Made by a program: the position numbers and the translations under genes | The notes under the pieces: model-generated | Seen by the model: only the letters and a program-made list of their open reading frames with translations | What the model was told of the DNA's origin: nothing | Databases searched by the model: none | Shown: positions 1-64,000 of the stretch, piece by piece | Layout: the number at the start of each line of letters is the position of its first letter | How positions within the stretch are numbered: the stretch's first letter is position 1 | Virus record (IMG/VR): IMGVR_UViG_3300010231_000003 | Location: 1 to 64,000 of that record | DNA: 64,000 nt | Source of the DNA: a virus | Strand: one strand, 5' to 3'

Positions 1-331
1 CACCGGAGCTGATGTCGAACACGATGCGCTTACATCCAGCGGTAATCATGTCGTCCACTTGATTCAACAGTCCTGCGTAGCTTGTACCAGTTGCACCGCA
101 TAGCGATTCGACTGGCTTATTCGTCAGGCTTCCGTGAATATTGATTAGGCCGATCTTTCCTACCTTTGCAGGCTTATCCAGATCAGCGGAAACAGTTTCT
201 ACTTGTGCCAGCATCCCAGTATTGCGAAGGTCCAGATACGAAGTAATCGCACTGAACGCTTCGGCAGAAATGAGATGCGGCTTGTTATACAGATCGGATG
301 TCAATCTGCGAACAGGCCGTTGCATTGTCAT
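1..331 (-). CDS. prohead (head maturation) protease, S49/ClpP-like; C-terminal part lies outside the window
   Basis: Open minus-strand frame from ATG at 331 (MTMQRPVRRLTSDLYNKPHLISAEAF..GLINIHGSLTNKP..CKRIVFDISSG) runs off the left edge. It sits directly downstream of the portal gene. Confidence 0.55.
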   Translation of the reverse strand, partial: MTMQRPVRRLTSDLYNKPHLISAEAFSAITSYLDLRNTGMLAQVETVSADLDKPAKVGKIGLINIHGSLTNKPVESLCGATGTSYAGLLNQVDDMITAGCKRIVFDISSG

Positions 332-341
332 ATTGGATTCC

Positions 342-1841
342 TTATCCTGTGTTGTCTCGGTTTCTCGCAGACTTATCCTCTTTACTGGACTTGCCTCCGA
401 TACTCGAAGTTCCATCACCTGATTTGCCTGCTGCCATTCCGTCGCCGGATCGGCTAGCATTACCAGTCAGGTTCTCTTTATCCACAGGTTCATCGACAGG
501 CAGAGGTTCAACCCCCAGTACTTCGCGAGTCTTGTTAAGGATCGGACGATCAATTTCAACAAGTCCAACAGACGCGGCTCGTTGCAATGCTTTCGACCAT
601 GCTTCACTGTCAACGTCAGCAATATCGCCGTATTCGAACGTAGGCAAGCGATCTTGAGTCCAGCCGTTCAGAGCGAACAGTTGCGGGATCAGGTCGCCAT
701 TCAGAACGTCACGAATTTCGTTCAGGCGGTGCTCCATTGCCATAGCACAGAGGTTTGTCTTCGTGTCCTTAATCGAGAACGAGCCGGATTCTGTCTGCCC
801 ATTCTTTAGAACGTCTGCGCTCATCGCGGTCAGGATATCGTTCTGAAGCTGCTCGATAGTCTTCGGAATGTCGAACTTGTTAGTACCCTTCGCTTCCATC
901 AACTGGAACTCGAATTGCTTGTGTCCGTCTTCGTCTAGAACCATCGGCATAACTAGCGAGCGTTGCTTACCGTCTGCTACGCCTTGAGCGGCTTTCAGGT
1001 AGGCTTGATACACTGCCTTCTCTCCGTCGCTGGCGTCTTGGGCCATGTACTTCGGAGGGATGTAAATCACTGGGACCGATGCGATGTCTTTCGAAATACC
1101 CAACATCAACTGGTCTTTGAGCATTGACAACTGCTTGTAAGGTAGGTAGACTGCCTTCAATACGGACTTCCCTTCCGGGTTGCCCTTAACGCTGTCTGCC
1201 GAGAACAGGAGGAACTTCGAACGGTCGATGGTAATCATGCCGTCTTTGTCCGTTAGCTTGCTGAAGCGAGCTGCGTTCTCCATGTTGCGAATGCTCTGTC
1301 CTACGCTGACAAGCTCACGACCGTCCTCTGAAAAGTTCCAGTGACGGATAGAATCTTGTGGACGTGGAGCCAGCTTTCGCAGACCTACAAGGCCATCATC
1401 GTATTTGCTACCGTTCCGTGGCAGGCGGCGACGGAACACTTTTTCTTGAACTGAGAAGCCGTACTCTAGGTAGGTAACGACCTCTGCCATGAACTGGGAC
1501 CACGTGTTTTCCATGTCGCCCATACAGCTTTGAACGAACTCTGCTCGTTTCTTTTCTGTGGCAGTTGCGTGCTCCGGTGGAGTGACGCGCCATTTAACAC
1601 GTGTAAGCATCATCCGATAAACGTTGAGCGCTGCTGCAACGGTCGGATCGGTACGCATCTCGTTAACCGTCTTCAGGAACTCAGGGTATCGAAACGCCCG
1701 ATTCTGTTCCTCAAGGATTCGTCCATTCATGGTTGTGAGAGCGGTGAAACCAGTCTCACTCAAACTGATACGTGGGATTACTGCTGAAGGATCGGCGTTC
1801 AAACCAGCGCCGCTATCAGCTTGTGGCTTTTGGTCTGCCAT
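342..1841 (-). CDS. portal protein
   Basis: 499-aa ORF between the large terminase and the protease. RBS aaggag lies upstream and it has its own promoter. Size and position are typical of a portal. Confidence 0.7.
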   Translation of the reverse strand: MADQKPQADSGAGLNADPSAVIPRISLSETGFTALTTMNGRILEEQNRAFRYPEFLKTVNEMRTDPTVAAALNVYRMMLTRVKWRVTPPEHATATEKKRAEFVQSCMGDMENTWSQFMAEVVTYLEYGFSVQEKVFRRRLPRNGSKYDDGLVGLRKLAPRPQDSIRHWNFSEDGRELVSVGQSIRNMENAARFSKLTDKDGMITIDRSKFLLFSADSVKGNPEGKSVLKAVYLPYKQLSMLKDQLMLGISKDIASVPVIYIPPKYMAQDASDGEKAVYQAYLKAAQGVADGKQRSLVMPMVLDEDGHKQFEFQLMEAKGTNKFDIPKTIEQLQNDILTAMSADVLKNGQTESGSFSIKDTKTNLCAMAMEHRLNEIRDVLNGDLIPQLFALNGWTQDRLPTFEYGDIADVDSEAWSKALQRAASVGLVEIDRPILNKTREVLGVEPLPVDEPVDKENLTGNASRSGDGMAAGKSGDGTSSIGGKSSKEDKSARNRDNTG

Positions 1842-1869
1842 AGTGCTCCTTCTTTACTGTATATGCGTG

Positions 1870-1898
1870 ATTGTACACTACGTACCCTTATTTGTCAA
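1870..1898 (-). promoter_or_regulatory. sigma70-type promoter for the portal operon
   Basis: Minus strand reads TTGACA-aataagggtacgtagtg(17)-TACAAT, about 30 nt upstream of the portal RBS. Confidence 0.65.
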
Positions 1899-1952
1899 CT
1901 TTTTGCACACTACCTATTTACTTCCGTAAGAAAGTGTGGTAGGTAGTGTTAC

Positions 1953-3386
1953 TTAGAACGTTGGGACAGGGCTTGGCCCAGACAAATCCGGCACGGTAAA
2001 GTCGGGGATGTTCCCGTTCTTGGCTAGATAGTTGAAGGCGTCGGCACAGGCGTCAACCTGATCGTTCTTCTCCGTGCGGATGCCTTGGAAGTGTTCCAGC
2101 TCAACGAAGAAGTCCTCGTTCCAGTCGCCTTCCACGATGTCCACCATACCAGCCTCACACATCGAACAGAAAGGCAGGAAGCGCTGCATCTTGCTCGTGT
2201 GCCCGGAAATCGGGATACCCCTTACCGTGATACCCTGCTCGGCCAGCGAGCGGATGAAGAACTGTGTAGCAGCCTTACCACCGCCATTATCGCGAGGGAT
2301 CGTTACTGGGACATCCAATCCGTCTTCTCCGTGCGATGTGTCGATGAGCATCTTTACAACGCCGTCCGTCAGCTTTCGATCCTTCTTCACGTGCTCGATA
2401 ACGTATCGTCCGGCCTTCGTACGACTCATCTTCACGCCAGCCGTCCAGTCAGGGTCCGGGTACACTTCGCTTGGAACGGAGTGAGCCAAGTCCCATGAAC
2501 GGACACGGCCGCTGATGTCGTGCGGAGCGAATTGAATCTTGTTCAGCCACGCCCGGTTGAAAACGCTACTACCTTCCGTAACAGCCGTCCACGATCCTTT
2601 CAGGAATCGGAGCTGGTTGACACGAGACATCGATAGCAGGTTAGCCAGATAGCCCGGATTGTTCTTCATCAGGACCGGGTTGTCGTAAATGTTCATCGGA
2701 ATGTACTTCATGCTCGACGGCATCCAGTCCACCCCTTTTGTGAATCCCTTACCGACCGTTTCGTACAATTCGTCCGGGCTGTCTGCCCAGTGAATCTTGT
2801 TGTTGATAATCACGAACCAGCGTGTGATATCTTCCGTTCCCGATTTCGGGATACCCGTGTCCGGGTCCAGTGAGAACTTCACCCAGTCGTACAGGTAGCT
2901 GTTTCGATCCGGGTTACATGTAATCATCAGTTGCAGCTTACCTTTGAACGTAGTGCTACGGAGACGAGATTTAAGCATTAGAATCTGCTCAAGTTTCATC
3001 TCCGCGCCCTCGTCACAGATAACGGTCGTGAACTGACCACCCTGCAATTCTGACAGATCGTCAGGCATGGCTTTGAAAGTAATCGTAGCACCGTTCTTGA
3101 ATTGCCACTCCTTCTGCTGCGCTTTCCATACAGCCCCGAAAGGACGGTACAGTTGCTTGCTGCTGTCGATAAGACCACCCGGCTGCATAAGCTGCGGATA
3201 CGTCAGACGAACGATTAGAACGCGGGCTGCTGGGTCTTGGCAGTCGCCCAACGCTTTCAGCAAAGCCAAATGACTCTTACCCGATCCGGCCGATCCCCCT
3301 TGAATCAGGATATCGACCGTGTTTTCGGTTAGAACCTTACGCTGCTTTTCAGAGCACGGGCCATATACGATTTCTTTCTCTTCCAT
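1953..3386 (-). CDS. terL: terminase large subunit
   Basis: Walker A GGSAGSGKS, Walker B VICDEGAE, C-terminal nuclease-like region; 477 aa; adjacent to the portal. Confidence 0.9.
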   Translation of the reverse strand: MEEKEIVYGPCSEKQRKVLTENTVDILIQGGSAGSGKSHLALLKALGDCQDPAARVLIVRLTYPQLMQPGGLIDSSKQLYRPFGAVWKAQQKEWQFKNGATITFKAMPDDLSELQGGQFTTVICDEGAEMKLEQILMLKSRLRSTTFKGKLQLMITCNPDRNSYLYDWVKFSLDPDTGIPKSGTEDITRWFVIINNKIHWADSPDELYETVGKGFTKGVDWMPSSMKYIPMNIYDNPVLMKNNPGYLANLLSMSRVNQLRFLKGSWTAVTEGSSVFNRAWLNKIQFAPHDISGRVRSWDLAHSVPSEVYPDPDWTAGVKMSRTKAGRYVIEHVKKDRKLTDGVVKMLIDTSHGEDGLDVPVTIPRDNGGGKAATQFFIRSLAEQGITVRGIPISGHTSKMQRFLPFCSMCEAGMVDIVEGDWNEDFFVELEHFQGIRTEKNDQVDACADAFNYLAKNGNIPDFTVPDLSGPSPVPTF

Positions 3387-3387
3387 T

Positions 3388-3717
3388 TTATTTTGTGATG
3401 TCCTGCGTGAACAGGTACACGTCCTTTTCTAGTGTGAGGACACGCCCGTACGAGTCCGTCATCTGGACATCGTAATAGAAGTATCCAACTTGGTTAGCTT
3501 GATCCGTAGTCGGGGAGAACTCAACAATCCCCGTTTCCGGGGCGTTGATTACTCCGTCCAGTTGATACACCTGTGTAGTGGTATCAACCGGGTCCGGTAC
3601 GGTACTGATCGTCATTTTGAATGAGCACCCGGTAAGGTTCACTGCCGCTCGCGTTGTGCGATTAGTGACTGTGAAACTGTCCGGGGCTGTATCTCCACGA
3701 GTACGTGTGATTTGCAT
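3388..3717 (-). CDS. small Ig-like (BppU_N-like) structural protein
   Basis: 109 aa starting MQITRTRGDTAP..FTV..LTGCSF..G.V.F, the pattern typical of phage Ig-like N-terminal domains. Tightly packed with its neighbours. Confidence 0.6.
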   Translation of the reverse strand: MQITRTRGDTAPDSFTVTNRTTRAAVNLTGCSFKMTISTVPDPVDTTTQVYQLDGVINAPETGIVEFSPTTDQANQVGYFYYDVQMTDSYGRVLTLEKDVYLFTQDITK

Positions 3718-3724
3718 TTCGTCC

Positions 3725-5386
3725 TCAGTTGTTAAATGTCAGTTTGAATGGCGAGTCATTCAGTTTCAGCTTGTACGGTGACAGCGTTAGCGTAATCGAG
3801 AACTTGTCTCCCGATGCCGTGTAATGCAGTCCGCCTTCCGTGATACCGGATACCGTCGAACGCCCTTCAGCGTTTGCGAAAGCCGATGCTACCGAAGCCG
3901 CGATTGCCTGTACTTGAGCTGCCGATACCGAGATACCTTCGGCTCCGTAGATAGCGACCGACAATCCCCCGACGTTTGCAAGACCCGTAGCTGCACCAGA
4001 AGCGCATGCCAGAATCACGCCACCACCGTTAGCTGCTGACGTACCAGACGTTGTACCGCTCGTTGCTGCGCGTGCTACGCTGCTGCCTGAACCTGAAGCT
4101 GATCCCGACGCATTCGCTACTGCGCTGTTTGTCGATGCTCCACTTCCAGATGCCGATGCACTACCAACGGCCGATGCAATGGCGTTGTAGAACGCGCTCG
4201 CGATAGCTGCTGCACTCGACGTACCAACTGCTGTCCCGCTTGCCGATCCAGATGCCGGGGTCAACGCTGATCCCGATCCCGATACGGACGACGTTCCGGC
4301 TGTTCCGCCAGCTACCGGGAATAGCGATACGCCACTTCCTGTGCCTCCGGCAGAGCCGACAGTGTTTGCCTGCACGCTCCAGATGGAATACGCGTTACCA
4401 GATACCGTAGCCGTGCTTGTGCTTGCGCCACTCGTCAGGTACACCGACACACCGTTTGCGGCGTTCGTAGAGCTTCCTGATGTACTTCCGTCCGCATAGA
4501 ACAGACTGATTGTCGAACTCGCTAGAGCTGACGTACCAGTTGAGCTTCCGACAGCGTTTGCGATGGCCCTAGCAACTGCTGTTAGGTTTGCTACACCTAC
4601 GGAACTACCTGATGCGGATGTAATCGTTGGTCCGCCTGCCGTCGCCGTAGCGTAGTCCACTTCGATGTAGTCATCCTCGAAGTCGATGAACAGTTGCCAC
4701 GGGTTAGCGTGAAGTGATGCCATCTCCGCGTCGGATAGTGTACGAGCCCATGCAGCTACCATACCGATGCCGCCGCCCAGCCACCATCCTGCCGTTGACG
4801 AGGCGCGTGCACCGATGGAGATAGGGATTGCGTAGGTGGGCGCGATGAGGTTTGTCGGCGTTGCGGCCTGTCCAAGTACACCGTTCTTGAAGCATGCGGT
4901 ACGTGTCGGGCTCGCCGTGGCTCCCATCGTGAACCCGCCTGCCAATTCCGCCGCCGTGAACGCTGACGAAGTACACACACCAGTTGTCGCGGCTGACGTA
5001 TCAAACGGGATAAAGTTGACCTTACCGGAATCAAGTCGGAACTGGAAGTAACGTGGACTACCGTTGTCTAGGTCAATTACGTTGTACGTAGCACCTGTAG
5101 CGGCCGGTGTTGTTGCCGCCACTGCAAACAGACTATACGTCGTGGTGTTGATTCCATTGGCTCCACCGATGTTATACGCGGAGAAGCTACTGCTGTTCAA
5201 CTTCGCGCCAGTGCCGAATGGCAGTGAGACTTGGGAGGCGTTTCTGTAATACGTGCTGCGATCCCCATTTACACAGAATCCGGTTGCGCTGGCTCCGTGC
5301 ACGAATGCGAAAGCAAGACCCCGTGTAATAGGATTCGTCCAATCAATTGCGGCGATGCCTTGTGGTTGTTTACGAATCCTAGCCAT
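3725..5386 (-). CDS. fibre/decoration-like structural protein with a long Ala/Ser/Gly/Thr-rich repeat region
   Basis: 553 aa. The N-terminal ~220 aa look globular (lectin/LamG-like is a guess). They are followed by ~300 aa of low-complexity GSGSASGTA-type repeats. Confidence 0.7.
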   Translation of the reverse strand: MARIRKQPQGIAAIDWTNPITRGLAFAFVHGASATGFCVNGDRSTYYRNASQVSLPFGTGAKLNSSSFSAYNIGGANGINTTTYSLFAVAATTPAATGATYNVIDLDNGSPRYFQFRLDSGKVNFIPFDTSAATTGVCTSSAFTAAELAGGFTMGATASPTRTACFKNGVLGQAATPTNLIAPTYAIPISIGARASSTAGWWLGGGIGMVAAWARTLSDAEMASLHANPWQLFIDFEDDYIEVDYATATAGGPTITSASGSSVGVANLTAVARAIANAVGSSTGTSALASSTISLFYADGSTSGSSTNAANGVSVYLTSGASTSTATVSGNAYSIWSVQANTVGSAGGTGSGVSLFPVAGGTAGTSSVSGSGSALTPASGSASGTAVGTSSAAAIASAFYNAIASAVGSASASGSGASTNSAVANASGSASGSGSSVARAATSGTTSGTSAANGGGVILACASGAATGLANVGGLSVAIYGAEGISVSAAQVQAIAASVASAFANAEGRSTVSGITEGGLHYTASGDKFSITLTLSPYKLKLNDSPFKLTFNN

Positions 5387-5389
5387 ACG

Positions 5390-5764
5390 TTAAATCCCCG
5401 AAACAGCCATCAGAAACGCTTCAACCGTAACAGTGTTTGTAACGTTTCCGTACGCGATTGCTCGCAGATACATCACGCTCCGGTCCAGAGGCACAGTCGC
5501 AGAATAGACGCTATTTGCAACCGTATCTCCGCCGATTGTGAAGTAGTCATACCAGTTTGTACCATCAGGAGACGACTGGAACGTAATCGCACATTGCACA
5601 GTGGGAGCGCTTGATCCGTTCGTAATCTTGTAAACGATGTCACCACCATAAAACGTAGTGCAGTCTACGGACGATCCGATAACGTTCGGTGACGTTTTGG
5701 TTGATCCTGCTGCAACAGTCGTCGCAGACGCGATAAGTGTTCTAGTTGTTTTTGTAATTGCCAT
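5390..5764 (-). CDS. hypothetical structural-module protein
   Basis: 124-aa ORF, start/stop coupled to its neighbours, coding-like composition. Confidence 0.65.
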   Translation of the reverse strand: MAITKTTRTLIASATTVAAGSTKTSPNVIGSSVDCTTFYGGDIVYKITNGSSAPTVQCAITFQSSPDGTNWYDYFTIGGDTVANSVYSATVPLDRSVMYLRAIAYGNVTNTVTVEAFLMAVSGI

Positions 5765-6171
5765 TACTTCATACTCCCATCTGCGTTGTATAGTACCTCT
5801 GCGACCTCAGTAAAACTTACAGGGTCCGGTACAATAGCGAACGCAATCAGCTTATCAGCTTGCTCTTGTGTCAAAACGCTCGGCACGAATGCCTGCAACG
5901 TAGAGATGACAAGTTGGTCGCTGATAATCAACCTTCCCTGATCCAGTAGCGGAACAACGTATTTGAAGCGCGCGTCTGTGTGGAGAATGTCCAACAGTTT
6001 GTTTGCGGTCGTCAGGTCATTCAGCGCTGCGATAATTGTGCCATTACCGATCATAATGCTGCTCGGCTTCGTACGGCCTGCGCTCACTGCCTCCGCAATT
6101 GCGTGGCAATCACGGCTGGCAATCAGTTCAGAGCTACATTTCGCTACGATTTCATCTTTCGTGATTGCCAT
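5764..6171 (-). CDS. hypothetical structural-module protein
   Basis: 135-aa ORF, overlaps the downstream start by 1 nt. Confidence 0.65.
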   Translation of the reverse strand: MAITKDEIVAKCSSELIASRDCHAIAEAVSAGRTKPSSIMIGNGTIIAALNDLTTANKLLDILHTDARFKYVVPLLDQGRLIISDQLVISTLQAFVPSVLTQEQADKLIAFAIVPDPVSFTEVAEVLYNADGSMK

Positions 6172-6177
6172 TTCCGA

Positions 6178-6621
6178 TTAGTCCTCCGTTACAAGGTTCG
6201 GGGCCGTAGTGATACGTGGCTGGACGCCAACGTTCATTACGATGTTTGGCGACAGCGTACCGCTGTACAGAAGCTTACCTGCACCGCTTGCCGACGTACC
6301 GATACCGAAGTGGGTAAGCGTTCCGCCCGGAGCTGCTGTGCACTGGCCGAAGTCAGCGTTAGCAGTCAGGTTGACGGCGTTTGCAGAGACGGTGAAGCCA
6401 GCCGACGAGCGAGCCACACCGAGACGGGCATAACCTGTGTACGCTGTCTCAGACGTTGCTTGTGTGCCCGCGTCACCCGGATCAGCCGTGTGCAGCGACA
6501 GATACAGGTTGCCCGTAGTACCAGCCGGTAGGAGCCCGGTAGCGTCACCGATGAGGGAAGCACCGACGTTATTGAAGACCAGCTTCAGCAGGTCGTTTTC
6601 CCATGTATCACTCTTTGACAT
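6178..6621 (-). CDS. hypothetical structural protein (fibre-like)
   Basis: Start moved to ATG at 6621 (MSKSDTWENDLL..), preceded by aaaggaacaaat. The tracked ORF extends upstream without an RBS. Confidence 0.65.
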   Translation of the reverse strand: MSKSDTWENDLLKLVFNNVGASLIGDATGLLPAGTTGNLYLSLHTADPGDAGTQATSETAYTGYARLGVARSSAGFTVSANAVNLTANADFGQCTAAPGGTLTHFGIGTSASGAGKLLYSGTLSPNIVMNVGVQPRITTAPNLVTED

Positions 6622-6668
6622 ATTTGTTCCTTTAGATAAGAATTGAAGCTTTCGTAGCTCCATGCGAA

Positions 6669-6701
6669 AAAGCCGCCCCAGCAACGAGGCGGGAGCGGCA
6701 G
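6669..6701 (-). terminator. rho-independent terminator after the tRNA array
   Basis: Minus strand reads GCCGC(T)CCCGCC..GGGGCGGC followed by TTTTT. Confidence 0.55.
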
Positions 6702-6706
6702 TCTTT

Positions 6707-6781
6707 TGGCGAACAGGGCTGGATTCGAACCAACAAAAGCGGATTTGGAGTCACGCCGTTTTACCGTTAAACTACCTGAAC
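6707..6781 (-). tRNA. tRNA-Trp(CCA)-like, irregular
   Basis: Hand-folded. Canonical D arm (GTTT/AAAC) and T arm (GTTGG TTCGAAT CCAGC), loop CTCCAAA, encoded CCA. The anticodon stem needs a bulged U and the acceptor stem has two U-U mismatches. Confidence 0.45.
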
Positions 6782-6788
6782 ATTATGT

Positions 6789-6865
6789 TGGCACCGATAG
6801 AACGATTCGAACGTTCACTGTACAGGGTCAAAACCTGCTGCCTCTACCAGTTGGGCTATATCGGA
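6789..6865 (-). tRNA. tRNA-Gln(UUG)
   Basis: T arm GAACG TTCGAAT CGTTC, anticodon arm GCAGG TTTTGAC CCTGT, encoded CCA. Position 1-72 is U-U. Confidence 0.75.
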
Positions 6866-6875
6866 CTAGAATTCT

Positions 6876-6951
6876 TGGTAGTCCCACCGAGGATCGAACT
6901 CGGATTAGTGGATTATCGGTCCACCGTTTTAACCAGTTAAACTACAGGACA
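6876..6951 (-). tRNA. tRNA-Ile(GAU)
   Basis: D stem GTTT/AAAC, anticodon arm GTGGA CCGATAA TCCAC, T arm CCGAG TTCGATC CTCGG, encoded CCA. C at position 33 and U-U at 1-72 are unusual. Confidence 0.7.
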
Positions 6952-7054
6952 ATCGATGTGGTTCCTTTTCACCACCAAGCCATGTACAGTTAGCACCATC
7001 ACGCCGTTCTTTAGCAAGGTAGCGCTCCCTGCTCAATATACGGCCAACCTATTC

Positions 7055-7150
7055 TGGCGGTGACGGGGTAGAGTCGAACTCCCAAGGCTGTATCGCTACA
7101 ACTCACACGGTTTTCAAGACCGGCACCGTCGCCCATCGGTTTGCGTCACC
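7055..7150 (-). tRNA. tRNA-Ser(UGA), long variable arm
   Basis: Perfect acceptor GGTGACG/CGTCACC, G73, CCA. Loop CTTGAAA. Long extra arm. T stem has a bulged A. 96 nt. Confidence 0.8.
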
Positions 7151-7161
7151 ATATTCTGTTT

Positions 7162-7251
7162 TGGCGGAGAATGTGCGATTCGAACGCACGGACCCCGAGC
7201 GGAGCCTACAGGTTAGCAACCTGCTGCAATCGGCCTCTCTGCCAATTCTCC
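7162..7251 (-). tRNA. tRNA-Ser(GCU), long variable arm
   Basis: Acceptor GGAGAAT/ATTCTCC, anticodon arm GCAGG TTGCTAA CCTGT, T arm GTGCG TTCGAAT CGCAC, CCA. 90 nt. Confidence 0.85.
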
Positions 7252-7256
7252 ATGTT

Positions 7257-7331
7257 TGGCACGTCATGCAGGAGTTGAACCCGCATTTCCGGGTTCGTAG
7301 CCCAGCGTACTATCCATTGTACTAACGACGT
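7257..7331 (-). tRNA. tRNA-Arg(ACG)
   Basis: Acceptor ACGTCGT/ATGACGT, anticodon arm CTGGG CTACGAA CCCGG, T arm GCGGG TTCAACT CCTGC, CCA. Confidence 0.85.
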
Positions 7332-7338
7332 ATTATCT

Positions 7339-7412
7339 TGGACGCGATAGCGAGATTTTAACTCGCCTTCGAAGCTTTGCAGGCAACTACCTAGTCACTC
7401 GGCCATATCGCG
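7339..7412 (-). tRNA. tRNA-Cys(GCA), irregular
   Basis: Perfect acceptor CGCGATA/TATCGCG, loop CTGCAAA, CCA. Two U-U mismatches in the anticodon stem and an odd T loop TTAAAAT. Confidence 0.6.
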
Positions 7413-7417
7413 GGTTC

Positions 7418-7497
7418 TGGTGGAGAACATCGGATTCGAACCGATCTGATTAGCCTACTTGCAAGGCAGGTGTCCACTCCCAGCAGACCCGTTCCCC
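7418..7497 (-). tRNA. tRNA-Ala(UGC)
   Basis: Acceptor GGGGAAC/GTTCTCC with the G3-U70 Ala identity pair, anticodon arm CCTGC CTTGCAA GTAGG, T arm ATCGG TTCGAAT CCGAT, CCA. 8-nt variable loop gives 80 nt. Confidence 0.7.
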
Positions 7498-7501
7498 ATA
7501 A

Positions 7502-7912
7502 TCAGTTTCCCGATCTGGCGTACTGCGCACGCCTCTTTTCGGGAGTATAAATTCTTTTCTTCAAAGCTGCCTTAGCCGCTTTGCAAGGATCGCATCGGCA
7601 TCCTTTTGCGTACATGGTAGTGCTGCCACATTTAGCCGTTAGCTCAGGCTTTCGCCCTGCTGCTGTATTGCAAGCTAGATGGCTGTACGCGATATTATCG
7701 AGCGAGAAAAAGTTCTTAACCGGGTCAGAGCTATCTAGCCAAGCTTCTTTGTGCTCGATTGACAGTGTTTCCCTTGTTACTTTCTCGCCGCATCGGAAAC
7801 AGGTATCTTTTCCTGCCTTTACAACGAAGTCGAACAGCAAGTCCTTGACTAGTCTGTTACTCGCAGTGCTAGGATTCATACCTAGCTGCTCTTTCATCTT
7901 TTCGATTTTCAC
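7502..7912 (-). CDS. HNH homing endonuclease inside the tRNA array
   Basis: 136 aa with CFRCGEKV..IEHKEAW..AYSHLACN (HNH-type Cys/His motif). Inserted between tRNA-Ala and tRNA-Val. Confidence 0.75.
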   Translation of the reverse strand: MKIEKMKEQLGMNPSTASNRLVKDLLFDFVVKAGKDTCFRCGEKVTRETLSIEHKEAWLDSSDPVKNFFSLDNIAYSHLACNTAAGRKPELTAKCGSTTMYAKGCRCDPCKAAKAALKKRIYTPEKRRAQYARSGN

Positions 7913-7941
7913 GACTATCCTATGATGTCTTATGTGTAATT

Positions 7942-8015
7942 TGGTACTCCCTGTAAGAATCGAACTTACGTAATCGCCGTGTAAAGACGAAGTTCTACCA
8001 TTGAACTAAAGGAGC
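7942..8015 (-). tRNA. tRNA-Val(UAC)
   Basis: D arm GTTC AATGGTA GAAC, anticodon arm TCGTC TTTACAC GGCGA, T arm GTAAG TTCGATT CTTAC, CCA. Confidence 0.85.
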
Positions 8016-8022
8016 ATTGTTA

Positions 8023-8098
8023 TGGTATCCCGTGCGAGACTTGAACTCGGCATTTGCGGATTGAAAGTCCACCGTCCTGACCTTTAGACGAACGAGAT
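8023..8098 (-). tRNA. tRNA-Glu(UUC)
   Basis: Acceptor ATCTCGT/ACGGGAT, anticodon arm GTGGA CTTTCAA TCCGC, T loop TTCAAGT, CCA. Confidence 0.8.
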
Positions 8099-8099
8099 A

Positions 8100-8185
8100 T
8101 GGTGCGTCGGGAAGGATTCGAACCTCCACGTTCAAGACGACCACGGGGTTACAGCCCGGTGCCCTACCGAATAGGCGTCCAACGC
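8100..8185 (-). tRNA. tRNA-Tyr(GUA), long variable arm
   Basis: Acceptor GCGTTGG/CCGACGC, loop CTGTAAC, extra arm, T arm GGAGG TTCGAAT CCTTC, CCA. 86 nt. Confidence 0.85.
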
Positions 8186-8195
8186 ATTGTTTGTT

Positions 8196-8271
8196 TGGTG
8201 CAGAAGGATGGTATCGAACCATCATCTCCGATTTTTCAGACCGGCGCTAAGACCTCATCAGCTACTTCTGC
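8196..8271 (-). tRNA. tRNA-Phe(GAA)
   Basis: Perfect acceptor GCAGAAG/CTTCTGC, anticodon arm CCGGT CTGAAAA ATCGG, T arm GATGG TTCGATA CCATC, CCA. Confidence 0.85.
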
Positions 8272-8272
8272 A

Positions 8273-8346
8273 TGGTGTGACGCTGGGTTTCAATCCCGAT
8301 CCCTTAGTTTCACAGACTAAGATGCTCTCATTACACTATCGTCACC
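8273..8346 (-). tRNA. tRNA-His(GUG)
   Basis: Extra 5' G (G-1) before the acceptor, anticodon arm TTAGT CTGTGAA ACTAA, CCA. T loop ATTGAAA is atypical. Confidence 0.75.
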
Positions 8347-8352
8347 ATTGTT

Positions 8353-8430
8353 TGGTGGGAGCACTGGGACTTGAACCCAGAACCTATCGGTTAAAAGCCG
8401 AGTGCTCTAAACCAATTGAGCTATACTCCC
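8353..8430 (-). tRNA. tRNA-Lys(UUU)
   Basis: Acceptor GGGAGTA/TGCTCCC, D arm GCTC..GAGC, loop CTTTTAA, T arm CTGGG TTCAAGT CCCAG, CCA. Confidence 0.85.
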
Positions 8431-8431
8431 G

Positions 8432-8509
8432 TGGTACGCAAGGTGGGATTCGAACCCACAAGACGACAGGGTTTGAGCCTGCGGCGTATGCCGGTTCCGC
8501 CACTCACGC
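8432..8509 (-). tRNA. tRNA-Leu(CAA) with a short variable loop
   Basis: Anticodon arm GCAGG CTCAAAC CCTGT, T arm GTGGG TTCGAAT CCCAC, A73, CCA. Acceptor has three G-U pairs. Variable region is only 6 nt, which is unusual for bacterial-type Leu. Confidence 0.6.
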
Positions 8510-8614
8510 ATTGTAAATGAGGGTGCTCTGTCCACTGAGCTACCGAACGGGCTATTAACCACTACCGGGACGGATTCGAACCGTCGTCTCCCTACGCTCG
8601 TTACTACTGCTGTT
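8510..8614 (-). pseudogene. two tRNA fragments: a 3' half followed by an unrelated 5' half
   Basis: 8614-8566 carries a T arm plus acceptor strand (GACGG TTCGAAT CCGTC CCGGTAG). 8555-8512 carries an acceptor strand, a canonical D arm and the loop ATTTACA (CGTTCGG TA GCTCAGTGGACAGAGC A CCCTC ATTTACA). The acceptor strands do not pair and neither piece folds into a full cloverleaf. Confidence 0.4.
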
Positions 8615-8696
8615 TGGTAGGCAAGGAGAGATTCGAACTCTCAAAAGCCCTGCTTCTAAGGCAGGTAGGTGTACCGTTCCCATTAGCCACTCGCCC
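8615..8696 (-). tRNA. tRNA-Leu(UAG) with a short variable loop
   Basis: Perfect anticodon arm CCTGC CTTAGAA GCAGG, T arm GAGAG TTCGAAT CTCTC, A73, CCA. 22-nt D region and a 6-nt variable loop. Confidence 0.65.
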
Positions 8697-8849
8697 AAAT
8701 TCTTGCTACCATTTCTGTCAGGTTGGTAGCGACCTGTCCTTGTCGGGATTTCCCTGCCCTGCACGGGCCGAGACTGTTTGACGAGAGGCGTAGTTACACG
8801 GACTGGACACCGCCTGATAGGCTTCTCTTTCCTACGATTGTCGTCAACT

Positions 8850-8923
8850 TGGAGCGGGGTGCGAGAATCGAACTCGCCTCATTAGCTTGGAAGGCTAAGG
8901 CACAGCCACTATACCAAACCCGC
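8850..8923 (-). tRNA. tRNA-Gly(UCC)
   Basis: Anticodon arm TTAGC CTTCCAA GCTAA, T arm GCGAG TTCGATT CTCGC, acceptor GCGGGTT/ACCCCGC, CCA. Confidence 0.85.
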
Positions 8924-8930
8924 ATTGTTC

Positions 8931-9005
8931 TGGCGACTCTAGGGAGAATTGAACTCCCGTGCTCGGATCGACAATCCGGCGTAATAACCACTATACGATA
9001 GAGCC
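8931..9005 (-). tRNA. tRNA-Asp(GUC)
   Basis: Acceptor GGCTCTA/TAGAGTC, loop TTGTCGA, T arm GGGAG TTCAATT CTCCC, G73, CCA. Confidence 0.85.
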
Positions 9006-9007
9006 AT

Positions 9008-9292
9008 TTATTTAATCAGCTTCCGTACCAGACGGAAGTTGTTTGCTACCACTACGACGTACACTGCGCACAGTGCCGCGAGGATAGCAGGCAGTTGCAT
9101 CAGGAACGCATACGCCAGAGCCAGCACTACCAGCTTCGGCAGGATGAGCCCTGCTACCGTTCCTACCTTCTCGATCATAAAACGCATGACAGGGTTCGCC
9201 TCGTGTGCTACACTGGCATCTAGCAAGCGTTTCGTGGAGTACACGTCGCACATCTGGAGCACACACAGGGCTACAAACAAAATGATTGACAT
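9008..9292 (-). CDS. small multi-pass membrane protein embedded in the tRNA array
   Basis: Start at ATG 9292 (MSIILFVALCVLQMCDVYST..) after aaggagagaag. 94 aa with 3 hydrophobic segments. Confidence 0.65.
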   Translation of the reverse strand: MSIILFVALCVLQMCDVYSTKRLLDASVAHEANPVMRFMIEKVGTVAGLILPKLVVLALAYAFLMQLPAILAALCAVYVVVVANNFRLVRKLIK

Positions 9293-9309
9293 CTTCTCTC
9301 CTTTATTCT

Positions 9310-9396
9310 TGGCTGGCAAGGCTGGCTTCGAACCAGCAAGTGCATTTCTGCGCCTGATTAACAGTCAGGTAGGTCTACCAATTCCCCCACATGCCA
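9310..9396 (-). tRNA. tRNA-Asn(GUU) with a Leu-like body and long variable arm
   Basis: Perfect anticodon arm CCTGA CTGTTAA TCAGG, G73, CCA. D arm GGGGAATTGGTAGACC and a 15-nt extra arm (GCA GAAA TGC) resemble class II Leu tRNAs. 87 nt. Confidence 0.65.
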
Positions 9397-9398
9397 AT

Positions 9399-9472
9399 TG
9401 GTTGCGGATGCCAGAGTCGAACTGGACCTCCGGGTTATGAGCCCATAGTGCTTACCGTTACACCACACCGCA
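9399..9472 (-). tRNA. tRNA-Met(CAU)
   Basis: Loop CTCATAA above three G-C pairs (an initiator-like feature), T loop TTCGACT, CCA. The base of the acceptor stem is imperfect. Confidence 0.7.
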
Positions 9473-9572
9473 ATTGTACGACAGTTCTGTTTCTCGGCCG
9501 TCTTCGCCTCAGTGACTTATGATTTCGTCACGCCGCTTCTGCGATTGCTCTGCTACAGCGACAAGTACCAAC

Positions 9573-9601
9573 ATAATAACATACGTAGTGCTACTTGTCA
9601 A
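9573..9601 (-). promoter_or_regulatory. sigma70-type promoter inside the tRNA array
   Basis: Minus strand reads TTGACA-agtagcactacgtatgt(17)-TATTAT, between tRNA-Pro and tRNA-Met. Confidence 0.65.
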
Positions 9602-9625
9602 GCTTTGCGCTTACGCGCTGAATTC

Positions 9626-9701
9626 TGGTCTGGGTGGGTGGGATCGAACCACCGGCCTCAAGCTTCCAAAGCTCGCCGTCTACCGCTGACATTACACCCA
9701 G
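9626..9701 (-). tRNA. tRNA-Pro(UGG)
   Basis: Perfect acceptor CTGGGTG/CACCCAG (C1-G72), anticodon arm CGAGC TTTGGAA GCTTG, T arm GGTGG TTCGATC CCACC, CCA. Confidence 0.85.
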
Positions 9702-9702
9702 A

Positions 9703-9778
9703 TGGTGCCCCCGGCAGGAATCGAACCCGCGACCTTCGGATTACAAATCCGCTGCTCTACCTGCTGAGCTACAAGGGC
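9703..9778 (-). tRNA. tRNA-Thr(UGU)
   Basis: D arm GCTC AGCAGGTA GAGC, loop TTTGTAA, T arm GCGGG TTCGATT CCTGC, CCA. Confidence 0.85.
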
Positions 9779-10089
9779 AAACTTCTCCATGCATACCATC
9801 CAAGTTGCTGCGATGTGTGTACTGCGTGGCAATTTGCACATAGTACACGGCACTTAGCTATCTCGTCAAGTAGCACTTGCTTCTTAACACCAGCCGACAC
9901 AAGGGATGAAACCTTTGCCATCTTATCTCTAACGTGGTCGAGTTGGAGACAAGCTACTCGCGTTTCACCGCAGACTTCACACGGGTTGCGCTCGTAGTGC
10001 TGGTAAATTATTTCTCGCAGCGCGTTCCTGCGCTTTTCTCGCGCTACCGCTGCTGCTTCTTTGTTACGTACTTTCAAAACTACCTCCAA
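9769..10089 (-). CDS. HNH endonuclease (endonuclease VII-like)
   Basis: CEVCGE..LQLDHV..VLCANCH motif. Only TTG starts are available (10089 or 10077, the latter after GGAGG). The 3' end overlaps the tRNA-Thr 5' end by 10 nt. Confidence 0.65.
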   Translation of the reverse strand: MEVVLKVRNKEAAAVAREKRRNALREIIYQHYERNPCEVCGETRVACLQLDHVRDKMAKVSSLVSAGVKKQVLLDEIAKCRVLCANCHAVHTSQQLGWYAWRSLPL

Positions 10090-10423
10090 GACTAGGTTAA
10101 CTTACCAAGCGTTCTCCTTGGATCGGAGTTAGCCCTAATCTTGCTTGTTAGTCCCGCTTACTTTTACGGGGCCGGAACCACCCGGCAGCTTGGCAACCAA
10201 CCAAGGAGAAGACAAAGTTGAACAACGGAAGAGTAGTCGCCTACGAAGACACTGGAGCAATCCGTAGCGCTTCGTTTCGGGGACGGTAACTTCGCCAAGA
10301 CCCTGCAACGCTGGGTCTATCGAGATAGGATCAACCTCCTTTCGGAAATTAAATCAAGTGGCGACTACTCAAATCATGGAAGCAGCGTGGTAAAATCTGC
10401 TTCGGAATCTCTTACGTACTGCT

Positions 10424-10452
10424 ATCTTACACTACGGAGCCTTATTTGTCAA
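10424..10452 (-). promoter_or_regulatory. sigma70-type promoter driving a 330-nt leader plus the HNH gene
   Basis: Minus strand reads TTGACA-aataaggctccgtagtg(17)-TAAGAT, overlapping the stop codon of the upstream gene. Confidence 0.6.
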
Positions 10453-10987
10453 GTTTTTGCTCAATTGGCCTTGACTTGCCCCACCACTCTAGGTTAGAGA
10501 CATGATTATTCGTCACGTCTTTGTCCTTGTGGCGTACGTTGCGACGGTTCTCCGGGTTAGGGAGCCACGCCAGTGCGACAGCACGGTGGAGGGTAAGCAT
10601 CGAGCTACCACCGCCTACGTACATATACTGCTTCTTCGAAGCCTTCAGCCACTTGCTATGCAGGTGCGACCATACACGGCCATCCTGCGTCACTTCCCAT
10701 TTTCCTTCGAAGCCGGGGACCGGGCGGGTATCCGACTCTGCGAACTCCGCTACGAGGGCTGCACGAGCCTTGCGACGGGCTTCCGTAGCTTCTACTACGT
10801 CCTTTCCTACCTTCGAGATGCGTTTATCGCGCTTCAGTGTCTTGCGAACGAGACGAAGTTGCTCCACAATGTCCGTACGGCCGTTGGCTGTGTACGTCTT
10901 GATGGCGATGTGAAGAGCCTGCCGAGAAATTCCCTTGGCTCGTTCTACTGCTTCGTCCAAGGTTAGCTCTTTCCAGCTCTTGGCCAT
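10442..10987 (-). CDS. HNH_3/NUMOD-type homing endonuclease with an N-terminal HTH
   Basis: WEVTQDGRVWSH..LHRAVALAWLPNPENRRNVRHKDKDVTNNHVSNLEWW. Start moved to ATG 10987 after ccaaggaaaccaac. Confidence 0.7.
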   Translation of the reverse strand: MAKSWKELTLDEAVERAKGISRQALHIAIKTYTANGRTDIVEQLRLVRKTLKRDKRISKVGKDVVEATEARRKARAALVAEFAESDTRPVPGFEGKWEVTQDGRVWSHLHSKWLKASKKQYMYVGGGSSMLTLHRAVALAWLPNPENRRNVRHKDKDVTNNHVSNLEWWGKSRPIEQKLDK

Positions 10988-11010
10988 GTTGGTTTCCTTG
11001 GTAATATTGG

Positions 11011-11349
11011 TCATACTTCTTGAATTGTATGCATGTCGAGTCGTGGAGCACTGGGCTTCTTATCTTCGTCGCCGGGAATCAACGGGGTCTTCGGACCAGT
11101 TGCCCTCATCTCTGCGATGAGACGGTTCAGTTCGTCCTTGTTGATCTGGTCGGTGATACGAATCTGTAGGTCGATGATCGCCTCTGCCAGCTTCAAACGC
11201 TCCTTCAGTGGAACGTTCTCTTCGTCTTCCATCTTACTCGCCATCAGATCGATTGCAGCGGGCGTAATCCTTCCTAGCTGCTTGGCAAGGTCTGCCAACT
11301 CGTGCTTCTTCTTTACGAACATTTGGCCTTCCCTTAGTACTACTGCCAT
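11011..11349 (-). CDS. hypothetical protein
   Basis: Start at ATG 11349 (MAVVLREGQMF..) after caggagtatagc, downstream of a consensus promoter. Confidence 0.65.
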   Translation of the reverse strand: MAVVLREGQMFVKKKHELADLAKQLGRITPAAIDLMASKMEDEENVPLKERLKLAEAIIDLQIRITDQINKDELNRLIAEMRATGPKTPLIPGDEDKKPSAPRLDMHTIQEV

Positions 11350-11370
11350 GCTATACTCCTGAAAGTTCTT

Positions 11371-11399
11371 ATTATATACTAGGTAGTGGTGTTTGTCAA
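11371..11399 (-). promoter_or_regulatory. consensus sigma70 promoter (leftward)
   Basis: Minus strand reads TTGACA-aacaccactacctagta(17)-TATAAT. Confidence 0.75.
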
Positions 11400-11556
11400 C
11401 TTTACGTATCACTGCTTATATATTATTCATATATAACATATGTTATATAACTACTATATAGAATATTTATAACCCTTCCTATTGACTTTCCCTTCAGGAA
11501 AGTCTTACGCTAGCGTACTACTATATATAAACCTCGCTCCCTGCGGTCGCTCGGTT

Positions 11557-11585
11557 AGTATATATTACGTTCCCTTATTTGTCAA
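11557..11585 (-). promoter_or_regulatory. second leftward sigma70 promoter
   Basis: Minus strand reads TTGACA-aataagggaacgtaata(17)-TATACT, back to back with the rightward promoter at 11589. Confidence 0.55.
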
Positions 11586-11588
11586 ACA

Positions 11589-11617
11589 TTGACAGCAAAG
11601 AGAAGTAGGTATATAAT
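11589..11617 (+). promoter_or_regulatory. consensus sigma70 promoter (rightward)
   Basis: TTGACA-gcaaagagaagtaggta(17)-TATAAT, 30 nt before the RBS of the 11650 gene. Confidence 0.75.
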
Positions 11618-11649
11618 GCTTCTTATCCCAAACAAGAAAGGAGTAAAGG

Positions 11650-11865
11650 ATGGAAGCACTACCAATCGCGGAGGAAGTACGTAGCAAAGACTACAACGTT
11701 TACTTCCGCACACAATCTGGCTCCATTGGAGCTATAAAGGCTTCGGATTGCGTTTCGCACAAGCAAGCGATCCTCGAAGTCAAGGAACTACTGGTCGCAG
11801 GCGGAGATTGCCTGACTAACAAGGCGGTACTCGCCGTAATCAAAGGAGGTAAGAATGCAAACTAA
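11650..11865 (+). CDS. hypothetical protein
   Basis: 71 aa, RBS aaaggagtaaagg. Confidence 0.65.
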   Translation: MEALPIAEEVRSKDYNVYFRTQSGSIGAIKASDCVSHKQAILEVKELLVAGGDCLTNKAVLAVIKGGKNAN

Positions 11866-12139
11866 GTATCACGACATCGTAGAAACCAACATTGCTTCGT
11901 TCGCGAAGGAACTGGAGCTGAAGATTCTAGATGGCTGGGCCATCGACAAATCGAACGAGGGCGATGTCATCGGCTTCTATGGCGGGACGTATACAGTGAC
12001 GCTCAGCCGCAACTATGAGACTGTGGACCGATTCCGCAAGAGCGCAGCAGCGACACAGGACGCACCGAAGCTGTCACCCGCAGAGAGTCTTGCGAGAGCA
12101 CGTCAAGCCCGCTCAAACAAGGCCGGAAATAAGGGTTGA
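11855..12139 (+). CDS. hypothetical protein
   Basis: 94 aa, RBS aaggaggtaaga. Confidence 0.65.
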   Translation: MQTKYHDIVETNIASFAKELELKILDGWAIDKSNEGDVIGFYGGTYTVTLSRNYETVDRFRKSAAATQDAPKLSPAESLARARQARSNKAGNKG

Positions 12140-12255
12140 TGCGGCGAAACAACATCCGTAAAGATTCTGTTCCAATTCCGTCAGGCAACATGCATAATTC
12201 TTCCTGTCGGCAACAAGCCGAGAACAAATAACCTATCTCTTGGAGAGAATCTAAT

Positions 12256-12651
12256 ATGAGCAACCTGTCGATCCTGCGCAACTCGCTGAAACTCAACGCC
12301 GACGTTATTACCCTGCTGCAATTTACAGTGAAGGAATTCAAGGTCGAAGCTGGCAAGTGGCGTGAGCTGGGCGAGACGGCGTTTTTCGTGGCTGCATGCG
12401 CGGATCGCCGGAAGCACGAACGTAAGCTGGCGAAGGCTGTCGCCATTCAGGACCGTACGAAGGAAGAGATTGCGACGATCTTCCGCAAAGAGCGTATCCG
12501 CGTGAAGTACATGCGCGTGTTCGGCAAGTGGCCGGAGCAACAGCAGACCACGACCCGCGAACAGGAAGCCATGCTGGATGCTCTGCTGGCGGAGCAGGCG
12601 GCAGAACTGGCCCTCGCGTTCGTAGCTACGGATGTTGCAAAAAGTACTTGA
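12256..12651 (+). CDS. hypothetical protein
   Basis: 131 aa, RBS ggagag. The long antisense ORF 12181-13182 is judged to be a shadow. Confidence 0.6.
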   Translation: MSNLSILRNSLKLNADVITLLQFTVKEFKVEAGKWRELGETAFFVAACADRRKHERKLAKAVAIQDRTKEEIATIFRKERIRVKYMRVFGKWPEQQQTTTREQEAMLDALLAEQAAELALAFVATDVAKST

Positions 12652-12676
12652 CCGTCTGCATTTTATACGTGATAAT
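12648..12676 (+). promoter_or_regulatory. sigma70-type promoter upstream of the recombinase
   Basis: TTGACC-N17-GATAAT. Confidence 0.5.
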
Positions 12677-12708
12677 CCTTCCATAAACTCAACGCATGGA
12701 AGGACATC

Positions 12709-13377
12709 ATGAAAAAGCTCATCGGATATACCCGCGTCTCCCACAAAGAACAGGGCAAGACGAAGAACGGTCTGGAAGCGCAAGCGGAGGCAATCCGCTT
12801 GTTCGCTCACTACAACGGGTACGAACTCGTTGAAATCGTTCAGGAAGTCCGTACGGGCGCTGACAATGAGCGTCCTGTACTGGCTGAAATCACGAAGCGT
12901 GCCGCAAAGATCGGTGCATACGTCGTCGTGAACAAGCTGGACCGTCTGTCCCGCGATGCCCTGTTCATACTCCAGTACGTCAAGACCAATCCCCGCTTCA
13001 TCGTCACGATGTTGGGCGAAGGCGTTGACCCGTTCATGCTTCACATCTACGCCGGTTTGGCGGAGAAAGAGCGGGCGATGATTTCTGAGCGTACCCGTGC
13101 AGCCCTTCAGGCTAAACGCGCACGTGGCGAAACGTTGGGGGCCAAGGAATCGGTTCGCGTGAAGGCTACCGCCGCATCGCACGTGTCGATGAAGGCGCAG
13201 TCTGACGCATTCGCGGATCGCGTCAAGCCGATGATCCAGCGTATGATCCTCGCCGGGATGTCTTACCGTGCGATGGCCTCTGAGCTAAATGCGCTGAACG
13301 TCAAAACGGCTCGTGGAGGCGAGTGGCATGCTATGACGGTGAGGAACATCGTGGAACGCTTTAAGGAGGTCGCATGA
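12709..13377 (+). CDS. small serine recombinase (resolvase/invertase family)
   Basis: N-terminal IGYTRVSHKEQ catalytic-serine motif, ..VVVNKLDRLSRD.., and a C-terminal HTH-like tail. 222 aa. Confidence 0.85.
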   Translation: MKKLIGYTRVSHKEQGKTKNGLEAQAEAIRLFAHYNGYELVEIVQEVRTGADNERPVLAEITKRAAKIGAYVVVNKLDRLSRDALFILQYVKTNPRFIVTMLGEGVDPFMLHIYAGLAEKERAMISERTRAALQAKRARGETLGAKESVRVKATAASHVSMKAQSDAFADRVKPMIQRMILAGMSYRAMASELNALNVKTARGGEWHAMTVRNIVERFKEVA

Positions 13378-13613
13378 AATTCGCTATAGTCGCTGCTGTT
13401 GTCGTCGCAATGGCATTCTGGATCGCCATGCAACACACGGGCATCCCGCGTGACTTGTTCAACGCTGCGGTGCTGCTAATGTTTTGCCCGGACACTAACC
13501 CGCTGAGCCCTAGCTGCGGCGAAGTCACGTTAGATTTCGTTCTGCGGAGGGTGTTCTGGACCGCTACGGCCGTTCTCGTGCTGGTGACGGTATGGAGGGC
13601 GCCGCGAGATTAA
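13374..13613 (+). CDS. small membrane protein
   Basis: 79 aa, hydrophobic, ATGA overlap with the recombinase stop. Confidence 0.6.
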   Translation: MKFAIVAAVVVAMAFWIAMQHTGIPRDLFNAAVLLMFCPDTNPLSPSCGEVTLDFVLRRVFWTATAVLVLVTVWRAPRD

Positions 13614-13681
13614 AAGCGCCGCAGGCGGGCCGCAAAAATTTTTTAACGCCGGGAGTCCCGGCATCAACCAAGGAGAAGAAA

Positions 13682-14215
13682 ATGACCAGCTATGAATACG
13701 ATCTGACCATCACCATGACCTCGGGCTTCGCGTTGGGGGCTCACGCAGGCCAGAAACGCAAATACACGGGCGAGGACTACTACCATCACCCGAAACGCGT
13801 CGCTGAAATCCTCAACCAGCACGGCCACAAAGACATCGTGACGCTTCAAGCGGCTCTGCTGCACGACACGGTGGAGGACACGCACGTCACGCACGAGCAA
13901 ATCGTTGAGTATTTCGGCAACGACGTGGCCGTCCTCGTGGGCTGGTTGACGAAAACGGAGTGGGATGCCCCGGCTCCGCCTCGTGCAGAACGCAAAGCCT
14001 TCGAAATCGCTCGCCTGAAGGACGCTCCGGTCGTCGTCAAGACGATCAAGCTGGCCGACCGCTACGACAATCTGCCGTCCGTGATCGAGCACGATCCGAA
14101 ATTCGCTCCCGTCATCGTTGCGGAGACGCGTGAGCTGCTGGACGGAGCCCTCGTCGGCGGTTGCCCGGTGCTGTGGGCGAAGCTGGACGCCATCGTGCGT
14201 GAATTTCAGCAATAA
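13682..14215 (+). CDS. HD-domain phosphohydrolase, SpoT/Mesh1-like (p)ppGpp hydrolase fold
   Basis: GAHAGQKRKYTGEDYYHHP..LHDTVEDT motif. Start at ATG 13682 after accaaggagaagaaa. Confidence 0.7.
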   Translation: MTSYEYDLTITMTSGFALGAHAGQKRKYTGEDYYHHPKRVAEILNQHGHKDIVTLQAALLHDTVEDTHVTHEQIVEYFGNDVAVLVGWLTKTEWDAPAPPRAERKAFEIARLKDAPVVVKTIKLADRYDNLPSVIEHDPKFAPVIVAETRELLDGALVGGCPVLWAKLDAIVREFQQ

Positions 14216-14220
14216 AAGGC

Positions 14221-14249
14221 TTGACGCAATACGTAAGTAGCGCTACAAT
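14221..14249 (+). promoter_or_regulatory. sigma70-type promoter
   Basis: TTGACG-caatacgtaagtagcgc(17)-TACAAT, followed by the CA-rich leader. Confidence 0.65.
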
Positions 14250-14278
14250 CCTCTCTACCAACTAACCAAGGAGAACAA

Positions 14279-14656
14279 ATGAACACAATGCAACAGGAAT
14301 TCGATGCAATCGTTTTGCATCTGTACGCACAGGGCAAACCCGCGATGGAACACGGCATTTGCGCTTATCGCGGTGTTGACGGGACCAAGTGTGCGGTCGG
14401 TGCACGTATCCCGGACTCCGTATACAGCCCTGACATGGAAGGCAAAAACATGAGCTGCCTGATGGAATGCTTCGGTGACGCGCTGCCGCCTGAATTTACC
14501 GCGTACGAACCCATGTACGCTGCCGTGCAAAATGTCCACGACTACTGGGATCATCAGGGGCACAGGTCCAACGGCGTAACGTGGAACGATTGGCTGGATG
14601 TCCGGCTGGAACAAGCCGCTAAGGAACTGAATCTGACCTTCACTAAACCGCAATAA
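14279..14656 (+). CDS. hypothetical protein
   Basis: 125 aa, leader accaactaaccaaggagaacaa. Confidence 0.7.
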   Translation: MNTMQQEFDAIVLHLYAQGKPAMEHGICAYRGVDGTKCAVGARIPDSVYSPDMEGKNMSCLMECFGDALPPEFTAYEPMYAAVQNVHDYWDHQGHRSNGVTWNDWLDVRLEQAAKELNLTFTKPQ

Positions 14657-14666
14657 GGAGAACAAA

Positions 14667-15875
14667 ATGCAAGAACGTACCACTGCGAAGCAAGTAATTT
14701 ACGAAGAAGGCTCCCGTCCGATCAAAATCTGGACGAATGACATCGAGCCGGAAGCGCTGACGCAGCTCAAGAACCTGTCCCGCCTGCCGTTCATCGCGAA
14801 AGAAGGCGTTGCCTGTATGCCGGATGTCCACGCAGGCATCGGAAGCACCGTTGGCACGGTGATTGCGACGGACAGGGCTGTCATCCCGGCCGCTGTCGGC
14901 GTCGATATCGGCTGTGGCATGGTCGCTACCCGTCTGTCGCTGAAGGCACACCAGTTGCCGGACTCGCTGGCACGCATCCGCAGCGAAATCGAACGTGTTG
15001 TACCGATGGGCACGGGCGGCGAGCACAAGGATGACCGCACCATCGCCTTCCGTGCAAGCCGTCTGAACGATTCCGCCCCGGATCAGGTTTCCCGTATCGT
15101 TGGCGATCACTACCTGAAGAAAGCGGCTGGACAGCTCGGCACGCTCGGCTCCGGCAACCACTTCATCGAAATTTGTATCGACCAGAACGACGACGTGTGG
15201 GTCATGCTGCACTCCGGCTCCCGTGGCATCGGCAACATGATCGGTAAGTACTACATCGAGAAGGGCAAGGAGCTGATGAACCAGTTCCACATTACCCTGC
15301 CGGATGGCGATCTGGCGTACCTGCCTGAAGGTACGGACCTGTTCGAAGACTACGTAGCTGCTGTCCAGTGGGCGCAGGACTACGCGATGGAGAACCGCAA
15401 GGCGATGCTGCAAGCCGTGCTGGATGTGCTCCGCAAGGAGATTCCGATCCAGTTCGGCATCACGGAAGAAGCAATCAACTGCCACCACAACTACGTTACG
15501 AAGGAGAACCACTTTGGAAAGAACCTCTGGATCACACGAAAGGGAGCCATCAAGGCCGGAAAAGACGACCTCGGAATCATCCCCGGAAGCATGGGCCAGC
15601 GTTCTTATATCGTGCGAGGGAAAGGAAACAAGGAATCGTATTGTTCGTGTTCTCACGGAGCGGGGCGTAAGATGTCTCGTTCCGCCGCCCGAAAGAAGTT
15701 CACCCTCGCTGACCTCGCCGCTCAGACCGCAGGAGTGGAATGCCGAAAGGACGACGCCGTACTGGATGAAATTCCGGGCTCGTACAAGGACATCGACGTG
15801 GTGATGGACAACCAGAAATCGCTCGTGGAAGTGGTTCACGTCCTGAAGCAAGTGATGTGCTGTAAAGGGGCGTAA
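14667..15875 (+). CDS. rtcB: RtcB RNA 3'-phosphate ligase
   Basis: 402 aa with GSGNHFIE, HSGSRGIG, CHHNY and a C-terminal ..HVLKQV.. region, matching the RtcB signature. Confidence 0.9.
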   Translation: MQERTTAKQVIYEEGSRPIKIWTNDIEPEALTQLKNLSRLPFIAKEGVACMPDVHAGIGSTVGTVIATDRAVIPAAVGVDIGCGMVATRLSLKAHQLPDSLARIRSEIERVVPMGTGGEHKDDRTIAFRASRLNDSAPDQVSRIVGDHYLKKAAGQLGTLGSGNHFIEICIDQNDDVWVMLHSGSRGIGNMIGKYYIEKGKELMNQFHITLPDGDLAYLPEGTDLFEDYVAAVQWAQDYAMENRKAMLQAVLDVLRKEIPIQFGITEEAINCHHNYVTKENHFGKNLWITRKGAIKAGKDDLGIIPGSMGQRSYIVRGKGNKESYCSCSHGAGRKMSRSAARKKFTLADLAAQTAGVECRKDDAVLDEIPGSYKDIDVVMDNQKSLVEVVHVLKQVMCCKGA

Positions 15876-15876
15876 G

Positions 15877-16119
15877 GTGGATGCACACGAACTGAAAGTG
15901 CGGCAGAGGGAGGCACAAGAGTTCTGCCACGCACACCTGACTGAGTGTTGCCGGGAACTCGTGGAGTGGTCCGCTACAGGCATCCTCTGCGAAGGTAAGG
16001 TGCGAAAGCTTGCAACAATGTTCTCCTTCTGTTCGGATAGCGAGTTGCAACAACTGCACATCGCGGAACGTGCTGTGCAAATGGCAGCGGTTGAACTCGT
16101 AGGGTTGCGGGGGATATGA
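15877..16119 (+). CDS. hypothetical protein (GTG start)
   Basis: 80 aa, translationally coupled to rtcB. Confidence 0.5.
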   Translation: MDAHELKVRQREAQEFCHAHLTECCRELVEWSATGILCEGKVRKLATMFSFCSDSELQQLHIAERAVQMAAVELVGLRGI

Positions 16120-16328
16120 AAGCACTGCTACCGGCGTTGCTGGTAGTGCTGCTTACGGGCTGTGGCGGACCAAATTATGAGTTCGCCCCGCCTGCCTGTC
16201 ACTACGAACCGGCATACATCAAAGAGCTGCGCAGGGAATGTCACCCTCTAGGGAACGACCCTTGCGCTTACGTAACAACGAACGAATATACGTACAAGGC
16301 GGCGAACGCCGTGTGCGAAGGAGAGTAA
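16116..16328 (+). CDS. putative lipoprotein
   Basis: Signal peptide with lipobox LLTGC. 70 aa. Confidence 0.6.
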   Translation: MKALLPALLVVLLTGCGGPNYEFAPPACHYEPAYIKELRRECHPLGNDPCAYVTTNEYTYKAANAVCEGE

Positions 16329-16329
16329 A

Positions 16330-16548
16330 ATGGAAAAACTTGTAAGGCTCACGAAGGCTCTGATTTACGCAGTAGCACTTCTTACGTTGCTCGCCGTCGT
16401 GTTGCCGATTGCGGTCTGGACGAAAGGGCTGTTCATCATAGCCATCGTATTCGGCGTGTTCGTGTGGGCGATCTACACAATGCTGGAGCGCCGCGACTGG
16501 CACAGGAATTGGCGGCAACGTGCGGCGGACTGGAGAAACTACAAATGA
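16330..16548 (+). CDS. small membrane protein
   Basis: 72 aa, two hydrophobic helices, RBS gaaggagag. Confidence 0.6.
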   Translation: MEKLVRLTKALIYAVALLTLLAVVLPIAVWTKGLFIIAIVFGVFVWAIYTMLERRDWHRNWRQRAADWRNYK

Positions 16549-16712
16549 ACGGGCTACCTTACAAGGATACGTTCGCTGCGAAGGGTAGCGAACTCTACCG
16601 TGCACTGACGGAAGGCCCGGAGAAAGACCGGGCGAAAGCAGCTAAGGCTGTCTACGATGCAACCACCGAGCGTATGTATGCTCTGCTGAAGCCGAAGGAG
16701 AAAGTATCATGA
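16545..16712 (+). CDS. hypothetical small protein
   Basis: Start moved to ATG 16545 (MNGLPYKD..) after ggagaaactacaa. ATGA coupling to the upstream gene. Confidence 0.5.
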   Translation: MNGLPYKDTFAAKGSELYRALTEGPEKDRAKAAKAVYDATTERMYALLKPKEKVS

Positions 16713-17017
16713 CGAATTACAAATTCGAGGTAGGACAGAGGGTAGAGATTCACGGTTTGCCCGAGTTCTGTACGGACGCCATCTACAACGGCATGCAGGG
16801 TATGATCGTATCGCTCCCCGGCTTCCATCCTCGTGCGAAGACGGCCTACGCTGTGCTGATCGACAACGTAGGTATCGAGGCAGCAATCGATATGTACCTC
16901 CGTCCCGCTCCGCCGAAGGGCCGGAAGGACTACGACAACGTGACCTCGTGGGCTGAGTTCGACGCCCTGACAGGGGTGAAGAGCATCACGTTCCGTCGCT
17001 CCAATCTGGATTATTGA
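16709..17017 (+). CDS. hypothetical protein
   Basis: 102 aa, RBS gaaggagaaag. Confidence 0.65.
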   Translation: MTNYKFEVGQRVEIHGLPEFCTDAIYNGMQGMIVSLPGFHPRAKTAYAVLIDNVGIEAAIDMYLRPAPPKGRKDYDNVTSWAEFDALTGVKSITFRRSNLDY

Positions 17018-17018
17018 C

Positions 17019-17219
17019 ATGGCACAGGAAAAGGAGAAGTACGAATACATCGCTCACTCCTTCGACCTTCGTGTCGGAGGGAAGCAATACTGCGACGGCT
17101 GCGGACTAGTCGGACTGAACAACCCGTTCACCGACTGGGCTATCAGAATGGGATGCTTGCACCGTCTTCACCCTTCGTACGATAACAAACGCTACGACCT
17201 TACCAAAATCTTTGACTGA
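17019..17219 (+). CDS. hypothetical Cys-containing small protein
   Basis: 66 aa with CDGCG; last gene of the rightward unit. Confidence 0.5.
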   Translation: MAQEKEKYEYIAHSFDLRVGGKQYCDGCGLVGLNNPFTDWAIRMGCLHRLHPSYDNKRYDLTKIFD

Positions 17220-17415
17220 AAGGAAACATATGATAGCCTCCCTATTGGCTCGCCTTCGCGAGCTGTTCAGGAACGACCGAATGCCGCCTACAGGCATGGC
17301 TCCTGCTTGAGCCCGCTCAAGATGTACCGGCCCATTGGGCCTAATATTCAATTGCCCGTTCCATCCGGGCGTTCCATCTGGGGCTCACGCCGACCTCGTA
17401 CTGATGGAACCTTTC

Positions 17416-17444
17416 GCCCCGCCTCGTGCGGGGCTTTTCTTTTC
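17416..17444 (+). terminator. rho-independent terminator
   Basis: GCCCCGC-ctcgt-GCGGGGC followed by TTTTCTTTT. Confidence 0.7.
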
Positions 17445-17542
17445 GCCTATGGCGTGATAGATTGAATGCTCTTCGGGATTTGCTACCCCGCATGTACGGC
17501 CTCGCCTCCTTTCTGTCACTTTGCCTAACGTGGCCGTAGAAA

Positions 17543-17580
17543 CCCCTCCCAGACCCTCCCGCTGGGCGGGGTTTTCTTTT
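17543..17580 (+). terminator. second rho-independent terminator
   Basis: CCCCTCCCAG..CTGGGCGGGG followed by TTTTCTTTT. Confidence 0.6.
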
Positions 17581-18854
17581 ATCCGGACAGGATATACCGC
17601 ATAGCGCCGTTGGCGTCATATTATCTGCACGTAAGTGCTTGATTTTAAAAAATTTTTCCATACTCAGCCATTGGCTGCATACCCTTTCCGCCCGCCAGAA
17701 ATTTTATCAACGCTATTACCGAAACTTTTCTAGCATTTCTCCTATGAAACGTGTTAAAAAATTTTTCTAAAACAGGGCCATTTTCGACACGTTTTGGGAC
17801 ATGTTGGGAAACATCGTTTTAGCTCAAGAGCGGGAGGGTGGCTTAACCGCTCGCCGTGGCCTTGGGCATGGCCCGCTAAGGGCACAGAAATATCATAGGA
17901 GAGGCCGTCAGGGGATGGACAGGGCAAACCATGCCCAATGGGCCGGACGCCTCCTAGACCCCTTAAAACGCGTCTATGCCCCTGTGTATAAAATGCAGAC
18001 GGACGTTTGCCCCGTATACAGGGGCGTATGGATGAGGAATCGTATCCGTGCCAATGGCACAGGAATGCCCCTAGGGCTCGTGTATAGGGCCGCTATAGGG
18101 CGATTGGACGTGTGGACGTGGGGTACACAGGGGACGTACTGCAAACGCGTCCTAGCTCGTTTAAAGAGTTATGTGTTTGGCCTATGGCCTAATGCATATC
18201 TATGCTGTTTGATGGGGGCCAGTGGCCCGGATACGCAAGTTTCATGCCAAGAAAGAAGAGTTAGCAATGCTGGCGAGCTTAACCAGCCCGCCCGCCTGTG
18301 TCATTGGATACAGTTATGAGACGCTATAGTGCCATTGGCACGGCGTATATGTGCCCCTGTACCCCTGTTATTAACAATGTGTATGGACTGTATGTTGTGC
18401 CATTGGCACGTGAATAACTGACCCCATAGGGGCCATATGCTGTATGTGAATGATGTATGAGAACGTTATTATTTGACGTTATATAGTGCCAATGGCACGA
18501 CGTATGTACATGGGCCTATGGCCCGGACAGTACGTTAGCGGATTGGCCCGTAAGGGGGCCAATGGAGGAAAGGGCAGGAGATGGGCCAAAGGCCCGGTAG
18601 ATATGTGTTGTGCCTATGGCACTATAGTACGCTATATGCTTTGCAGCATAACACTGTTGTATGTACGTGCCACAGGAAGCGATTAGAGCCGTTTAAACGG
18701 TGCGGGGTATGCCAGCGTACCAACAAGGGGCCATTCGTTGAGCCTAGGCCCGTTCTGATGCGTCCTAGGGCCATTGGCCCATGTAGCACTACGTACAGGT
18801 ACGGCAGACAGGTGTATGTGAGTGGTCAAGTACAGATACGTGAGTAATCAAGTA

Positions 18855-18884
18855 TTGACTAAAAGAAATGACCCCATATAGGGG
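18855..18884 (-). terminator. terminator at the end of the leftward small-gene block
   Basis: Minus strand reads CCCCTATATGGGG followed by tcaTTTCTTTT. Confidence 0.5.
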
Positions 18885-18894
18885 CCGTCTCGTG

Positions 18895-19050
18895 TCACGC
18901 ATCAGGATGCGGATACTGGGAAACATCACGGGCCAGATCGATAAGCCGTTTTGCTTGATCGTTTGTCAGTCCGCTATGCTCGGCGTATTTCTCGATAGTG
19001 AGGTAATTATTGACGTAATCGAGATACGCGTTAATCAGAATGTCCCTCAT
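18895..19050 (-). CDS. hypothetical small protein (51 aa)
   Basis: Not in the ORF track (under 60 aa). MRDILINAYLDYVNNYLTIEKYAEHSGL.. after aaggatgaattgaa. Abuts the upstream stop. Confidence 0.5.
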   Translation of the reverse strand: MRDILINAYLDYVNNYLTIEKYAEHSGLTNDQAKRLIDLARDVSQYPHPDA

Positions 19051-19051
19051 T

Positions 19052-19291
19052 TCAATTCATCCTTTCTTTGATATAGATACGCTGGCCGGAAATGTCGCAA
19101 GCGGCCGACCATGCGTTATAAACATGTTCCCCTATACGTCCGGGCTGTTCGTAGCGGATACCGAAATGATCGCAGCGCATTTCTGTGCAGAATGCATCCA
19201 GCGCTTGCCCCGGCGTTATGGCGTCAAGCGTTGCTGTAGTTTTCAAACGGTTAGCTTTACCGTGATAAAGCACGAATTCAAATTGACGCAT
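19052..19291 (-). CDS. hypothetical protein
   Basis: 79 aa, tightly packed in the leftward block. Confidence 0.6.
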   Translation of the reverse strand: MRQFEFVLYHGKANRLKTTATLDAITPGQALDAFCTEMRCDHFGIRYEQPGRIGEHVYNAWSAACDISGQRIYIKERMN

Positions 19292-19292
19292 A

Positions 19293-19538
19293 TTATTCCT
19301 CTTCGTTGAACTGGCTTACAAACGCGTCCACTTTCGATTGCAGCGTTTTATATTCGCTTTCAACTTTGGTTAAGCGGTTTTGGTAATAGGTCAATGCTTC
19401 TACAAAAGCGGCGTCAGATGTTTTTGCACGCATCGATAGATTCATGCCCCGCGTTTTATCCCATAACCAATAACCGTCACGGCACAGCGAAAGGGTTAAT
19501 GTAGGGGATAACACGGTGGAAGAAATGGCCTTACTCAT
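19293..19538 (-). CDS. hypothetical protein
   Basis: 81 aa, coiled-coil-like C-terminus. Confidence 0.6.
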   Translation of the reverse strand: MSKAISSTVLSPTLTLSLCRDGYWLWDKTRGMNLSMRAKTSDAAFVEALTYYQNRLTKVESEYKTLQSKVDAFVSQFNEEE

Positions 19539-19864
19539 TATTCACCTTTCTTCGATAACAGCATGGTTGCGGCAAACTTGATTGCCGTATCTTCCGGGTT
19601 CCATTCGTAATGCGGTTTGGAGATTTGCCCGGACATGCTGCGCGACTGGCTGTAATAAAGCTGTTCCGTGTCGGCGTCCAATACTTCGGCGTACGTGGCC
19701 CCGTATTTGTTGATTTGAAGATTGCGCATGACGTTAAGGCCAGCTTCAAACAAATTCGTGCCGTGCGTCACCTTGACGATTTCATTACGGAAGACGTAAC
19801 GCGTTTTGAGTTTCAACGGCGCCGCTTTGGTTTTGCCGTTGTTCATTACGATTTTGTCAGTCAT
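19538..19864 (-). CDS. hypothetical protein
   Basis: Start moved to ATG 19864 (MTDKIVMNNG..) after ccaaggaaataac. Confidence 0.6.
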   Translation of the reverse strand: MTDKIVMNNGKTKAAPLKLKTRYVFRNEIVKVTHGTNLFEAGLNVMRNLQINKYGATYAEVLDADTEQLYYSQSRSMSGQISKPHYEWNPEDTAIKFAATMLLSKKGE

Positions 19865-19878
19865 GTTATTTCCTTGGG

Positions 19879-20106
19879 TTAGTTCATTTGGTATGAGATG
19901 AGATTGCATTCGGTATCGCCTTTGATACCGGCAATCTTCTTTTTGGAGATGATGCAAAACGTCCGCGTCATTGTGTAAAGCTTGTCGCCAACAATACGCG
20001 CCGGAATCGCTTTGCTAATCGTGTTGCCATTAGGCCGGACAATTTCAATGTCGGCCAATGCGTTAATCTTGCGAGCGTTGCCGCTACGCATGCGAGTCTG
20101 TTTCAT
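19879..20106 (-). CDS. hypothetical protein
   Basis: 75 aa, RBS aaaggatagaac. Confidence 0.6.
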   Translation of the reverse strand: MKQTRMRSGNARKINALADIEIVRPNGNTISKAIPARIVGDKLYTMTRTFCIISKKKIAGIKGDTECNLISYQMN

Positions 20107-20120
20107 GTTCTATCCTTTTC

Positions 20121-20170
20121 AAGAGAACCCGACATAGCGCACGCGTAATGCGCTATAGCTGATTAGCTCT
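20121..20170 (-). repeat. conserved intergenic hairpin element, copy 1
   Basis: AAGAGCTAATCAGCT-ATAGCGCA-loop-TGCGCTAT-GTCGGGTTCTCTT (minus-strand reading). Nearly identical to the copy at 23968. Confidence 0.75.
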
Positions 20171-20171
20171 T

Positions 20172-20390
20172 TTACTGTAATGGACGGGACAACAAGATAT
20201 AGATGCCTGTCTGTGCATTCCAAAACGCGGGATACATGACGCCTTTGTATTTGAAATGGTCCATTCCCCTAAATGAATATGGCTTTTGCCGAATCGTTGC
20301 GATTGGCTTTTCGTATCCGGGCTCTTGTTCCTCATACGCATGTGTACGGAAAACCAAAACCGTATTAGGCGCTTTATATTTGCGGTCCAT
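20172..20390 (-). CDS. hypothetical protein
   Basis: 72 aa. Confidence 0.55.
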   Translation of the reverse strand: MDRKYKAPNTVLVFRTHAYEEQEPGYEKPIATIRQKPYSFRGMDHFKYKGVMYPAFWNAQTGIYILLSRPLQ

Positions 20391-20630
20391 TTAATACCCC
20401 TTTTCGATTGCCCATTTTTCGATATCGTCCAGAATGGCGGGCTCCATTACATGGGCCATGCCGTCATTGCTTTCGAGTTCGCCTGTATCCTGTGCACAGG
20501 AAAGCGATGCGTTATAGCGTTTGCCTGTGGACGATTTGTATTCGATATACACGCCGTTTCCGCCCTCACCGTTTACATTCAAAATCAGCTCAACGGAGTA
20601 TTGCCCGAATTTCTCATTAAACACGTTCAT
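20391..20630 (-). CDS. hypothetical protein
   Basis: 79 aa. Confidence 0.6.
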   Translation of the reverse strand: MNVFNEKFGQYSVELILNVNGEGGNGVYIEYKSSTGKRYNASLSCAQDTGELESNDGMAHVMEPAILDDIEKWAIEKGY

Positions 20631-21106
20631 TTCGATTTACCTTTCATCGGTCGAATGGTGATGCACATTCCACGGCCAGCGCCTTTACCGTGCCACAGAG
20701 CCCCGTGCACGTCGATAACCCGAATGTGCGTGATAGTCGATCCATGCCAGCCCGAACGGCTATCGCCTTCCGAAATGACGCGGCCCAAGATGTTACCTTT
20801 CCAGCCCGTTACGTGTTTACCGTCGCTGGACAGATAGCAGAAAAACGGCTTGGTACGGTCGAGCAATTCCCGTCGCTCGCGGATGTTTACCCCATCGTCA
20901 GAAAACACATTGCCGTTATGGTCCCGTGCGTAATTCGTCGTGATGCCGTCTTGCGCTGCAATGAATTTCTTGCCCGTTTCAGTGCACGTCAATTCGTCCC
21001 CGAATTTGATTACCGGCATTCCGTTAATGTCTTTGTCCATTTCAATATTCCATTTGTCAGTTAATCCGTGAATGCCCACGTTTGATTTATGCTCGCGCAT
21101 GGGCAT
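20627..21106 (-). CDS. hypothetical protein
   Basis: 159 aa, overlaps the downstream start by 4 nt. Confidence 0.6.
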   Translation of the reverse strand: MPMREHKSNVGIHGLTDKWNIEMDKDINGMPVIKFGDELTCTETGKKFIAAQDGITTNYARDHNGNVFSDDGVNIRERRELLDRTKPFFCYLSSDGKHVTGWKGNILGRVISEGDSRSGWHGSTITHIRVIDVHGALWHGKGAGRGMCITIRPMKGKSK

Positions 21107-21127
21107 TGGCTGATTAACGCTATCGCA

Positions 21128-21613
21128 TTAGTTGTTCCAGAAATAATGTCCGTCCGATTCGAAAAACGATTCGATCATTAATTCATGAGCGTAATGTTTC
21201 CAGTCGATGAAACTAAACATCGGGTGATTATCATCGATAAGGCCCGCTTCTATTGCATGTTCCATTGCGAAGTCTTCAGGCGAATTGTATTTCCCCCTGA
21301 AATTCTCTTGTGCATCTTTAAACTCGCATTCACCATTATTGGCGATATATGCGGCCCACATTTCACGGTCACTTTCACTTAATGCGGCAAGCTCGAAAAC
21401 CTTTTCATCAATCGATGATTCGGAAATCAAGTCTTTCGGAATGTCTTCCCAGTCTTGAAACATGAATTCCGGATCGTGTTCATTTTTATGCAATTCCTTA
21501 CATGCCTCGTAAAACTCGTCTTTATCGGCATAGTCTTCAATGTCCAGCCATGCACCGTAAAGATTGCCGCTATTGTATTTGCCGTACGTGCCGACATAAA
21601 CGCGCATAGTCAT
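21128..21613 (-). CDS. ardA: ArdA-like antirestriction protein
   Basis: N-terminus VYVGTYGKYNSGNLYGAWLDIEDYADKDEFYEACKELHKNEHDPEFMFQDWEDIP matches my recollection of the ArdA family. Acidic, 161 aa. Confidence 0.7.
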   Translation of the reverse strand: MTMRVYVGTYGKYNSGNLYGAWLDIEDYADKDEFYEACKELHKNEHDPEFMFQDWEDIPKDLISESSIDEKVFELAALSESDREMWAAYIANNGECEFKDAQENFRGKYNSPEDFAMEHAIEAGLIDDNHPMFSFIDWKHYAHELMIESFFESDGHYFWNN

Positions 21614-21624
21614 TTCATTTCCCC

Positions 21625-21978
21625 TTATTCACCGTACGCCGATTCGATTTGATTGCCGCAATACTCGCAAATCAAGTCTTTATCTTCCCAGTTGATATCG
21701 CATGCGATTGCGCCGTTATGCAACAAGTCACGCGATACGCTTTTGTATTCTTTCCGTGCGCAATCCATGCAAATGCAATCTCCGTCGTTATTCACGAGGA
21801 AAAGCGGATAACCGCCGGGCCATGCATGCTTACCGTTGCGGATAGTTGCCCGCAATTCCAGCGTGGTATGAATACGCTTGAACGTACAGATGTATTTCGG
21901 ACGGATAACGGTTAATTCCGTTTTGTGCGTCAAATCTCCGAACGATTCAAACACATTAGCGAATTGATCGTAGGACAT
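21625..21978 (-). CDS. hypothetical Cys-rich protein
   Basis: 117 aa with WPGGYPLFLVNNDGDCICMDC..CEYCG (zinc-ribbon-like). Confidence 0.6.
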   Translation of the reverse strand: MSYDQFANVFESFGDLTHKTELTVIRPKYICTFKRIHTTLELRATIRNGKHAWPGGYPLFLVNNDGDCICMDCARKEYKSVSRDLLHNGAIACDINWEDKDLICEYCGNQIESAYGE

Positions 21979-22280
21979 TATTTTTCCTTTACCTTGAATT
22001 CGTAGTTAGTGACGGGCTGAATAGTCACGCCGTAATGCTCTAGAAACGCGCCATAAGCGCTTGCAAGCGTTTGCCATGCATCCGCATCATCTGGGATGCC
22101 AAGTAGCTCTAAACGCTTGTCTATGGCCCGTTCATAGCATCGGGGCATATTGTTTGCATCGGCTCCGATGTCAGTTGTTACGCCGTGCCCATTAACCCGA
22201 ATCACAAAGCTATTCGGGTTTTGCTTATGGCGGCGAAACGTGATGCCACGCGGCGCACCGTTTGAGTATAGAAGTTTCAT
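21978..22280 (-). CDS. hypothetical protein
   Basis: 100 aa. Confidence 0.6.
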   Translation of the reverse strand: MKLLYSNGAPRGITFRRHKQNPNSFVIRVNGHGVTTDIGADANNMPRCYERAIDKRLELLGIPDDADAWQTLASAYGAFLEHYGVTIQPVTNYEFKVKEK

Positions 22281-22285
22281 AGCCT

Positions 22286-22344
22286 TGAATGTTAGTTAGT
22301 CCGACAATGCCGACTAGTGAAAACATCGGCATTAGCTGAATAGC
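22286..22344 (-). repeat. intergenic hairpin element, variant copy
   Basis: GAATGTTAG, then stem AATGCCGA/TCGGCATT, then AGCTGAATAGCT. Shares the flanking motifs of the other copies. Confidence 0.55.
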
Positions 22345-22680
22345 TTACATTTCCTCGTACGTCTTAGCGGCCCATTCAATGAACGGGGTAACACCCAATC
22401 CATGCAAGCCGTATCCGATTGCGTCACCAGCGTACGAAACAACGTGACTATCGGAATGCCCAAGCGCTTTCGATATGAATACGCCGACGATTGCCACGCT
22501 AGCGCCGGTAATCAGGCGTTGCGCTAACGAATGCTCTTTTCCGAACATGGATGAGCAAATAGGCCGGATAACGTTGATCCGTGCAATTGCTTTCATTACA
22601 AACGGCGTCCGTTCTTTTGCCTGTGGCATGACAGACAGTTTGTTTTTACGACGGAGGGGCGACACGTTATGACGAAGCAT
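22345..22680 (-). CDS. hypothetical membrane-associated protein
   Basis: 111 aa, hydrophobic central segment, RBS aaaggaataataaaa. Confidence 0.55.
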   Translation of the reverse strand: MLRHNVSPLRRKNKLSVMPQAKERTPFVMKAIARINVIRPICSSMFGKEHSLAQRLITGASVAIVGVFISKALGHSDSHVVSYAGDAIGYGLHGLGVTPFIEWAAKTYEEM

Positions 22681-22704
22681 TTTTATTATTCCTTTCAGTT
22701 GTTA

Positions 22705-23319
22705 TTAGATATTGAAAAACGATTTGATGTCGTGATGCTTTTTACTTCCCGGTGCATGAATAAACATCACTTGAGTATTACCTACCATTGCATTAAACGG
22801 CTTTACCTTGAATTCAGTTACAACGAAATCATGTTCGGCAAGCCATTTAATAATCTTATCGTCGTGCAACCACATACGCGCCTGTTCTGCGCTTGCGAAG
22901 CCATAACGCCAGTTTTCGGCATCCTCAGTTAATGGCGTGCCGTTCACGAGCGCCCAAAGCGGGTCAGGGTTAATCAGACTACGCGCCGCCATTTGACGGC
23001 CCAATTTCGAGTCTGACCAAGGCGACGGATGCAACGCCCGGTTTTTGCTGTTGTCGTAATAGGGGCATTCACCTAAACCGGGGTAGGGCTCACAGTTATA
23101 CATGCCCTTGCCGTTATTCTTGTTTTCGATACGGAAAACCGTAACGGGCTCAACCGGCCCCATATTCAAACCGTCGCCGTTCATAATCGCTTCGGCTTCG
23201 TCCAATTCTGGCGGTTCAAAGTTATTCAAATCGGCCGGAAAGCACAGAATTTCGTTTCCATCGTTCGTCAGAATCAGTATTGCGCCGTCGTCATCGCGAT
23301 GTACTTTTATTTTCAACAT
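22705..23319 (-). CDS. hypothetical protein
   Basis: Start moved to ATG 23319 (MLKIKVHRDDDG..) after aagaggaataacaaa. 204 aa. Confidence 0.6.
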   Translation of the reverse strand: MLKIKVHRDDDGAILILTNDGNEILCFPADLNNFEPPELDEAEAIMNGDGLNMGPVEPVTVFRIENKNNGKGMYNCEPYPGLGECPYYDNSKNRALHPSPWSDSKLGRQMAARSLINPDPLWALVNGTPLTEDAENWRYGFASAEQARMWLHDDKIIKWLAEHDFVVTEFKVKPFNAMVGNTQVMFIHAPGSKKHHDIKSFFNI

Positions 23320-23392
23320 TTTGTTATTCCTCTTGGGGTTGTAATAGTAAATCCATGTATGCCACGCAATAACGCGGGCATACATTGAGCTA

Positions 23393-23935
23393 CTAAGCCA
23401 TTTCGATAATACGGCATTCTTCGATTACATCGGCCGCATTCATGCGAGCGATATAACCGGGCAATTGAGCGGCAACCCATGCCATTTGATCGTCCGGGAA
23501 TTGCCCGCCATTGCATGCGGCATACATCGATTGTCCGATAGTGTCGGCGTACATCATGATTGCCTCAAGCGAATCATGGCCGAATTCCGCTTGCACTTCT
23601 TTCACGTGGATTGCACCGATGGCGATTTCTTCGGCCGTCGTAAATCCTTTGTTCAGGACGCAATGCAAAACGTCGTGCCAGAACCGGAAAGCGTAGTTTG
23701 CGCCGGGGTTCGTGTAGATCGTCTTATCGCTTTGCCCGTTCCACACTGGCAAGGCCATACGGGACGATTTAGAAGCGTTCCACGCCGTTTTAAGTTCGTC
23801 GTAGTCGTTCGGTGCGTTCGGCACGTCAACGTAGCCAAAACCCACTTTAGCGGCCGTGTCACGCGCTTTCGTGATAACGAAGCTGGACAGGTTGCGGCGT
23901 GCCGCTTCAATGTTATTGATGTGTGCAAAAGTCAT
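23393..23935 (-). CDS. hypothetical protein
   Basis: 180 aa, RBS agggaaacaaa. Confidence 0.6.
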   Translation of the reverse strand: MTFAHINNIEAARRNLSSFVITKARDTAAKVGFGYVDVPNAPNDYDELKTAWNASKSSRMALPVWNGQSDKTIYTNPGANYAFRFWHDVLHCVLNKGFTTAEEIAIGAIHVKEVQAEFGHDSLEAIMMYADTIGQSMYAACNGGQFPDDQMAWVAAQLPGYIARMNAADVIEECRIIEMA

Positions 23936-23967
23936 TTTGTTTCCCTAGTTTTATTGGTTATTCGGAT

Positions 23968-24017
23968 AAGAGAATCCGACATAGCGCACCGTAATGCGCT
24001 ATAGCTGATTAGCTCTT
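23968..24017 (-). repeat. conserved intergenic hairpin element, copy 2
   Basis: Same ~50-nt sequence as 20121-20170, with stem ATAGCGCA/TGCGCTAT. Confidence 0.75.
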
Positions 24018-24303
24018 AATGCGGGTTGCGGAATCCATCGGTATTTTCCGCTTCCATTTCGGCCAGCGTTTGACGGGGCGGACGCTCGAAATGCTCATCC
24101 AATGCCCGTTGCAATTCGATAGCGCATCCGTGCCACGCTTGCCCGGATACCATCGGCGTGTCCAATTTTTCAGGCGTGCTAGCGGCGACGGATTTGGAAT
24201 ACTGTTCCAGCGCTTGCATGATGAATACTTGCATTAGTGCGCCATGATTCGAATATTCCATGATGTGTTTCACGAATTGGATATTGGTCTTACGACGAGC
24301 CAT
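24016..24303 (-). CDS. hypothetical protein
   Basis: 95 aa. Confidence 0.6.
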   Translation of the reverse strand: MARRKTNIQFVKHIMEYSNHGALMQVFIMQALEQYSKSVAASTPEKLDTPMVSGQAWHGCAIELQRALDEHFERPPRQTLAEMEAENTDGFRNPH

Positions 24304-24306
24304 GAT

Positions 24307-24420
24307 TTACTTTCCTTTGATCGATTGAATGAGTGCCATGCGAAACGCTACGCGTCCGGGCATGTCCTGTGCAACCACTTTAGCGGCAGCGGCCGCGTTG
24401 AATGCTGGAATTGGAATCAT
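24307..24420 (-). CDS. possible 37-aa peptide
   Basis: MIPIPAFNAAAAAKVVAQDMPGRVAFRMALIQSIKGK fills the gap between two genes. Not in the ORF track. Confidence 0.3.
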   Translation of the reverse strand: MIPIPAFNAAAAAKVVAQDMPGRVAFRMALIQSIKGK

Positions 24421-24422
24421 GA

Positions 24423-24740
24423 TTAGATCGCGTTTGCAGCGCTAATAAGCGCTTGCATTACAGTGTGCATGTTTTCGTTATATTCCGGGGTTTTACCGGG
24501 CTCATAATAACCATAAGAGATTCGGCCGTAGTCGTATTCAGCCATGACGAATTCTTTAACGTATTGTTCAACGCCAGAATTCCACACACATTCTCTTTTA
24601 GTAATCCCGTCGATATTCCTATCGACATCCGCGAACATTACACGTCCATCCGGCAACACGGTGCATGCAATGCGTTGCCCCTTATCGGAGTATTGACGGC
24701 CAGTGTTAAACACTGTGATACGCGACAGATTGACAGCCAT
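24423..24740 (-). CDS. hypothetical protein
   Basis: 105 aa, RBS aaggggg. Confidence 0.6.
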   Translation of the reverse strand: MAVNLSRITVFNTGRQYSDKGQRIACTVLPDGRVMFADVDRNIDGITKRECVWNSGVEQYVKEFVMAEYDYGRISYGYYEPGKTPEYNENMHTVMQALISAANAI

Positions 24741-24956
24741 TTAAACCCCCTTGTAAGCGATCAATTCGCCGTTGAAATTGTAGATATGCGTAGCGCCGAA
24801 CTTGCGAGCGTCATAGCATTGGAGCCATTCCATTGCGGCCGAATAGCTCCACGCATGATGCATCACTTTGAAATGAGCATTGCGGACAGTGTACGGCGCA
24901 AGGCAATTCACGCTTTCCACGAAAAACGATTTGATTGCGCTTTTGAATTTCTTCAT
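24741..24956 (-). CDS. hypothetical protein
   Basis: 71 aa, RBS agggggaag. Confidence 0.6.
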   Translation of the reverse strand: MKKFKSAIKSFFVESVNCLAPYTVRNAHFKVMHHAWSYSAAMEWLQCYDARKFGATHIYNFNGELIAYKGV

Positions 24957-24977
24957 TACTTCCCCCTAATTAACATC

Positions 24978-25016
24978 GCACGACATAGCGCACAGAATGC
25001 GCTATAGCTTGAAATG
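24978..25016 (-). repeat. intergenic hairpin element, copy 3
   Basis: Stem ATAGCGCA/TGCGCTAT, then AGCTTGAAATGTTAG. Confidence 0.65.
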
Positions 25017-25391
25017 TTAGACCGTCCATCCATCCCGGCCAGCATTGTAATAAAGCATCGACCCATCAGAGAATTTCCAATGATAGATATCGCTTTGTTC
25101 GCCTTTCGATACGCAACGAGCATTTGCCGCGTCACGCATCGTTGCGCTGCTGTATCCGGCCGCTTTGAAGTCAGACAGGAAACGGGCCGCTACTTTCTCA
25201 CGCTCGCACATACGCTTTGCAGTTTCGAAAGCATCCTCATTATCCGTCGTGAAATAATCGGCCGGTTCATAATGCGCGCCACTGATAAACAGTTGGCAAA
25301 CATATTCCTCCGTGCCTCCGTCGTATTTGATTTTGACGATTCGGCCAGTTGTACCGGCATCAGGCAATTGCACAATTTTAATCAGTCGCAT
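25017..25391 (-). CDS. hypothetical protein
   Basis: 124 aa, RBS acggaggtaataaa. Confidence 0.6.
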   Translation of the reverse strand: MRLIKIVQLPDAGTTGRIVKIKYDGGTEEYVCQLFISGAHYEPADYFTTDNEDAFETAKRMCEREKVAARFLSDFKAAGYSSATMRDAANARCVSKGEQSDIYHWKFSDGSMLYYNAGRDGWTV

Positions 25392-25455
25392 TTTATTACC
25401 TCCGTTTTAACATCACATACAAAAGCGCTAACACGTAGCGCTTTAATCTGGAATG

Positions 25456-25632
25456 TCAGTCCTTTACTTCGTGGATATCCATTTGATGGAATTTGCTATT
25501 CAACGGATTAGGATGCGGGTAATTAACGAATGTCGTCAACGCTTCGAACCTCGATTCCGCATACTCGCATGCCGTATAAAGGACATCGTTGTTTTCGCCG
25601 AAAATAACGAATTGGTATTTCTTCATTTTCAT
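25456..25632 (-). CDS. hypothetical small protein (58 aa)
   Basis: Not in the ORF track. MKMKKYQFVIFGENNDVLYTACEYAESRF.. after aaaggagcaatg. Confidence 0.55.
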   Translation of the reverse strand: MKMKKYQFVIFGENNDVLYTACEYAESRFEALTTFVNYPHPNPLNSKFHQMDIHEVKD

Positions 25633-25640
25633 TGCTCCTT

Positions 25641-25844
25641 TTAGATAATGAATTCTTTATGGTTTTTCACGCCGAACAATTCCGCATATTCCATCAATGC
25701 GGCATGTTGCGCTTTGGTACGGCATGCACGAATCAACGCGGACAGTCCACGCGATACAGTGTCTTGCATGTCTCCGAGTTTGTAATAAATCGCGAGTTTT
25801 TGAATCTCTTTCAATTGCGATTTGTTCAAAGCTTCGAGTGCCAT
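25641..25844 (-). CDS. hypothetical protein, first gene of the leftward block
   Basis: 67 aa, RBS taggagattcaaaa. Confidence 0.6.
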   Translation of the reverse strand: MALEALNKSQLKEIQKLAIYYKLGDMQDTVSRGLSALIRACRTKAQHAALMEYAELFGVKNHKEFII

Positions 25845-26005
25845 TTTTGAATCTCCTAAGTGATAAATTCGGAACCGCTATTTCAAACGGTTCCTAGTTT
25901 TATCAACCTAGCTAGGGACGCATCCCGCGTGCCTAGTGTGTTGCGCTATCCTGTAGTCATCCCGACTAGAATTCTTACAGCGCCAATTGTGCGTTAGGCA
26001 TACCA

Positions 26006-26914
26006 TCCCGGCATTCCCTCCGCTTACGCTTCCCGGCATCTTGTGGCACGGGCTCGATAGTCGAGCGTCAATTGTATTTCGTAGGTTGTTAAAGAGCGAA
26101 CTTCCCGGCATCCTCATCCTTGCCTTGCCTGTGCTATCCATCTAGCGGCGTCCGCCACTTCGCACAGGGTAAGCGCCTATGGCTTTGCCCCGTCTCCTTA
26201 GTAGCGTTCTGTACTAAGGAGACTCCATTCTAATGACTCTTCAGGGTATGCGCAATACCCCGCGCAAAATAATTTGTAACAGAGATGCGACACGTGCCGG
26301 ATGCCCAAAAGGAGAAATGCGCCCGCGTGGCGTGCACATGCGTACGCGCACGCGTAGCAAGAACCGTGCCAAGGCCGATTTTCGCATACTGTGTTTTTAT
26401 ACAGTAAAACGCCGTAGAGCCGTTTTTCGGGGTAGGTTGATATGCCGGGATAGGTTGCTGTGGATAACTCAATGTACCCCCCTTAAAACGCGTTTAAACG
26501 GTATGCCATTGTGGATAACTTTTGCCCAAAATCATGCCTTTTCGTGGGCTCGCATGTAAATCGACCTGTTTATTTCTGTAAAATCTACATAAAAATCGCG
26601 TCACAATGGCCGAGTTATCCACAGGCGATTTTGTGTTTTCCCTTTAAAATCAACTACTTGAGTCTTATATAAGAGCACATTTCAGTCTTATATAAGATAT
26701 AGGACTACTCTTATATAAGAGTGCTACATGAGCAACATTTGTTTCTCTCGCTACATCATGGCACGGCGATTGCATAGGCAAGTAGTGTGCCAGCTAGCAC
26801 TACATACCAAACGGCCGGATAGATAGCGCTACGAAACGTTACAGGGTATGCCGGATACCATTCAACATTTGGGCACGGGCTGATACAGTGGGCAATCTGG
26901 CATCCATGCCGGGA
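26006..26914. repeat. TCCCGGCAT iteron-like 9-mers (three direct, two inverted, one degenerate)
   Basis: Perfect copies at 26006, 26031 and 26103 (direct) and at 26442 and 26906 (inverted). A one-mismatch copy lies at 26848. Confidence 0.7.
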
Positions 26915-27248
26915 CAGTAGGCGTTACTTATGGGCAAGTGTGCCCATTGGCCGACTATTGCCGAAAGGAAAAGTATTGCTAGGATGCTAACACTACCTAT
27001 GCCACGTGTTTTGCTATCGATTCCACGCTATCGATAGGATTCGTTGTTTGCTATGGGTTCTTACCAATCGATAGGCTATAGCGATTCCCTATCAGCCGGG
27101 ACCATATGATGGGCGTTTGGCTATCGATTGTGGATAACCTGTCACCGGAGCAACATTGTGGCCGAACGACCGTGCTTTTTGACAAGTTATCCACAGAACG
27201 GGCGTGCTTTTCCGTGGTTATCCACAGGTTATCCACATTTTGTCCACA
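26459..27248. other. putative replication origin: two DnaA-box clusters flanking AT-rich palindromes
   Basis: Perfect TTATCCACA/TGTGGATAA boxes at 26459, 26510, 26615, 27129, 27187, 27218 and 27229, plus TTGTCCACA at 27240. Three CTCTTATATAAGAG-type palindromes lie at 26661-26721, and there are four CTATCGAT repeats at 27013-27128. Confidence 0.7.
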
Positions 27249-27339
27249 AAAAGTACTTTTGAGCAACTTTTCTGCTGCGATGCACCATTTCGGGCAGTTC
27301 CGGGGCAGAGGACGGGGTTTCCTTTTTAAGAAGAGACTC

Positions 27340-27462
27340 AAAAATTCCCCAGTCCCTGTGGAAAATCTGACTTTTGAAATCCAGATCGAATTCCGAAAAT
27401 CTTTCCCAAATGAAAACGCCCCAGCACAGGCCGGGGCGAAATTTTTGCGGAAATTTTTACGG
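27340..27462. repeat. copy A of the duplicated regulatory segment
   Basis: aaaaattccccagtccctgtggaaaatctgacttttgaaatccagatcgaattccgaaaatct.. aligns with 30007-30131. The match is strong over about 65 bp and weaker beyond. Confidence 0.7.
27412..27446. terminator. bidirectional terminator
   Basis: CGCCCC-agcacagg-CCGGGGCG flanked by an A run and a T run. Follows the stop of the 27472 gene on the minus strand. Confidence 0.6.
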
Positions 27463-27471
27463 CGGGGGCCG

Positions 27472-27909
27472 TTACCGGGGAAGCGGATCGACGTAATTTC
27501 CGATGTGCGTGCAGTGGGATGCAACCCATTCTGCCGTAAGGTCTGGACGCTCTTTCCAGCCCCAGTTGCCGACGAAGCAATCGGAGTATCGATGCTCATC
27601 GGACGAGGCCACGGAGCCGTCCCAACGCGTGATATACAGCGTTTCGATAGCGTATTCCTGATCGTCACTCAGACGCGTGGTTTGCCAGCCTGTGACGTAC
27701 GTAGGGCCGGTTGCACGGCTCGAAAGCATGTAGCGAATGAGGGCCGCTTCAAGTGATGCCAGCCTGTCATCAGTTGCCAGCTTGATATCGAATACGTTTC
27801 GGGCTCGATAGGCCATATCATCAAGGGCCAATTGTACCAACTGCTTTTCATGCTCCGTCAGCATTTCGCGATGGGCGAGCGCGTCACGGTCAGCGTGCGA
27901 AAGGGTCAT
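27472..27909 (-). CDS. hypothetical protein
   Basis: 145 aa, RBS gaaggagaatttgt, coding-like composition. Confidence 0.65.
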   Translation of the reverse strand: MTLSHADRDALAHREMLTEHEKQLVQLALDDMAYRARNVFDIKLATDDRLASLEAALIRYMLSSRATGPTYVTGWQTTRLSDDQEYAIETLYITRWDGSVASSDEHRYSDCFVGNWGWKERPDLTAEWVASHCTHIGNYVDPLPR

Positions 27910-27948
27910 ACAAATTCTCCTTCAGGTTGATGAATCTCAAGCATACAG

Positions 27949-27976
27949 TAAAAAATAAATGCCCGCAACAGCGGGC
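27949..27976 (-). terminator. rho-independent terminator
   Basis: Minus strand reads GCCCGC-tgtt-GCGGGC followed by atTTATTTTTT. Confidence 0.6.
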
Positions 27977-27996
27977 CTATACGTAGGTAACACTAC

Positions 27997-28161
27997 TTAC
28001 TGGTACGAGTTGAAGAACTCCGCCTGATCCCGCTTGTCGTTATCACGGGTCCACTGCTTACCGCGTTTCTGCTGCGGTTTCTGTTCCTGCTGTTCGCCAC
28101 GCGGCGGACGCTGGTTGGAGTTCTTGCGCGTGGTACGTTCGAAGTTGAAATTGCCTTGCAT
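27997..28161 (-). CDS. small basic Gln/Arg/Lys-rich protein (54 aa)
   Basis: Not in the ORF track. MQGNFNFERTTRKNSNQRPPRGEQQEQKPQQKRGKQW.. after leader cacaaccaactagggag. Has its own promoter and terminator. Confidence 0.5.
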   Translation of the reverse strand: MQGNFNFERTTRKNSNQRPPRGEQQEQKPQQKRGKQWTRDNDKRDQAEFFNSYQ

Positions 28162-28217
28162 GGTCTTGCTCCCTAGTTGGTTGTGACGCTGAGCGTCGTA
28201 GTTAAGTAGTGCTACGT

Positions 28218-28246
28218 ATGATAATGGCCTACGAAAAACCCGTCAA
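28218..28246 (-). promoter_or_regulatory. sigma70-type promoter (leftward)
   Basis: Minus strand reads TTGACG-ggtttttcgtaggccat(17)-TATCAT. Confidence 0.6.
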
Positions 28247-28475
28247 GGGTTTTGTGTAGAAATCAGAGGGCAGAGGATTTGTTGCGGGGACGCCACACGG
28301 ACAAGCCGAGGGTGACGTTGAGGCGATGCCACGCCGGGACAGGTCGGTTGATGCCGCGCCAGATGGAAGGGATGTCGAGAATGGTTTTCATATCACGTTG
28401 TCGGGGACAGGAGTTGATGGAAATCAAACGATATCACATCATCCTGCCCCGCACAACGGCTAACCCGGAGCGGGC

Positions 28476-29333
28476 TTATTTCTTCTTAGCTGGTGCGGGC
28501 GAGCGTTGGAACTTGCCACCGGCCCCGCGTGTCGTCTTCGTCTGTGCTGGAGCGGGATCGGCCTTTGGTTGCTCTGCCGGAGCCTGTGCGGCTGTCTTCG
28601 TCGCCTCGTCATGCAGCGCCTGTGCCGCCGTGGCGAGCGGATCACTGAGCCCGGTGACTTGAGCCAGCATTTCCTTGCGCCTGCGCAACTCTTCCTGCGA
28701 CTCGCGTTCGATCTGCTGTTCGAATTCGGCCGTGAGTTCCTTGCACGCCTGTTTCGTCGCGTCATAATCCGTGGTAGCGTTCTGGATCGTGGCCGTCAGT
28801 TGAGCCATGCGGGCGTTCAGTTCCTTGATACGGCGGAACATGACAGCGCTCGGAGGCTCGTTAGGATCGATTGCAGGGGCCGTAGAAGCGTTCGAAGCGG
28901 GCAGCGCAGCCGGAACCTCACCAGCCTTCGGTAAATCGCCTGTAGGGCCGCTAGGAGCGTTCTGTGCGTCGATGGGCTTGGCACTGGACTTGCGTTGCGT
29001 AGCCGGAGCCTGTTGCTTGTCTTCGTTCACAACGCTAGCCGGGGCTGCTGCGCCTGCCAGCATGTTAGGAAGCGGACGCGAGGTACGGGGCATACGGTGC
29101 GTGATACGAACGACCTGATCTTGCTTGCCCGTCGCTTGCTTGAAGCGCTCCATCAGTACGCGTTCGTCATCGGCGGACAGGGGCATGGTCATCTTGTAGT
29201 AGTCCAGCGGCATGAACTCCGGTTTGCCGGTTCCTTTCCAAACCTGAATCTTGTTGCCGTTGATCGTATCGCGGAGGAAGACGACCGCAGCCTCTTGTGC
29301 GGGGTCGAAGCGGCAGAGGATATCGGTAGGCAT
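28476..29333 (-). CDS. hypothetical protein with a Pro/Ala-rich linker and coiled coil
   Basis: 285 aa, RBS taggagttacacc, Lys-rich C-terminus. Confidence 0.7.
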   Translation of the reverse strand: MPTDILCRFDPAQEAAVVFLRDTINGNKIQVWKGTGKPEFMPLDYYKMTMPLSADDERVLMERFKQATGKQDQVVRITHRMPRTSRPLPNMLAGAAAPASVVNEDKQQAPATQRKSSAKPIDAQNAPSGPTGDLPKAGEVPAALPASNASTAPAIDPNEPPSAVMFRRIKELNARMAQLTATIQNATTDYDATKQACKELTAEFEQQIERESQEELRRRKEMLAQVTGLSDPLATAAQALHDEATKTAAQAPAEQPKADPAPAQTKTTRGAGGKFQRSPAPAKKK

Positions 29334-30006
29334 GGTGTAACTCCTATAAGGGTTGAGGTTTAGTGTCCGTTTGCTACGAGTGCTGCAAGGACAGTTCGAA
29401 GATTACACCGTTCTGTATGGAATTCAAGGGGGTAAATCAATCGTGTGGGCTCTTTTTGATAAAAATTTGATAACGATGTTGTGACGATACAACGGAACAC
29501 AAAATAAAGTTTGATGTCATTGCCATGTAACACTTCCTTCGACCTACGTGTCCTACGTCACGTAGTCTCGGTCCTACAAATCAACGAGTTACGTACGAAG
29601 GTAGGTAGCACTACTTACATATCGATATGACAGGAGCATTACATATTTACTATCTTTGTTACGTAAATATGGACAGACGTACAGGAGTTTCAATCGTGCG
29701 TCATGACGTGCGCCCAAAATTCGTGTAAAGTGAGAAGTGGGTAGAAGATTACCTGTTCCCAGAAACACGGATTTTCTGCTTAAAAGTTGTTCAAAAAGCT
29801 AGGAAATGTAAGGTTTCCTAGCTGCTGCATTGTCTAAACGGAGGAAAGTTAGCGGATACGTAGTGAAAAGACAACATTGCTTATAACATTTCTTATGAGA
29901 AACATCATAGGGAAGGGAGTTGCTTTACCTAAAGATTTGATGTAGGTAAGCAACATAGTAAGGTGTTTTGTACCTAGGTAGAGCTATCTATATATAAGAA
30001 AGAAGT

Positions 30007-30131
30007 AAAAATTTCCCCATCCCCTGTAGAAATTCTGACTTTTGATTTCCAAATCGATTTCCGAAAATCTACTGGGAACGAAAATAAGTAGCACTACCTG
30101 CTTGACACCGCAAAAAATTTACGGAATAATG
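30007..30131. repeat. copy B of the duplicated regulatory segment
   Basis: aaaaatttccccatcccctgtagaaattctgacttttgatttccaaatcgatttccgaaaatct.. Includes the promoter at 30102. Confidence 0.7.
30102..30130 (+). promoter_or_regulatory. sigma70-type promoter of the rightward replication operon
   Basis: TTGACA-N17-AATAAT, followed by leader caccaaccaaccaaggagagaac. Confidence 0.6.
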
Positions 30132-30161
30132 CGAATCACACCAACCAACCAAGGAGAGAAC

Positions 30162-30548
30162 ATGAACCACAATCAAGCTGTCATCGCAGTCCTGAACAAA
30201 GCACTGACCCTGCTGTGGGACGGTAAAGGTGACGAGTACTACTACGACTCGGACACTCCGGCGTACAAAGAGAAGCACGGTTGCCACGTCGTCACGTGGG
30301 CTGACTCCAGCATCCGCAGGGGCGAAGACATCCTCTTCTCCTGTATTTACTGGCGCGAGGCAGAAGCCGAAGAGCTGGTCGTGGAGCTGCATGCACGGAT
30401 CAAGAAGTACATCGGCGGGTATGACACTGCCGCCCAGTACATCCGCTCTCAGACTGGAGAATGGCCGGATAACGCAACCACGCAAGCCTTCCGCAAGAAG
30501 ATGCTGGAAGAAATCAAGGCCGAGTACGAAGCGAGGGAGGCTGCATAA
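30162..30548 (+). CDS. hypothetical protein (LLWDGKG family)
   Basis: Start moved to ATG 30162 (MNHNQAVIAVLNKALTLLWDGKG..). Paralogous to the next gene. Confidence 0.7.
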   Translation: MNHNQAVIAVLNKALTLLWDGKGDEYYYDSDTPAYKEKHGCHVVTWADSSIRRGEDILFSCIYWREAEAEELVVELHARIKKYIGGYDTAAQYIRSQTGEWPDNATTQAFRKKMLEEIKAEYEAREAA

Positions 30549-30886
30549 TGGCTCGCGAATTCACCACGGAAGAACTCATTCGTATCTGCGTGAAGGCGCG
30601 TACACTCCTGTGGGACGGGAAGGGCCGTCGCCCGGAGAGCAAGGAAGTATATGTGTGCTATGCCTTGTCCTCTGCCAGTGTGAAGCTCTTTAGTCACTGG
30701 CGTCCGGCTGCGCTCACTTCCCTCGTCAAGCAACACATAGGGGACCATACCTCCCTGAATGGCTTTCTCCGTACGAAGCTCGGGGACAGCAAAGTCAACA
30801 GGATGACCAACAAGCAGATTCAGGCGTGGCGCTTCCTGATGCTGGACAACATGATTAAAATGCTTCGTGAAGGAGATAAGAAGTGA
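30548..30886 (+). CDS. hypothetical protein (LLWDGKG family paralogue)
   Basis: 112 aa, shares the ..ARTLLWDGKG.. motif with the upstream gene. Confidence 0.65.
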   Translation: MAREFTTEELIRICVKARTLLWDGKGRRPESKEVYVCYALSSASVKLFSHWRPAALTSLVKQHIGDHTSLNGFLRTKLGDSKVNRMTNKQIQAWRFLMLDNMIKMLREGDKK

Positions 30887-32244
30887 ACAATACGTACACC
30901 ATCGTCAAGAGTCTGCAAACGGCTCAAGGCAACCTCGCCAAGCAAGCCATCCTCGACGCCAACAAGGGCAACGAGAACTTCAAGGCGTACATGAAGGCAG
31001 TGTATGACGTAGGTATCAACTACTACCAATCGAAGCTGCCGAAGGGCTACGAAAAGCTGGGTGACGGCACTGCTGAATTCGGCGTGCAAGACCTGTTCAT
31101 GATGGAAGAGCTGGCGAAGCGTCGGTACACAGGCCATGAAGCCATCAGCCGTCTCGCTGGTCACGCATCCGCCCTGAACACTGAAGGCCGGGAATTGCTG
31201 TCCCTGATGGTGAAGCGTTCCATCGGTGCATCCGTGGGCGATACGATGGTACTGAAGACGTGGCCCGACCTGTACTTCATTCCTCCGTACCAGCGTTGCT
31301 CGCTGCTGGATGCGAAGGCTCGTGAACGGTTCGGTAAGCTGAAGCGCTTCTACGTCCAGACCAAGGCAGACGGGTCGTTCGCGTACGTCATTAAACGCAA
31401 GGATCACTCCGTCGATGTGATTACGCGGCAGGGCTCGAAGTACCCGCGATGGTTCGCGGAGATGCTGACGAACGGAATGGAGCCGGGTACGGTCGTCGTC
31501 GGTGAACTGCTGGTTGGCGAAGCCTTCGAAGGACCGGAGGACGTTATGCTCGACCGTAAGACTGCGAACGGAATTTTGAATAGCTGCCTGAAGGACGGCG
31601 ATGGTCTAGGTACGCACAGGACTGTCCACGTTCAAGCGTGGGATATGCTGACGCAGGAAGAGTTCGAAGCTGGCAAGTCGTCGCGTCCGTATGAAGAACG
31701 GCTGAAAACGATGCAATCGTGCCCGTACTTCAGCATGACCTTCCGAATTCAGATCATTTATACCGCAATAGTGTCGTCGCTGGAAGAAGCGTTCGCTATC
31801 TACCAAGAGCACTTGCAACGTGGCCTCGAAGGTTGTATCATCAAAGACCCGGCATCGCTGTGGAAGGACGGTACTGCTAAGGACATGGTGAAGCTGAAGA
31901 TCAAGTTCCAAGTGGAGATGCGTGTGAAGCGACTCTACGAAGGTACTGGCAAAGCTGCTGGTATGCTGGGCGGTGCAGAACTGGAATCGGAAGACGGCGG
32001 TATCGTGAACGACTGCGGCTCCGGGTTCGATGACAAGCAACGTAAAGAGTTCTGGGACAACCCGAACATGCTGCTGGACAGGATCGTCATGGTAGAAGCC
32101 AACGACATCACGACCAGTCGAGACGGGAAGAAGAAACCGGCACTGTCGTTGCCGATCTTCTGCGAAGTGCGGTATGATAAGGTGGTAGCAGACACTACGG
32201 AGCGTATCTACGCACAGCTCGAAGCAGCGAAGCAGGGAGGGTAA
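30883..32244 (+). CDS. ATP-dependent DNA ligase
   Basis: Adenylation motif YVQTKADGSF (KxDG) plus downstream ligase-like motifs. GTG start after gaaggagataagaa. 453 aa. Confidence 0.75.
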   Translation: MNNTYTIVKSLQTAQGNLAKQAILDANKGNENFKAYMKAVYDVGINYYQSKLPKGYEKLGDGTAEFGVQDLFMMEELAKRRYTGHEAISRLAGHASALNTEGRELLSLMVKRSIGASVGDTMVLKTWPDLYFIPPYQRCSLLDAKARERFGKLKRFYVQTKADGSFAYVIKRKDHSVDVITRQGSKYPRWFAEMLTNGMEPGTVVVGELLVGEAFEGPEDVMLDRKTANGILNSCLKDGDGLGTHRTVHVQAWDMLTQEEFEAGKSSRPYEERLKTMQSCPYFSMTFRIQIIYTAIVSSLEEAFAIYQEHLQRGLEGCIIKDPASLWKDGTAKDMVKLKIKFQVEMRVKRLYEGTGKAAGMLGGAELESEDGGIVNDCGSGFDDKQRKEFWDNPNMLLDRIVMVEANDITTSRDGKKKPALSLPIFCEVRYDKVVADTTERIYAQLEAAKQGG

Positions 32245-32245
32245 C

Positions 32246-32446
32246 ATGGCGATCATCGGGTTCTTTGTAATGATCTTGTTGGGTCTGTACTTCGCAGTGC
32301 ACGCCATCGGCGGTGTAATGGTGTCGCTAGGGTTCACCGGGAAGTTTCCGTGGGCGTACTTCGGCATCTTCGCAGCTTTGAGTGCGGCTGTGTTTTACTA
32401 CGCATTCACACACGCACCGTTCGTGGTGTCGGTAGCAACAGCTTGA
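32246..32446 (+). CDS. small membrane protein
   Basis: 66 aa, two hydrophobic helices. Confidence 0.6.
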   Translation: MAIIGFFVMILLGLYFAVHAIGGVMVSLGFTGKFPWAYFGIFAALSAAVFYYAFTHAPFVVSVATA

Positions 32447-32471
32447 CAAACAGGTAGGGAGCGTGTAAGAT
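32443..32471 (+). promoter_or_regulatory. sigma70-type promoter
   Basis: TTGACA-aacaggtagggagcgtg(17)-TAAGAT, followed by the CA-rich leader. Confidence 0.65.
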
Positions 32472-32504
32472 AGCGCTTCCTACCAACTAACCAAGGAGAG
32501 AACA

Positions 32505-33047
32505 ATGTTTAAACAAGGCGATAAAGTAGTGCTAGTGAAGGCTGGCGAGATTGCAGGTAGCGAGCCAAGCTATCTCACTAAAGGTAAAATCTACGAAGTG
32601 GCGAAGGATCAAACCGAAGGTACGAACGTCAACGTCATCAACGACCAAGGCCGGAGTCAGGGCTACTTCCCTGAGCGTTTCGTGCTGCATGAGACGGCAA
32701 TCGACCTGAATCAACCGTTGGAAACGGTAGGCGGAGAACCTTTCGTCCTCTTGTCCACGGAAGGCCGTGGCCCGTTCAACATCATCGGCTACGTCGGTGA
32801 TCGTGACTACGTGATGAACTTCAACGATAAGGGCGATCCGGCGAGCAACCATCCGGCGTTCAAGCTGCGCAACATCCCGAAGAAGCCGCTGGAGAAGGAA
32901 GTGTACTTCAACGTTTACACCGCTAGCGATGACGGCCTCGCCTGTTCGCCGCAGTACGGCAGCCGCAAGGAAGCCGACGAAGGAGCCAGCACTACCCGTG
33001 TCGGCTGCGTCAAAGTGAAGCTGGCCGAAGGCCAGTACGACGAATAA
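32505..33047 (+). CDS. hypothetical protein
   Basis: 180 aa, leader ctaccaactaaccaaggagagaaca. Confidence 0.7.
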   Translation: MFKQGDKVVLVKAGEIAGSEPSYLTKGKIYEVAKDQTEGTNVNVINDQGRSQGYFPERFVLHETAIDLNQPLETVGGEPFVLLSTEGRGPFNIIGYVGDRDYVMNFNDKGDPASNHPAFKLRNIPKKPLEKEVYFNVYTASDDGLACSPQYGSRKEADEGASTTRVGCVKVKLAEGQYDE

Positions 33048-33078
33048 GTAGTACAACCAACCAACAAGGAGAAAAACA

Positions 33079-34239
33079 ATGGCTGAAATCAATCGCAAAC
33101 TGGCGTCCGTACGCCGCATCAAACAAATCCTGCCCATCGCGGGTGCAGACAAGATCGAACTGGCCCTCGTGGACGGCTGGCAGGTAGTGGTAAAGAAGGG
33201 GGAGTTCACGGAGGGCAGTCTCGCCGTGTATTTCGAAATCGACAGTTTTGTCCCGGACACCATCGCTCCGTTCCTGACGAAAGAAGGCTACGATCCGAAG
33301 GAATTCAACGGCGTCAAGGGCGAGCGCCTGAAGACGATCAAGCTGCGTAAGCAACTGTCGCAAGGTCTGCTGCTTCCGCTGGCTGTTGCCGAAGCATCCG
33401 GCAAGCGCTTCAACGAAGGCGACGACGTAACCGAACTGCTCGGCGTACAGAAGTGGGAAGCCGAAGAGAAGGCTACCAACACGAGCGGAAACCTGCTGCC
33501 GTCGAAGACGCGTTCGTTCCCGTACTTCATCAAGAAGACGGACCAAGAGCGTGCGCAGAACTACGGCCCGATGATCGAACAGAACCTCGACACGAAGTTC
33601 GAAACAACGGTGAAGAAGGACGGCTCCAGCCTGACGGTGTTCCGTATCGTGCCGGACAGCACGTTCTACGAAGATGCGAAGGAAATGGTGCATGGCAAGG
33701 ACTCGCTGTTCACCAAGATCAAGAACTTCGTGCTGCGTAAGAAGCCGCAGCCGGTGTACGGCCTGTGTTCGCGTAACGTCCTGCTGCCGTTGGAAGGTAA
33801 CAGTAACTTCCACGTGGCTGCAAAGCCGCTCATCGAGAAGCTGAAGAACGAAGTGTCCATTGCGCTCGAAGGCTCCATCGCCCTGCAAGGCGAGCTGGTT
33901 GCACCGGACATTCAGGGCAACTACGAGAAAGTGGACGGCGTGGAATTCCACCTGTTCGACATCTTCGACATCGATAAGCAGAAGTACATGCTTCCGACCG
34001 ACCGTATCGTGTTCGCGGACATCTACAGCATCCCGCACGCTACCATCGTGGACCGTGGCACGCTGCGTAACATCCTGCAACTGAAGGATGGTGAAGATGT
34101 CGTGCAAAAGCTCTTGACGTACGCGTCGGGCGAAGGCGATAATCCGGGTGTGATGCGTGAAGGCGTCGTGTTCAAGGCGAACGACAAGGACTTCAGCTTC
34201 AAGGTCATTTCGAACGAATACCTTCTGCACAAGGGTTAA
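33079..34239 (+). CDS. RNA ligase (DRB0094/Rnl5-like family)
   Basis: N-terminus KLASVRRIKQILPIAGADKIELALVDGWQVVVKKGEF and nucleotidyl-transfer motif VKKDGSS. 386 aa. Confidence 0.7.
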   Translation: MAEINRKLASVRRIKQILPIAGADKIELALVDGWQVVVKKGEFTEGSLAVYFEIDSFVPDTIAPFLTKEGYDPKEFNGVKGERLKTIKLRKQLSQGLLLPLAVAEASGKRFNEGDDVTELLGVQKWEAEEKATNTSGNLLPSKTRSFPYFIKKTDQERAQNYGPMIEQNLDTKFETTVKKDGSSLTVFRIVPDSTFYEDAKEMVHGKDSLFTKIKNFVLRKKPQPVYGLCSRNVLLPLEGNSNFHVAAKPLIEKLKNEVSIALEGSIALQGELVAPDIQGNYEKVDGVEFHLFDIFDIDKQKYMLPTDRIVFADIYSIPHATIVDRGTLRNILQLKDGEDVVQKLLTYASGEGDNPGVMREGVVFKANDKDFSFKVISNEYLLHKG

Positions 34240-34240
34240 T

Positions 34241-34708
34241 ATGCGACGGTTGCTTAGGGTGGTAGTGCTGTGTACGGCACTCGTTACAAACACGCTGGCA
34301 ACCCCGCCGCACATCCCAGCAGCCCCGGCTGTTACGCGGGAAGACATCTGCATGGCATGGGTCATCAACGACGAGGCCCGTGGTGAACCACTGCGAGGCC
34401 AGCGTGCCGTGTACGATGTCGTCAAGCACCGGATGGAAATACGTAAGCTTACAGCTTGCGAGGTAGTTAAGGAACCTTACCAGTTCTCGGGCTACCATCG
34501 CGGCATGAGGTTGACAGCTACCGAAGAGATGTTGCAAAGGCTGGCGAAAGTGCGTAGAATAGCGCCTGTAGTTGGTAACGCTACATACTTCCATAGCAAG
34601 AAAGTAAAGCCGTCTTGGGCTTCCAAGATGAAGAAGATTCTAACCATCGGAAAGCATGCTTTTTATATGCCCCGCAAACCAAAGGAGAAAAAACATGGCA
34701 GTAGCTAA
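34241..34708 (+). CDS. SleB-like cell wall hydrolase with a signal peptide
   Basis: Start at ATG 34241 (MRRLLRVVVLCTALV..). NDEARGEPLRGQRAVYDVVKHR..YQFS motif of the Hydrolase_2 family. Confidence 0.65.
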   Translation: MRRLLRVVVLCTALVTNTLATPPHIPAAPAVTREDICMAWVINDEARGEPLRGQRAVYDVVKHRMEIRKLTACEVVKEPYQFSGYHRGMRLTATEEMLQRLAKVRRIAPVVGNATYFHSKKVKPSWASKMKKILTIGKHAFYMPRKPKEKKHGSS

Positions 34709-35066
34709 CGTAGATGTGAAAGTCGGTAAGCAGTACCGATACAACGAACACAACCACGACGGTGTGGACTGGTTCGAAAAGGGGAGCATCATCACGATCA
34801 CGCATATTAGCGATAACGGCGTTGACGTTAAAGCAAAAGGTCCGGCGAAGTATGATGGCATCGCAGGCTACAGCATCGTCAAGCAAGGTGACATTATCGA
34901 CGGCTGGGTCCGGCCTGATTCGATTGACGAGCTGGAGTCCGCCGAAGCCCCGGTTGAGCCCGTCGCTGTCCACATCAACCTGAACGGCAACAGCACTACC
35001 ATCGTCGTTCAACGCAACCTGACCGCAGACGAAGTGGCTGCTGTCCTGAAAGCAATCAACCAGTAA
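34695..35066 (+). CDS. hypothetical protein
   Basis: Start at ATG 34695 (MAVANVDVKVG..) after aaaggagaaaaaac. Confidence 0.6.
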   Translation: MAVANVDVKVGKQYRYNEHNHDGVDWFEKGSIITITHISDNGVDVKAKGPAKYDGIAGYSIVKQGDIIDGWVRPDSIDELESAEAPVEPVAVHINLNGNSTTIVVQRNLTADEVAAVLKAINQ

Positions 35067-35076
35067 GGAGAATGGT

Positions 35077-35406
35077 ATGACTATCGCAACGAGTAACGGA
35101 TTCATCGTCGGCCAACGGTACGTAATGTCCAGCGGACCCGAAGAAGTCCCCCATCACAAGTTCAAAGAAGGTGAGCTGCTGGAATTCATCTACGACGACG
35201 GGAGCCGGAACCCGAAGTTCCGCCGCGTTGGTGACGGCGAGACGGGTTACTGCAACATCAAGCGCCTGAAACTGGCCCCAATCTTGGCTACGGCCGAACA
35301 AGTGACGTACACCGTCGAATCGAATAAGGACAACACTACCGTGTTCGTCCGCAAGCAATTGTCGCTGGACCAGATCAAGCGCATCCTCGACATCGTGGGG
35401 GAGTAA
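35077..35406 (+). CDS. hypothetical protein
   Basis: 109 aa, RBS taaggagaatggt. Confidence 0.65.
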   Translation: MTIATSNGFIVGQRYVMSSGPEEVPHHKFKEGELLEFIYDDGSRNPKFRRVGDGETGYCNIKRLKLAPILATAEQVTYTVESNKDNTTVFVRKQLSLDQIKRILDIVGE

Positions 35407-36485
35407 TGCTGACGATCCTAGGTAAGTACGGAATCAAGGCTACCATCCTCGCTGACTCGATCAGCAAGGTAGGCGTCCGGTTCCTGACGTATGAAATCGA
35501 ATACCCGCGTATCGTTCTGGCTGAGCTGAACACGCACAAGATGCTGTCGAAGAACTCGTTCAGCTCCCGTGCTGTCCCGTTCAAGAAGATGGTCGACCAA
35601 CTGAATGGCCGTCCTGTACGCTTCGGTGCGAATCAGGCAGGTATGCAGGATCAGGGCGTCGATTTCGAAGCGATGGTTGAAATCCCTGAGCACTTGTATC
35701 AAGCGCTTGATGTGTGGCTGGAAGACTTCAGTGCCGGTGCACTGACGGTCGATGACCTCCGTGAACTTGGCGATGGCAAGGCATGCGTCACTGGCTACGG
35801 TGCGTACGACTTCCACAAGTTCCTGAGCGTTGGCATCGCCGGAGCAATGGACGATGCCAAGTACCACAAGCAAGTGTTCAATCGCTTGACCGAAGCGCAC
35901 CAGATGATGAAGACGGTGTTGAGCGGCACTGAGCTGGAGAACTTCTTCTGGCTCCGTGACCACTCGGCCGCTGATCCGTCGCTGGCAGAGCTGGCCCGTG
36001 TGATGAACGAGGCACGTAAGGCTTCCACGCCTCAACTGCTGAAAGCTGGCGAATGGCACTTGCCGTACGTGGATGTCAACTACGTTGAAGGGGGACCGAA
36101 CGGTAAGGTGCAGACATTCTGGCTCGACGGCGAAGTGTTGTCACTCGAAGACGCCATCAAGATTTCGTGTGCTCGTTGCGCTGCTGTCAGCTACCGTAAC
36201 GAAGGCTACGGGCTGGAGAAGTCGCTGGAAGTGTACGACCGTCTGGTAGGCGACGAGAAAAAGCATGCTTCTGCATTCGAGCACTGCGCTACACCGATTG
36301 CAGATCGTGTGCATCACACGGACATCGAGGACGTGCTCACGAAGGTGAATTGTGTGGAAGACCCTCGTTCGTGGGAGCCGGGTATCACGCACATGGATCG
36401 GGACGGTAAGCTGTGGTCGGGCAACCTGAAGGGCTGGATTCAGTATCGCAAACTCATTCCGGGAGAGAACTATGTTGGAGCGTAA
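35406..36485 (+). CDS. thyX: ThyX-like (Thy1 family) flavin-dependent thymidylate synthase homologue, unusually long
   Basis: ELNTHKMLSKNSFSSRAVPF resembles the ThyX RHRxxSxxxxSxR motif. 359 aa versus about 220-250 for typical ThyX. Confidence 0.55.
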   Translation: MLTILGKYGIKATILADSISKVGVRFLTYEIEYPRIVLAELNTHKMLSKNSFSSRAVPFKKMVDQLNGRPVRFGANQAGMQDQGVDFEAMVEIPEHLYQALDVWLEDFSAGALTVDDLRELGDGKACVTGYGAYDFHKFLSVGIAGAMDDAKYHKQVFNRLTEAHQMMKTVLSGTELENFFWLRDHSAADPSLAELARVMNEARKASTPQLLKAGEWHLPYVDVNYVEGGPNGKVQTFWLDGEVLSLEDAIKISCARCAAVSYRNEGYGLEKSLEVYDRLVGDEKKHASAFEHCATPIADRVHHTDIEDVLTKVNCVEDPRSWEPGITHMDRDGKLWSGNLKGWIQYRKLIPGENYVGA

Positions 36486-36852
36486 CACTCGCATTGCTGC
36501 TGAACGGGCGTTGAGGATGGCAGCAGTGAATCCGAACTCACATGCCCTGTTCGTCTGTGGAAAAGCAGTGAACGTGGCGTCGATCTGGAAGTATCTGATC
36601 CGCAACAAGGTGGCTGACTTCACGTACGAAATGCAGAGCCGAAAGGTTACACACAAAGACGGTGGCGTCATCCGCTTCGCTCATTGCGAGACTGGCTCGA
36701 ATGGGTTCTCCGCTATGCAGGTTTCGCACCTGTGGCTTGACGAGTACGTTGTCGGCGAAGCAAGGGCGCATCTCCGTAGCCGTGTGCGCTCGGCGTTGAA
36801 GCATAACGATCCGATTGGGGTCTACACATACTACGGGCTCGAAGTGCAGTAA
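36472..36852 (+). CDS. hypothetical protein
   Basis: 126 aa, RBS gggagagaact, overlaps the thyX end. Confidence 0.55.
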   Translation: MLERNTRIAAERALRMAAVNPNSHALFVCGKAVNVASIWKYLIRNKVADFTYEMQSRKVTHKDGGVIRFAHCETGSNGFSAMQVSHLWLDEYVVGEARAHLRSRVRSALKHNDPIGVYTYYGLEVQ

Positions 36853-36864
36853 GAAAGGAAGAAG

Positions 36865-38637
36865 ATGGAAAATAAATGGGGCATCGACTTGTCGTATCCC
36901 CATAATTGCCAGTGTCCTCGTTGTGCCCGGAATGGTCGGGACACGGCGAAGGACAACTTGCAAGTTTATGGCGAGGGCAAAGGGGCGTACTGTCACGCGT
37001 GCGAATTTACGATCCTCAGTGATGAAGAGAAGGAAGCACGAGGTATCGATGAGGAAGAAGACGAAAGCGAGGACGAAGTGAGTACGAAAGAACCACTAAC
37101 TAAGGAAGAGAATGAACAGATCAAGACATACACCGGCGTCAAGTCGAAGGGCTGGCGTGGCATCAAGGACGACACAAACAAGTTCTTCGGTGTCCGCTAC
37201 ACCTACGACGAAGAGACTGGTGAACCGGACGCACAATACGTCCCTACCACTGTCGGCGGAAAGCTCACTGGATACAAGGTGCGAGGCTTCCCGAAGGACT
37301 TCCAAAACCCCGGTCCCGTTGGAGTTGTTGGCAAGGACTGCGACCTCGTGGGGCAATTCCGGTTCCCCAATGGTGGCCGTGTAGTCGTCATCGTCGGCGG
37401 CGAAGTAGACCAACTGTCCGCATACCAAATGCTGGCAGAGTACCAAGAGTCGAAAGGCTACGACGCTGTACCTGTTGTCGCTCCTACCGTGGGCGAAACC
37501 GGGTGCGTGAAGCAAATCCAAGCGCAGTATGAATGGTTCAATAAGTTTGACAGGATCATCATCGGCATGGACAATGACGACGCCGGAGAGAAGGCTACAC
37601 ACAAGATTGCGAAGGTGCTGCCGAAGGGTAAAGTGTACGTCGCCAAGTGGTCGAAGAAAGACCCGAACGCGATGTTGCAAGCGGGACTGGAGAAGGAGTT
37701 CGTCAACAACTACTTCAAATCCAAGCCGTACACACCGGACGGTATCGTGGGATCGAGCGGACTTGGTGACAAGATTCGTGAAGCTGCTGCGATGAAGAAG
37801 ATTCCGCTGCCGCCGTTCATGCACAGGCTGCAAAAGATGATGGCCGGGGGCTTCCCGCTCAAGACCATTATCAACCTCGGCTCTGCGTCGGGTACTGGTA
37901 AGTCTACAATTGTAGATGAGATGACGTACTACTGGATTTTCAACAGTCCATACAAGGTAGGCATCGTTACGCTCGAAAGCGACAGCGGACAGTACGGTAC
38001 GAAGATTCTCAGCCGACACGTCGGGCGGAAGATCGACCTGATCGAAGATGAGACGGACAAGCTGGCATACCTCGACTCGGACTATGTACGGGAGAAGGAA
38101 AAAGAGCTATACTTCATGCCAGATGGTACGGATCGCTTCTATCTTATCGAGGACCGGGACGGTGGCCTTGACTCGATGAAGGCGAAGATCGAAGAGCTGA
38201 TTATCGCTTGCGGTTGCCAACTCATCATTCTGGACCCGTTGCAGGACATTCTGGACGGTATGACGAACGAAGAGCAAGCTGTCTTCCTGAAATGGATGAA
38301 GGGCATGCTGAAGTCGCACGATGTCACGTTCATCAACGTCAACCACGTTCGTAAGAGCGGTGGCGGACAGAAGGCGAACTCGACGGGTGCTGACCTGTTC
38401 GAAGAAGACATGCAAGGTAGCTCGTCTATCTTCAAGTCCGGTGCGTGTAACCTGCTGTTCACCCGTAACAAGGAAGCAGAAGACGAAATCGAGCGGAACA
38501 CCACTCGAATGAAGGCAAGTAAGATTCGTTGGACCGGCAAGACGGGCGTAGCAGGCGAGTACTACTACTCGAATGAGACGCATACGATGTGGGACAAAGA
38601 CGACTGGCTTTCGAAGAACGGTGTAAAAGAGTTTTGA
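36865..38637 (+). CDS. bifunctional primase-helicase (T7 gp4-like)
   Basis: Zinc ribbon CQCPRC..CHAC, Toprim IIGMDNDDAGEKA, Walker A GSASGTGKST. 590 aa. Confidence 0.9.
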   Translation: MENKWGIDLSYPHNCQCPRCARNGRDTAKDNLQVYGEGKGAYCHACEFTILSDEEKEARGIDEEEDESEDEVSTKEPLTKEENEQIKTYTGVKSKGWRGIKDDTNKFFGVRYTYDEETGEPDAQYVPTTVGGKLTGYKVRGFPKDFQNPGPVGVVGKDCDLVGQFRFPNGGRVVVIVGGEVDQLSAYQMLAEYQESKGYDAVPVVAPTVGETGCVKQIQAQYEWFNKFDRIIIGMDNDDAGEKATHKIAKVLPKGKVYVAKWSKKDPNAMLQAGLEKEFVNNYFKSKPYTPDGIVGSSGLGDKIREAAAMKKIPLPPFMHRLQKMMAGGFPLKTIINLGSASGTGKSTIVDEMTYYWIFNSPYKVGIVTLESDSGQYGTKILSRHVGRKIDLIEDETDKLAYLDSDYVREKEKELYFMPDGTDRFYLIEDRDGGLDSMKAKIEELIIACGCQLIILDPLQDILDGMTNEEQAVFLKWMKGMLKSHDVTFINVNHVRKSGGGQKANSTGADLFEEDMQGSSSIFKSGACNLLFTRNKEAEDEIERNTTRMKASKIRWTGKTGVAGEYYYSNETHTMWDKDDWLSKNGVKEF

Positions 38638-38662
38638 CAAACGGACGTACGTAGTGTAAGCT
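38634..38662 (+). promoter_or_regulatory. sigma70-type promoter
   Basis: TTGACA-aacggacgtacgtagtg(17)-TAAGCT, followed by the CA-rich leader. Confidence 0.6.
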
Positions 38663-38694
38663 ACGTACTTCTTAACCGACCAAGGAGAAATACA

Positions 38695-39018
38695 ATGAAG
38701 AAATCCCTGCTGATCGTTTCCCTGCTGGCTGTTGCGTTGGCCTGTTGCGGCAGGACGGCCGAAGCGATTCCGGTAGTGGCCGCGCATCCCGTCGTGATCG
38801 CCCCGCACGTCTCGTCACCTGCTCACGCGGCTACCCCGGCCCCTCGCGTTGCCACGCCTGCACCCGCTACACGCGCACCTGTGACCCCGGCTCGTCCGGT
38901 GTACGTTCCGCCTGTGATCGTAGCGCCGACGCCGAAGCAAGAAGGCGAACTCGCGAGGAAACGCCACAGTAACAATTCCATCTACTGCGAACGCCGTCAA
39001 TACCGTTTCGGCTGCTAA
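38695..39018 (+). CDS. Pro-rich secreted protein or lipoprotein
   Basis: Signal peptide LLAVALACCG, then a Pro/Ala-rich region. 107 aa. Confidence 0.6.
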   Translation: MKKSLLIVSLLAVALACCGRTAEAIPVVAAHPVVIAPHVSSPAHAATPAPRVATPAPATRAPVTPARPVYVPPVIVAPTPKQEGELARKRHSNNSIYCERRQYRFGC

Positions 39019-39040
39019 TTAACCAACCAAGGAGAAATAT

Positions 39041-40297
39041 ATGAGCAAAGCAACCGCAGCAATCACCAGTAAATTCAAGTGCTCGTTCATCCGCGTGGCG
39101 AACGTGTCTGAATCCGTAGCCGTACAGAAGATGATGCACAAGCTGGGATTCGGCGTGTACCCGTTCCGTTCGCGGACGGTGGACAACAACGACAACATCC
39201 GGTTCATCTACGTGAACATCCATTGCGATATGTTCCTCTACGAGAAGCACTGCGCCGGTAATACGTGGCGGGAAACCAACTTCGAAGAACTGTCGAAGGC
39301 AGTGCAGGAAGTCGTGACCATCAAACGCCGCGAGCACAAGGAGACGAAGAAGCGCCGTGCTCTACGTAAGTGGGATGAGACGGCTACCAAGCGTACCACT
39401 GAAAACTGCCCGGTTCGTCGTGACGTTATCATCGCTGCTAAGCTGAACAGCGGCGAGGTCATCACTGAGCGTGCTGACTGGTTCGACTGGACTACCGGCA
39501 CCGCGTACACCGGGCAAGACATCGCGAGCTACAAGGTTCTGACTCCGAACAAGCACAAACCCAAGCGCGTCGAAGGTGAGTGGATTGAGTGGAAGGGCGG
39601 TCAGTGTCCGATTCGCCCTGAAGACTACGTTCAGATCAAGTTCCGCTTCGATAATACCAATACTCCGGCGAACCAGAACGCAAACAAGTGCTGGTGGAGT
39701 CATACTGGCGGCGCCGGCGACATCGTAGCATACCGTATCCAACCGGAAAGTGAGCGTCTACCGAAGATCGTCACGCAGGAACAGATGGTGGATGCACTGG
39801 CTGACAGCATCGGCAAGCCGCTGGCAATCCCGGTCCTTGGCGAGTGCCAAGTTCTGGCCCCGGCAGGCGATCCGATCCCCGACACGAACCCGAAGAAGCA
39901 GTACGGTGTGTCGTCGGTTCCGCTGAACATGTGGAGCCCGCTGGCATCGGCGTATGGTTCGCTCGCTCTGTACAACGGTTCGCTGAAGTACGGCAAGGCG
40001 AATTTTGCGAACACGAAGGTGGAAGCGTCGATCTACATCGCTGCTGCAATGCGTCACTTGCTGGCGTGGGCATGCGGACAGGAAGACGATCCGGCTGATG
40101 GCGTTCCGAACCTCGGCGGCGTACTGGCGAACGTGGCGATTTTGCTGGAAGCCCGTGCTGCTGGCATGCTGATCGATGATCGCCTCCGTATGGCTGGCTA
40201 CCTGAGCGAGCTGGAGATGCTGAAGGGCAAGGTGAAAGCCCTCAACGAACTGCACGCCGGGAAGAACCCGAAGCATTACACGCTGGATCAGGAATGA
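39041..40297 (+). CDS. hypothetical protein with a C-terminal all-alpha NTP pyrophosphohydrolase-like (DUF5664/MazZ-like) domain
   Basis: C-terminus KKQYGVSSVPL..LKYGKANF..AAAMRHLLAW..DPADGVPNLGGVLANVAILLEA fits my recollection of the dATP/dGTP diphosphohydrolase-type domain. The N-terminal 270 aa are unknown. Confidence 0.5.
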   Translation: MSKATAAITSKFKCSFIRVANVSESVAVQKMMHKLGFGVYPFRSRTVDNNDNIRFIYVNIHCDMFLYEKHCAGNTWRETNFEELSKAVQEVVTIKRREHKETKKRRALRKWDETATKRTTENCPVRRDVIIAAKLNSGEVITERADWFDWTTGTAYTGQDIASYKVLTPNKHKPKRVEGEWIEWKGGQCPIRPEDYVQIKFRFDNTNTPANQNANKCWWSHTGGAGDIVAYRIQPESERLPKIVTQEQMVDALADSIGKPLAIPVLGECQVLAPAGDPIPDTNPKKQYGVSSVPLNMWSPLASAYGSLALYNGSLKYGKANFANTKVEASIYIAAAMRHLLAWACGQEDDPADGVPNLGGVLANVAILLEARAAGMLIDDRLRMAGYLSELEMLKGKVKALNELHAGKNPKHYTLDQE

Positions 40298-40325
40298 TCT
40301 ACTTCCTACGTTTCTTACTAGCTTC

Positions 40326-40550
40326 TTGAACATCGGGCTGCGTTCGTTCCAGCAGCTCAATGTGATACACAAGAAGTACTGGTGGATTCTGCCGACGAGC
40401 ATGGTGATGGCTGTATGTGAGGCTATCATCCTGCTTAACGTGGTCCACAACGGAATGGGGCTGGTTGTTCTGGCAATCGGCCTCGGTGGCGGGCTTGGTA
40501 GCATTACGTCTACCTTCCTGCATAGCAAGCTACACAAGGAGAAGAAATGA
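40326..40550 (+). CDS. small membrane protein (start uncertain)
   Basis: Hydrophobic 74-aa frame. Has a TTG start at 40326 or an ATG at 40401. Confidence 0.45.
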   Translation: MNIGLRSFQQLNVIHKKYWWILPTSMVMAVCEAIILLNVVHNGMGLVVLAIGLGGGLGSITSTFLHSKLHKEKK

Positions 40551-40870
40551 CTACGTTTAAAGTTGGCGACAAAATTCGTTGCATCGACGGAAAAGGCGCA
40601 GCAAAAGGTATCAAGGAAGGCGAGACTTACGAGGTTGAACGCGACGACGCGAGCGGCCTGCAAATTGTTGGCGTTTACTCGGCTGGCGGGCACTGGCGCC
40701 CGCGTTTCGAACTCGCGAAGCCTGAAGTGAAGGTAACGGTTCGAACCAAGGAACAGGTATGGGCCGACCGTACGAAGGAACTGCTGGATGGCATTGTAGC
40801 CACGCACACAGCGGGCCAAGAGATTCCGCGTGAGTGGATCGAAGAACTGTACTTCAGCAGCGCACGGTAA
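40547..40870 (+). CDS. hypothetical protein
   Basis: 107 aa, RBS acaaggagaagaa. Confidence 0.65.
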   Translation: MTTFKVGDKIRCIDGKGAAKGIKEGETYEVERDDASGLQIVGVYSAGGHWRPRFELAKPEVKVTVRTKEQVWADRTKELLDGIVATHTAGQEIPREWIEELYFSSAR

Positions 40871-40876
40871 CAACAA

Positions 40877-40905
40877 GCCGCCCTCCGGGGCGGTTTTTCT
40901 TTTTG
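40877..40905 (+). terminator. rho-independent terminator
   Basis: GCCGCCC-tccg-GGGCGGT followed by TTTTTCTTTTT. Confidence 0.75.
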
Positions 40906-40913
40906 TGAAGGGG

Positions 40914-40942
40914 TTGCATTCGTAGTGCTACCTACGTATAAT
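40914..40942 (+). promoter_or_regulatory. sigma70-type promoter
   Basis: TTGCAT-tcgtagtgctacctacg(17)-TATAAT. Confidence 0.65.
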
Positions 40943-40967
40943 GGCTGAATTCAACAACGGAGTGCAT

Positions 40968-41495
40968 ATGAAACCCCTTAAAGCTAGAGTTAGTAAATGT
41001 TCATACGGGTCGTACACGGCCAGCCTCAGTAACAGGCCAGTAGCGACGTACCACGACGAGTCAGACGCGGCGGACTGGCTCCAATACATGCTATCTAACG
41101 GATGTGTCATTTCACAACACTCGTGTGTGAAACCTTCTGGTGCTATGCCAACAGGTTACAAAGCAGAACGCTGCGAGAGAGATTTGAAGATCGGAACGGA
41201 GTGGAAGGCTAACCATCCAGCTAGGGGTATCACTCCTGAACAATACCGGGAGAATTGTCAAATTTCACGTATCAGAGCCAGAGTCGAGGCCGAAGACAAG
41301 CAAGCCGGCGAGCAACGACTGAAAGATGCTGGTTGGAATGACACAGTAGAAATGCTCAGGGTTCTGCTCGGGTACAACGACGAAACAAACCCATACTCAA
41401 TGGATAAATTCAACGAAGACCTAGCCAAGTTGCGGGCGAAACGGAATCAGATCGCAGCGGGAACAGCTTGCGTAGGTAGCGCTTCTTCCATATAA
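40968..41495 (+). CDS. hypothetical protein
   Basis: Start at ATG 40968 (MKPLKARVSK..). 175 aa, visibly AT-richer than its neighbours. Confidence 0.6.
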   Translation: MKPLKARVSKCSYGSYTASLSNRPVATYHDESDAADWLQYMLSNGCVISQHSCVKPSGAMPTGYKAERCERDLKIGTEWKANHPARGITPEQYRENCQISRIRARVEAEDKQAGEQRLKDAGWNDTVEMLRVLLGYNDETNPYSMDKFNEDLAKLRAKRNQIAAGTACVGSASSI

Positions 41496-41496
41496 T
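41468..41496 (+). promoter_or_regulatory. sigma70-type promoter inside the 3' end of the preceding gene
   Basis: TTGCGT-aggtagcgcttcttcca(17)-TATAAT, then leader cactaaccaaccaacggagaacaa. Confidence 0.6.
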
Positions 41497-41525
41497 ACTC
41501 TCACTAACCAACCAACGGAGAACAA

Positions 41526-43190
41526 ATGAAACCTACCGAACAACAACTGAACTGCATCGCTGCTGCAATCAAGCACATGATCGTGAAGATCGAGGCAGGC
41601 GCAGGCAGTGGTAAGACCAGTACGCTCAAGCTCGTGTCCGAAGAGCTGGACCAATCGTCCCTATACATCGCCTTCAACAAGGTGACTGCTACGGAAGCAT
41701 CCGAGAAGTTCCCGAGCCACGTGACGTGCAAGACCACTCACAGTCTCGCATTCGCCAAGTTCGGCCGTGCGCTGATGGACAAGCTGAACCGTCCGAAGGG
41801 TGGCTACGTCAACGTCGCCTTCACTGGCACGGAAATCGCCCGCTTCTACAAGATCGGCTGCATCATGGACATGCAACTGGGAACGCTCGCTACCACTGAA
41901 AACGCTATCGGCCTGTTCGTGCGTCAAACTGTGGAACGCTTCGAGCAATCCGCAGACACGGAAATCACGGAAAACCATCTGCCGCGATTCGACATGAAGA
42001 AGACGCTGGATGCCGATCCCTCGTCCGGAGCCTACGTCCTTCGTCTCGCAAAGCGTCTGTGGCAGGATCGTATCGATCCGGGTAGCCCTGTGCTGGCAAC
42101 GCACGATACGTACCTGAAGCAGTTCCAGCTCAGCAAACCGCGTCTGCCGTACAACATCATCTATCTGGACGAAGCGCAGGATAGCACGCCTTGCGTACTG
42201 GACATCGTGATGACGCAAGCGCAGAAGGGTGCGAAGATCATCCTCGTGGGCGACCGCCGACAGGCAATCTACGGATGGCGTGGTGCGATCAACGCCATGA
42301 CCCGTATCGAAGGCCACAGCGAGTTCCTGACGAAGAGCTTCCGCTTCGGCCAAGGCGTGGCTGACGTTGCTACCGCTGTCCTGCAAGGTCTGATGAAGCT
42401 GACGGGCCGGGATGACATGCCCTCGACTATCGGCCGTGGCGTGGTGGATCGTACGAAGCCTTACATGTACCTGTTCCGTACGAACTCGGGTCTGCTGTAC
42501 GCTGCTGTGGCTGCAATTTCGAAGGGCGAGAACATCCGTCTCGAAATCGACGTGAAAGACTTCCTCCGCCTGCTGGAGTCGGCGTACGCGCTGTCTAAGG
42601 GCGACATGCGGAACGTCAAGCACGAGAACATCCTTCCGTACCCGACGTGGCAAGAGTACAAGGAAGAGGCGGAGAAGATGACTGGCGAGATGAAGCGCAT
42701 CGTCAACATCATCGAAGGCGGTGACTACTTCCGCTTCGTACGTACGTTGGAAGGGTTCCATAACCCGGCTAACGCTCCAATCGTGTACACTACGGCCCAC
42801 AAGTCGAAGGGTCGTGAGCACGATCAGGTGTTGCTGGCGGATGATTTCCCAAGCCACTACGACGGCGGTGATTGGGTAGGACTGAACGAGATGGAACAGA
42901 ACCTTCTGTACGTCGCTGTTACCCGTGCAATGCGTGTGCTGGAAATCAACGATTCGGTGCAGGAAGCGCTGGACTACTACGCAGACGGTCCTGAGCATCT
43001 GGACTCCGGCGAGCTGGAGTACCACAAGATCGCAGCAGCGTACGACAACGGCGACCTCGATCACGAAGATGACCGTGCTGCGTACGAGCACTACGTTGTC
43101 AACGGGGACAAGCCAAGGCTCATGCCTAGCCCTGATTTGCGGAGGGAGCTTCGGGACATGCAACGTGACTACGATTGGCAAGGGCTGTAA
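41526..43190 (+). CDS. UvrD/Rep-like superfamily 1 DNA helicase
   Basis: Walker A EAGAGSGKTST, YLDEAQD, GDRRQAIYGWRGA, TAHKSKGREHD motifs. 554 aa. Confidence 0.85.
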   Translation: MKPTEQQLNCIAAAIKHMIVKIEAGAGSGKTSTLKLVSEELDQSSLYIAFNKVTATEASEKFPSHVTCKTTHSLAFAKFGRALMDKLNRPKGGYVNVAFTGTEIARFYKIGCIMDMQLGTLATTENAIGLFVRQTVERFEQSADTEITENHLPRFDMKKTLDADPSSGAYVLRLAKRLWQDRIDPGSPVLATHDTYLKQFQLSKPRLPYNIIYLDEAQDSTPCVLDIVMTQAQKGAKIILVGDRRQAIYGWRGAINAMTRIEGHSEFLTKSFRFGQGVADVATAVLQGLMKLTGRDDMPSTIGRGVVDRTKPYMYLFRTNSGLLYAAVAAISKGENIRLEIDVKDFLRLLESAYALSKGDMRNVKHENILPYPTWQEYKEEAEKMTGEMKRIVNIIEGGDYFRFVRTLEGFHNPANAPIVYTTAHKSKGREHDQVLLADDFPSHYDGGDWVGLNEMEQNLLYVAVTRAMRVLEINDSVQEALDYYADGPEHLDSGELEYHKIAAAYDNGDLDHEDDRAAYEHYVVNGDKPRLMPSPDLRRELRDMQRDYDWQGL

Positions 43191-43282
43191 TGTGCAGACC
43201 CACGAAGAGTGGGTTTCTGCGAGGGTTGCAGAGGGTTATACCGATGCAGAGATAGAAACACTACCATTTTAAGGAGAGAAAT

Positions 43283-43477
43283 ATGGCAACGAAGTACATG
43301 ATGGTTCGTAAGACGAAGAGCGGTAAATGGCGTCCGTGCTGGCTTGACGACGACTCCGGCAGGAACGTCGAAGGTGGGGCCACTACGGACAAATTCAACG
43401 CCGAACGCCAGCGGAGGGCGATGGCAAAAACATACCCGCAGCACACGTACGCACTGCTTGAACTGCCGGAGGACTAA
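43283..43477 (+). CDS. hypothetical small protein
   Basis: 64 aa, RBS taaggagagaaat. Confidence 0.6.
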   Translation: MATKYMMVRKTKSGKWRPCWLDDDSGRNVEGGATTDKFNAERQRRAMAKTYPQHTYALLELPED

Positions 43478-43480
43478 GCT

Positions 43481-45997
43481 ATGGGATTGCGTGTAATCTG
43501 GGACACGGAGGCTAAAAACCTCCTGAACTCGGAGTCGATTGACTACACGGCCTCCCCGTACTGCCTGAAAGACCCGGAGTTTATGCACTGCGCCGGGTTC
43601 GTTGATGCCGACTCAGAAGACGAGTGGTTCTTCGGACCCGAAGACGTACGCAAGGGCAAACACATCGAGTTCATCATGAACGAAGTGGACGAACTGATCG
43701 GTCACAATACGATCAGCTACGACCATTTGCTCTTGAAGCTCTATGACGGGTTGAACTACTCCATCGGCTGTAAGGCTCTGGGAATCCCTGATACGGTTAC
43801 GTACAAAGGTAAGACCAAGGCTGTCAAGATTACCGATACGCTCGTGATGTCGAAGACGCTCAACCCTGACCGTCCTCAACACAGCATCGAGTACTTCGGT
43901 AGCGTGCTGGGGCTGGAGAAGATCAACTGGCGTGCGAAGGCTGTAGAGCTGGGCCTGATCGAAGCGAACGCTCCGAAAGGGCAGGAATTCCGCGTGTACC
44001 ACGAAGAGATGGGTGTGTACATGATGCGAGACTGCCACGTCAACAAGCGGGTGTATCGCTGGCTGATGCGGGAATGGGGCGACTGGGACTGGGATGATGC
44101 GTACGAGCTGGAGAAATCCGTAGCGGAAATCATCACTCGACAGGAGCACCGTGGCTTCAAGTTCAACAAGTTCAAGGCTATCGAGAACGTTCGATTCCTC
44201 GACGCGAAGATGGAAGAGCTACGGGCAACCGTGGAGCCGCTCATCCCTCCGAAACCGTTGACGAAGGGTAAGCTGGCGGATGTCACGCCGACGAAGAAGC
44301 AGTTCAAGAACAACGGGGAGCCCGTCAGCCACATGTTCAACTTCGCCAAGCGTCACGGCGGATCGTTGTACGAGGAATCGGGCGACTGGTATCTGGAAGT
44401 GTTCGGTAAGAAGCACAAGCTACCTATCCCGAACGAACCGTTGTTCACGACTGAACCGGCAAGGCTGGACGATACGTTGCACATCAAGCAATGGCTCGTG
44501 GAGCTGGGCTGGAACCCTACGCAGTATAAGGAACGTGACCTAACGGTAGACAGCAAGAAGAAGAAGATCACGAAGGAAAAGTTCGTGGAGGCTGTGACGA
44601 AGTGGGTTGACCAGACCTTTGATAGCCCGTTCAAAGCGGACAGGCTGGAAGAGCTGGAATACTCGCCGCGTGTGAGCAAAGAGTTCGTGCTGAAGAAGCT
44701 GTTGGCCCACGACCATATCAAGCGTCCGCTGAAGGTTTATACGAACCCTACGCTGACTATCGGTATGGAGAAGGAGATTGACCCGGAGCTGCTGAAGCTG
44801 TCGGAGAAGTTCGCGTATGCCAAGGAGATTTCGCACTACCTGACGTACAAGCATCGACGTAACAGTATCTTGGGTGGAGGTATCGACCCGGACGACGACG
44901 AAGACATGCAGAAGGGTTGGATGTCCGTTGACCGTCTCGACGTTGACGGCCGTATCCCAACGCCTGCTGACACGTGCGGAGCCGCTACGAGCCGTTTTAA
45001 ACACCGTCTGGTGTGTAACGTGCCGCGTGTGTCTTCGATGTACGGCTACGAGATGCGGGAGTTGTTCGGAACGGACGAATTCTTCTACCAGATGGGCTAC
45101 GACTTCGACTCTCTTGAAGCGAAGGTGGAAGCACACTATACTTACCGTTATCCGGGCGGTCCCGAGTACGGCGTGTCGCTGACGGCTGAGAAGCCGAACG
45201 ACTGTCACTCTGTTCTCGCTGCCAAGATCACGGACATTCTGGGACGTAAGTTCCCTCGTTCGACTGCAAAGAGCGTGAAGTACGGTTGCTCGTACAATGC
45301 GCAGATTCCACGTATCGCTAAGACCGTGGGCTGCTCGATTGAAGAAGCTACCATCATCTTCAACACGTTCTGGGAGCAAGCGTTCCCGCTGAAGCAGTTG
45401 AAAGAGGCAATGCAAGCGTACTGGGAGTCCACAGGCGGGAAGAAATTCCTGCTGGGTATTGACGGACGTAAGCTTCCTATCCGTGCTAAGGGCAACGTGA
45501 TTAACACTGCGTTCCAAAGCTGCGGCGTTATCTGCGCAAAGAGGGCGATGGTGCTGCACGACCGTTACCTGAAGGCTGAAGGGCTGTCCGTGGACTTCTT
45601 CGTGGACGACTGGAAGGCCAAGCTGGAAGAGAAGGATCAGTTCGCACAACAACTCATCGCTTACCACGACGAGGCACAGTGCGAGGTAACGAAGTCGAGC
45701 GTGACGTTCAAGCTGTTCAAGTTCGAAGGTCCAATGGAAGTAGAAAACGAGAAGGGCGAGATGGAACTGTCCGAATCCGCAGCAGCCGCTAAGAAGGCTT
45801 GTAAGGCTTTTAAAGAGGCGCAGACGGACAAGGTATGGTCTGATATCGGCCACACCGATAAATGCTTCTACGTGGCCTATAATCGAGCCGGAGAGCTTGC
45901 TACGAAGGCCGTTACGGACGCAGGTAAGTACTACAAGCTGAAAGCGGAGCTGACGGCTGGCTACATGATTGGAACTAATTGGGCCACGACTCACTGA
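43481..45997 (+). CDS. family A DNA polymerase with an N-terminal 3'-5' exonuclease
   Basis: Exo I VIWDTEA, motif A DFDSLEA, motif B RSTAKSVKYGCSYNA, motif C AYHDEAQ. 838 aa. Confidence 0.9.
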   Translation: MGLRVIWDTEAKNLLNSESIDYTASPYCLKDPEFMHCAGFVDADSEDEWFFGPEDVRKGKHIEFIMNEVDELIGHNTISYDHLLLKLYDGLNYSIGCKALGIPDTVTYKGKTKAVKITDTLVMSKTLNPDRPQHSIEYFGSVLGLEKINWRAKAVELGLIEANAPKGQEFRVYHEEMGVYMMRDCHVNKRVYRWLMREWGDWDWDDAYELEKSVAEIITRQEHRGFKFNKFKAIENVRFLDAKMEELRATVEPLIPPKPLTKGKLADVTPTKKQFKNNGEPVSHMFNFAKRHGGSLYEESGDWYLEVFGKKHKLPIPNEPLFTTEPARLDDTLHIKQWLVELGWNPTQYKERDLTVDSKKKKITKEKFVEAVTKWVDQTFDSPFKADRLEELEYSPRVSKEFVLKKLLAHDHIKRPLKVYTNPTLTIGMEKEIDPELLKLSEKFAYAKEISHYLTYKHRRNSILGGGIDPDDDEDMQKGWMSVDRLDVDGRIPTPADTCGAATSRFKHRLVCNVPRVSSMYGYEMRELFGTDEFFYQMGYDFDSLEAKVEAHYTYRYPGGPEYGVSLTAEKPNDCHSVLAAKITDILGRKFPRSTAKSVKYGCSYNAQIPRIAKTVGCSIEEATIIFNTFWEQAFPLKQLKEAMQAYWESTGGKKFLLGIDGRKLPIRAKGNVINTAFQSCGVICAKRAMVLHDRYLKAEGLSVDFFVDDWKAKLEEKDQFAQQLIAYHDEAQCEVTKSSVTFKLFKFEGPMEVENEKGEMELSESAAAAKKACKAFKEAQTDKVWSDIGHTDKCFYVAYNRAGELATKAVTDAGKYYKLKAELTAGYMIGTNWATTH

Positions 45998-46440
45998 TGA
46001 AAACTTGTACAGTGTGTCGGGAGTTGAAGCCTCTGACGGAATACTGGGCAAACAAGAGGTCTGCGGACGGGTTGAATTACAGGTGCAAACACTGTGATAC
46101 ACACGCCCGTAAGACTTCGCGTAGCAGTAAAGGTTCGGAAGGTACTCGCTACGGGTATCGCCGGAGGGCTTTGCTGTCTAAGTACGGTATAACGATGGAG
46201 CAATACGAAGAGATGTTTCGAAATCAGGGAGGTCGATGTGCAGTTTGTGGCACAGATAACCCTGTGGGCGAAGGTAACACTACGTCACGTGAGACGTTCT
46301 CGTTTGCAGTAGACCACTGCCATGCTACAGGCAAGGTGCGTGGACTGCTGTGCAACCCATGTAATCGTGGGATCGGGTTTCTGAAGGACAGTGCTGAGCT
46401 GCTTGATAAGGCATCAGCTTATTTGCAAAGGAGTAGTTGA
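45997..46440 (+). CDS. HNH endonuclease (endonuclease VII family)
   Basis: CAVCG..VDHCHATGKVRGLLCNPCNRGIG. ATG overlaps the polymerase stop. Confidence 0.8.
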   Translation: MKTCTVCRELKPLTEYWANKRSADGLNYRCKHCDTHARKTSRSSKGSEGTRYGYRRRALLSKYGITMEQYEEMFRNQGGRCAVCGTDNPVGEGNTTSRETFSFAVDHCHATGKVRGLLCNPCNRGIGFLKDSAELLDKASAYLQRSS

Positions 46441-46441
46441 A

Positions 46442-46588
46442 ATGTTTTTGAATGACGAGTATTATGAAGGTAAGCGTGCGTACCGGGAAGGCTACGGACA
46501 CGACGAGAATCCGTACCAAGATGGCACAACTGAAGCCAGCGATTGGACGGATGGCTGGGAAGACGCCGAAGGCGAAACAACGATGTAA
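46442..46588 (+). CDS. hypothetical acidic small protein (48 aa)
   Basis: MFLNDEYYEGKRAYREGYGHDENPYQDG.. after aaaggagtagttgaa. Confidence 0.5.
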   Translation: MFLNDEYYEGKRAYREGYGHDENPYQDGTTEASDWTDGWEDAEGETTM

Positions 46589-46596
46589 AATAGTTG

Positions 46597-46625
46597 TTGA
46601 CAGGTAGGATAAGAAGCAGTACTAT
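46597..46625 (+). promoter_or_regulatory. sigma70-type promoter
   Basis: TTGACA-ggtaggataagaagcag(17)-TACTAT, followed by the CA-rich leader. Confidence 0.65.
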
Positions 46626-46657
46626 CTTACCTGTCGCAACCAACCAAGGAGAAAGAA

Positions 46658-46834
46658 ATGTTCGGAATGATCGGTAAGCTGGCGAAAGCCACTGTTGGCG
46701 CAGTCGTGGAAACCCCGATTGCTGTTGTCGCAGATGTCGTCACCCTCGGCTGTGCCCTGAACGACCGTAAGGAGCCTTACACCGCTACGGCGGTGCAGAA
46801 GGTTGTAAAAAATGTGCAGGACTCGACCAAGTAA
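46658..46834 (+). CDS. hypothetical small protein (58 aa)
   Basis: Not in the ORF track. MFGMIGKLAKATVGAVVETPIAVVADVV.. after caaccaaccaaggagaaagaa. Confidence 0.6.
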   Translation: MFGMIGKLAKATVGAVVETPIAVVADVVTLGCALNDRKEPYTATAVQKVVKNVQDSTK

Positions 46835-46845
46835 GGAGAAACAAA

Positions 46846-47022
46846 ATGAACAAATTCGAAGCAACCCATAAGTACGTTACCGCCGACTCCAACGTCGTAG
46901 CGTTCAAGGTCGGGGACGAGCTTCAACGCCTCCGCGATTCCCGCTATGAGGGCGTCAGCTATTTCGTCAACGCCGCTGGCAAACACCAGTACGTCAGCGA
47001 CGACTGCGTGGAGGCCATCTAA
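46846..47022 (+). CDS. hypothetical small protein (58 aa)
   Basis: Not in the ORF track. MNKFEATHKYVTADSNVVAFKVGDEL.. after taaggagaaacaaa. Its stop overlaps the next ATG. Confidence 0.6.
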   Translation: MNKFEATHKYVTADSNVVAFKVGDELQRLRDSRYEGVSYFVNAAGKHQYVSDDCVEAI

Positions 47023-47315
47023 TGGGACAGGCTAAACAGCGTGGCACGTTCGAACAACGTGTGGAGCAGTCCCGTGTCAAGTGGGAGCAGGGTATCGAAG
47101 TAACGAAGAAGGAAATCCAAGAGATGGAAGCGCTGGAGCAACGCCAGCTCGACGCTCTCGGACGCTTCGTGAACAACCAAGTGCTCCCGCATATGGAACG
47201 CCAACACGGTGCCCTGATGCGTGCCGATTTCTCGCTGGTGGATATGCCGGTGACGAAGATGTCGCAGGAACAAGCGATGGCGGAAGCCCTCAAAAAAGCA
47301 GCAAAAAGTGTTTGA
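47022..47315 (+). CDS. hypothetical protein
   Basis: 97 aa, translationally coupled to the upstream gene. Confidence 0.6.
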   Translation: MGQAKQRGTFEQRVEQSRVKWEQGIEVTKKEIQEMEALEQRQLDALGRFVNNQVLPHMERQHGALMRADFSLVDMPVTKMSQEQAMAEALKKAAKSV

Positions 47316-47340
47316 CAATCCGTACGTAGTGCTCCATAAT
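47312..47340 (+). promoter_or_regulatory. sigma70-type promoter
   Basis: TTGACA-atccgtacgtagtgctc(17)-CATAAT, followed by the CA-rich leader. Confidence 0.6.
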
Positions 47341-47373
47341 AACACTACCTACTAACCAACCAAGGAGAAACAA

Positions 47374-48351
47374 ATGAAGAAATTTTTCGCTGGTATCATT
47401 CTGTCACTGGCAACCGTTGCAGCTCTGGCAATGCCCCGTCCATCGGACATCGAGAACGCTCTGGCAGCTCGCGACTACCAATCGGCCAAGTCGATGACGC
47501 AAGAAGTGCTGCGTGAGCGTCCGGACAGTGCGAAAGCACACCTGTTCAACGCCTACGTGCTGCTGAAAGCAGATAACGACCGTCAAGGTGCGGCTGCTGA
47601 ACTGAAGACGGCACGGATGCTCGACAAGAACCACAGCGTCCAGAACTCGGCCCTGTTCGGCCGGATGACGGCGGAGCTGGAGCGTACTCCGAACCCGGTC
47701 CAACGGATGGCTCCTTCCCAACGGCGATACGAACCTGCCCCGGTGGCAACGTACACCGAAGTGAAACCGGCTGGTGGTAGTGGTATCATGACCGTGCTGA
47801 AGTGGTTGTTCTGGGCGACCATCATCGGCCTGATCGTGTACTTCATCTACAAAGTGTGGCAGAATAGTCGTCAGGTAGTGGTGCATAACTCGGTGGAATC
47901 GTGGGCACGCACGCCAGTAGAACCGCTCCGTACGGAACGCCTGTACACGAACCAAGGCCGTACTTACGACGCTCCGCCGCATCCTGTGTACCCTTCGGCC
48001 CCGGTGGCTGTTCAACCGGCAGTGGTCCAGCCGAGCACGGTGGTGGTGCATGACAACGGAGCGAACAACCTGATGACGGGTATGATGCTGAACGAAATGA
48101 TGCACAGCCATCACCATCATCACGATTCGTACGGTCATGGCCATGATCGAATCATCGAACGTCAAACGTACGTGGAAGCAGCACCGGCCTACCAGCCTTC
48201 GTACCCTAGCGATACGACCGACTACGAAACGAAACGTTCCTCGTACTCGTCCGGGAGTGATGATAGCTGGTTCAGCTCGTCGTCCAGTTCGTCCTCGTCT
48301 TCCAGCAGCGACTGGAGTTCGTCGGACAGCGGTGGCGGTTCGTGGGATTAA
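47374..48351 (+). CDS. secreted/membrane protein with a TPR-like N-domain, one TM helix, a His-rich patch and a poly-Ser tail
   Basis: Signal peptide, TM WLFWATIIGLIVYFIY, then MHSHHHHHDSYGHGHD and SSSSSSSSSSSDWSSSDSGGGSWD. Confidence 0.7.
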   Translation: MKKFFAGIILSLATVAALAMPRPSDIENALAARDYQSAKSMTQEVLRERPDSAKAHLFNAYVLLKADNDRQGAAAELKTARMLDKNHSVQNSALFGRMTAELERTPNPVQRMAPSQRRYEPAPVATYTEVKPAGGSGIMTVLKWLFWATIIGLIVYFIYKVWQNSRQVVVHNSVESWARTPVEPLRTERLYTNQGRTYDAPPHPVYPSAPVAVQPAVVQPSTVVVHDNGANNLMTGMMLNEMMHSHHHHHDSYGHGHDRIIERQTYVEAAPAYQPSYPSDTTDYETKRSSYSSGSDDSWFSSSSSSSSSSSSDWSSSDSGGGSWD

Positions 48352-48701
48352 TGGCAACAAAAGCTAAACGCAGGGACTATCTTCGGATGGTCCTAGCAGC
48401 AAGTCAGGTAGTGATGCGTAGCAGGCTTGGGACACTTTCTAACCAAAGTAAATCTGGCGAAGATGAGTACGTTCTGATAGAATTCTCAAACGCGGCGACC
48501 TTCAAAAAAGGGTTCCCGAAGGGATACATAGTAGAGCGTACTAGCACTACCAACGTTCATAAGATACATGCCGTAAGACTGCTTGACTGGCTGCACGAAA
48601 ACGGATATAGTGCTTACACTGCTAAGCAGCTAGTGCAACAAACCAAGGACTACGAACGGTTGGAAGCCTCAATCGAACGGATGTTCACCCAAACCAACTG
48701 A
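48351..48701 (+). CDS. hypothetical protein
   Basis: ATG overlaps the upstream TAA. 116 aa, AT-richer than its neighbours. Confidence 0.55.
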   Translation: MATKAKRRDYLRMVLAASQVVMRSRLGTLSNQSKSGEDEYVLIEFSNAATFKKGFPKGYIVERTSTTNVHKIHAVRLLDWLHENGYSAYTAKQLVQQTKDYERLEASIERMFTQTN

Positions 48702-48715
48702 AAAGGAGAAACAAA

Positions 48716-49162
48716 ATGACCCGTAACTTCATCGTAGGCCAACTCGCTGCAACCCGCTTCGCTGAAACCGCTGCACGTATGCAAGCTGGCGAAGAACTCG
48801 ACCTCGACAAAGTCGTCAGCCAGATCGGCCGTATTACTTCCATCGACGGTACGAACGTCACGATCAAGAGCGCTGACGGCACTGTGGGAACGCATGACGC
48901 TTCGGCACTGGTGGATGTCGTCCACTTCGATATCACCCAACCGATGAGCGGTTCCGTCGGTGGTAGCGGTTCGGTGTTCGCAATCGATCATCCGCTGCTT
49001 CCGGCAAATCAGTTCGTGACGACCTCGGAAATCAAGTACATCATGGCTGACGGCAAGTTCGAAACCCGCAACACGCTGTACATCCCGAACCTGTACGACA
49101 TCTTCGGCCTCGGTATCAAGGAATTCATGGCGGAATCGCCGTACCTGACCGGCGAAGCATAA
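48716..49162 (+). CDS. hypothetical protein
   Basis: 148 aa, RBS aaaaggagaaacaaa. Confidence 0.65.
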   Translation: MTRNFIVGQLAATRFAETAARMQAGEELDLDKVVSQIGRITSIDGTNVTIKSADGTVGTHDASALVDVVHFDITQPMSGSVGGSGSVFAIDHPLLPANQFVTTSEIKYIMADGKFETRNTLYIPNLYDIFGLGIKEFMAESPYLTGEA

Positions 49163-49165
49163 AAC

Positions 49166-49194
49166 TTGACAAGTAGTACTACGTAATGTATGAT
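49166..49194 (+). promoter_or_regulatory. sigma70-type promoter
   Basis: TTGACA-agtagtactacgtaatg(17)-TATGAT. Confidence 0.7.
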
Positions 49195-49254
49195 AGCGGT
49201 TCTGGAGCAGACAATGCTCCGGCCGCAACCAACCAAATCTTAGGAGAGAAAATT

Positions 49255-49866
49255 ATGGAAATGTCCCTGCACCGCGTTATCGCTGAAATCAAAGCGACCG
49301 AACAAAAACTGAATCAGATTCAAAACGGCCACTTCGTCTTCACCGTCCCGGCTGACTCCGATGCCGATACGCTGGAAGCGAAACGCCTGTCCCAGTCGAA
49401 CTTCGACGGCATCCAAACGCTGCTGAAGAAGCTGGCGATCCTGAAGGCAGAACGCAACAAAGCGAACGCTACCACGAAAGTGAAGATCGCTGGCGTCGAG
49501 ATGACGATTGACGAAGCGCTGGCACGTAAGGCTGCTAACGTCTACCGTCTGACCTTCCTGAACACCCTGCGTGCTCAGATGAACACCGGCAAGGCCCGTG
49601 TCGATCAGGTCCAAGCGCAGATCGAAGCGAAGATTGCTCAGCAAGTTGCTGCTGCATCCGGTGGTACGAAGAAGGCCAGCGAAGAGGAAATCAAGGTCTT
49701 CCGCCAACTGGCAGAGCGTAACACGAAGATCGCTGTCGTCACGTTCGACGGCCTGAAGGACCAGATCGATGCAATCGCAAAAGAGCTGGAACAGTTCGCT
49801 ACCGAAGTGGATTACGTCCTGTTGGAAGCAAACGCTGTAACGAAGGTGGAAGTGAACCTTTCGTAA
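49255..49866 (+). CDS. hypothetical coiled-coil protein
   Basis: Start at ATG 49255 (MEMSLHRVIAEIK..) after taggagagaaaatt. 203 aa. Confidence 0.65.
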   Translation: MEMSLHRVIAEIKATEQKLNQIQNGHFVFTVPADSDADTLEAKRLSQSNFDGIQTLLKKLAILKAERNKANATTKVKIAGVEMTIDEALARKAANVYRLTFLNTLRAQMNTGKARVDQVQAQIEAKIAQQVAAASGGTKKASEEEIKVFRQLAERNTKIAVVTFDGLKDQIDAIAKELEQFATEVDYVLLEANAVTKVEVNLS

Positions 49867-49884
49867 TCAGCATGGGGCTTGTCC

Positions 49885-50255
49885 CCATTTAGTAGCAGAT
49901 GTACGTAGCAAAACAAGAATCTATCCCGTCATGTGGCCCTAGGACGGAAACTATGGGCCAGCCAACTATGCTAATGGATATAGCTATCAAAAGTTTGCTC
50001 GCGGTCGCCGGAGTGTGACGTGCCAGCCTAATGTTGAAGCTGAAAGTTTGACTCTAAAAGCTGAAAGGTTATGCTAACGACTGTGGGCCTGTGTTGTCGC
50101 ACGGTTAGCATCAAAGTTCAAGACGTAAAAGATTGAGCCCTCTACTATGGGCTTGGAGCTAAATGCTTGTTCAATCTTCCACAAAAGTTTTGATAGCCAA
50201 GGATGGAGCTTTATGTTTGATAGGAAGGTGCTACGTAGCGTCTGCTACTAAATGG
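49885..50255 (+). ncRNA. candidate large structured RNA (alternatively a MITE-like inverted-repeat element)
   Basis: A perfect 15-bp inverted repeat (49885-49899 / 50241-50255), extended by 49903-49910 / 50229-50236, closes about 340 nt. A nested 10-bp helix (49983-49992 / 50188-50197) and a local hairpin (50071-50078 / 50104-50111) lie inside. There is no ORF with an RBS. Strand is assumed from context. Confidence 0.4.
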
Positions 50256-50273
50256 CGATAACGTCATTACTTC

Positions 50274-50349
50274 GGGTCGTTAGCTCAGCGGATAGAGCAC
50301 GGGATTTCTACTCCCGGTGTCGTAGGTTTGAATCCTACACGACCTACCA
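50274..50349 (+). tRNA. tRNA-Arg(UCU)
   Basis: GGGTCGT TA GCTC AGCGGATA GAGC A CGGGA TTTCTAC TCCCG GTGTC GTAGG TTTGAAT CCTAC ACGACCT A CCA. Confidence 0.9.
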
Positions 50350-50375
50350 ACCAACCGTAACAAAAGGAGAGAACA

Positions 50376-50534
50376 ATGCAACGCAAAGAATTCATGTCTG
50401 CCGCTCAGACCCGTGCCATCGGCAACGCCCCGCGTACCCACGAGAACTGCATCCGCCTGTTGAAAGCTGCTGGCCTGCATCCGGTGGCTCGTCCGGGCAA
50501 GACGGCGAAAGACGCGGCTCGTAAGGCACGCTAA
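50376..50534 (+). CDS. hypothetical small basic protein (52 aa)
   Basis: Not in the ORF track. MQRKEFMSAAQTRAIGNAPRTHENCIRLLKAAGLHP.. after leader ctaccaaccaaccgtaacaaaaggagagaaca. Confidence 0.5.
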   Translation: MQRKEFMSAAQTRAIGNAPRTHENCIRLLKAAGLHPVARPGKTAKDAARKAR

Positions 50535-50535
50535 C

Positions 50536-50736
50536 ATGCTGAAGGTCGGGGACTGGAGTAATCCAGCTTGGGTCGAGAAATATAGCTGGGGATGCACGAG
50601 CGACAACCACGTGTGGGAGTGCTGCGAAACTGGTCTGTACCACTTCAGCGATGAAGCCAGCCAGATCGACATCTACGGCTACAAGACACAAGCAGAATGT
50701 AAATCAGCGCTAGACGCCTACACGGCTGTGCTGTAA
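50536..50736 (+). CDS. hypothetical small protein
   Basis: 66 aa, starts 1 nt after the upstream stop. Confidence 0.55.
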   Translation: MLKVGDWSNPAWVEKYSWGCTSDNHVWECCETGLYHFSDEASQIDIYGYKTQAECKSALDAYTAVL

Positions 50737-50842
50737 AGTTTCGAGAGACGAAGAGCCGTAAGTGTCTATAAAGAAAATGGCTATTGCGTAAGACCGAAAG
50801 GCTACGGGGCAACAAAGGTTGCTATTATTAAGGAGCATTACA

Positions 50843-51805
50843 ATGGCTGGTCTGAAACCAAAATCGAGCGGTAAAGGTGGTAACGGTGGTAACTACGAAC
50901 AACGGAACTTCCCGGTTCCGAAAGCTGGTGCCCGTCGTGCCCGTGTATCGCTGATCGTTGACCTCGGCACTCAGGAACGTGAGCCAAGCTACATCGGCCC
51001 GGACGGCAAGCTGTGCAAGCCGGATGCGGAAGGTGCAGTTCGTAAGGACAACAAGCCCGCACATCAGATCGCGATGTTCGCTGACCTCGTGAACGACGTG
51101 GTGGACTACGGTGGTGAAATCGGCAAGGCTCAATACCGCCTGCTGCTGAACAAGAGCTTCAAGGGCGATATCCAAGGTATCAACTTCTACCACTGCCCGC
51201 CTATCGACAACAAAGGCAACATCATCGAAGGCAAGAAGTGGTCGTACCATGCGCAATCCATGCTGACGAAGCTGGGCGACGCAATCGGTATCGAGAACTT
51301 CGGTGTGCAGGACGAGAACGACGACGTGGAACTGCTGCTGAACGGCCAGTTCATCGCTGAAGTGGATGTGAAGGAAACCAACTCCGGTAAGCAGGACAAG
51401 GACGGCAACGACATCATCTACAAGAACGTCAACTTCAAGAAGCCTGCCAAGGTTCCGCCTGAGATTAAGGAAGACGCAGACGGTAACGAAATCGAAGTGG
51501 TGCCTACCTTCGCCAAGCTGCAACAGCCTGCGATGATTATCGGCTTCGACAACGTGAACGAAGACAACGTGAAGTTCCTGCGTGCTGATATCCGCAAGAA
51601 AATCAAGCTGTCGGCCGAGTATGACACGCCTGAAGGCGCTCAGATGAAGGCAGCAATCGAAGCGTACGAAGCCAAGCTGGGCATCAAGGACGACGGCGAT
51701 ACCAAAGCCGACAAACCGGCTGCGAAGCCGAAGGCAGCTCCGGCAAAACCGAAGAAGCCTGTCGCTCCTGCCGATCAGGACATGGACGACGACATTCCTT
51801 TCTAA
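50843..51805 (+). CDS. ssb: single-stranded DNA-binding protein (long form) with a host-type acidic tip
   Basis: Start at ATG 50843 after taaggagcattaca. The C-terminus PADQDMDDDIPF equals the E. coli SSB tip motif DDDIPF, preceded by a Lys/Pro/Ala linker. Confidence 0.6.
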   Translation: MAGLKPKSSGKGGNGGNYEQRNFPVPKAGARRARVSLIVDLGTQEREPSYIGPDGKLCKPDAEGAVRKDNKPAHQIAMFADLVNDVVDYGGEIGKAQYRLLLNKSFKGDIQGINFYHCPPIDNKGNIIEGKKWSYHAQSMLTKLGDAIGIENFGVQDENDDVELLLNGQFIAEVDVKETNSGKQDKDGNDIIYKNVNFKKPAKVPPEIKEDADGNEIEVVPTFAKLQQPAMIIGFDNVNEDNVKFLRADIRKKIKLSAEYDTPEGAQMKAAIEAYEAKLGIKDDGDTKADKPAAKPKAAPAKPKKPVAPADQDMDDDIPF

Positions 51806-51827
51806 TCTAAGGAACGTTAGCTAACAC

Positions 51828-51862
51828 GCCCGCTACTCGAAAGGGTAGCGGGCTTTCCTTTT
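51828..51862 (+). terminator. rho-independent terminator
   Basis: GCCCGCTAC-tcgaaagg-GTAGCGGGC followed by TTTCCTTTT. Confidence 0.75.
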
Positions 51863-51873
51863 AGGAGAAACGA

Positions 51874-52857
51874 ATGACAGAACTACCAAAATTGGTGTGC
51901 ATCGACGGTGATATTCTGTCCTATCGTGCTGCTGCGGCGAATGAGAAACGCTTCGTACGCTGCACTCACATGGAGACAGCGGAAACGGTGGAGTTCGACA
52001 CGCTGACCAAGTTCCGTGAATGGGCAGGGGACAGCAAGGATGAGTACGAGGTTGTACCGGGGCAGAAGTCCGGCCCGTTGCAGAACGCGTTCCACATCCT
52101 GAACCACATGATCGACAACATCGTGAAGGCGTGCAAGGCAGAGAGCTACCACATCGTTGTGAGCGGGGACAACAACTTCCGCCTCGACCTTCCGTTGCCG
52201 ACACGCTACAAGGACGCCCGTAAGGAAAGCACGAAACCGTTGCAATTGGCCGACTGCAAGAACTACCTCATCAACTCGCACTCAGCGGAAATCAGCGATG
52301 GCGTGGAAGCGGACGATGTACTCGTTGCTTACATGACTGCTGGACACACGCAAGCGTCGATTGATAAGGACGCCAACCACGGACCGGGGCACTTGTACAA
52401 CTGGGACAACATGACGGAGCCTGAGTTCATCAGTGGCTTCGGAGAGCTGACCCTGATCGTCAAGGAGAACCCGAACGGGACCAAGACGAAGAGCGCCAAG
52501 GGTAAGGGACGTGTGTGGTTGTACTACCAGATGGTCTTCGGGGACGCTGTGGACTGCTACAAGCCCTGTGAGCTTGCGAAAGTGAAGTTCGGAGAGGTAG
52601 GAGCGTACGAACTGCTACATCGCTGCAAGACGGATAAAGAGGCTCTGGAGGCTGTTGCCAAGCAGTATCAGATTTGGTATCCTAAACCGATTACCTACCG
52701 TGCGTGGGATGGATCGCTACAGGAGAACAAATCGTGGCTGGACATCTGGCAACTCTATGCGGACTGTGCGTTCATGCGCCGCTGGGAAGGTGACAGGTTT
52801 GACGTACGGAAGGTACTGAAGAAGGCGGGGATCGAGTATGGCGACACGGAAGAGTAA
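51874..52857 (+). CDS. 5'-3' exonuclease (T7 gp6-like, PIN/FEN fold)
   Basis: CIDGDIL, VEADDVL and SIDKD acidic motifs spaced as in the T7 gene 6 exonuclease. 327 aa. Confidence 0.55.
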   Translation: MTELPKLVCIDGDILSYRAAAANEKRFVRCTHMETAETVEFDTLTKFREWAGDSKDEYEVVPGQKSGPLQNAFHILNHMIDNIVKACKAESYHIVVSGDNNFRLDLPLPTRYKDARKESTKPLQLADCKNYLINSHSAEISDGVEADDVLVAYMTAGHTQASIDKDANHGPGHLYNWDNMTEPEFISGFGELTLIVKENPNGTKTKSAKGKGRVWLYYQMVFGDAVDCYKPCELAKVKFGEVGAYELLHRCKTDKEALEAVAKQYQIWYPKPITYRAWDGSLQENKSWLDIWQLYADCAFMRRWEGDRFDVRKVLKKAGIEYGDTEE

Positions 52858-53398
52858 GGAGTCCCCGAAGACCCGTTGTAGCGGGACGATGACGGAGGCT
52901 CAGTACCTAGCGTGGATTCGTTCTGCGCTTCGTTCCAAGTGGCTTCGTTGGCAACCCCGGAATGACTGCCTTGCCGCAGCTCGCCGCCCTTACAAGGGGC
53001 CGAAGAAGCAGCAGAAGTGGGAATACCAGTGTGCCATTTGTAAGGAGTGGTTCATACTGAAAGTGATGGAGGTTGACCACTACCCGCACGATGCTGGAGC
53101 GATCCTGACCGTAGAAGACATCGGCCCGTTCGTTGGACGACTCTACTGCGAGACGGACAACCTGCGTGCGTTGTGCAAACCGTGCCACAGCATCTACACG
53201 TACTCCCAGAGCGAGGGAATTTCGTTCGAAGAGGCAAGGTTCGCTAAGAAGGTATTGGAGATTACGAGACAGCCGGTGAAACAGGTACTTGCGTTCCTAA
53301 TGCAGTACGGATATACTGGTAGCTCGGTAAGTAACGATACCAAGCGGAAGGAGCTAGTCACCAAAATTTTGAAGGAGCAACATGAGCAACACGATTGA
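52838..53398 (+). CDS. HNH/NinG-like nuclease domain protein
   Basis: CAICK..EVDHYPH..NLRALCKPCH motif. 186 aa. Confidence 0.5.
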   Translation: MATRKSKESPKTRCSGTMTEAQYLAWIRSALRSKWLRWQPRNDCLAAARRPYKGPKKQQKWEYQCAICKEWFILKVMEVDHYPHDAGAILTVEDIGPFVGRLYCETDNLRALCKPCHSIYTYSQSEGISFEEARFAKKVLEITRQPVKQVLAFLMQYGYTGSSVSNDTKRKELVTKILKEQHEQHD

Positions 53399-54221
53399 AT
53401 GGACCGTCCTCGCGGTCAAGCTGGACGAGGCGAAGATGAGCTGGCGAGAAATCGCGGAGATGCTTGGCAAGCCTAAGAGCACGGTGAGTGATTTCCTTCG
53501 CTCGTACCACGCTCAAAAGGCGATGGCGGCAGGTAACGACGGCTACGACAACAGCCGTATCCTGTTCATCTCGGACCAGCACATCCCGTACCATCACGAA
53601 CAGATGTTCGACTTCCTCGAATACCTGAAGCGTAAGTACGACCCGACACGAGTTGTCAACGTCGGGGACGAGCTTGACAAACACGCGATGAGCTACCATG
53701 ACCATGACCCGGACCTTCCGAGTGCTGGTGATGAGCTGGAGCGAGCCCTACCGCACGTCAAGCGTATGGAAACGATGTTCCCTAACATGGACATCATCGA
53801 GTCGAACCACGGCTCCCTACACTTGCGTAAGGCGAAGAGCCACGGCTTTTCGAAGCGTTACATCCGTAGCTACAACGAAATCCTCGAAGTGGGAGATGGC
53901 TGGAAGTGGCACAACGATCTGACGCTGGACATGAGCAAGTGGAACCGACCAGACGTTTATGTTCACCACGGGAAGACGAAACGTGCTATCATGACGAGTA
54001 AGGCTATGTCGATGTCGCATGTATGCGGACACTACCACGAATCGTTCGGTATCGAATACTGGGCGAATCCGAAAGGTCTGTACTTCGGCATGAACGTAGG
54101 CTGTCTAATCGATGACCGAAAACTGGCGTTCGCTTACAATAAAATAAACCCTCATCGCCCAATTATCGGCACAGGGCTTATCATTGAAGGTGAACCGATT
54201 CTAGAAGCGATGAAGCTGTGA
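53382..54221 (+). CDS. calcineurin-like metallophosphoesterase with an N-terminal HTH
   Basis: ISDQHIPYHH, VGDELD, SNHGS, HHGKT and GHYHE motifs. N-terminus SWREIAEMLGKPKSTVSDFLR. Confidence 0.8.
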   Translation: MSNTIEWTVLAVKLDEAKMSWREIAEMLGKPKSTVSDFLRSYHAQKAMAAGNDGYDNSRILFISDQHIPYHHEQMFDFLEYLKRKYDPTRVVNVGDELDKHAMSYHDHDPDLPSAGDELERALPHVKRMETMFPNMDIIESNHGSLHLRKAKSHGFSKRYIRSYNEILEVGDGWKWHNDLTLDMSKWNRPDVYVHHGKTKRAIMTSKAMSMSHVCGHYHESFGIEYWANPKGLYFGMNVGCLIDDRKLAFAYNKINPHRPIIGTGLIIEGEPILEAMKL

Positions 54222-54766
54222 TTAAATGGGACGACTGGTATTACTATGATGAAACCAGCCCGTCCTGTTTGAGATGGGCTGTGAACAGGTACAAGGGAAG
54301 AGGGCACGCAATACTTCTTATTGCAAAGGATGCTGTAGCAGGCTCGTTTGACACATCCAGAGGTAGCGGGTACTATGTAGTGTTCCTGCATAAGAAGGGC
54401 TACACCGCTCACAGAGTAATCTGGGAGATGCACAACGGTCCAATACCTGACGACCTAATGATCGACCATATAAACGGCGACAGCAGTGATAACAGGTTGC
54501 CTAATTTGCGGCTGGTGACGAAGAGGGTGAATGCAAGGAACCAGAAAAAGCGGTCTTGCAACACAAGCGGCGTCACAGGCGTAAGTAAGACGACCAAGGA
54601 CGGGAACGACTACTGGATAGCGTTCTGGACCGATGACAAGGGAAAAGGTCAACGGAAGTCGTTCAACTGCTGCATCGGTGAACGGGCTGCGTTTACGCTG
54701 GCCTGCGAATACAGAGCAAGAATGATCGCAACACACGAGGGCTATACCGAACGGCATGGCCTATAA
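54218..54766 (+). CDS. HNH_3 plus AP2-domain homing endonuclease
   Basis: IDHINGDSSDNRLPNLRLVTKRVNARN followed by SGVTGVSKT..YWIAFW (AP2-like). GTG start. Confidence 0.8.
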   Translation: MIKWDDWYYYDETSPSCLRWAVNRYKGRGHAILLIAKDAVAGSFDTSRGSGYYVVFLHKKGYTAHRVIWEMHNGPIPDDLMIDHINGDSSDNRLPNLRLVTKRVNARNQKKRSCNTSGVTGVSKTTKDGNDYWIAFWTDDKGKGQRKSFNCCIGERAAFTLACEYRARMIATHEGYTERHGL

Positions 54767-54797
54767 GTAGCACTACTAACTAACCAAGGAGAAAATT

Positions 54798-55031
54798 ATG
54801 ACTACCTATGACGTACGCAATCAAAGCTGTGATGAAATCACTGTCCTCCGAATCGCTGACCGGGACAGCAACACGTATATCGCGGAGCTGGTCATCCCTT
54901 CGAACGGAGCCGGGATCAAGATTTACGACTCGCAAGACACCGGCCACTCCGTTGTGGTCAAGACGAAAGAGCATGCGGCCAACCTCCGCAAAGCTTTGGA
55001 CAAGGCTGAGCAAATGGGCTGGCTGAAATAA
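54798..55031 (+). CDS. hypothetical protein, tandem paralogue 1
   Basis: 77 aa ending KEHAANLRKALDKAEQMGWLK. Leader ctaactaaccaaggagaaaatt. Confidence 0.7.
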   Translation: MTTYDVRNQSCDEITVLRIADRDSNTYIAELVIPSNGAGIKIYDSQDTGHSVVVKTKEHAANLRKALDKAEQMGWLK

Positions 55032-55050
55032 CACTACCAAGGAGAAAATT

Positions 55051-55278
55051 ATGAGCACTATCGATGTACGTGGCGATCTGACCAACGTGTCCGAAATCCG
55101 CTTCGCAGACAAAGACGCGTTTGACTACTGCCCGGACGTGATTCGTGGCGGCGAACGCCGTCAAACTCTGCTGGTCGAGACGGACTCCGACCGTGAACTG
55201 GTCATTAAGGACAAGGAGCACGCTGAAAACCTCATCAAAGCCCTGAACAAAGCAATCGAGCTGGGCTGGCTGAAATGA
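55051..55278 (+). CDS. hypothetical protein, tandem paralogue 2
   Basis: 75 aa ending KEHAENLIKALNKAIELGWLK, with the same RBS. Confidence 0.7.
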   Translation: MSTIDVRGDLTNVSEIRFADKDAFDYCPDVIRGGERRQTLLVETDSDRELVIKDKEHAENLIKALNKAIELGWLK

Positions 55279-55553
55279 GCAACCTGACCTTTCTGGAAGT
55301 TCCGATTGCGAACACCGGACTGGTCCTAGTGCTTCTTTCCAACGGGCTGCTGATGATGGAACGTAGCCCGTTCTTCACCCCGATGTACGATCACTTTCCA
55401 GAGGGCGTATCGGGCGTGTTCAACGTTTCGAGCTTCAGCTTGCTCGACGGGGAAGGACGCTGGACTGAGTACGACTACGGTGTGGCGTACGCTTACAAAG
55501 AAATGCCAATGCTGAAAGCATGGCTGATTCAACAAAAACTGCAACTAGCATAA
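55275..55553 (+). CDS. hypothetical protein
   Basis: 92 aa, ATGA coupling to the upstream gene. Confidence 0.55.
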   Translation: MSNLTFLEVPIANTGLVLVLLSNGLLMMERSPFFTPMYDHFPEGVSGVFNVSSFSLLDGEGRWTEYDYGVAYAYKEMPMLKAWLIQQKLQLA

Positions 55554-55564
55554 GGAGTATTACC

Positions 55565-55939
55565 ATGAGTATCAAACACGACATCAACGCAGCAGTAGAC
55601 GCATGCCACAAAGCTTCGACGGACGCAGGCTGGTGGAATGACAAGGAAGGCAACCATCTCACGCTGAACCCGTTCGCCTTCTCCAACAAACTCGCCCTCG
55701 TGCATAGCGAGCTGTCGGAAGCGCTGGAAGCAGACCGCAAAGACCTGATGGACGACAAGCTGCCACAGTTCCACGGCCGTGCTACGGAGCTGGCTGACGC
55801 AGTGATCCGTATCTTCGATCTGGCCGGTGCGTACAACATCCCGCTGGGCGATGCAATCGAAGCAAAGATGGCGTTCAATGCCGTTCGCCCGGACCACAAG
55901 AAAGAAGCACGCGAAGCTGCTGGTGGCAAGTCGTACTAA
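55565..55939 (+). CDS. mazG: MazG-like nucleoside triphosphate pyrophosphohydrolase
   Basis: Start at ATG 55565. LVHSELSEALEADRK..ELADAVIRIFDLA motif pattern. 124 aa. Confidence 0.7.
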   Translation: MSIKHDINAAVDACHKASTDAGWWNDKEGNHLTLNPFAFSNKLALVHSELSEALEADRKDLMDDKLPQFHGRATELADAVIRIFDLAGAYNIPLGDAIEAKMAFNAVRPDHKKEAREAAGGKSY

Positions 55940-55948
55940 GGAGGCAAC

Positions 55949-56509
55949 ATGAAAACTATTAGCGTCACTGACCTGATGGCGAAGGTGGATGAGCTGTCCC
56001 ATCTTCGTATGATCGACTTCCCCGATCCGAAGAACGACGCTCTGATTGCTCCGTACCTGAAGGTGCTGGGCTTCGATCTGGACTACCCTATTCAGTACAT
56101 TCCGTGTCAACATCGGAACCTGCAAGGGCAAGTCGTTATCGCGTATTTGATCGCCGGGGAAGTAGATATCAATTCGAACTTCCTGAACAGTTCGTTCGCT
56201 ACGCCGGAAGACCGGCTCATCGCCGCTGGCTACAAGGACATGAGCCTTGCCAACGAAATGTCTCGCTCGTTGTCCACGAGCCGAGATTACAACAGCGGCG
56301 TGGTCGAAGGTTTCCCAGCGGAATTGACGAACCCGGACGAGAAGGCTATCATCGAACAGATCGAAGTGCTACAAAACCTGCTGGATGTGGTACGACCGAA
56401 TCGGTTCAGCGATGGTGGCCGTCTGAAGACGATGGCAGAGTACCATGCCCCGCCCGTCGTCATCGTCAAGAAGGATCGCAGGAAGCGTTCCGTCAAGATT
56501 GATAAGTAA
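55949..56509 (+). CDS. hypothetical protein
   Basis: 186 aa, RBS taaggaggcaac. Confidence 0.65.
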   Translation: MKTISVTDLMAKVDELSHLRMIDFPDPKNDALIAPYLKVLGFDLDYPIQYIPCQHRNLQGQVVIAYLIAGEVDINSNFLNSSFATPEDRLIAAGYKDMSLANEMSRSLSTSRDYNSGVVEGFPAELTNPDEKAIIEQIEVLQNLLDVVRPNRFSDGGRLKTMAEYHAPPVVIVKKDRRKRSVKIDK

Positions 56510-56527
56510 GGCTACCTGTGCTATAAT
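56499..56527 (+). promoter_or_regulatory. sigma70-type promoter upstream of the RNR gene
   Basis: TTGATA-N17-TATAAT. Confidence 0.6.
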
Positions 56528-56540
56528 GTCTGCCTGACAC

Positions 56541-56566
56541 GCGGAGGCTTCGGCCTCCGTTTTCAT
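56541..56566 (+). terminator. terminator or attenuator hairpin between the promoter and the RNR gene
   Basis: GCGGAGGC-ttcg-GCCTCCGT followed by TTTC. Confidence 0.55.
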
Positions 56567-56590
56567 TCAACTAACATAAGGAAATAGAAA

Positions 56591-58453
56591 TTGGACATCT
56601 CCCAGAAAATTCTCAGTGACGTAGTGGTCTTTAACAAATACGCGAAATACATCCCAGAAGCAGGACGCCGGGAGACGTGGGAAGAGATTTGCGACCGCAA
56701 CGCAGAGATGCACATGAAGCGCTACCCGCATATGGCACAAGAGATTGCCTATGTGTTCGACCGTTACGTCAAGCCGAAGAAAGTGCTGCCATCGATGCGT
56801 TCGATGCAGTTCGGTGGTAAGCCTATCGAAATGAACAACACGCGCATGTTCAACTGCTGCTGCCTGCCAATCGACAGCCTGCATGCGTTCTCCGAGACGA
56901 TGTTCCTGTTGCTGGGTGGTAGCGGTGTCGGCTACAGCGTCCAGAAGCATCACGTCGATCAACTGCCTGTTGTGCAGGGTCCGAAGGCTACGCGTCGTCG
57001 CTTCGTCGTCGGTGACAGCATCGAAGGATGGGCTGACGCAGTGAAGGTGGTTGTGCGTGCCTACTTCGAAGGCCGTGCTGACCCGGACATGGACTACGGT
57101 GATATCCGTCCGAAGGGTGCTCGTCTGATTACGGCCGGTGGTAAGGCTCCGGGACCGGAACCGCTGCGTATCTGTATCGAACAAATCCGTCACGTATTGA
57201 ACGGTGCTATCGGTCGTAAGCTGACGCCGCTGGAATGCCATGACATCGAGTGCCACATTGCTGACGCTGTGCTGTCCGGTGGCATCCGTCGTGCTGCAAT
57301 GATCGCGTTCTTCAGCCCGGACGATCTGGACATGATTACGTGCAAGAGCGGCCCGTGGTGGGAGCTGAATCCGCAGCGTGGTCGTGCTAACAACTCGGTG
57401 GTGCTGCTGCGTGGTACGGTGGACGAAGAAACGTTCAAAGCCATCTGGAAGCTTGTCGAGATTTCGAACGCTGGTGAACCGGGTGTGTACTGGACGAACG
57501 ACCGTAATATCCTGAGCAATCCGTGTGTCGAGGCAACGCTGCGTATGTACTCGTTCTGTAACCTGACGACGATCAACGGCGATGACGTAGAGACTCAGGA
57601 AGAACTGAACAAGCGTGCAGAAGTCGCTACGTTCATCGGTACGCTGCAAGCTGGCTATACCAACTTCCACTACCTCCGTCCGCAATGGCGTGAAGTGACG
57701 GAAGACGACGCTCTGATCGGTGTTTCGTGCACTGGTACGGGCTCGGGCAAGGCATTGCCGTTGAACTGGGAAGAAGCAGCCCGTTGCGTGGTTGCAGAGA
57801 ACGCACGTGTTGCCGCCCTGATCGGTATCAACACTGCCGCTCGTACGTCGCTGATGAAGCCGGAAGGCACTGCGTCCATCGTCGTTGGTTCGTCCTCGGG
57901 CGTCCACGCATGGCACAATGACTACTACATCCGTCGTATGCGTGTCGGTAAGAACGAAGCCCTGTATGCGTACATGGTCAAGAACTTCCCGCTGCTGGTC
58001 GAGGACTGCAAGTTCAAGCCTCATCTGGAAGCTGTGATGTCGTTCCCGCAGAAGGCTCCTGAAGGGTCGATCCTGCGTACGGAAAGCTTCATGGACCTGC
58101 TGGAGCGTGTGCGTCGCTTCAATCAGGAATGGATCAAGCCGGGACACAACCGTGGCGTGCAGCGTCACAACATCTCGTGCACGATCAGCCTGAAAGCTGA
58201 CGAGTGGGATGCATGCGGACAGTGGATGTGGGACCACAGGGACGAATACAACGGTATCAGCGTTCTTCCGTACGACGGTGGCACCTACGTTCAGGCTCCG
58301 TTCGAAGACTGCACCAAGGACGTGTACGAGGGTCTGATGGGCTACATCGAAGCACAGGGTTCGTTCGATCTGACACAGGTGAACGAGGAAGAAGACAACA
58401 CGGCACACACGATGGAAGCTGCGTGTGCTGGCGGAGCGTGCGAGGTTAAGTAA
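56591..58453 (+). CDS. nrdJ: class II (B12-dependent type) ribonucleotide reductase
   Basis: NPCVEA..FCNLTTIN active-site region, C-terminal CAGGAC cysteine pair. 620 aa single chain, TTG start after aaggaaatagaaa. Confidence 0.8.
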   Translation: MDISQKILSDVVVFNKYAKYIPEAGRRETWEEICDRNAEMHMKRYPHMAQEIAYVFDRYVKPKKVLPSMRSMQFGGKPIEMNNTRMFNCCCLPIDSLHAFSETMFLLLGGSGVGYSVQKHHVDQLPVVQGPKATRRRFVVGDSIEGWADAVKVVVRAYFEGRADPDMDYGDIRPKGARLITAGGKAPGPEPLRICIEQIRHVLNGAIGRKLTPLECHDIECHIADAVLSGGIRRAAMIAFFSPDDLDMITCKSGPWWELNPQRGRANNSVVLLRGTVDEETFKAIWKLVEISNAGEPGVYWTNDRNILSNPCVEATLRMYSFCNLTTINGDDVETQEELNKRAEVATFIGTLQAGYTNFHYLRPQWREVTEDDALIGVSCTGTGSGKALPLNWEEAARCVVAENARVAALIGINTAARTSLMKPEGTASIVVGSSSGVHAWHNDYYIRRMRVGKNEALYAYMVKNFPLLVEDCKFKPHLEAVMSFPQKAPEGSILRTESFMDLLERVRRFNQEWIKPGHNRGVQRHNISCTISLKADEWDACGQWMWDHRDEYNGISVLPYDGGTYVQAPFEDCTKDVYEGLMGYIEAQGSFDLTQVNEEEDNTAHTMEAACAGGACEVK

Positions 58454-58656
58454 TGGCAAGGGTGACGGTGGAGCTGATCTGGAATGACAGCTTCCCGCCA
58501 CTCAACCTGTACAACCATCCCAGTCACGGGGTCGTGGACGTATGGGCAGAGGCGGTGAAGCTCGGGTGCATCCACGTACCCGACCACATCAAACGAACAA
58601 TTTTGTATGGAGTAAACAACAATGGAACAGAACCACTTGACGGTGTTTTCAAGTAA
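58453..58656 (+). CDS. hypothetical small protein
   Basis: 67 aa, ATG overlaps the nrdJ stop. Confidence 0.5.
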   Translation: MARVTVELIWNDSFPPLNLYNHPSHGVVDVWAEAVKLGCIHVPDHIKRTILYGVNNNGTEPLDGVFK

Positions 58657-58882
58657 CGGGTGTGCTGGATGTAAGGCTGTCATCCAACACTTCGAACGGC
58701 TGAACATCCGCCACAAGGTCGTGAAGATCGATGAGGACGAACAAGGCATGCACGCGTTCAAGACGCTGGGGCATCGTACTGTCCCTCAGATTTACAACGA
58801 GAACATCGAACTGCTGGGTAGCTCGCTGATGGATATCCTGAAGCTGCCGACTGGCACGTTGGATTTCTACAAAGCAGCTTGA
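58622..58882 (+). CDS. NrdH/glutaredoxin-like redoxin
   Basis: CAGC redox motif near the N-terminus, then ..TVPQIY.. 86 aa, next to the RNR gene. Confidence 0.75.
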   Translation: MEQNHLTVFSSNGCAGCKAVIQHFERLNIRHKVVKIDEDEQGMHAFKTLGHRTVPQIYNENIELLGSSLMDILKLPTGTLDFYKAA

Positions 58883-58907
58883 CAGCTACGTAAGGCTACG
58901 TTACGAT
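58879..58907 (+). promoter_or_regulatory. sigma70-type promoter
   Basis: TTGACA-gctacgtaaggctacgt(17)-TACGAT, followed by the CA-rich leader. Confidence 0.65.
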
Positions 58908-58939
58908 GTAGCCTTTCTTACCAACCAAAGGAGAATGAA

Positions 58940-59347
58940 ATGACCAAACAACCAAAGATCGGTGCACGCTTCGTCTACGCTGATGTCAGCACTGTCACGG
59001 ACTGCACCGTTGGCAAGATTTACACAATCGAGCGCTATCGCCCGAACTCCGGCAACGCACAGTTCCGGGATGACGTGGGCGACTGGAATAGCGGTGCTGC
59101 AACGGGTGGTATGGGTCGCCCGGTATTCCTCGTCGGAGACTACGTGCCCCTGAAGGACATCGAAGGGAACGACGTTATCGAGGGTGACATCATCGCTTAC
59201 GCATTCGCTGGTGCACAGAGCCGTCATCTGGCTCTGTTCGAAGTCGTTGAAATCAACGGCCCGGTGGCCCTGTGCCGTGCTAAGGCGGACGGTGCTGTCA
59301 TCAATCTCGGCGTGTTCGAAGAGCGTGCCATCAAAATCAACAAGTAA
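58940..59347 (+). CDS. hypothetical protein
   Basis: 135 aa. Confidence 0.65.
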   Translation: MTKQPKIGARFVYADVSTVTDCTVGKIYTIERYRPNSGNAQFRDDVGDWNSGAATGGMGRPVFLVGDYVPLKDIEGNDVIEGDIIAYAFAGAQSRHLALFEVVEINGPVALCRAKADGAVINLGVFEERAIKINK

Positions 59348-59360
59348 CACTACTTGACAG

Positions 59361-59397
59361 GCTGGTGTGGCTTCGGCTACACTGGCCTTTTCTTTTA
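59361..59397 (+). terminator. rho-independent terminator (overlaps a TTGACA-N18-TACACT promoter-like site)
   Basis: GGCTGGTGTGGC-ttcg-GCTACACTGGCC, with G-U pairs on the plus strand, followed by TTTTCTTTT. Confidence 0.65.
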
Positions 59398-59409
59398 CCG
59401 GAGATAGAA

Positions 59410-59658
59410 ATGACCCGTATGATTATCGACCTCGAAGCAAACCCGTTCGGTATGAACGGTGGTATCAACGCTGGCGAGCTTGCGATCTTTGTAGTGAAGC
59501 CAAACGACATCAAATCGAAAGTGCCGGAAGTTCACATCCTGAAGCAGCGGCCGGGACCGTACGAATTCGCTCTGCACCCTCGATTCCTGTTCAGCGAGAC
59601 GCCGGAGCAACGGGCCAAACGTGAACTCGGCTTCCCGATTGAAGGAGTGGAGCCATGA
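59410..59658 (+). CDS. hypothetical protein
   Basis: Start at ATG 59410 (MTRMIIDLEANPFG..). 82 aa. Confidence 0.55.
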   Translation: MTRMIIDLEANPFGMNGGINAGELAIFVVKPNDIKSKVPEVHILKQRPGPYEFALHPRFLFSETPEQRAKRELGFPIEGVEP

Positions 59659-59852
59659 AACGGAACTCCCCGGAGTGGAAAAGGATGATAGGCCACAGGC
59701 AACTGAATGATGACGGGTTTACGTACCCGTACGGCCGGTTCCCGTTTAACTACAACACAAGGTCTGCCAGTATTAAACGGCAGATTCGAAGCGACAAACG
59801 CGCTGTTCGTCAAGCTGAAACGCGCAGACTGGAAAAGGAGGAAGAACAATGA
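59655..59852 (+). CDS. hypothetical basic small protein
   Basis: 65 aa, ATGA coupling to the upstream gene. Confidence 0.5.
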   Translation: MKRNSPEWKRMIGHRQLNDDGFTYPYGRFPFNYNTRSASIKRQIRSDKRAVRQAETRRLEKEEEQ

Positions 59853-60283
59853 ACAAGATCGATTCGTTCAGGGGCGAGCATCGCTTCCTGTCTAACTTCT
59901 GGAACGTCTACGTGACCTATGACAGCGTTACGTACCCAACCGTAGAGCATGCCTACCAAGCTGCGAAGACGCTGGAGCCGGAGTTCCGTAGGGCTATCTG
60001 CTACGCTACGACAGGCGATGCGAAGCGTATGGGCCGTCAGGTTCCGATGCGCCCGGACTGGGAGACGGCTAAACTCGGCATCATGGACGGCCTGCTGCGT
60101 CAGAAGTTCAGTGACCCGGAGCTGGCGGAACGGTTGCTGGCTACGGGCGATGCCGAACTCATCGAAGGTAACACGTGGGGCGACTACTACTGGGGCGTAT
60201 GCAACGGGGAGGGTCAAAACTGGCTGGGTAAGCTGCTGATGGCTATCCGGGAAGACATTCGCAATTACGGAGGAACGAAGTGA
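59849..60283 (+). CDS. NADAR (YbiA/DUF1768) family protein
   Basis: GEHRFLSNFW..YPTVEHAYQAAK..GNTWGDYYWG signature. 144 aa. Confidence 0.85.
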   Translation: MNKIDSFRGEHRFLSNFWNVYVTYDSVTYPTVEHAYQAAKTLEPEFRRAICYATTGDAKRMGRQVPMRPDWETAKLGIMDGLLRQKFSDPELAERLLATGDAELIEGNTWGDYYWGVCNGEGQNWLGKLLMAIREDIRNYGGTK

Positions 60284-60765
60284 AGCTCGTCATCGCAGGA
60301 AGCCGGAGCATCCGGGACTATAACGTCACGCGTCAGGCCATCATCGAATCCGGCCTCTGGGCCAAGTACGGCAAGAAGATTCACGTCATCTCTGGCGAAG
60401 CCGAAGGCCCGGACAAACACGGGGAAATCTTCGCTGAAAAGGCGGGACTGAAGCTTACGAAGAAGCCCGCTGACTGGGGCAACGTGAAAGCACGTGGGGC
60501 AGTGGTACGTCACAACAGTCGTGGGCCGTACAACGCTCTGGCGGGCCACTGGCGTAACGAAGAGATGGCACAGATGGCCGATGCCGCTCTGATTGTGTGG
60601 GACGGTCGTAGCACTGGCTCCCTCGATATGCTGCACCGTATGATCGCTCTGGACAAGCCTGCGTACTTGTTCCCGCTGCGTATCGACGCTGACGCATTGG
60701 ACCGGCTGCAAGACAAGTGCGAAATTATTTTTCCAAATAGCTTGACTGAGCGTAAGAAACTGTAG
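60280..60765 (+). CDS. SLOG-superfamily (DUF2493-like) protein
   Basis: KLVIAGSRSIRDY..VISGEAEGPDKHGE pattern. GTG start. 161 aa. Confidence 0.5.
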   Translation: MKLVIAGSRSIRDYNVTRQAIIESGLWAKYGKKIHVISGEAEGPDKHGEIFAEKAGLKLTKKPADWGNVKARGAVVRHNSRGPYNALAGHWRNEEMAQMADAALIVWDGRSTGSLDMLHRMIALDKPAYLFPLRIDADALDRLQDKCEIIFPNSLTERKKL

Positions 60766-60770
60766 ATAAT
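60742..60770 (+). promoter_or_regulatory. sigma70-type promoter
   Basis: TTGACT-N17-GATAAT. Confidence 0.55.
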
Positions 60771-60818
60771 ACTACCTATCGCAACCAAGCCCGTCAGGGC
60801 AAACCAAAGGAGAACGAA

Positions 60819-61142
60819 ATGAATACCGCAGATATCCTGAAAGCAGCGAAAGCAAAGATCGCTAACCCCGCCAACTGGATGCAGGGCTTTTACGCTCGTG
60901 ACATCAACGGCAATGAGCTGATCGGTAACGAACCGGGAGCTGTATGCTTCTGCGCTATCGGCGCTATCGAGTCCGTGCAGGGCATCGAACATCACGGGAA
61001 CGGCTGGGCTGAACGTCCTGTCGAGCTGCTGTGCGAAGCTGCAAACCAGCAGATCGCTATCTACAACGACGGTCACACGCACGAAGAAGTGCTGGCTGTG
61101 TACGACAAGGCCATCGCTGCCGCTGAGAAAGAAAGTGCTTGA
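60819..61142 (+). CDS. hypothetical protein
   Basis: 107 aa, leader aaaccaaaggagaacgaa. Confidence 0.65.
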   Translation: MNTADILKAAKAKIANPANWMQGFYARDINGNELIGNEPGAVCFCAIGAIESVQGIEHHGNGWAERPVELLCEAANQQIAIYNDGHTHEEVLAVYDKAIAAAEKESA

Positions 61143-61276
61143 CCCGGACGACGTTTATGAGCTACGATGTGAAGTACGTAGCAAGCACAACAAGCGTTGC
61201 CAATGCGACGTAGAATGGGGCACATGCCCCGGACCAACCAACTGCCTGTATTCGGGCTATGAACAAGGAGAAGATA

Positions 61277-61708
61277 ATGAGTATCACTTCCAATCTGGAA
61301 ACCCTGCTGGCGGCAGTTGAAGCACAGCCGGAAGATAATTTCGACCTGAGCCACTTCCGGCAGGATACCGCTTGCGGTACAAACTTCTGTACCCTCGGCC
61401 TCGCCTGTACCATGCCGAAATTTCGGGAGATGGGCTTCAGCCTGCGCGAAGAGTTGAATACCTTCGCACCAAGCGGTTTCTCCTATCACGCACAGGTCAA
61501 CGGCCTCTCCGCTATGTGGGGTAACAGGACGGATTTCGCCTTTGGTACGAACTCGTACGAGCGCCTGTTCGAACCTGCGGATGACGGCAATCTGGACGAA
61601 GAACTTGGTTATGAGTTCGACTACGATACGGACACAGCCAACATGTCGGACAAAGAGCTGGCTATCGCACGCCTGAAGAAACAAATCGAACTGATGAAAG
61701 GGGAATAA
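61277..61708 (+). CDS. hypothetical protein
   Basis: Start at ATG 61277 (MSITSNLETLL..) after acaaggagaagataa. Confidence 0.6.
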   Translation: MSITSNLETLLAAVEAQPEDNFDLSHFRQDTACGTNFCTLGLACTMPKFREMGFSLREELNTFAPSGFSYHAQVNGLSAMWGNRTDFAFGTNSYERLFEPADDGNLDEELGYEFDYDTDTANMSDKELAIARLKKQIELMKGE

Positions 61709-61710
61709 CA

Positions 61711-61911
61711 ATGAGCCGCAACCAACGTGAAGGTAAATTCGTTCCGGGCTGGTGCCTCAATCCGAACATGGTGAAGGACAAGAATGGCGTCTACCGTCAC
61801 GGCGTCCGTGCTGGCAAGTACGCTGACCTGAAGGGCGTCCGTAACGCTTTCGATGGCTACACTACCGTCCCCGGCCTGACCTTCATCCGCTCGCTGCGTG
61901 TGGGAGTGTAA
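61711..61911 (+). CDS. hypothetical small protein
   Basis: 66 aa, RBS aaaggggaataaca. Confidence 0.55.
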   Translation: MSRNQREGKFVPGWCLNPNMVKDKNGVYRHGVRAGKYADLKGVRNAFDGYTTVPGLTFIRSLRVGV

Positions 61912-61912
61912 G

Positions 61913-62743
61913 ATGAGTGTGTATCTCGACACCTTTGCCAAGGACGTAACGAAGACTACCTTCCCCGGTGGCGAGTCGTGCATCCGCATCAATCCGGAAT
62001 CGTTCCGTGGCGTACCGGGCTACGAAGCCGTGGTCGTGCTGGAGTTCGAAAGCAACAGCGATCTGTTCGATCTGGCTCTGCTGGTGGACGCCTACCGGCG
62101 TATCGTTCCGGGCGGGAAGCTGATCTTGCGTATGCCGTACGTACCGTACGCTCGCCAAGACCGCGTGTGCAACCCCGGCGAAAGCCTGTCGATCAAGGTC
62201 GTGGCAGACTTCATCAACGCGCTGAAGTTCGAAATGGTCGTTATATTCGATCCGCACTCGGACGTAGCAACTGCCCTGTTCGATAACGTGTCAGTGATCC
62301 CGCAGGAGTGGTATGCTGTGACCGTCGCCCGTCGCTGGGGCGATCCAAGTAACGCTATCGTGGTAGCCCCGGACACGGGCGCTTCGAAGAAGGCTTTCAA
62401 GTTCTTCCAGAAGGGTCAGTTCGGCGGGTTCGTAAAAGCGGACAAGGTGCGTGATCCGTTGAGCGGTAAGATCGTGGCTACGAGCGTGGCAGGCATTCCA
62501 CACATCGGTGATAAAGACTTCCTGATCGTGGACGACATCTGCGATGGTGGCCGTACGTTCACTGAACTGGCGAAAGTGCTGCGTCCACTGACGAACGGTA
62601 ACATCGTACTGTACACTACGCACGGCATTTACAGCTACGGCACGGAAGTGTTTGACAACCTGATCGATGCTGTGTACACTGTGAATCCTGTCGGGCCGAA
62701 AGCGAGAGACGCAATCGCATCCGGCAAGGTAATCAAGCTATAA
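61913..62743 (+). CDS. ribose-phosphate pyrophosphokinase (Prs) homologue; candidate ADPR-pyrophosphate synthetase of a NARP1-type pathway
   Basis: FDPHSD, VAPDTGASKKA and PRPP loop LIVDDICDGGRTF. Start at ATG 61913. 276 aa, shorter than cellular Prs. Confidence 0.8.
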   Translation: MSVYLDTFAKDVTKTTFPGGESCIRINPESFRGVPGYEAVVVLEFESNSDLFDLALLVDAYRRIVPGGKLILRMPYVPYARQDRVCNPGESLSIKVVADFINALKFEMVVIFDPHSDVATALFDNVSVIPQEWYAVTVARRWGDPSNAIVVAPDTGASKKAFKFFQKGQFGGFVKADKVRDPLSGKIVATSVAGIPHIGDKDFLIVDDICDGGRTFTELAKVLRPLTNGNIVLYTTHGIYSYGTEVFDNLIDAVYTVNPVGPKARDAIASGKVIKL

Positions 62744-62793
62744 GAACCACTCGCTACGTAGGTGGCGAGAAACTACCAACCAAGGAGAAAACA

Positions 62794-64000
62794 ATGAAAG
62801 TCAAACCACACCTGATCCTCGATTCGTACAAACTGGGCCACATCGATCAGTACCCGGAAGGCACGCAGTACGTGTATTCCAACCTGACGGCACGTTCGGC
62901 TGGTCATGCCAAGATGGGCAAGCTGTACGATAACAAGGTTGTGTTCGTCGGCCTGCAAGGCTTCGTGAAAGAATTCCTGATCGAAGTATGGGACGAATAC
63001 TTCTTCAAGCGCCCGAAGGACGAAGTGATTGCTGAATACAAGCGCCGCTGCGACAACTTCCTCGGCCCGGATACCGTTCGTACCGACCACATCGCCGCTC
63101 TGCACGATCTGGGCTACCTGCCCATCGTCATCAAGGCGCTGCCGGAAGGTTCCCGTGTGGACATCAAGGTTCCGTTCCTGACGATTCGTAACACGCTGCC
63201 GCAATTCTTCTGGCTGACGAACTATCTGGAAACGGTGTTGTCGGACGAACTCTGGCAACAAATCACGGTAGCGACCACTACGTACGAATATCGTCGCATC
63301 CTGAACAAGTATGTGGAACTCACCGGCTCCGACATCGACTTTGCCGATTGGCAGATTCACGACTTCTCGATGCGTGGTATGGTCGGCTGGCACGGTGCAG
63401 CCAAGGGCGGTGCTGCTCACCTGTTCATCTCGCGTGGTACGGATACGCTCCCGGCTATCGACTATCTGGAAGAGTACTACAACGCGGACGTGACGAAGGA
63501 ACTGGTCGCTGGCTCCGTGCCTGCTACCGAACACTCGGTCATGTGCATGGGCGGTCAAGGGCTGCTGGGCGAAGAAGAGCTGGCTACGTTCCGTCGTCTC
63601 ATCACGAAGGTGTATCCGGGCGGTATCGTATCCATCGTATCGGATACGTGGGACTTCTGGCGTGTCATCACGGTGTACGCTCGTGAGCTGAAGGACGAGA
63701 TTCTGGCTCGCAAGGTGAACGCTCTGGGCCAAGCCAAGGTCGTGTTCCGTCCTGACTCGGGTGATCCGGTCAAGATCATCACTGGCCTGACGGTGTACGA
63801 GCTGACGGGTGAGCGTTGGGACGACTGTGATGCACTGGCGTATGGTGGGTACGATGTGGTCAAGCAGGATGGGAAGTTCTATACGTTCAACGTCACCTAC
63901 TACCCAGACGGTAGCCCACGCGACTTCCGCGTCAACAAGGACGTAGAGGTGCCTGAGCACGAAGTCAAAGGTGCTGTGGAATGCCTGTACGACATCTTCG
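62794..64000 (+). CDS. nicotinamide phosphoribosyltransferase (Nampt) family protein; C-terminus lies outside the window
   Basis: Open frame from ATG 62794 after actaccaaccaaggagaaaaca. LILDSYKLGHIDQYPEG.., HDFSMRGM, GTDTLPAID and ATEHSVM motifs. The long minus-strand ORF 62773-63960 is a shadow. Confidence 0.85.
   Translation, partial: MKVKPHLILDSYKLGHIDQYPEGTQYVYSNLTARSAGHAKMGKLYDNKVVFVGLQGFVKEFLIEVWDEYFFKRPKDEVIAEYKRRCDNFLGPDTVRTDHIAALHDLGYLPIVIKALPEGSRVDIKVPFLTIRNTLPQFFWLTNYLETVLSDELWQQITVATTTYEYRRILNKYVELTGSDIDFADWQIHDFSMRGMVGWHGAAKGGAAHLFISRGTDTLPAIDYLEEYYNADVTKELVAGSVPATEHSVMCMGGQGLLGEEELATFRRLITKVYPGGIVSIVSDTWDFWRVITVYARELKDEILARKVNALGQAKVVFRPDSGDPVKIITGLTVYELTGERWDDCDALAYGGYDVVKQDGKFYTFNVTYYPDGSPRDFRVNKDVEVPEHEVKGAVECLYDIF

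Follow-up and report, generated by a model that had tools for sequence, protein, structure and literature searches.

A probable asparagine tRNA on a leucine-type class II body, conserved in phage tRNA arrays

The stretch of DNA analysed here (the window: 64,000 nucleotides, positions 1 to 64,000 of IMG/VR virus record IMGVR_UViG_3300010231_000003) is a segment of a phage genome, with genes for portal, large terminase, head protein, DNA polymerase, primase-helicase and ribonucleotide reductase. An array of 22 tRNAs, representing all 20 amino acids, occupies positions 6710-9778 on the minus strand. ARAGORN called 20 of them, and two were detected with Rfam only: Trp at 6710-6781 (anticodon CCA) and Cys at 7342-7412 (anticodon GCA). 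A 23rd tRNA, for Arg, lies apart from this cluster. The only tRNA for Asn in this set lies at 9310-9396, 2 nt downstream of a tRNA-Met that ends at 9399; unless it serves Asn, the array falls one amino acid short of all 20. A promoter-like site, TTGACA-17-TATTAT with an extended TG, lies upstream of the Met-Asn pair (9573-9601, minus strand; 11 of 12 positions match), and behind the last tRNA of the array there is a hairpin resembling a terminator, both being resemblances at the level of consensus only; nine promoter-like sites occur in the region, against 2.9 expected.

The gene at 9310-9396 was called by ARAGORN as an 87-nt tRNA-Asn(GTT) on the minus strand. It also matches the general tRNA model of Rfam (45.9 bits, E=2.8e-9), in which 13 nt of the variable region are counted as inserted. 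The covarying family described below, of 40 sequences, includes it. Read from its 5' end, the tRNA is UGGCAUG-UG-GGG-GAAUUGGUAGA-CCU-A-CCUGA-CUGUUAA-UCAGG-C-GCA-GAAA-UGC-ACUU-GCUGG-UUCGAAG-CCAGC-CUUGCCA-G-CCA. The 5' strand of the acceptor stem, UGGCAUG (9390-9396), pairs with CUUGCCA (9314-9320), and the first pair is U1:A72 (U at 9396, A at 9314). This stem holds one mismatch, U6.U67, on which the sequence-only reading of this locus was silent; the mismatch is common to two homologues, L083 and L035. After U8 and G9 comes a D arm of tRNA-Leu type (9371-9387), with a 3-bp stem GGG/CCU, in which the outermost pair is G.U, and an 11-nt loop, GAAUUGGUAGA. The anticodon arm CCUGA-CUGUUAA-UCAGG (9353-9369) has a perfect stem and carries the anticodon GUU at 9360-9362. 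The variable arm, C-GCA-GAAA-UGC-ACUU (9338-9352), is 15 nt long, its 3-bp stem capped by a GAAA loop, and the last U of the variable region is U48, the partner of A15. The T arm GCUGG-UUCGAAG-CCAGC lies at 9321-9337, and the gene closes (9310-9313) with the discriminator G73 at 9313 and an encoded CCA at 9310-9312.

The general properties of a tRNA are all present: cloverleaf, 7-bp acceptor stem, 5-bp T stem, a T loop of the UUCRA type, U8, A14, G18G19, an anticodon loop of 7 nt with U33, and covariation. A class I body, with its 4-bp D stem and variable loop of 4-5 nt, is absent; because the molecule is 87 nt long, no canonical class I fold is open to it. Minimum-free-energy folding of the single sequence gave z=0.10 and no cloverleaf, but such folding is usually uninformative for tRNAs. 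The sequence-only reading had reported a perfect anticodon arm with GUU and G73, together with a Leu-type D arm and a 15-nt extra arm. The former can be read directly in the sequence, and the latter correspond to the 3-bp D stem, 11-nt loop and 15-nt variable arm given above.

Features of two amino acid families are joined in this molecule. Of Asn it has the anticodon (G34 U35 U36), G73 and U1:A72; of Leu it has the class II core, consisting of the 3-bp D stem, A15-U48, the G18G19 placement and the variable arm. Both the A73 and the NAG/YAA anticodon that mark Leu are missing, with G73 and GUU in their places. The earlier suggestion of a chimeric Asn tRNA fits this combination of a Leu-type D arm, A15-U48 and variable arm with an Asn anticodon, discriminator and first pair. 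Canonical tRNA-Asn(GUU) has the same CUGUUAA loop, G73, U1:A72, 7/5 acceptor/T branch and encoded CCA; it differs from the window tRNA, with its 3-bp D stem and 11-nt Leu-type loop, in having a variable region of 4-5 nt instead of 15. E. coli tRNA-Asn has G15 and C48, in place of the A15-U48 of the window tRNA.

The nearest non-Asn neighbours of class II Asn tRNAs in the D arm are class II Leu tRNAs. The tRNA-Leu(CAA) of Ralstonia phage RSP15 is 87% identical over 54 nt that span the D arm, anticodon stem and variable arm, which are nearly the same in both molecules; it differs in having A73, G1:C72 and CAA where the window tRNA has G73, U1:A72 and GUU. A BLAST search with the window tRNA against 5,426 E. 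coli genomes gave two matches (E=3), both of them tRNA-Leu and too weak to serve as evidence. Two home-made covariance models, built from independent, neutrally sampled phage tRNAs, were used as stand-ins for isotype-specific models; they are crude, with an effective sequence number below 3. With the Leu model the window tRNA scored 55.4 bits and ranked second, below Leu(CAA) and above Leu(UAG), and with the class I Asn model it scored 38.2 bits and ranked eleventh in the array. The clash between body and anticodon that had been predicted from the sequence was thus reproduced by these models. The two tRNAs of the array with Leu anticodons, Leu(CAA) at 8432-8509 and Leu(UAG) at 8615-8696, have variable loops of about 6 nt each, as had been noted before. 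In a neutral sample of phage arrays, 46 of 104 Leu tRNAs (about 44%) lack the long arm, and tRNAs with a variable arm in isotypes other than Leu, Ser and Tyr account for a few per cent of cases.

The design proved to be widespread. The pattern used to scan IMG/VR contigs combined a Leu-type D loop, a set distance to the CUGUUAA loop and a T loop farther away. Of the 37 loci that matched, 31 were called by ARAGORN as Asn(GTT) tRNAs of 81-88 nt. Among cultured phages, BLAST found the design in Caulobacter phages CcrColossus and CcrPW, where it is annotated as tRNA-Asn, in the Pseudomonas syringae phiPsa374 group, where the annotation tRNA-Asn carries the note 'tRNA-Pseudo-GTT', and in Brevundimonas phage Bajun. 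A pattern scan of bacterial and archaeal genomes, one genome per species for 185,579 species, gave 10 tRNAs among the 40 matches listed, all of them Asn(GUU) of 81-88 nt. Seven of these 10 sit in contig stretches with 14-31 tRNAs, in Planctomycetaceae and Isosphaeraceae MAGs, Bradyrhizobium Ai1a-2 and Piscinibacter caeni; the remaining three (L051, L065, L066) are the sole tRNA called in their stretch. The placement of seven of the 10 listed copies in tRNA-rich stretches suggests that dense tRNA arrays of phage-like type, rather than housekeeping tRNA sets, are where the design mostly occurs. An origin as a cellular housekeeping gene was considered and rejected, given the 10 tRNAs among the listed matches in 185,579 species and the seven in tRNA-rich stretches.

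In total, 40 distinct tRNAs of class II Asn(GUU) design were collected from viral contigs, cultured phages and tRNA arrays in bacterial genomes, a count taken after removal of duplicates and including the CcrColossus and window copies. All 40 have the anticodon GUU. When 36 of them were aligned, standard pairs made up 95.2% of cells, compared with 65.4% in shuffles, and the covariation score is 0.767, compared with 0.183; when the partner columns were slid, only 35-46% remained paired. Of the 24 pairs, 22 have changed on both sides. Covariation extends to the four standard stems and to the stem of the variable arm: the anticodon stem in all five of its pairs, the T arm, which is 100% paired, with double changes in four of five, and the variable-arm helix with compensatory changes in all three. 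The variable stem ranges from 3 to 5 bp across the family (3 bp in the window copy) and occurs as GCA/UGC, GUA/UAC, AGC/GCU, GAC/GUC, GUC/GAC and GCC/GGC, and as GUCUC/GAGAC in CcrColossus. Invariant in the alignment are U8, A14, A15, G18, G19, U48, T54, T55, C56 and G73. Class II Asn tRNAs are a conserved and widespread family in phage tRNA clusters, and the window copy is no one-off.

These data bear on the possibility that the gene is no adaptor at all, but a decoy or sponge for a host defence nuclease that cuts tRNAs, or a decaying pseudogene. The phiPsa374 homologue is labelled 'Pseudo' by tRNAscan-SE and the window copy has the U6.U67 mismatch; both were counted for this possibility and against a functional Asn tRNA. 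The phage also has a tRNA-repair and anti-restriction kit, which speaks for a decoy, and the authors of a study of the nuclease AriB raise inhibition by overexpressed viral tRNAs as a possibility (PMC12409363). Disrupted helices and loss of conservation, however, as expected of a pseudogene, were not found: the window copy has one U.U mismatch, and 95.2% pairing is kept across the 36 homologues. The compensatory change in every helix reflects strong purifying selection and rules out a pseudogene. A decoy would have no need of conserved G73, U1:A72, an encoded CCA and an exact GUU, and without this tRNA the array would hold no Asn tRNA. A non-adaptor role is therefore very unlikely. The existing annotation of homologues in cultured phages as tRNA-Asn was counted for a functional Asn tRNA.

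Searches of openly accessible full-text papers brought up no account of phage Asn tRNAs with a class II body, and the family is apparently undescribed. In GenBank its members are carried simply as 'tRNA-Asn' or 'Pseudo'.

The acceptor end of these tRNAs follows the anticodon rather than the body. U1:A72 together with G73 was found in 37 of the 40 class II Asn tRNAs (G73 is present in 39) and in all six ordinary class I Asn tRNAs of the same arrays. The Leu tRNAs of these arrays carry A73 in 38 of 40 cases and G1 in 35 of 40. Two class II members, L051 and L065, have G1:C72, which was counted against an Asn function. In E. coli, Asn identity consists of the anticodon and G73 and could be transplanted into tRNA-Lys; in the indirect pathway, U1-A72 is the determinant for amidation of Asp-tRNA-Asn by the GatCAB amidotransferase; and the listed antideterminants against LeuRS and TyrRS include G73 of E. 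coli tRNA-Ser (PMC9976931). In Aquifex LeuRS, the A73G change lowers leucylation 143-fold in kcat/Km (PMC2377443). As the acceptor end has been switched to the amino acid of the anticodon, no recoding would be expected.

The sequence-only reading had raised the alternative that this is a Leu tRNA with a drifted anticodon, still charged by LeuRS on its Leu-type body, so that AAC/AAU would partly be read as Leu in a manner analogous to the nematode nev-tRNAs. The Leu tertiary core is indeed fully kept (U8-A14, A15-U48, G18G19, 3-bp D stem), and except for A73 every known element for LeuRS of the E. coli type is present, namely A14, A15-U48, the G18G19 placement and the variable arm's orientation. 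The Leu model also outscores the Asn model, and bacterial LeuRS ignores the anticodon (PMC2377443). Against this stand G73 in 39 of the 40 family members, where neighbouring Leu tRNAs have A73, and the 143-fold cost of exactly this change; the retention of U1:A72 in 37 of 40, for which Leu identity gives no explanation; and the position of this tRNA as the only Asn tRNA of its set.

The use of the codons also speaks against this alternative. Of every 1000 codons of the phage, 38 are AAC or AAU (3.8%), and these fall at conserved Asn positions. Where AAY codons of the terminase gene were compared with a 43%-identical homologue, the aligned residue was N in 7 of 20 cases and L in 0 of 20. As AAY aligns with Asn and never with Leu, the phage uses these codons in their standard meaning. 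No synthetase that might charge this tRNA was found among about 50 phage ORFs scanned with PHROGs or Pfam, which include part of the small ORFs.

Further evidence comes from the relatives of this array. A megablast search of the array against cultured phages turned up two short matches of tRNA size (84.6% and 88.5% identity) and nothing that would count as a close relative. Among viral contigs, the order Thr-Pro-Met-[Asn]-Asp-Gly is kept in three, whose terminases are 92%, 72% and 92% identical to that of the window. In L083 the Asn slot holds a class II Asn tRNA with the acceptor stem of the window copy, U.U mismatch included, and its variable arm; the anticodon and T stems differ by fully compensated changes. 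This copy has C33 in place of the near-universal U33, which was counted against a functional Asn tRNA. In L082 the slot holds an ordinary 76-nt Asn tRNA, with the anticodon arm of the window copy and the T arm of L083; class I has here replaced class II. The slot of L081 contains an atypical Asn-like element that both ARAGORN and the Rfam tRNA model rejected. With class II forms (window, L083) and a class I form (L082) in one slot, the two classes are interchangeable at a single locus, and this interchange is the strongest in silico argument that both perform the same job. Comparison with related arrays had been proposed earlier as a check, and it yielded both the recurrence of the class II design and this class I counterpart.

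Some leucylation of the window tRNA, at an efficiency of perhaps about 1%, may remain, but its mis-decoding as Leu appears unlikely on the sequence evidence, and a Leu charge that alters the reading of AAC/AAU is highly improbable as the explanation of this gene. The idea of a drifted Leu tRNA, in the form proposed, found no support in the comparison, with GUU in 40 of 40 members, G73 with U1:A72 in 37 of 40 and no other Asn tRNA in the set. The sequence-only reading had itself named, beside exclusive Asn acceptance, a conserved architecture in regular Asn tRNAs of phages as grounds against mis-decoding, and the family displays such conservation.

Charging with Ser, in which the long variable arm and G73 would make the tRNA a substrate of SerRS and AAY would partly be read as Ser, is also to be weighed. 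G73 and a variable arm are the features relevant to SerRS that are cited for allo-tRNAs (PMC5389517), and human tRNA-Leu is stated, through a reference cited in PMC2377443, to gain Ser acceptance by the change of A73 to G73. The variable stem of the window tRNA, however, has only 3 bp (3-5 bp in the family), compared with about 6 bp in the two Ser tRNAs of the window, and the D arm and A15-U48 geometry are of Leu type, unlike those of tRNA-Ser. An A15-U48 pair with a Leu-type D arm orients the variable arm differently from that of tRNA-Ser, according to the E. coli identity literature. The conserved U1:A72 is likewise unlike tRNA-Ser, whose commonest acceptor end is G1:C72 with G73 (19 of 30). 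Since neither a variable stem of at least about 5 bp nor a Ser-type D arm was found, the tRNA does not fall within tRNA-Ser, and an explanation by Ser charging has almost no probability.

The gene at 9310-9396 is thus probably a functional Asn tRNA, the only one of the phage, on a class II scaffold of tRNA-Leu type, as judged from sequence and comparative data. It may have originated by duplication of a phage Leu tRNA gene that was then re-assigned (alloacceptor remolding) through three changes: anticodon to GUU, A73 to G73 and G1:C72 to U1:A72. As Asn identity lies in the anticodon and G73, with U1:A72 serving GatCAB, host AsnRS, or an AspRS of the non-discriminating kind (ND-AspRS) followed by GatCAB, should accept such a tRNA whatever its body. 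G73 would largely shut out LeuRS, the short 3-bp variable arm and the Leu-type geometry would keep off SerRS, and the tRNA would decode AAC and AAU as Asn. Both AsnRS and AspRS, being synthetases of class II, approach the tRNA from the side of the variable loop, and the protruding arm could be a hindrance to them. The U6.U67 mismatch of the window copy remains among the points counted against this function.

Several known systems resemble this tRNA in part. The nev-tRNAs of nematodes are also class II molecules with an anticodon that is neither Leu nor Ser (PMC3333845); they are eukaryotic, keep Leu identity and are described as decoding an alternative leucine code, whereas the window tRNA is of phage/bacterial type and has switched its identity. 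The Leu/Ser acceptor identity retained in tRNAs of the nev type was not found here, the acceptor end being U1:A72 with G73. Eukaryotic noncanonical V-arm tRNAs, as cited in PMC5389517 (Hamashima 2016), are likewise class II with a non-Leu/Ser anticodon. The allo-tRNAs and (8/4) tRNAs of bacteria and phages are similar in being non-standard, in their long variable arms and in their occurrence in phage tRNA clusters; they differ in having an 8/4 or 9/3 branch, a Sec-like D arm and a predicted role as Ser acceptors (PMC5389517), where the window tRNA is 7/5 and Leu-like. The tRNA-Lys/Thr/Asn of phage T5, studied in relation to the PARIS defence (PMC12409363, PMC10264068), share with it a phage Asn(GUU), a large array and accompanying repair and anti-restriction genes. 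The known escapes of phage tRNAs consist of point substitutions, located in the anticodon stem-loop or D loop, and these papers describe no switch of tRNA class. The text of the eLife paper on phage tRNAs evading tRNA-targeting defences does not refer to a variable arm.

This last comparison leads to the question of whether the class II body is adaptive. The switch of class might be a counter-defence, in which Asn identity on a Leu-type body gives replacement tRNAs that host synthetases would still charge but that escape tRNases reading the body, such as AriB of PARIS. This would refine the explanation as a functional Asn tRNA and leave the function the same. The E. coli tRNAs cut by AriB are tRNA-Lys(UUU), Thr(UGU) and Asn(GUU), and the enzyme requires contacts beyond the anticodon loop, including U16 and U17 of the D loop (PMC12409363). 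Both Lys(UUU) and Thr(UGU) also bear variable arms in L082 and L083. Among arrays chosen for holding a class II Asn tRNA, long arms occur in 9 of 28 Lys and 3 of 29 Thr tRNAs, versus 6 of 330 of other isotypes, a post hoc enrichment with p=3e-7. The D arms of the class II Asn, Lys and Thr tRNAs differ in type, which points to convergence. The phage also encodes RtcB (Pfam, 414.8 bits), an RNA ligase, an adjacent HD_4 hydrolase and ArdA; a NADAR domain is listed beside ArdA in its equipment against damage and restriction.

In a neutral sample of 85 arrays, however, the enrichment was gone: long arms occurred in 3 of 45 Asn, 4 of 58 Lys and 2 of 67 Thr tRNAs, versus about 20 of 723 others. In this sample Ile(UAU) had long-arm forms in 4 of 54 cases, other isotypes having any showed 1-2 each, and Asp, Val and Cys had none. 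The window tRNA, moreover, retains the exact AriB site UAAUC|A and UU in the D loop, and the class I Asn tRNA of L082 retains the same site. Escape by alteration of the cleavage site was rejected, as UAAUC|A is intact in the window tRNA. With a post hoc, unreplicated enrichment and an intact site, defence escape is given a low probability, as a refinement. If true, a swap of the body would be a new mode of evasion beyond point mutations, and the same logic would cover arms added to Lys and Thr tRNAs and removed from Leu tRNAs.

By the textbook rule, a long variable arm in bacteria is limited to the tRNAs for Leu, Ser, Tyr and Sec. A conserved class II tRNA-Asn in phages means that this rule is not absolute. 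The less common class II tRNAs for Lys, Thr, Met, Gln and other amino acids, and the many Leu tRNAs without an arm, point in the same direction. A gap in annotation is also revealed, as tRNAscan-SE labels a homologue 'Pseudo' and the label given by ARAGORN masks the oddity. Class II Asn tRNAs offer a natural test case of how AsnRS, ND-AspRS with GatCAB, EF-Tu and modification enzymes deal with a protruding arm, and natural, near-isogenic pairs of class I and class II are at hand in the window or L083 copy and that of L082. The family bears on the rules of tRNA identity and on the design of orthogonal tRNAs, and it suggests that the body class of a tRNA and its amino acid identity are separable in nature.

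The class II Asn tRNA of the window has its closest homologue at 3831-3917 of L083, a viral contig of a relative of the phage; in this homologue, C33 (loop CCGUUAA) replaces the near-universal U33. In L081, a relative with a 92% identical terminase, the syntenic Asn slot is occupied by an Asn-like element (4092-4168) with the loop CUGUUAA and the end ...GGACGGAG-CCA. This element was not called by ARAGORN, and its score, obtained with the tRNA-Sec model, was only 24.4 bits.

Variable arms can also be observed on other isotypes of the close relatives L082 and L083, namely Thr(UGU) of 86-87 nt (L082 3270-3356; L083 3242-3327) and Lys(UUU) of 88 nt (L082 5208-5295; L083 6958-7045); the Thr(UGU) and Lys(UUU) tRNAs of the window have ordinary forms of 76 nt and 78 nt. 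The D-arm types of the variable-arm Thr(UGU) and Lys(UUU) tRNAs are unlike the D arm of the class II Asn tRNA, and because of this difference their variable arms were probably acquired independently. Among the neutral sample of phage tRNA arrays (loci L093-L210), variable-arm tRNAs with Gly, Arg, Met, Gln, Glu, Trp, Pro, and Ile(UAU) anticodons accounted for 1-7% per isotype, with examples in L112, L138, L144, and L193. The Ile(UAU) form, of 91-96 nt, was found repeatedly (4 loci), and no variable-arm Asp, Val, or Cys tRNAs were seen in the same loci.

Both Leu tRNAs of the window, Leu(CAA) at 8432-8509 (-) and Leu(UAG) at 8615-8696 (-), carry A73 and a variable loop of about 6 nt, and the former has a D arm of the Leu type. 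In L082 and L083, Leu(CAA) is 84 nt long and the variable arm is present. Phage arrays often encode short-arm Leu tRNAs, which made up 25 of the 40 Leu tRNAs in one sample of arrays and 46 of the 104 in the neutral sample. The D region of Leu(UAG) is over-long and aberrant; the ARAGORN model gives it a D stem of only 1 bp and sets the anticodon at position 39, and its Rfam score is only 36.7 bits.

Two further tRNAs of the window were missed by ARAGORN and recovered as Rfam matches: Trp(CCA) at 6710-6781 (-), with an irregular anticodon stem and an acceptor stem that contains two U.U mismatches, and Cys(GCA) at 7342-7412 (-). The Ala(UGC) tRNA (7418-7497, -) is 80 nt long, with a D stem of 3 bp, a D loop of 11 nt, and a variable loop of 8 nt; it retains G3:U70, and the 80-nt form is also conserved in L082 and L083. 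A solitary Arg(UCU) tRNA (50274-50349, +) is located on the strand opposite to the array, amid replication genes and 40 kb away.

One HNH homing-endonuclease gene (7502-7912, -) is located within the array, with Val and Ala on either side, and two others are found at 10442-11014 (-) and 54218-54766 (+). Between tRNA-Asn and tRNA-Asp lies a gene for a small predicted membrane protein, DUF5658 (9008-9319, -; E=8.6e-9). Its true start is likely the internal ATG near 9292, and therefore the gene probably does not overlap tRNA-Asn. Just beyond the array and the structural module is a serine recombinase or invertase-like gene (12709-13377, +).

An HD_4-domain hydrolase gene (13592-14215, +) adjoins that of an RtcB ligase (14667-15875, +; Pfam 414.8 bits), and an RNA ligase carrying PF09414 together with a PHA02142 OB domain is encoded apart from this pair (33079-34239, +). 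The three constitute a tRNA-repair kit. An ArdA anti-restriction protein (21128-21613, -; E=1.2e-24) and a NADAR-domain protein (59849-60283, +; E=1.1e-24) are additional counter-defence candidates of the phage.

Follow-up and report, generated by a model that had tools for sequence, protein, structure and literature searches.

A cluster of short palindromes marks a gene-free element between two converging operons of an uncultured phage of ∼90 kb. The element lies at positions 17630–18890 of the window (the whole 64-kb stretch of DNA analysed), and we read it as a non-coding, cis-acting architectural DNA module in which a 5′ core containing IHF and DnaA-box-like sequences is joined to an array of REP-like palindromes. 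The function is one that we infer, and we give this reading a probability of roughly 0.45, somewhat short of even odds. The element probably works as nucleic acid and not via a protein product.

Genomic setting of the element

The phage is not T5-like, and its large terminase finds its best match (∼42%) among KPP10/PAK_P-type myoviruses. Possible leads to the host are a Massilia contig (L100) and homologues of RtcB that are Burkholderiales-like. Its replication genes encode a primase-helicase of T7 type and a DNA polymerase of family A, the latter being the longest ORF in the window (838 aa). RNA-repair genes are also part of its content (RtcB, an RNA ligase and tRNAs, with Ro60 in relatives). 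Upstream of the junction gap lies a resolvase–HD–RtcB operon, whose HD domain is HD_4 in relatives. Terminators insulate the element from both converging operons (Table 1).

The preliminary description had drawn the non-coding stretch from 17220 to 18890. The left-hand 400 bp of this (17220–17600) contain two plus-strand terminators and are not part of the array. At the opposite end the sequence at 18870, which had been listed as a further dyad, does not belong to the array either: it terminates the right-hand operon on the minus strand. Relatives keep AAAAGAAATG together with the stem of this terminator, and in most of them the T-run falls on the minus-strand side. Adjoining the element is a minus-strand gene (18895–19050) for a 51-aa protein, helix-turn-helix-like by eye, that matches only PHROG families of unknown function and is not kept beside the element in relatives. 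Among the flanking genes tested none has a partition (ParA/ParB-like) or initiator-like domain. An A/T-rich patch (33–40% GC) is found at 17650–17800. The skew profile tracks the direction of transcription, with no informative switch at the element.

The stretch had been described as non-coding, and this is borne out by the relatives. Neither the 172-aa ORF (17801–18319), which is interrupted by frequent indels in alignments, nor the 106-aa ORF is conserved, and the longest ORFs in the equivalent gap of one relative (L001) are about 60 aa. Rfam returned no match to the element even at E up to 1, with only weak, chance-level matches in 16500–19500; tRNAs are the only RNA families above threshold in the window. 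By sequence comparison the element is shown to have no conserved ORF and no known RNA family.

A locus-specific array of palindromes

The dense array of dyads is real, non-random and locus-specific. The window contains 35 copies of GCC-N3-GGC, 14 of which lie within 17220–18890: this corresponds to ∼8.4 copies per kb, compared with 0.34 per kb elsewhere in the window, where the count is about that expected from base composition. The gap contains 12 perfect palindromes in which 5-bp arms flank a 3-bp centre, compared with 1.6 in mononucleotide shuffles, and the perfect 13-mers are confined to a single 1.3-kb locus of the window. Promoters in the rest of the window lack the motif.

Most of the sites listed in the preliminary description can be retained. 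All five GTGCC-type sites are real and account for every copy of GTGCC-N3-GGCAC in the window (18048, 18329, 18397, 18486 and 18610; the third had been placed at 18396). The four window copies of GGGCC-N3-GGCCC likewise all fall in the gap, at 18216, 18512, 18583 and 18768, the second and third having been given one position too low (18511 and 18582). The site at 17329, assigned to this same class, is instead a GCCC-N3-GGGC variant, as is the site at 17933, and together the two form a 14-nt inverted-repeat pair; the latter had been listed among the weaker variants, of which those at 17665 and 18179 are real. The flank TATAGTGCC, correctly noted as shared by three copies, occurs twice in direct orientation (18325 and 18482) and once inverted (18622). 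Many sites are paired, with 24–28 bp from centre to centre.

Table 1. Features of the element and its borders, in window coordinates; columns are those of the alignment of related elements.
Feature	Position	Strand	Remarks
Intrinsic terminator 1, left (+) operon	17416–17443	+	7-bp all-GC stem GCCCCGC/GCGGGGC, then TTTTCTTTTC; outside the array
Intrinsic terminator 2, left (+) operon	17557–17580	+	TCCCGCTGGGCGGGG, then TTTTCTTTTA
IHF consensus site TAAGTGCTTGATT, matching YAANNNNTTGATW	17632–17660	−	Adjoining A/T tract; left boundary of the conserved element
Palindrome CAGCCATTGGCTG	17665–17677		Directly right of the IHF site; orthologous place is TCGCCAATGGCGA in 6 relatives (column 73)
Conserved core: GGGTGGCTTAAC, 39 variable nt, GAAATATC	17836–17894		CTTAAC at 17842–17847; GAAATATC at 17887–17894
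CCCCTTAAAACGCGT, then DnaA-box-like TGTGTATAA	17959–17991		CCCCTTAAAACGCGT at 17959–17973; TGTGTATAA at 17983–17991
Decayed second DnaA box TGAGGAATC	18033–18041		Perfect TGTGGATAA here in several relatives
Palindrome GTGCCAATGGCAC	18048–18060		Orthologues AGGCC..GGCCC and GGGCC..GGCCC, a compensatory change
Palindrome TGGCCTATGGCCT	18178–18190		T·T mismatch at ±6; identical in 5 relatives (column 529)
Palindrome GGGCCAGTGGCCC	18216–18228		Orthologue in L017 is GAGCCAATGGCTC, a G:C to A:T change
Palindrome GTGCCATTGGCAC	18329–18341		TATAG flank; column 679: TA in 4, GC in 1
Palindrome GTGCCATTGGCAC	18397–18409		Included in the motif count
Palindrome GTGCCAATGGCAC	18486–18498		TATAG flank; column 946
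Palindrome GGGCCTATGGCCC	18512–18524		26 bp centre to centre from the 18486 palindrome; column 971: GC 3, TA 1, AT 1
Most conserved module: GGGCCAAAGGCCC, 14-nt spacer, GTGCCTATGGCAC	18583–18622		GTGCCTATGGCAC at 18610–18622; columns 1057 and 1084
Palindrome GGGCCATTGGCCC	18768–18780		Included in the motif count
Intrinsic terminator, right (−) operon	18870–18886	−	CCCCATATAGGGG at 18870; right boundary of the element

Conservation across the phage clade

The same array is present downstream of RtcB in the first IMG/VR relatives, and all ten further genomes (∼85–92 kb) have a gene-free gap of 1.3–1.9 kb at the same convergent junction, downstream of resolvase–HD_4–RtcB. Nine elements align over about 1.3 kb, each with its palindrome cluster, and the dyad pair GGGCCAAAGGCCC/GTGCCTATGGCAC is present in all nine with the two members 27 bp apart. 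More distant relatives retain only parts of the element, chiefly the 5′ core, and contain palindromes of other types, for example ATGGC-GTA-GCCAT and GTTCC-ATA-GGAAC. The element diverges faster than its surroundings (68% nucleotide identity versus 79–88% for the flanks), and both the number of palindromes (11–16 per element) and their positions shift quickly among relatives.

Searches of cultured phages by DNA similarity, in near and distant mode, gave no match for the region, and 20 kb of context produced only a 92-bp match in RtcB. Nitrincola phage 1M3-16, which gives the best cultured match to the upstream 66-aa gene, lacks a comparable element there. A metagenome scan with a conserved 23-nt pattern recovered the L001 contig only, and none of 185,579 reference genomes contains the conserved dyad-pair module. 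One contig break falls inside the element (L002/L072, 127-nt overlap) and looks like a branch in the assembly graph; the contigs of other relatives break at unrelated places, and the idea of a genome terminus at the element appears to have no support.

Complementarity of the palindrome arms

Arm statistics were derived from 114 palindrome sites, and loop counts from 85. Position ±5 forms a Watson–Crick pair in 102 of the 114 sites (GC 39, TA 33, CG 19, AT 11) and position ±6 is paired in 74, after which the arms stop sharply: pairing at ±7 to ±9 is at background level. The covariation score of the arms (0.252, compared with 0.130 in shuffles) was reached by none of 500 shuffles. The two outer arm positions vary from site to site and between orthologues while complementarity is kept. 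Just one cell in 51 is non-Watson–Crick at orthologous sites, and four of eight such sites show at least two pair types, with compensatory double changes. Since several sites are orthologous across all nine aligned elements and are held complementary through compensatory change, long-term purifying selection is implied.

Compensatory change is, at the level of sequence, proof of pairing-type selection, although alone it does not separate DNA from RNA. Further features of the sites bear on this distinction. G·U never occurs among the 12 sites that are unpaired at ±5 (those 12 cells being the entire basis of the count), and mismatch types show no excess of G·T. The commonest loops (TAT 17, ATA 16, ATT 15, AAT 15) are as frequent as their complements and so reveal no strand bias; together they make up 63 of the 85 centres, with TAA or TTA in none. 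There is a preference for GCCAT in one or both halves of the invariant GCC-WWW-GGC core, and site orientation is unbiased. The combination of covariation, missing G·U and unbiased loops argues for arm complementarity being kept at the DNA level, and points to selection either on arm-to-arm pairing, in a hairpin or cruciform, or on strict duplex symmetry.

A 5′ core with candidate host-factor sites

The IHF consensus occurs at the same aligned place in nine elements, its four N positions varying, and is inverted in L086; seven such sites are found in the window where 1.3 are expected. Upstream TTGATTTTA was considered as a phage promoter consensus and rejected: it is not repeated at other operon starts, and its TTGATT motif fits IHF better than a promoter. 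To the right, the two conserved core motifs are kept 38–39 nt apart in all 15 relatives, with unrelated sequence between them. A core hairpin presenting GGGTGGCTTAAC as a conserved loop, proposed by eye, received no consensus from RNAalifold and proved no better than shuffles or slid controls (55.6% paired versus 50.3% in shuffles).

Within the element of the window itself the evidence for DnaA amounts to one relaxed box. The box TGTGTATAA is kept in 9 of 15 gaps, and four relatives (L017, J, L063 and L083) possess both boxes, TGTGTATAA being followed 51 nt downstream by TGTGGATAA; in L006, where the first box reads TGTGTACAA, the perfect TGTGGATAA is the sole box. The 15-mer CCCCTTAAAACGCGT recurs at 26479–26493 beside perfect DnaA boxes. 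These belong to a cluster of seven perfect boxes at 26.4–27.4 kb, 8 kb from the element, with which the element has in common both the 15-mer and the 51-nt spacing of boxes. The cluster appears to be the better origin candidate, being closer to an oriC-type description than is the palindrome element, and given this stronger cluster a replication role for the palindrome element is not needed.

Proposed organization and alternative explanations

In our preferred reading, the body of the module would consist of clustered, REP-like perfect palindromes of 13 bp (NN-GCC-WWW-GGC-N′N′) that evolve fast, and the 5′ core would supply candidate host-factor sites: the IHF consensus and one or two DnaA-box-like sequences. 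The palindromes may act as DNA, being either hairpins or cruciforms that can be extruded or duplex sites of strict symmetry, and would be recognized by their shape and CC-WWW-GG centre and not by the sequence of their arms. In concert with IHF, and perhaps with DnaA, they could form a hub, architectural or topological, where the two operons converge, with supercoil relief, replication, genome entry or packaging as candidate DNA transactions. Bacterial BIME clusters, which recruit IHF and gyrase downstream of convergent genes, offer an analogy. Arms of 5 bp are short for cruciform extrusion in duplex DNA, which counts against this reading.

It is rather unlikely that the element instead specifies one or more plus-strand non-coding RNAs, with the palindromes as short RNA hairpins that serve as a protein sponge or scaffold or form a processed multi-hairpin precursor. 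Arm covariation is as expected of such RNAs, and three further observations would fit a plus-strand transcript: the plus strand is mildly G-rich (G over C) in all 15 gaps, the 5′ core folds more stably on this strand in 11 of 15 relatives, and a rightward insert resembling a sigma-70 promoter (TTGACT-17-TACCCT) lies inside the gaps of L017, J, L006 and L086, a variant of it being present in L082. The fixed spacing of the two core motifs around variable sequence and the terminators on both sides of the unit are also consistent with an RNA, which would suit a phage with this complement of RNA-repair genes. Set against these points are the silence of Rfam, the unsupported core hairpin, the lack of G·U at ±5 and of strand bias in loops, the upstream ‘promoter’ that is better read as an IHF site (and is inverted in L086), and a 3′ hairpin that in most relatives has its T-run on the minus-strand side. 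RNAalifold found 65 conserved pairs in 1373 columns and no global consensus fold, with nearly equal scores for the two strands (−30.5 versus −28.1), so that a large, globally folded RNA is not supported. The suggestion in the preliminary description of a set of hairpin RNAs finds no support in the same observations. The small RNAs of PAK_P3-type phages, ∼100 nt long and found in other contexts, are not comparable. A role in replication, as a secondary origin or as a zone of primosome loading, is distinctly unlikely: the duplex would here be opened by IHF and DnaA, and hairpins folded from the exposed single strands would recruit primase or helicase. Such a role would draw on the IHF consensus, the DnaA-box-like sequences, the A/T-rich patch, DNA-level selection for pairing and the features shared with the 26.4–27.4 kb cluster, and plasmids and phages are known to use initiation signals of the single-strand hairpin type, DnaA-box hairpins among them. 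Yet the element of the window has a single relaxed box where the cluster, with seven perfect ones, is the more obvious origin; there is no adjacent initiator gene and the skew profile is uninformative. The phage moreover has its own primase-helicase and polymerase, and T7-type primase-helicase/family A polymerase systems do not normally need DnaA.

Two further explanations concern what the palindromes themselves are, and both seem very unlikely. The preliminary description took the dense repetition of one dyad to suggest that a dimeric DNA-binding protein lands there; generalized, this would be an operator, centromere or decoy array bound as duplex by a sequence-specific phage or host dimer of the parS/ParB or iteron/initiator kind. 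The invariant core, the preference for GCCAT, the biased centres (63/85), the many site pairs 24–28 bp apart, the symmetry at the DNA level and the helix-turn-helix-like 51-aa neighbor would all be in keeping with such a protein. The outer arms, though, are free to vary while remaining complementary, which argues against half-site reading by a dimer; the small neighboring gene is not conserved beside the element, and the motif does not recur at promoters of the window. A partition centromere, which the preliminary description listed as a candidate, is not favored, no partition or initiator gene being adjacent and no ParA/ParB- or initiator-like domain having been found in the flanking genes tested. 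The palindromes could also be selfish or neutral REP-like repeats of no purpose to the phage, possibly spread into a pre-existing, tolerant intergenic region by a RAYT-type enzyme of the host that uses phage DNA in single-stranded form. Their quick turnover in number and position, the low identity of the element relative to its flanks, the differing palindrome types of distant relatives, the occurrence of the same kind of hairpin in tandem arrays beside bacterial RAYT-like genes and the preference of REPs for convergent junctions (PMC3733652) all agree with this. What speaks against it is that several sites are orthologous across the nine aligned elements, with complementarity kept by compensatory change; that the arms end sharply at 5 bp; that TAG adjoins a minority of sites and GTAG none of those in the window; that no RAYT gene was found in the window or phage loci; and that the perfect 13-mers are limited to one locus of the window. 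Sigma-54 −24 elements (TGGCAC), NtrC- and MatP-type sites, CRISPR-repeat mimics and a ToxI-like antitoxin array were set aside, since the arms vary, the second element of the promoter is lacking or the sites are irregularly spaced.

An explanation is seldom available for the large non-coding regions that lytic phages conserve, and the injection-stop region of T5 has gone for decades without explanation because the site is cis-acting and essential. The element described here provides a second, unrelated phage clade with a region built similarly to it. Across 15 genomes arm complementarity, the 5-bp arm, the CC-WWW-GG centre, the IHF site and the spacing of the core motifs are constrained, whereas arm sequence, copy number and position are free; because natural variation has separated the constrained from the free features, hypotheses of structure versus sequence become directly testable. 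Even if the element should be dispensable, annotation ought not to fill such gaps with the spurious ORFs of 100–170 aa that ORF callers place here.

Comparison with known systems

Iteron and centromere arrays such as the lambda ori iterons, F sopC and the KorB operators have one repeat sequence shared by all copies in a replicon and a cognate gene nearby. The phage element resembles them in having multiple dyads in a non-coding stretch, often ∼24 bp apart, and IHF or DnaA sites sometimes lie near such arrays too; it differs in that the arms are not the same from copy to copy and that no cognate gene was found among the flanking genes tested. The virion-RNA-polymerase promoters of phage N4 are DNA hairpins with a 5–7 bp stem and a 3-nt loop, extruded from the early region of the genome. 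What they share with the phage palindromes is a small hairpin form, a loop of 3 nt and variation in the stem under a constant structure. Unlike N4, the window contains no gene for a giant virion RNA polymerase, and the sites occur in both orientations, without downstream genes and in 11–16 copies as opposed to a few.

The known systems that come nearest are the injection-stop region of phage T5 and the REP/BIME clusters of bacteria. The preliminary description knew of nothing in phage biology that is routinely annotated in this way, but in the record of T5 an untranslated region of 1.6 kb, rich in palindromes and repeats, is annotated at a comparable position; T5 repeat region 3, in the left terminal repeat, is the injection-stop-signal (iss) region (Davison, bioRxiv 10.1101/866236). 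In T5-type phages such a region sits within a long direct terminal repeat, where the first step of DNA transfer ends. In both phages an untranslated region of 1.2–1.7 kb follows tandem plus-strand terminators and abuts a converging gene; in both, palindromes and direct and inverted repeats are packed together, with DnaA boxes in T5 and DnaA-box-like sequences here, and the region is kept among relatives while neighboring genes vary. Palindromes of 13 bp with 5-bp arms and a 3-bp centre are found in T5 as well (AATGA-GAA-TCATT), along with a G-rich stretch. A second repeat region of T5, some kb away, shares DnaA boxes (Davison, 10.1101/866236), and a DnaA-box cluster lies 8 kb from our element. 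T5-like phages have eight DnaA boxes in organized pairs, compared with one relaxed box here and two, 51 nt apart, in relatives; moreover the T5 repeats are conserved in sequence, whereas those of the phage element are arm-variable. Homology to T5 was rejected at both the protein and the DNA level. A profile of the nine elements run with nhmmer against T5 5500–11500 gave nothing even at E up to 10, and T5 A1, A2, dmp, ORF002 and ORF003 had no tblastn match in the window (∼26 kb of the genome lying outside it) or in loci L001–L091; A1 and A2 are the pre-early proteins by which T5 resumes DNA transfer. It is the architecture alone that is alike.

Turning to bacterial repeats, REPs have stems of 5–13 bp and loops often of 2–3 nt; their units comprise complementary stem variants, in both orientations, in clusters that are often spaced by 20–100 bp, and they lie downstream of genes, especially between convergent ones (PMC3733652). 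Published work links REP/BIME sequences to IHF and gyrase binding (PMC2817692, PMC3479197, PMC3733652). Canonical REPs, with a GTAG tag and a RAYT, were sought and neither component was found. GTAG or CGTC stands at one end of >90% of REP units, whereas TAG abuts 26 of the 114 phage sites (∼10 by chance), the window's own sites having four TAG, one CTA and no GTAG. When three RAYT-like proteins were compared by tblastn with the window and the phage loci, one weak match (E = 0.025) appeared, at the unrelated locus L061. Unlike dispersed REP copies, those of the phage all lie at one locus of the window, fixed at one syntenic position across the clade and accompanied by a conserved non-palindromic core with DnaA-box-like sequences.

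The phage palindromes are nonetheless REP-like in being short GC-rich stem-loops, with a 3-nt centre and arms of 4–5 bp that put them near the lower limit of published sizes, that are clustered in both orientations between convergent ORFs, and hairpin arrays of the form GTGCC-W3-GGCAC adjoin RAYT-like genes in bacteria. It is conceivable, if doubtful, that a lytic phage clade has domesticated DNA hairpins of REP/BIME type and joined them to IHF and DnaA-box sites in a dedicated module that acts in cis: with the DnaA-box region 8 kb away this would bracket the early host-takeover genes, would control a DNA transaction, for example stepwise genome entry, relief of supercoils between the converging operons or the capture of host DnaA, IHF or gyrase, and would be the functional counterpart, in an unrelated lineage, of the T5 injection-stop region. 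Should the link to REP/BIME be true, REP-type hairpins would be functional parts of viruses, and not repeats of bacterial genomes only.

Genomic setting of the array

The phage represented by the window is uncultured and tRNA-rich, with a genome of ~90 kb. It encodes a Mu-type portal, a T4-type large terminase, a T7-type primase-helicase, a UvrD-type helicase, a family A DNA polymerase and a DNA ligase, together with RtcB, an RNA ligase, a small serine recombinase, ribonucleotide reductase and NAD-salvage genes. A DNA search of a phage collection with the region and its surroundings returned no match and no close cultured phage; the terminase is nearest to that of KPP10/PAK_P-type Pseudomonas myoviruses, at an identity of only ∼42%.

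At least 21 tRNAs are present in the window. The Rfam tRNA model identifies tRNA-like genes at 6710–6781 and 7342–7412, both missing from the ARAGORN list, and the ARAGORN tRNAs at 7055–7150 (Ser) and 7418–7497 (Ala) are not in the Rfam table: the real number is probably ∼23. A gene for a TROVE (Ro60-like) protein separates the terminase gene from the tRNA block in two relatives (L085, 2977–4359; L090, 2006–3388); the window instead has a minus-strand ORF of 553 aa (3725–5386) with no family match. TROVE, RtcB, RNA ligase and tRNAs taken together suggest an RNA-repair or Y-RNA-type module.

The gap that contains the array (17220–18890) is bounded on the left by a plus-strand operon that ends at 17219 and comprises a serine recombinase, an HD protein, RtcB and small ORFs, and on the right by a minus-strand block of small genes, whose terminal end is at 18895 and which runs onward. 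The recombinase (222 aa) is of the resolvase/invertase type and is present in nine of ten relatives from Logan, JGI and NCBI (L082–L091), the contig of the tenth (L088) beginning inside the gene string. The phage that carries this resolvase is apparently lytic.

A conserved, non-coding palindrome array

The dyad array reported in the preliminary description is real: 14 copies of GCC-N3-GGC lie in the gap, versus 21 in the other 62 kb of the window, and the gap has 12 perfect palindromes of 5-bp arms around a 3-bp centre, versus 1.6 in shuffles. All GTGCC-N3-GGCAC (5/5) and GGGCC-N3-GGCCC (4/4) sites of the window are inside the gap. The left 400 bp of the gap, with its terminators, and the dyad at 18870 are not part of the array (see table). 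Many sites occur as pairs with a spacing of 24–28 bp, and the pair 18583 and 18610 (14-nt spacer) is kept in all nine aligned elements.

RtcB-anchored searches recovered the same array in five IMG/VR relatives, and a protein search combined with contig look-ups added ten further genomes of 85–92 kb. All ten have a gene-free gap of 1.3–1.9 kb at the equivalent convergent junction, 3′ of the resolvase-HD_4-RtcB operon. Approximately 1.3 kb can be aligned along nine elements; distant relatives retain the element in part, chiefly its 5′ core. ORFs of the window's gap are not kept in relatives and indels are frequent in the alignments, which bears out the earlier view of the region as non-coding. 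Nucleotide identity between the window and one relative (L001) is 68% in the element and 79–88% in neighbouring genes; the element evolves faster than its flanks. The element is a genuine DNA module, conserved and non-coding.

Three observations concern individual relatives. L003, 75% identical over 21 kb around RtcB, has no GCC-N3-GGC site, and the large gap is absent directly after its homologue of the 66-aa gene. The end of L002 and the start of L072, contigs from the same metagenome, share an exact 127-nt overlap inside the element (∼17930–18050 of the window); the assembly-graph branch at this point more probably reflects variation of the array among strains than a physical end of the genome. 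An insert of ∼45 nt inside the array that resembles a rightward sigma-70 promoter (TTGACT, 17 nt, TACCCT, with TG just upstream) occupies alignment columns ∼855–900 in L017, J, L006, L086 and L082, and is missing in the window (near 18420), L001, L083 and L088.

Features of the window and example bacterial arrays
Feature	Position	Strand	Remark
Serine recombinase-HD_4-RtcB gene string	12709–15875	+	Upstream of element; conserved
Intrinsic terminator	17416	+	In left 400 bp, outside array
Intrinsic terminator	17557	+	In left 400 bp, outside array
A/T-rich patch	17650–17800		33–40% GC
Dyad-rich body	17850–18800		Between A/T-rich patch and 18870 terminator
Dyad	18870	−	Intrinsic terminator of right-hand block
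Perfect DnaA boxes	26459, 26510, 26615, 27129, 27187, 27218, 27229		Seven; ∼0.5 expected per 64 kb
IHF consensus match	26648		In 26150–27470 desert
Bacterial array, locus L106	925–1112		Example
Bacterial array, locus L112			Example
Bacterial array, locus L113			Example

Pairing between palindrome arms

Pairing statistics were obtained from 114 distinct GCC-N3-GGC sites pooled from the nine aligned elements. At ±5, counting outward from the palindrome centre, 102 sites are paired (GC 39, TA 33, CG 19, AT 11), none as G·U; at ±6 the number is 74, mostly GC and TA, and at ±7 to ±9 pairing is at background level (∼29–37%). The covariation score is 0.252, versus 0.130 in shuffles, and was reached by none of 500 shuffles. 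Among orthologous sites only one of 51 alignment cells is unpaired at ±5, and four of eight sites show at least two Watson-Crick pair types, that is, compensatory double changes. Among variants with a single mismatch, G·T is no more common than A·C.

Of 85 sites in the first six elements, 63 have ATT, AAT, TAT or ATA as the centre; loop and complement occur in equal frequency, and TAA/TTA centres are not found. Relatives contain other palindromes (GTTCC-ATA-GGAAC, GTCCC-ATA-GGGAC, GCCCC-GTA-GGGGC, ATGGC-GTA-GCCAT), most of which, ATGGC-GTA-GCCAT being the exception, fit NNN-CC-WWW-GG-N'N'N'.

Candidate IHF and DnaA sites

Nine elements have a match to the IHF consensus (YAANNNNTTGATW) at one shared alignment position. 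Because its four N positions are variable and it is inverted in one relative (L086), this conserved upstream consensus fits a putative IHF site better than a -35 box. CTTAAC and RAAATATC lie 38–39 nt apart in 15 of 15 relatives; the intervening sequence is unrelated, and no consensus helix was found between them. Downstream are TAAACGCGT and then TGTGTATAA, a fit to a relaxed DnaA box. A perfect TGTGGATAA forms a second box 51 nt further in L017, J, L063 and L083; L006 has the perfect TGTGGATAA box alone, and in the window the second box has decayed.

A second coding desert (∼26150–27470) lies inside the minus-strand early block. About 8 kb of small early-type genes, one of them for an anti-restriction protein, separate it from the element. 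Besides its DnaA boxes it contains three TCTTATATAAGA palindromes and GCTATCGAT repeats, and it shares with the element the 15-mer CCCCTTAAAACGCGT and the 51-nt box spacing. The desert is also found in relatives J, L086 and L091. It is likely to be a DnaA-dependent origin or a DnaA-titrating site, and is a better origin candidate than the element. IHF consensus matches number seven in the window versus 1.3 expected, at least four (17632, 26648, 29460, 29579) being at junctions or deserts; those at 29460 and 29579 lie where the minus-strand early block and the plus-strand replication genes diverge.

DNA element or RNA product

The array had been proposed as a landing pad for a dimeric DNA-binding protein. 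The pairing data argue otherwise: arm base pairs vary freely, yet complementarity is strict, as expected of selection on arm-to-arm pairing and not on dimer half-sites. The absence of G·U and of any strand bias in the loops, and arms that end abruptly at 5 bp, speak for a constraint at the DNA level rather than RNA hairpins, although the G·U argument, drawn from few unpaired cells, is only moderate. The constraint could be on a hairpin, a cruciform or exact duplex symmetry.

The main rival is that the element makes a plus-strand RNA product. That strand is mildly G-rich in all 15 gaps, core folds are more stable on it in most relatives, and five relatives have the promoter-like insert inside the array. 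However, RNAalifold on the nine-element alignment gives few conserved pairs and similar scores for the two strands, most relatives carry the T-run of the 3′ hairpin on its minus-strand side, and Rfam returned no credible match in the region. The RNA product is therefore kept as the main rival, and a DNA cis-element is preferred. Its hairpin-capable or strictly symmetric sites would provide a hub for host factors at the convergent junction. To the cis-element and, more loosely, this hub role we jointly assign a probability of about 0.45, a little under even odds.

Comparison with REP/BIME elements and phage T5

A search of 185,579 genomes for paired copies of GTGCC-W3-GGCAC within 8–38 bp returned 27 loci, versus ∼0.1 estimated by chance. 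Most are short tandem arrays with a period of 21–51 bp and as many as 8 copies, and they come from many unrelated bacteria. Since IS200/RAYT-like HUH transposase genes adjoin three of the arrays, we regard them as REP-type elements: the GTGCC-W3-GGCAC hairpin is a recurrent REP-type unit. One hit, L100, is a 10.7-kb contig in a Massilia niastensis assembly (NZ_KB908176.1, 50% GC) encoding a serine recombinase 47% identical to that of the window, with a similar mixed dyad array 4–5 kb away (coordinates of interest 2480–2935 and 7206–8000). The array contains GTGCCAATGGCAC, GTGCCTATGGCAC, GTCCCATAGGGAC and TGGCCGTAGGCCA; its profile similarity to the element is weak. The contig may lead to the host or to a related mobile element.

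REPs have stems of 5–13 bp, small loops and complementary stem variants, and form clusters with a preference for convergent junctions (PMC3733652); they are also linked to gyrase and IHF (PMC2817692, PMC3479197). The phage array matches these published properties in many respects. It differs in the REP-defining GTAG tag (TAG is at only 26 of 114 sites, and GTAG at none in the window), in that no RAYT gene was found in the window or related loci, and in the confinement of copies to one locus.

Phage T5 has an untranslated region of 1.2–1.7 kb at the right end of its left terminal repeat, located after terminators and abutting a converging gene; palindromes and repeats fill it, DnaA boxes occur there in pairs, and the region is conserved though neighbouring genes vary (10.1101/866236; T5 record). 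Direct reading of the T5 sequence shows 13-bp palindromes, with arms of 5 bp flanking a 3-bp centre, together with TAAACGCGT, TGTATAAA, DnaA-type boxes and a stretch rich in G. The architecture is strikingly like that of the element, whereas profile-level homology is absent and no homologues of T5 A1, A2 or dmp were found in the window or related loci. By the tests run, the element belongs to neither the REP/BIME nor the T5 family. The array is most aptly called a cluster of REP/BIME-like palindromes joined to a putative IHF/DnaA-box core; its layout is analogous to that of the T5 injection-stop region.
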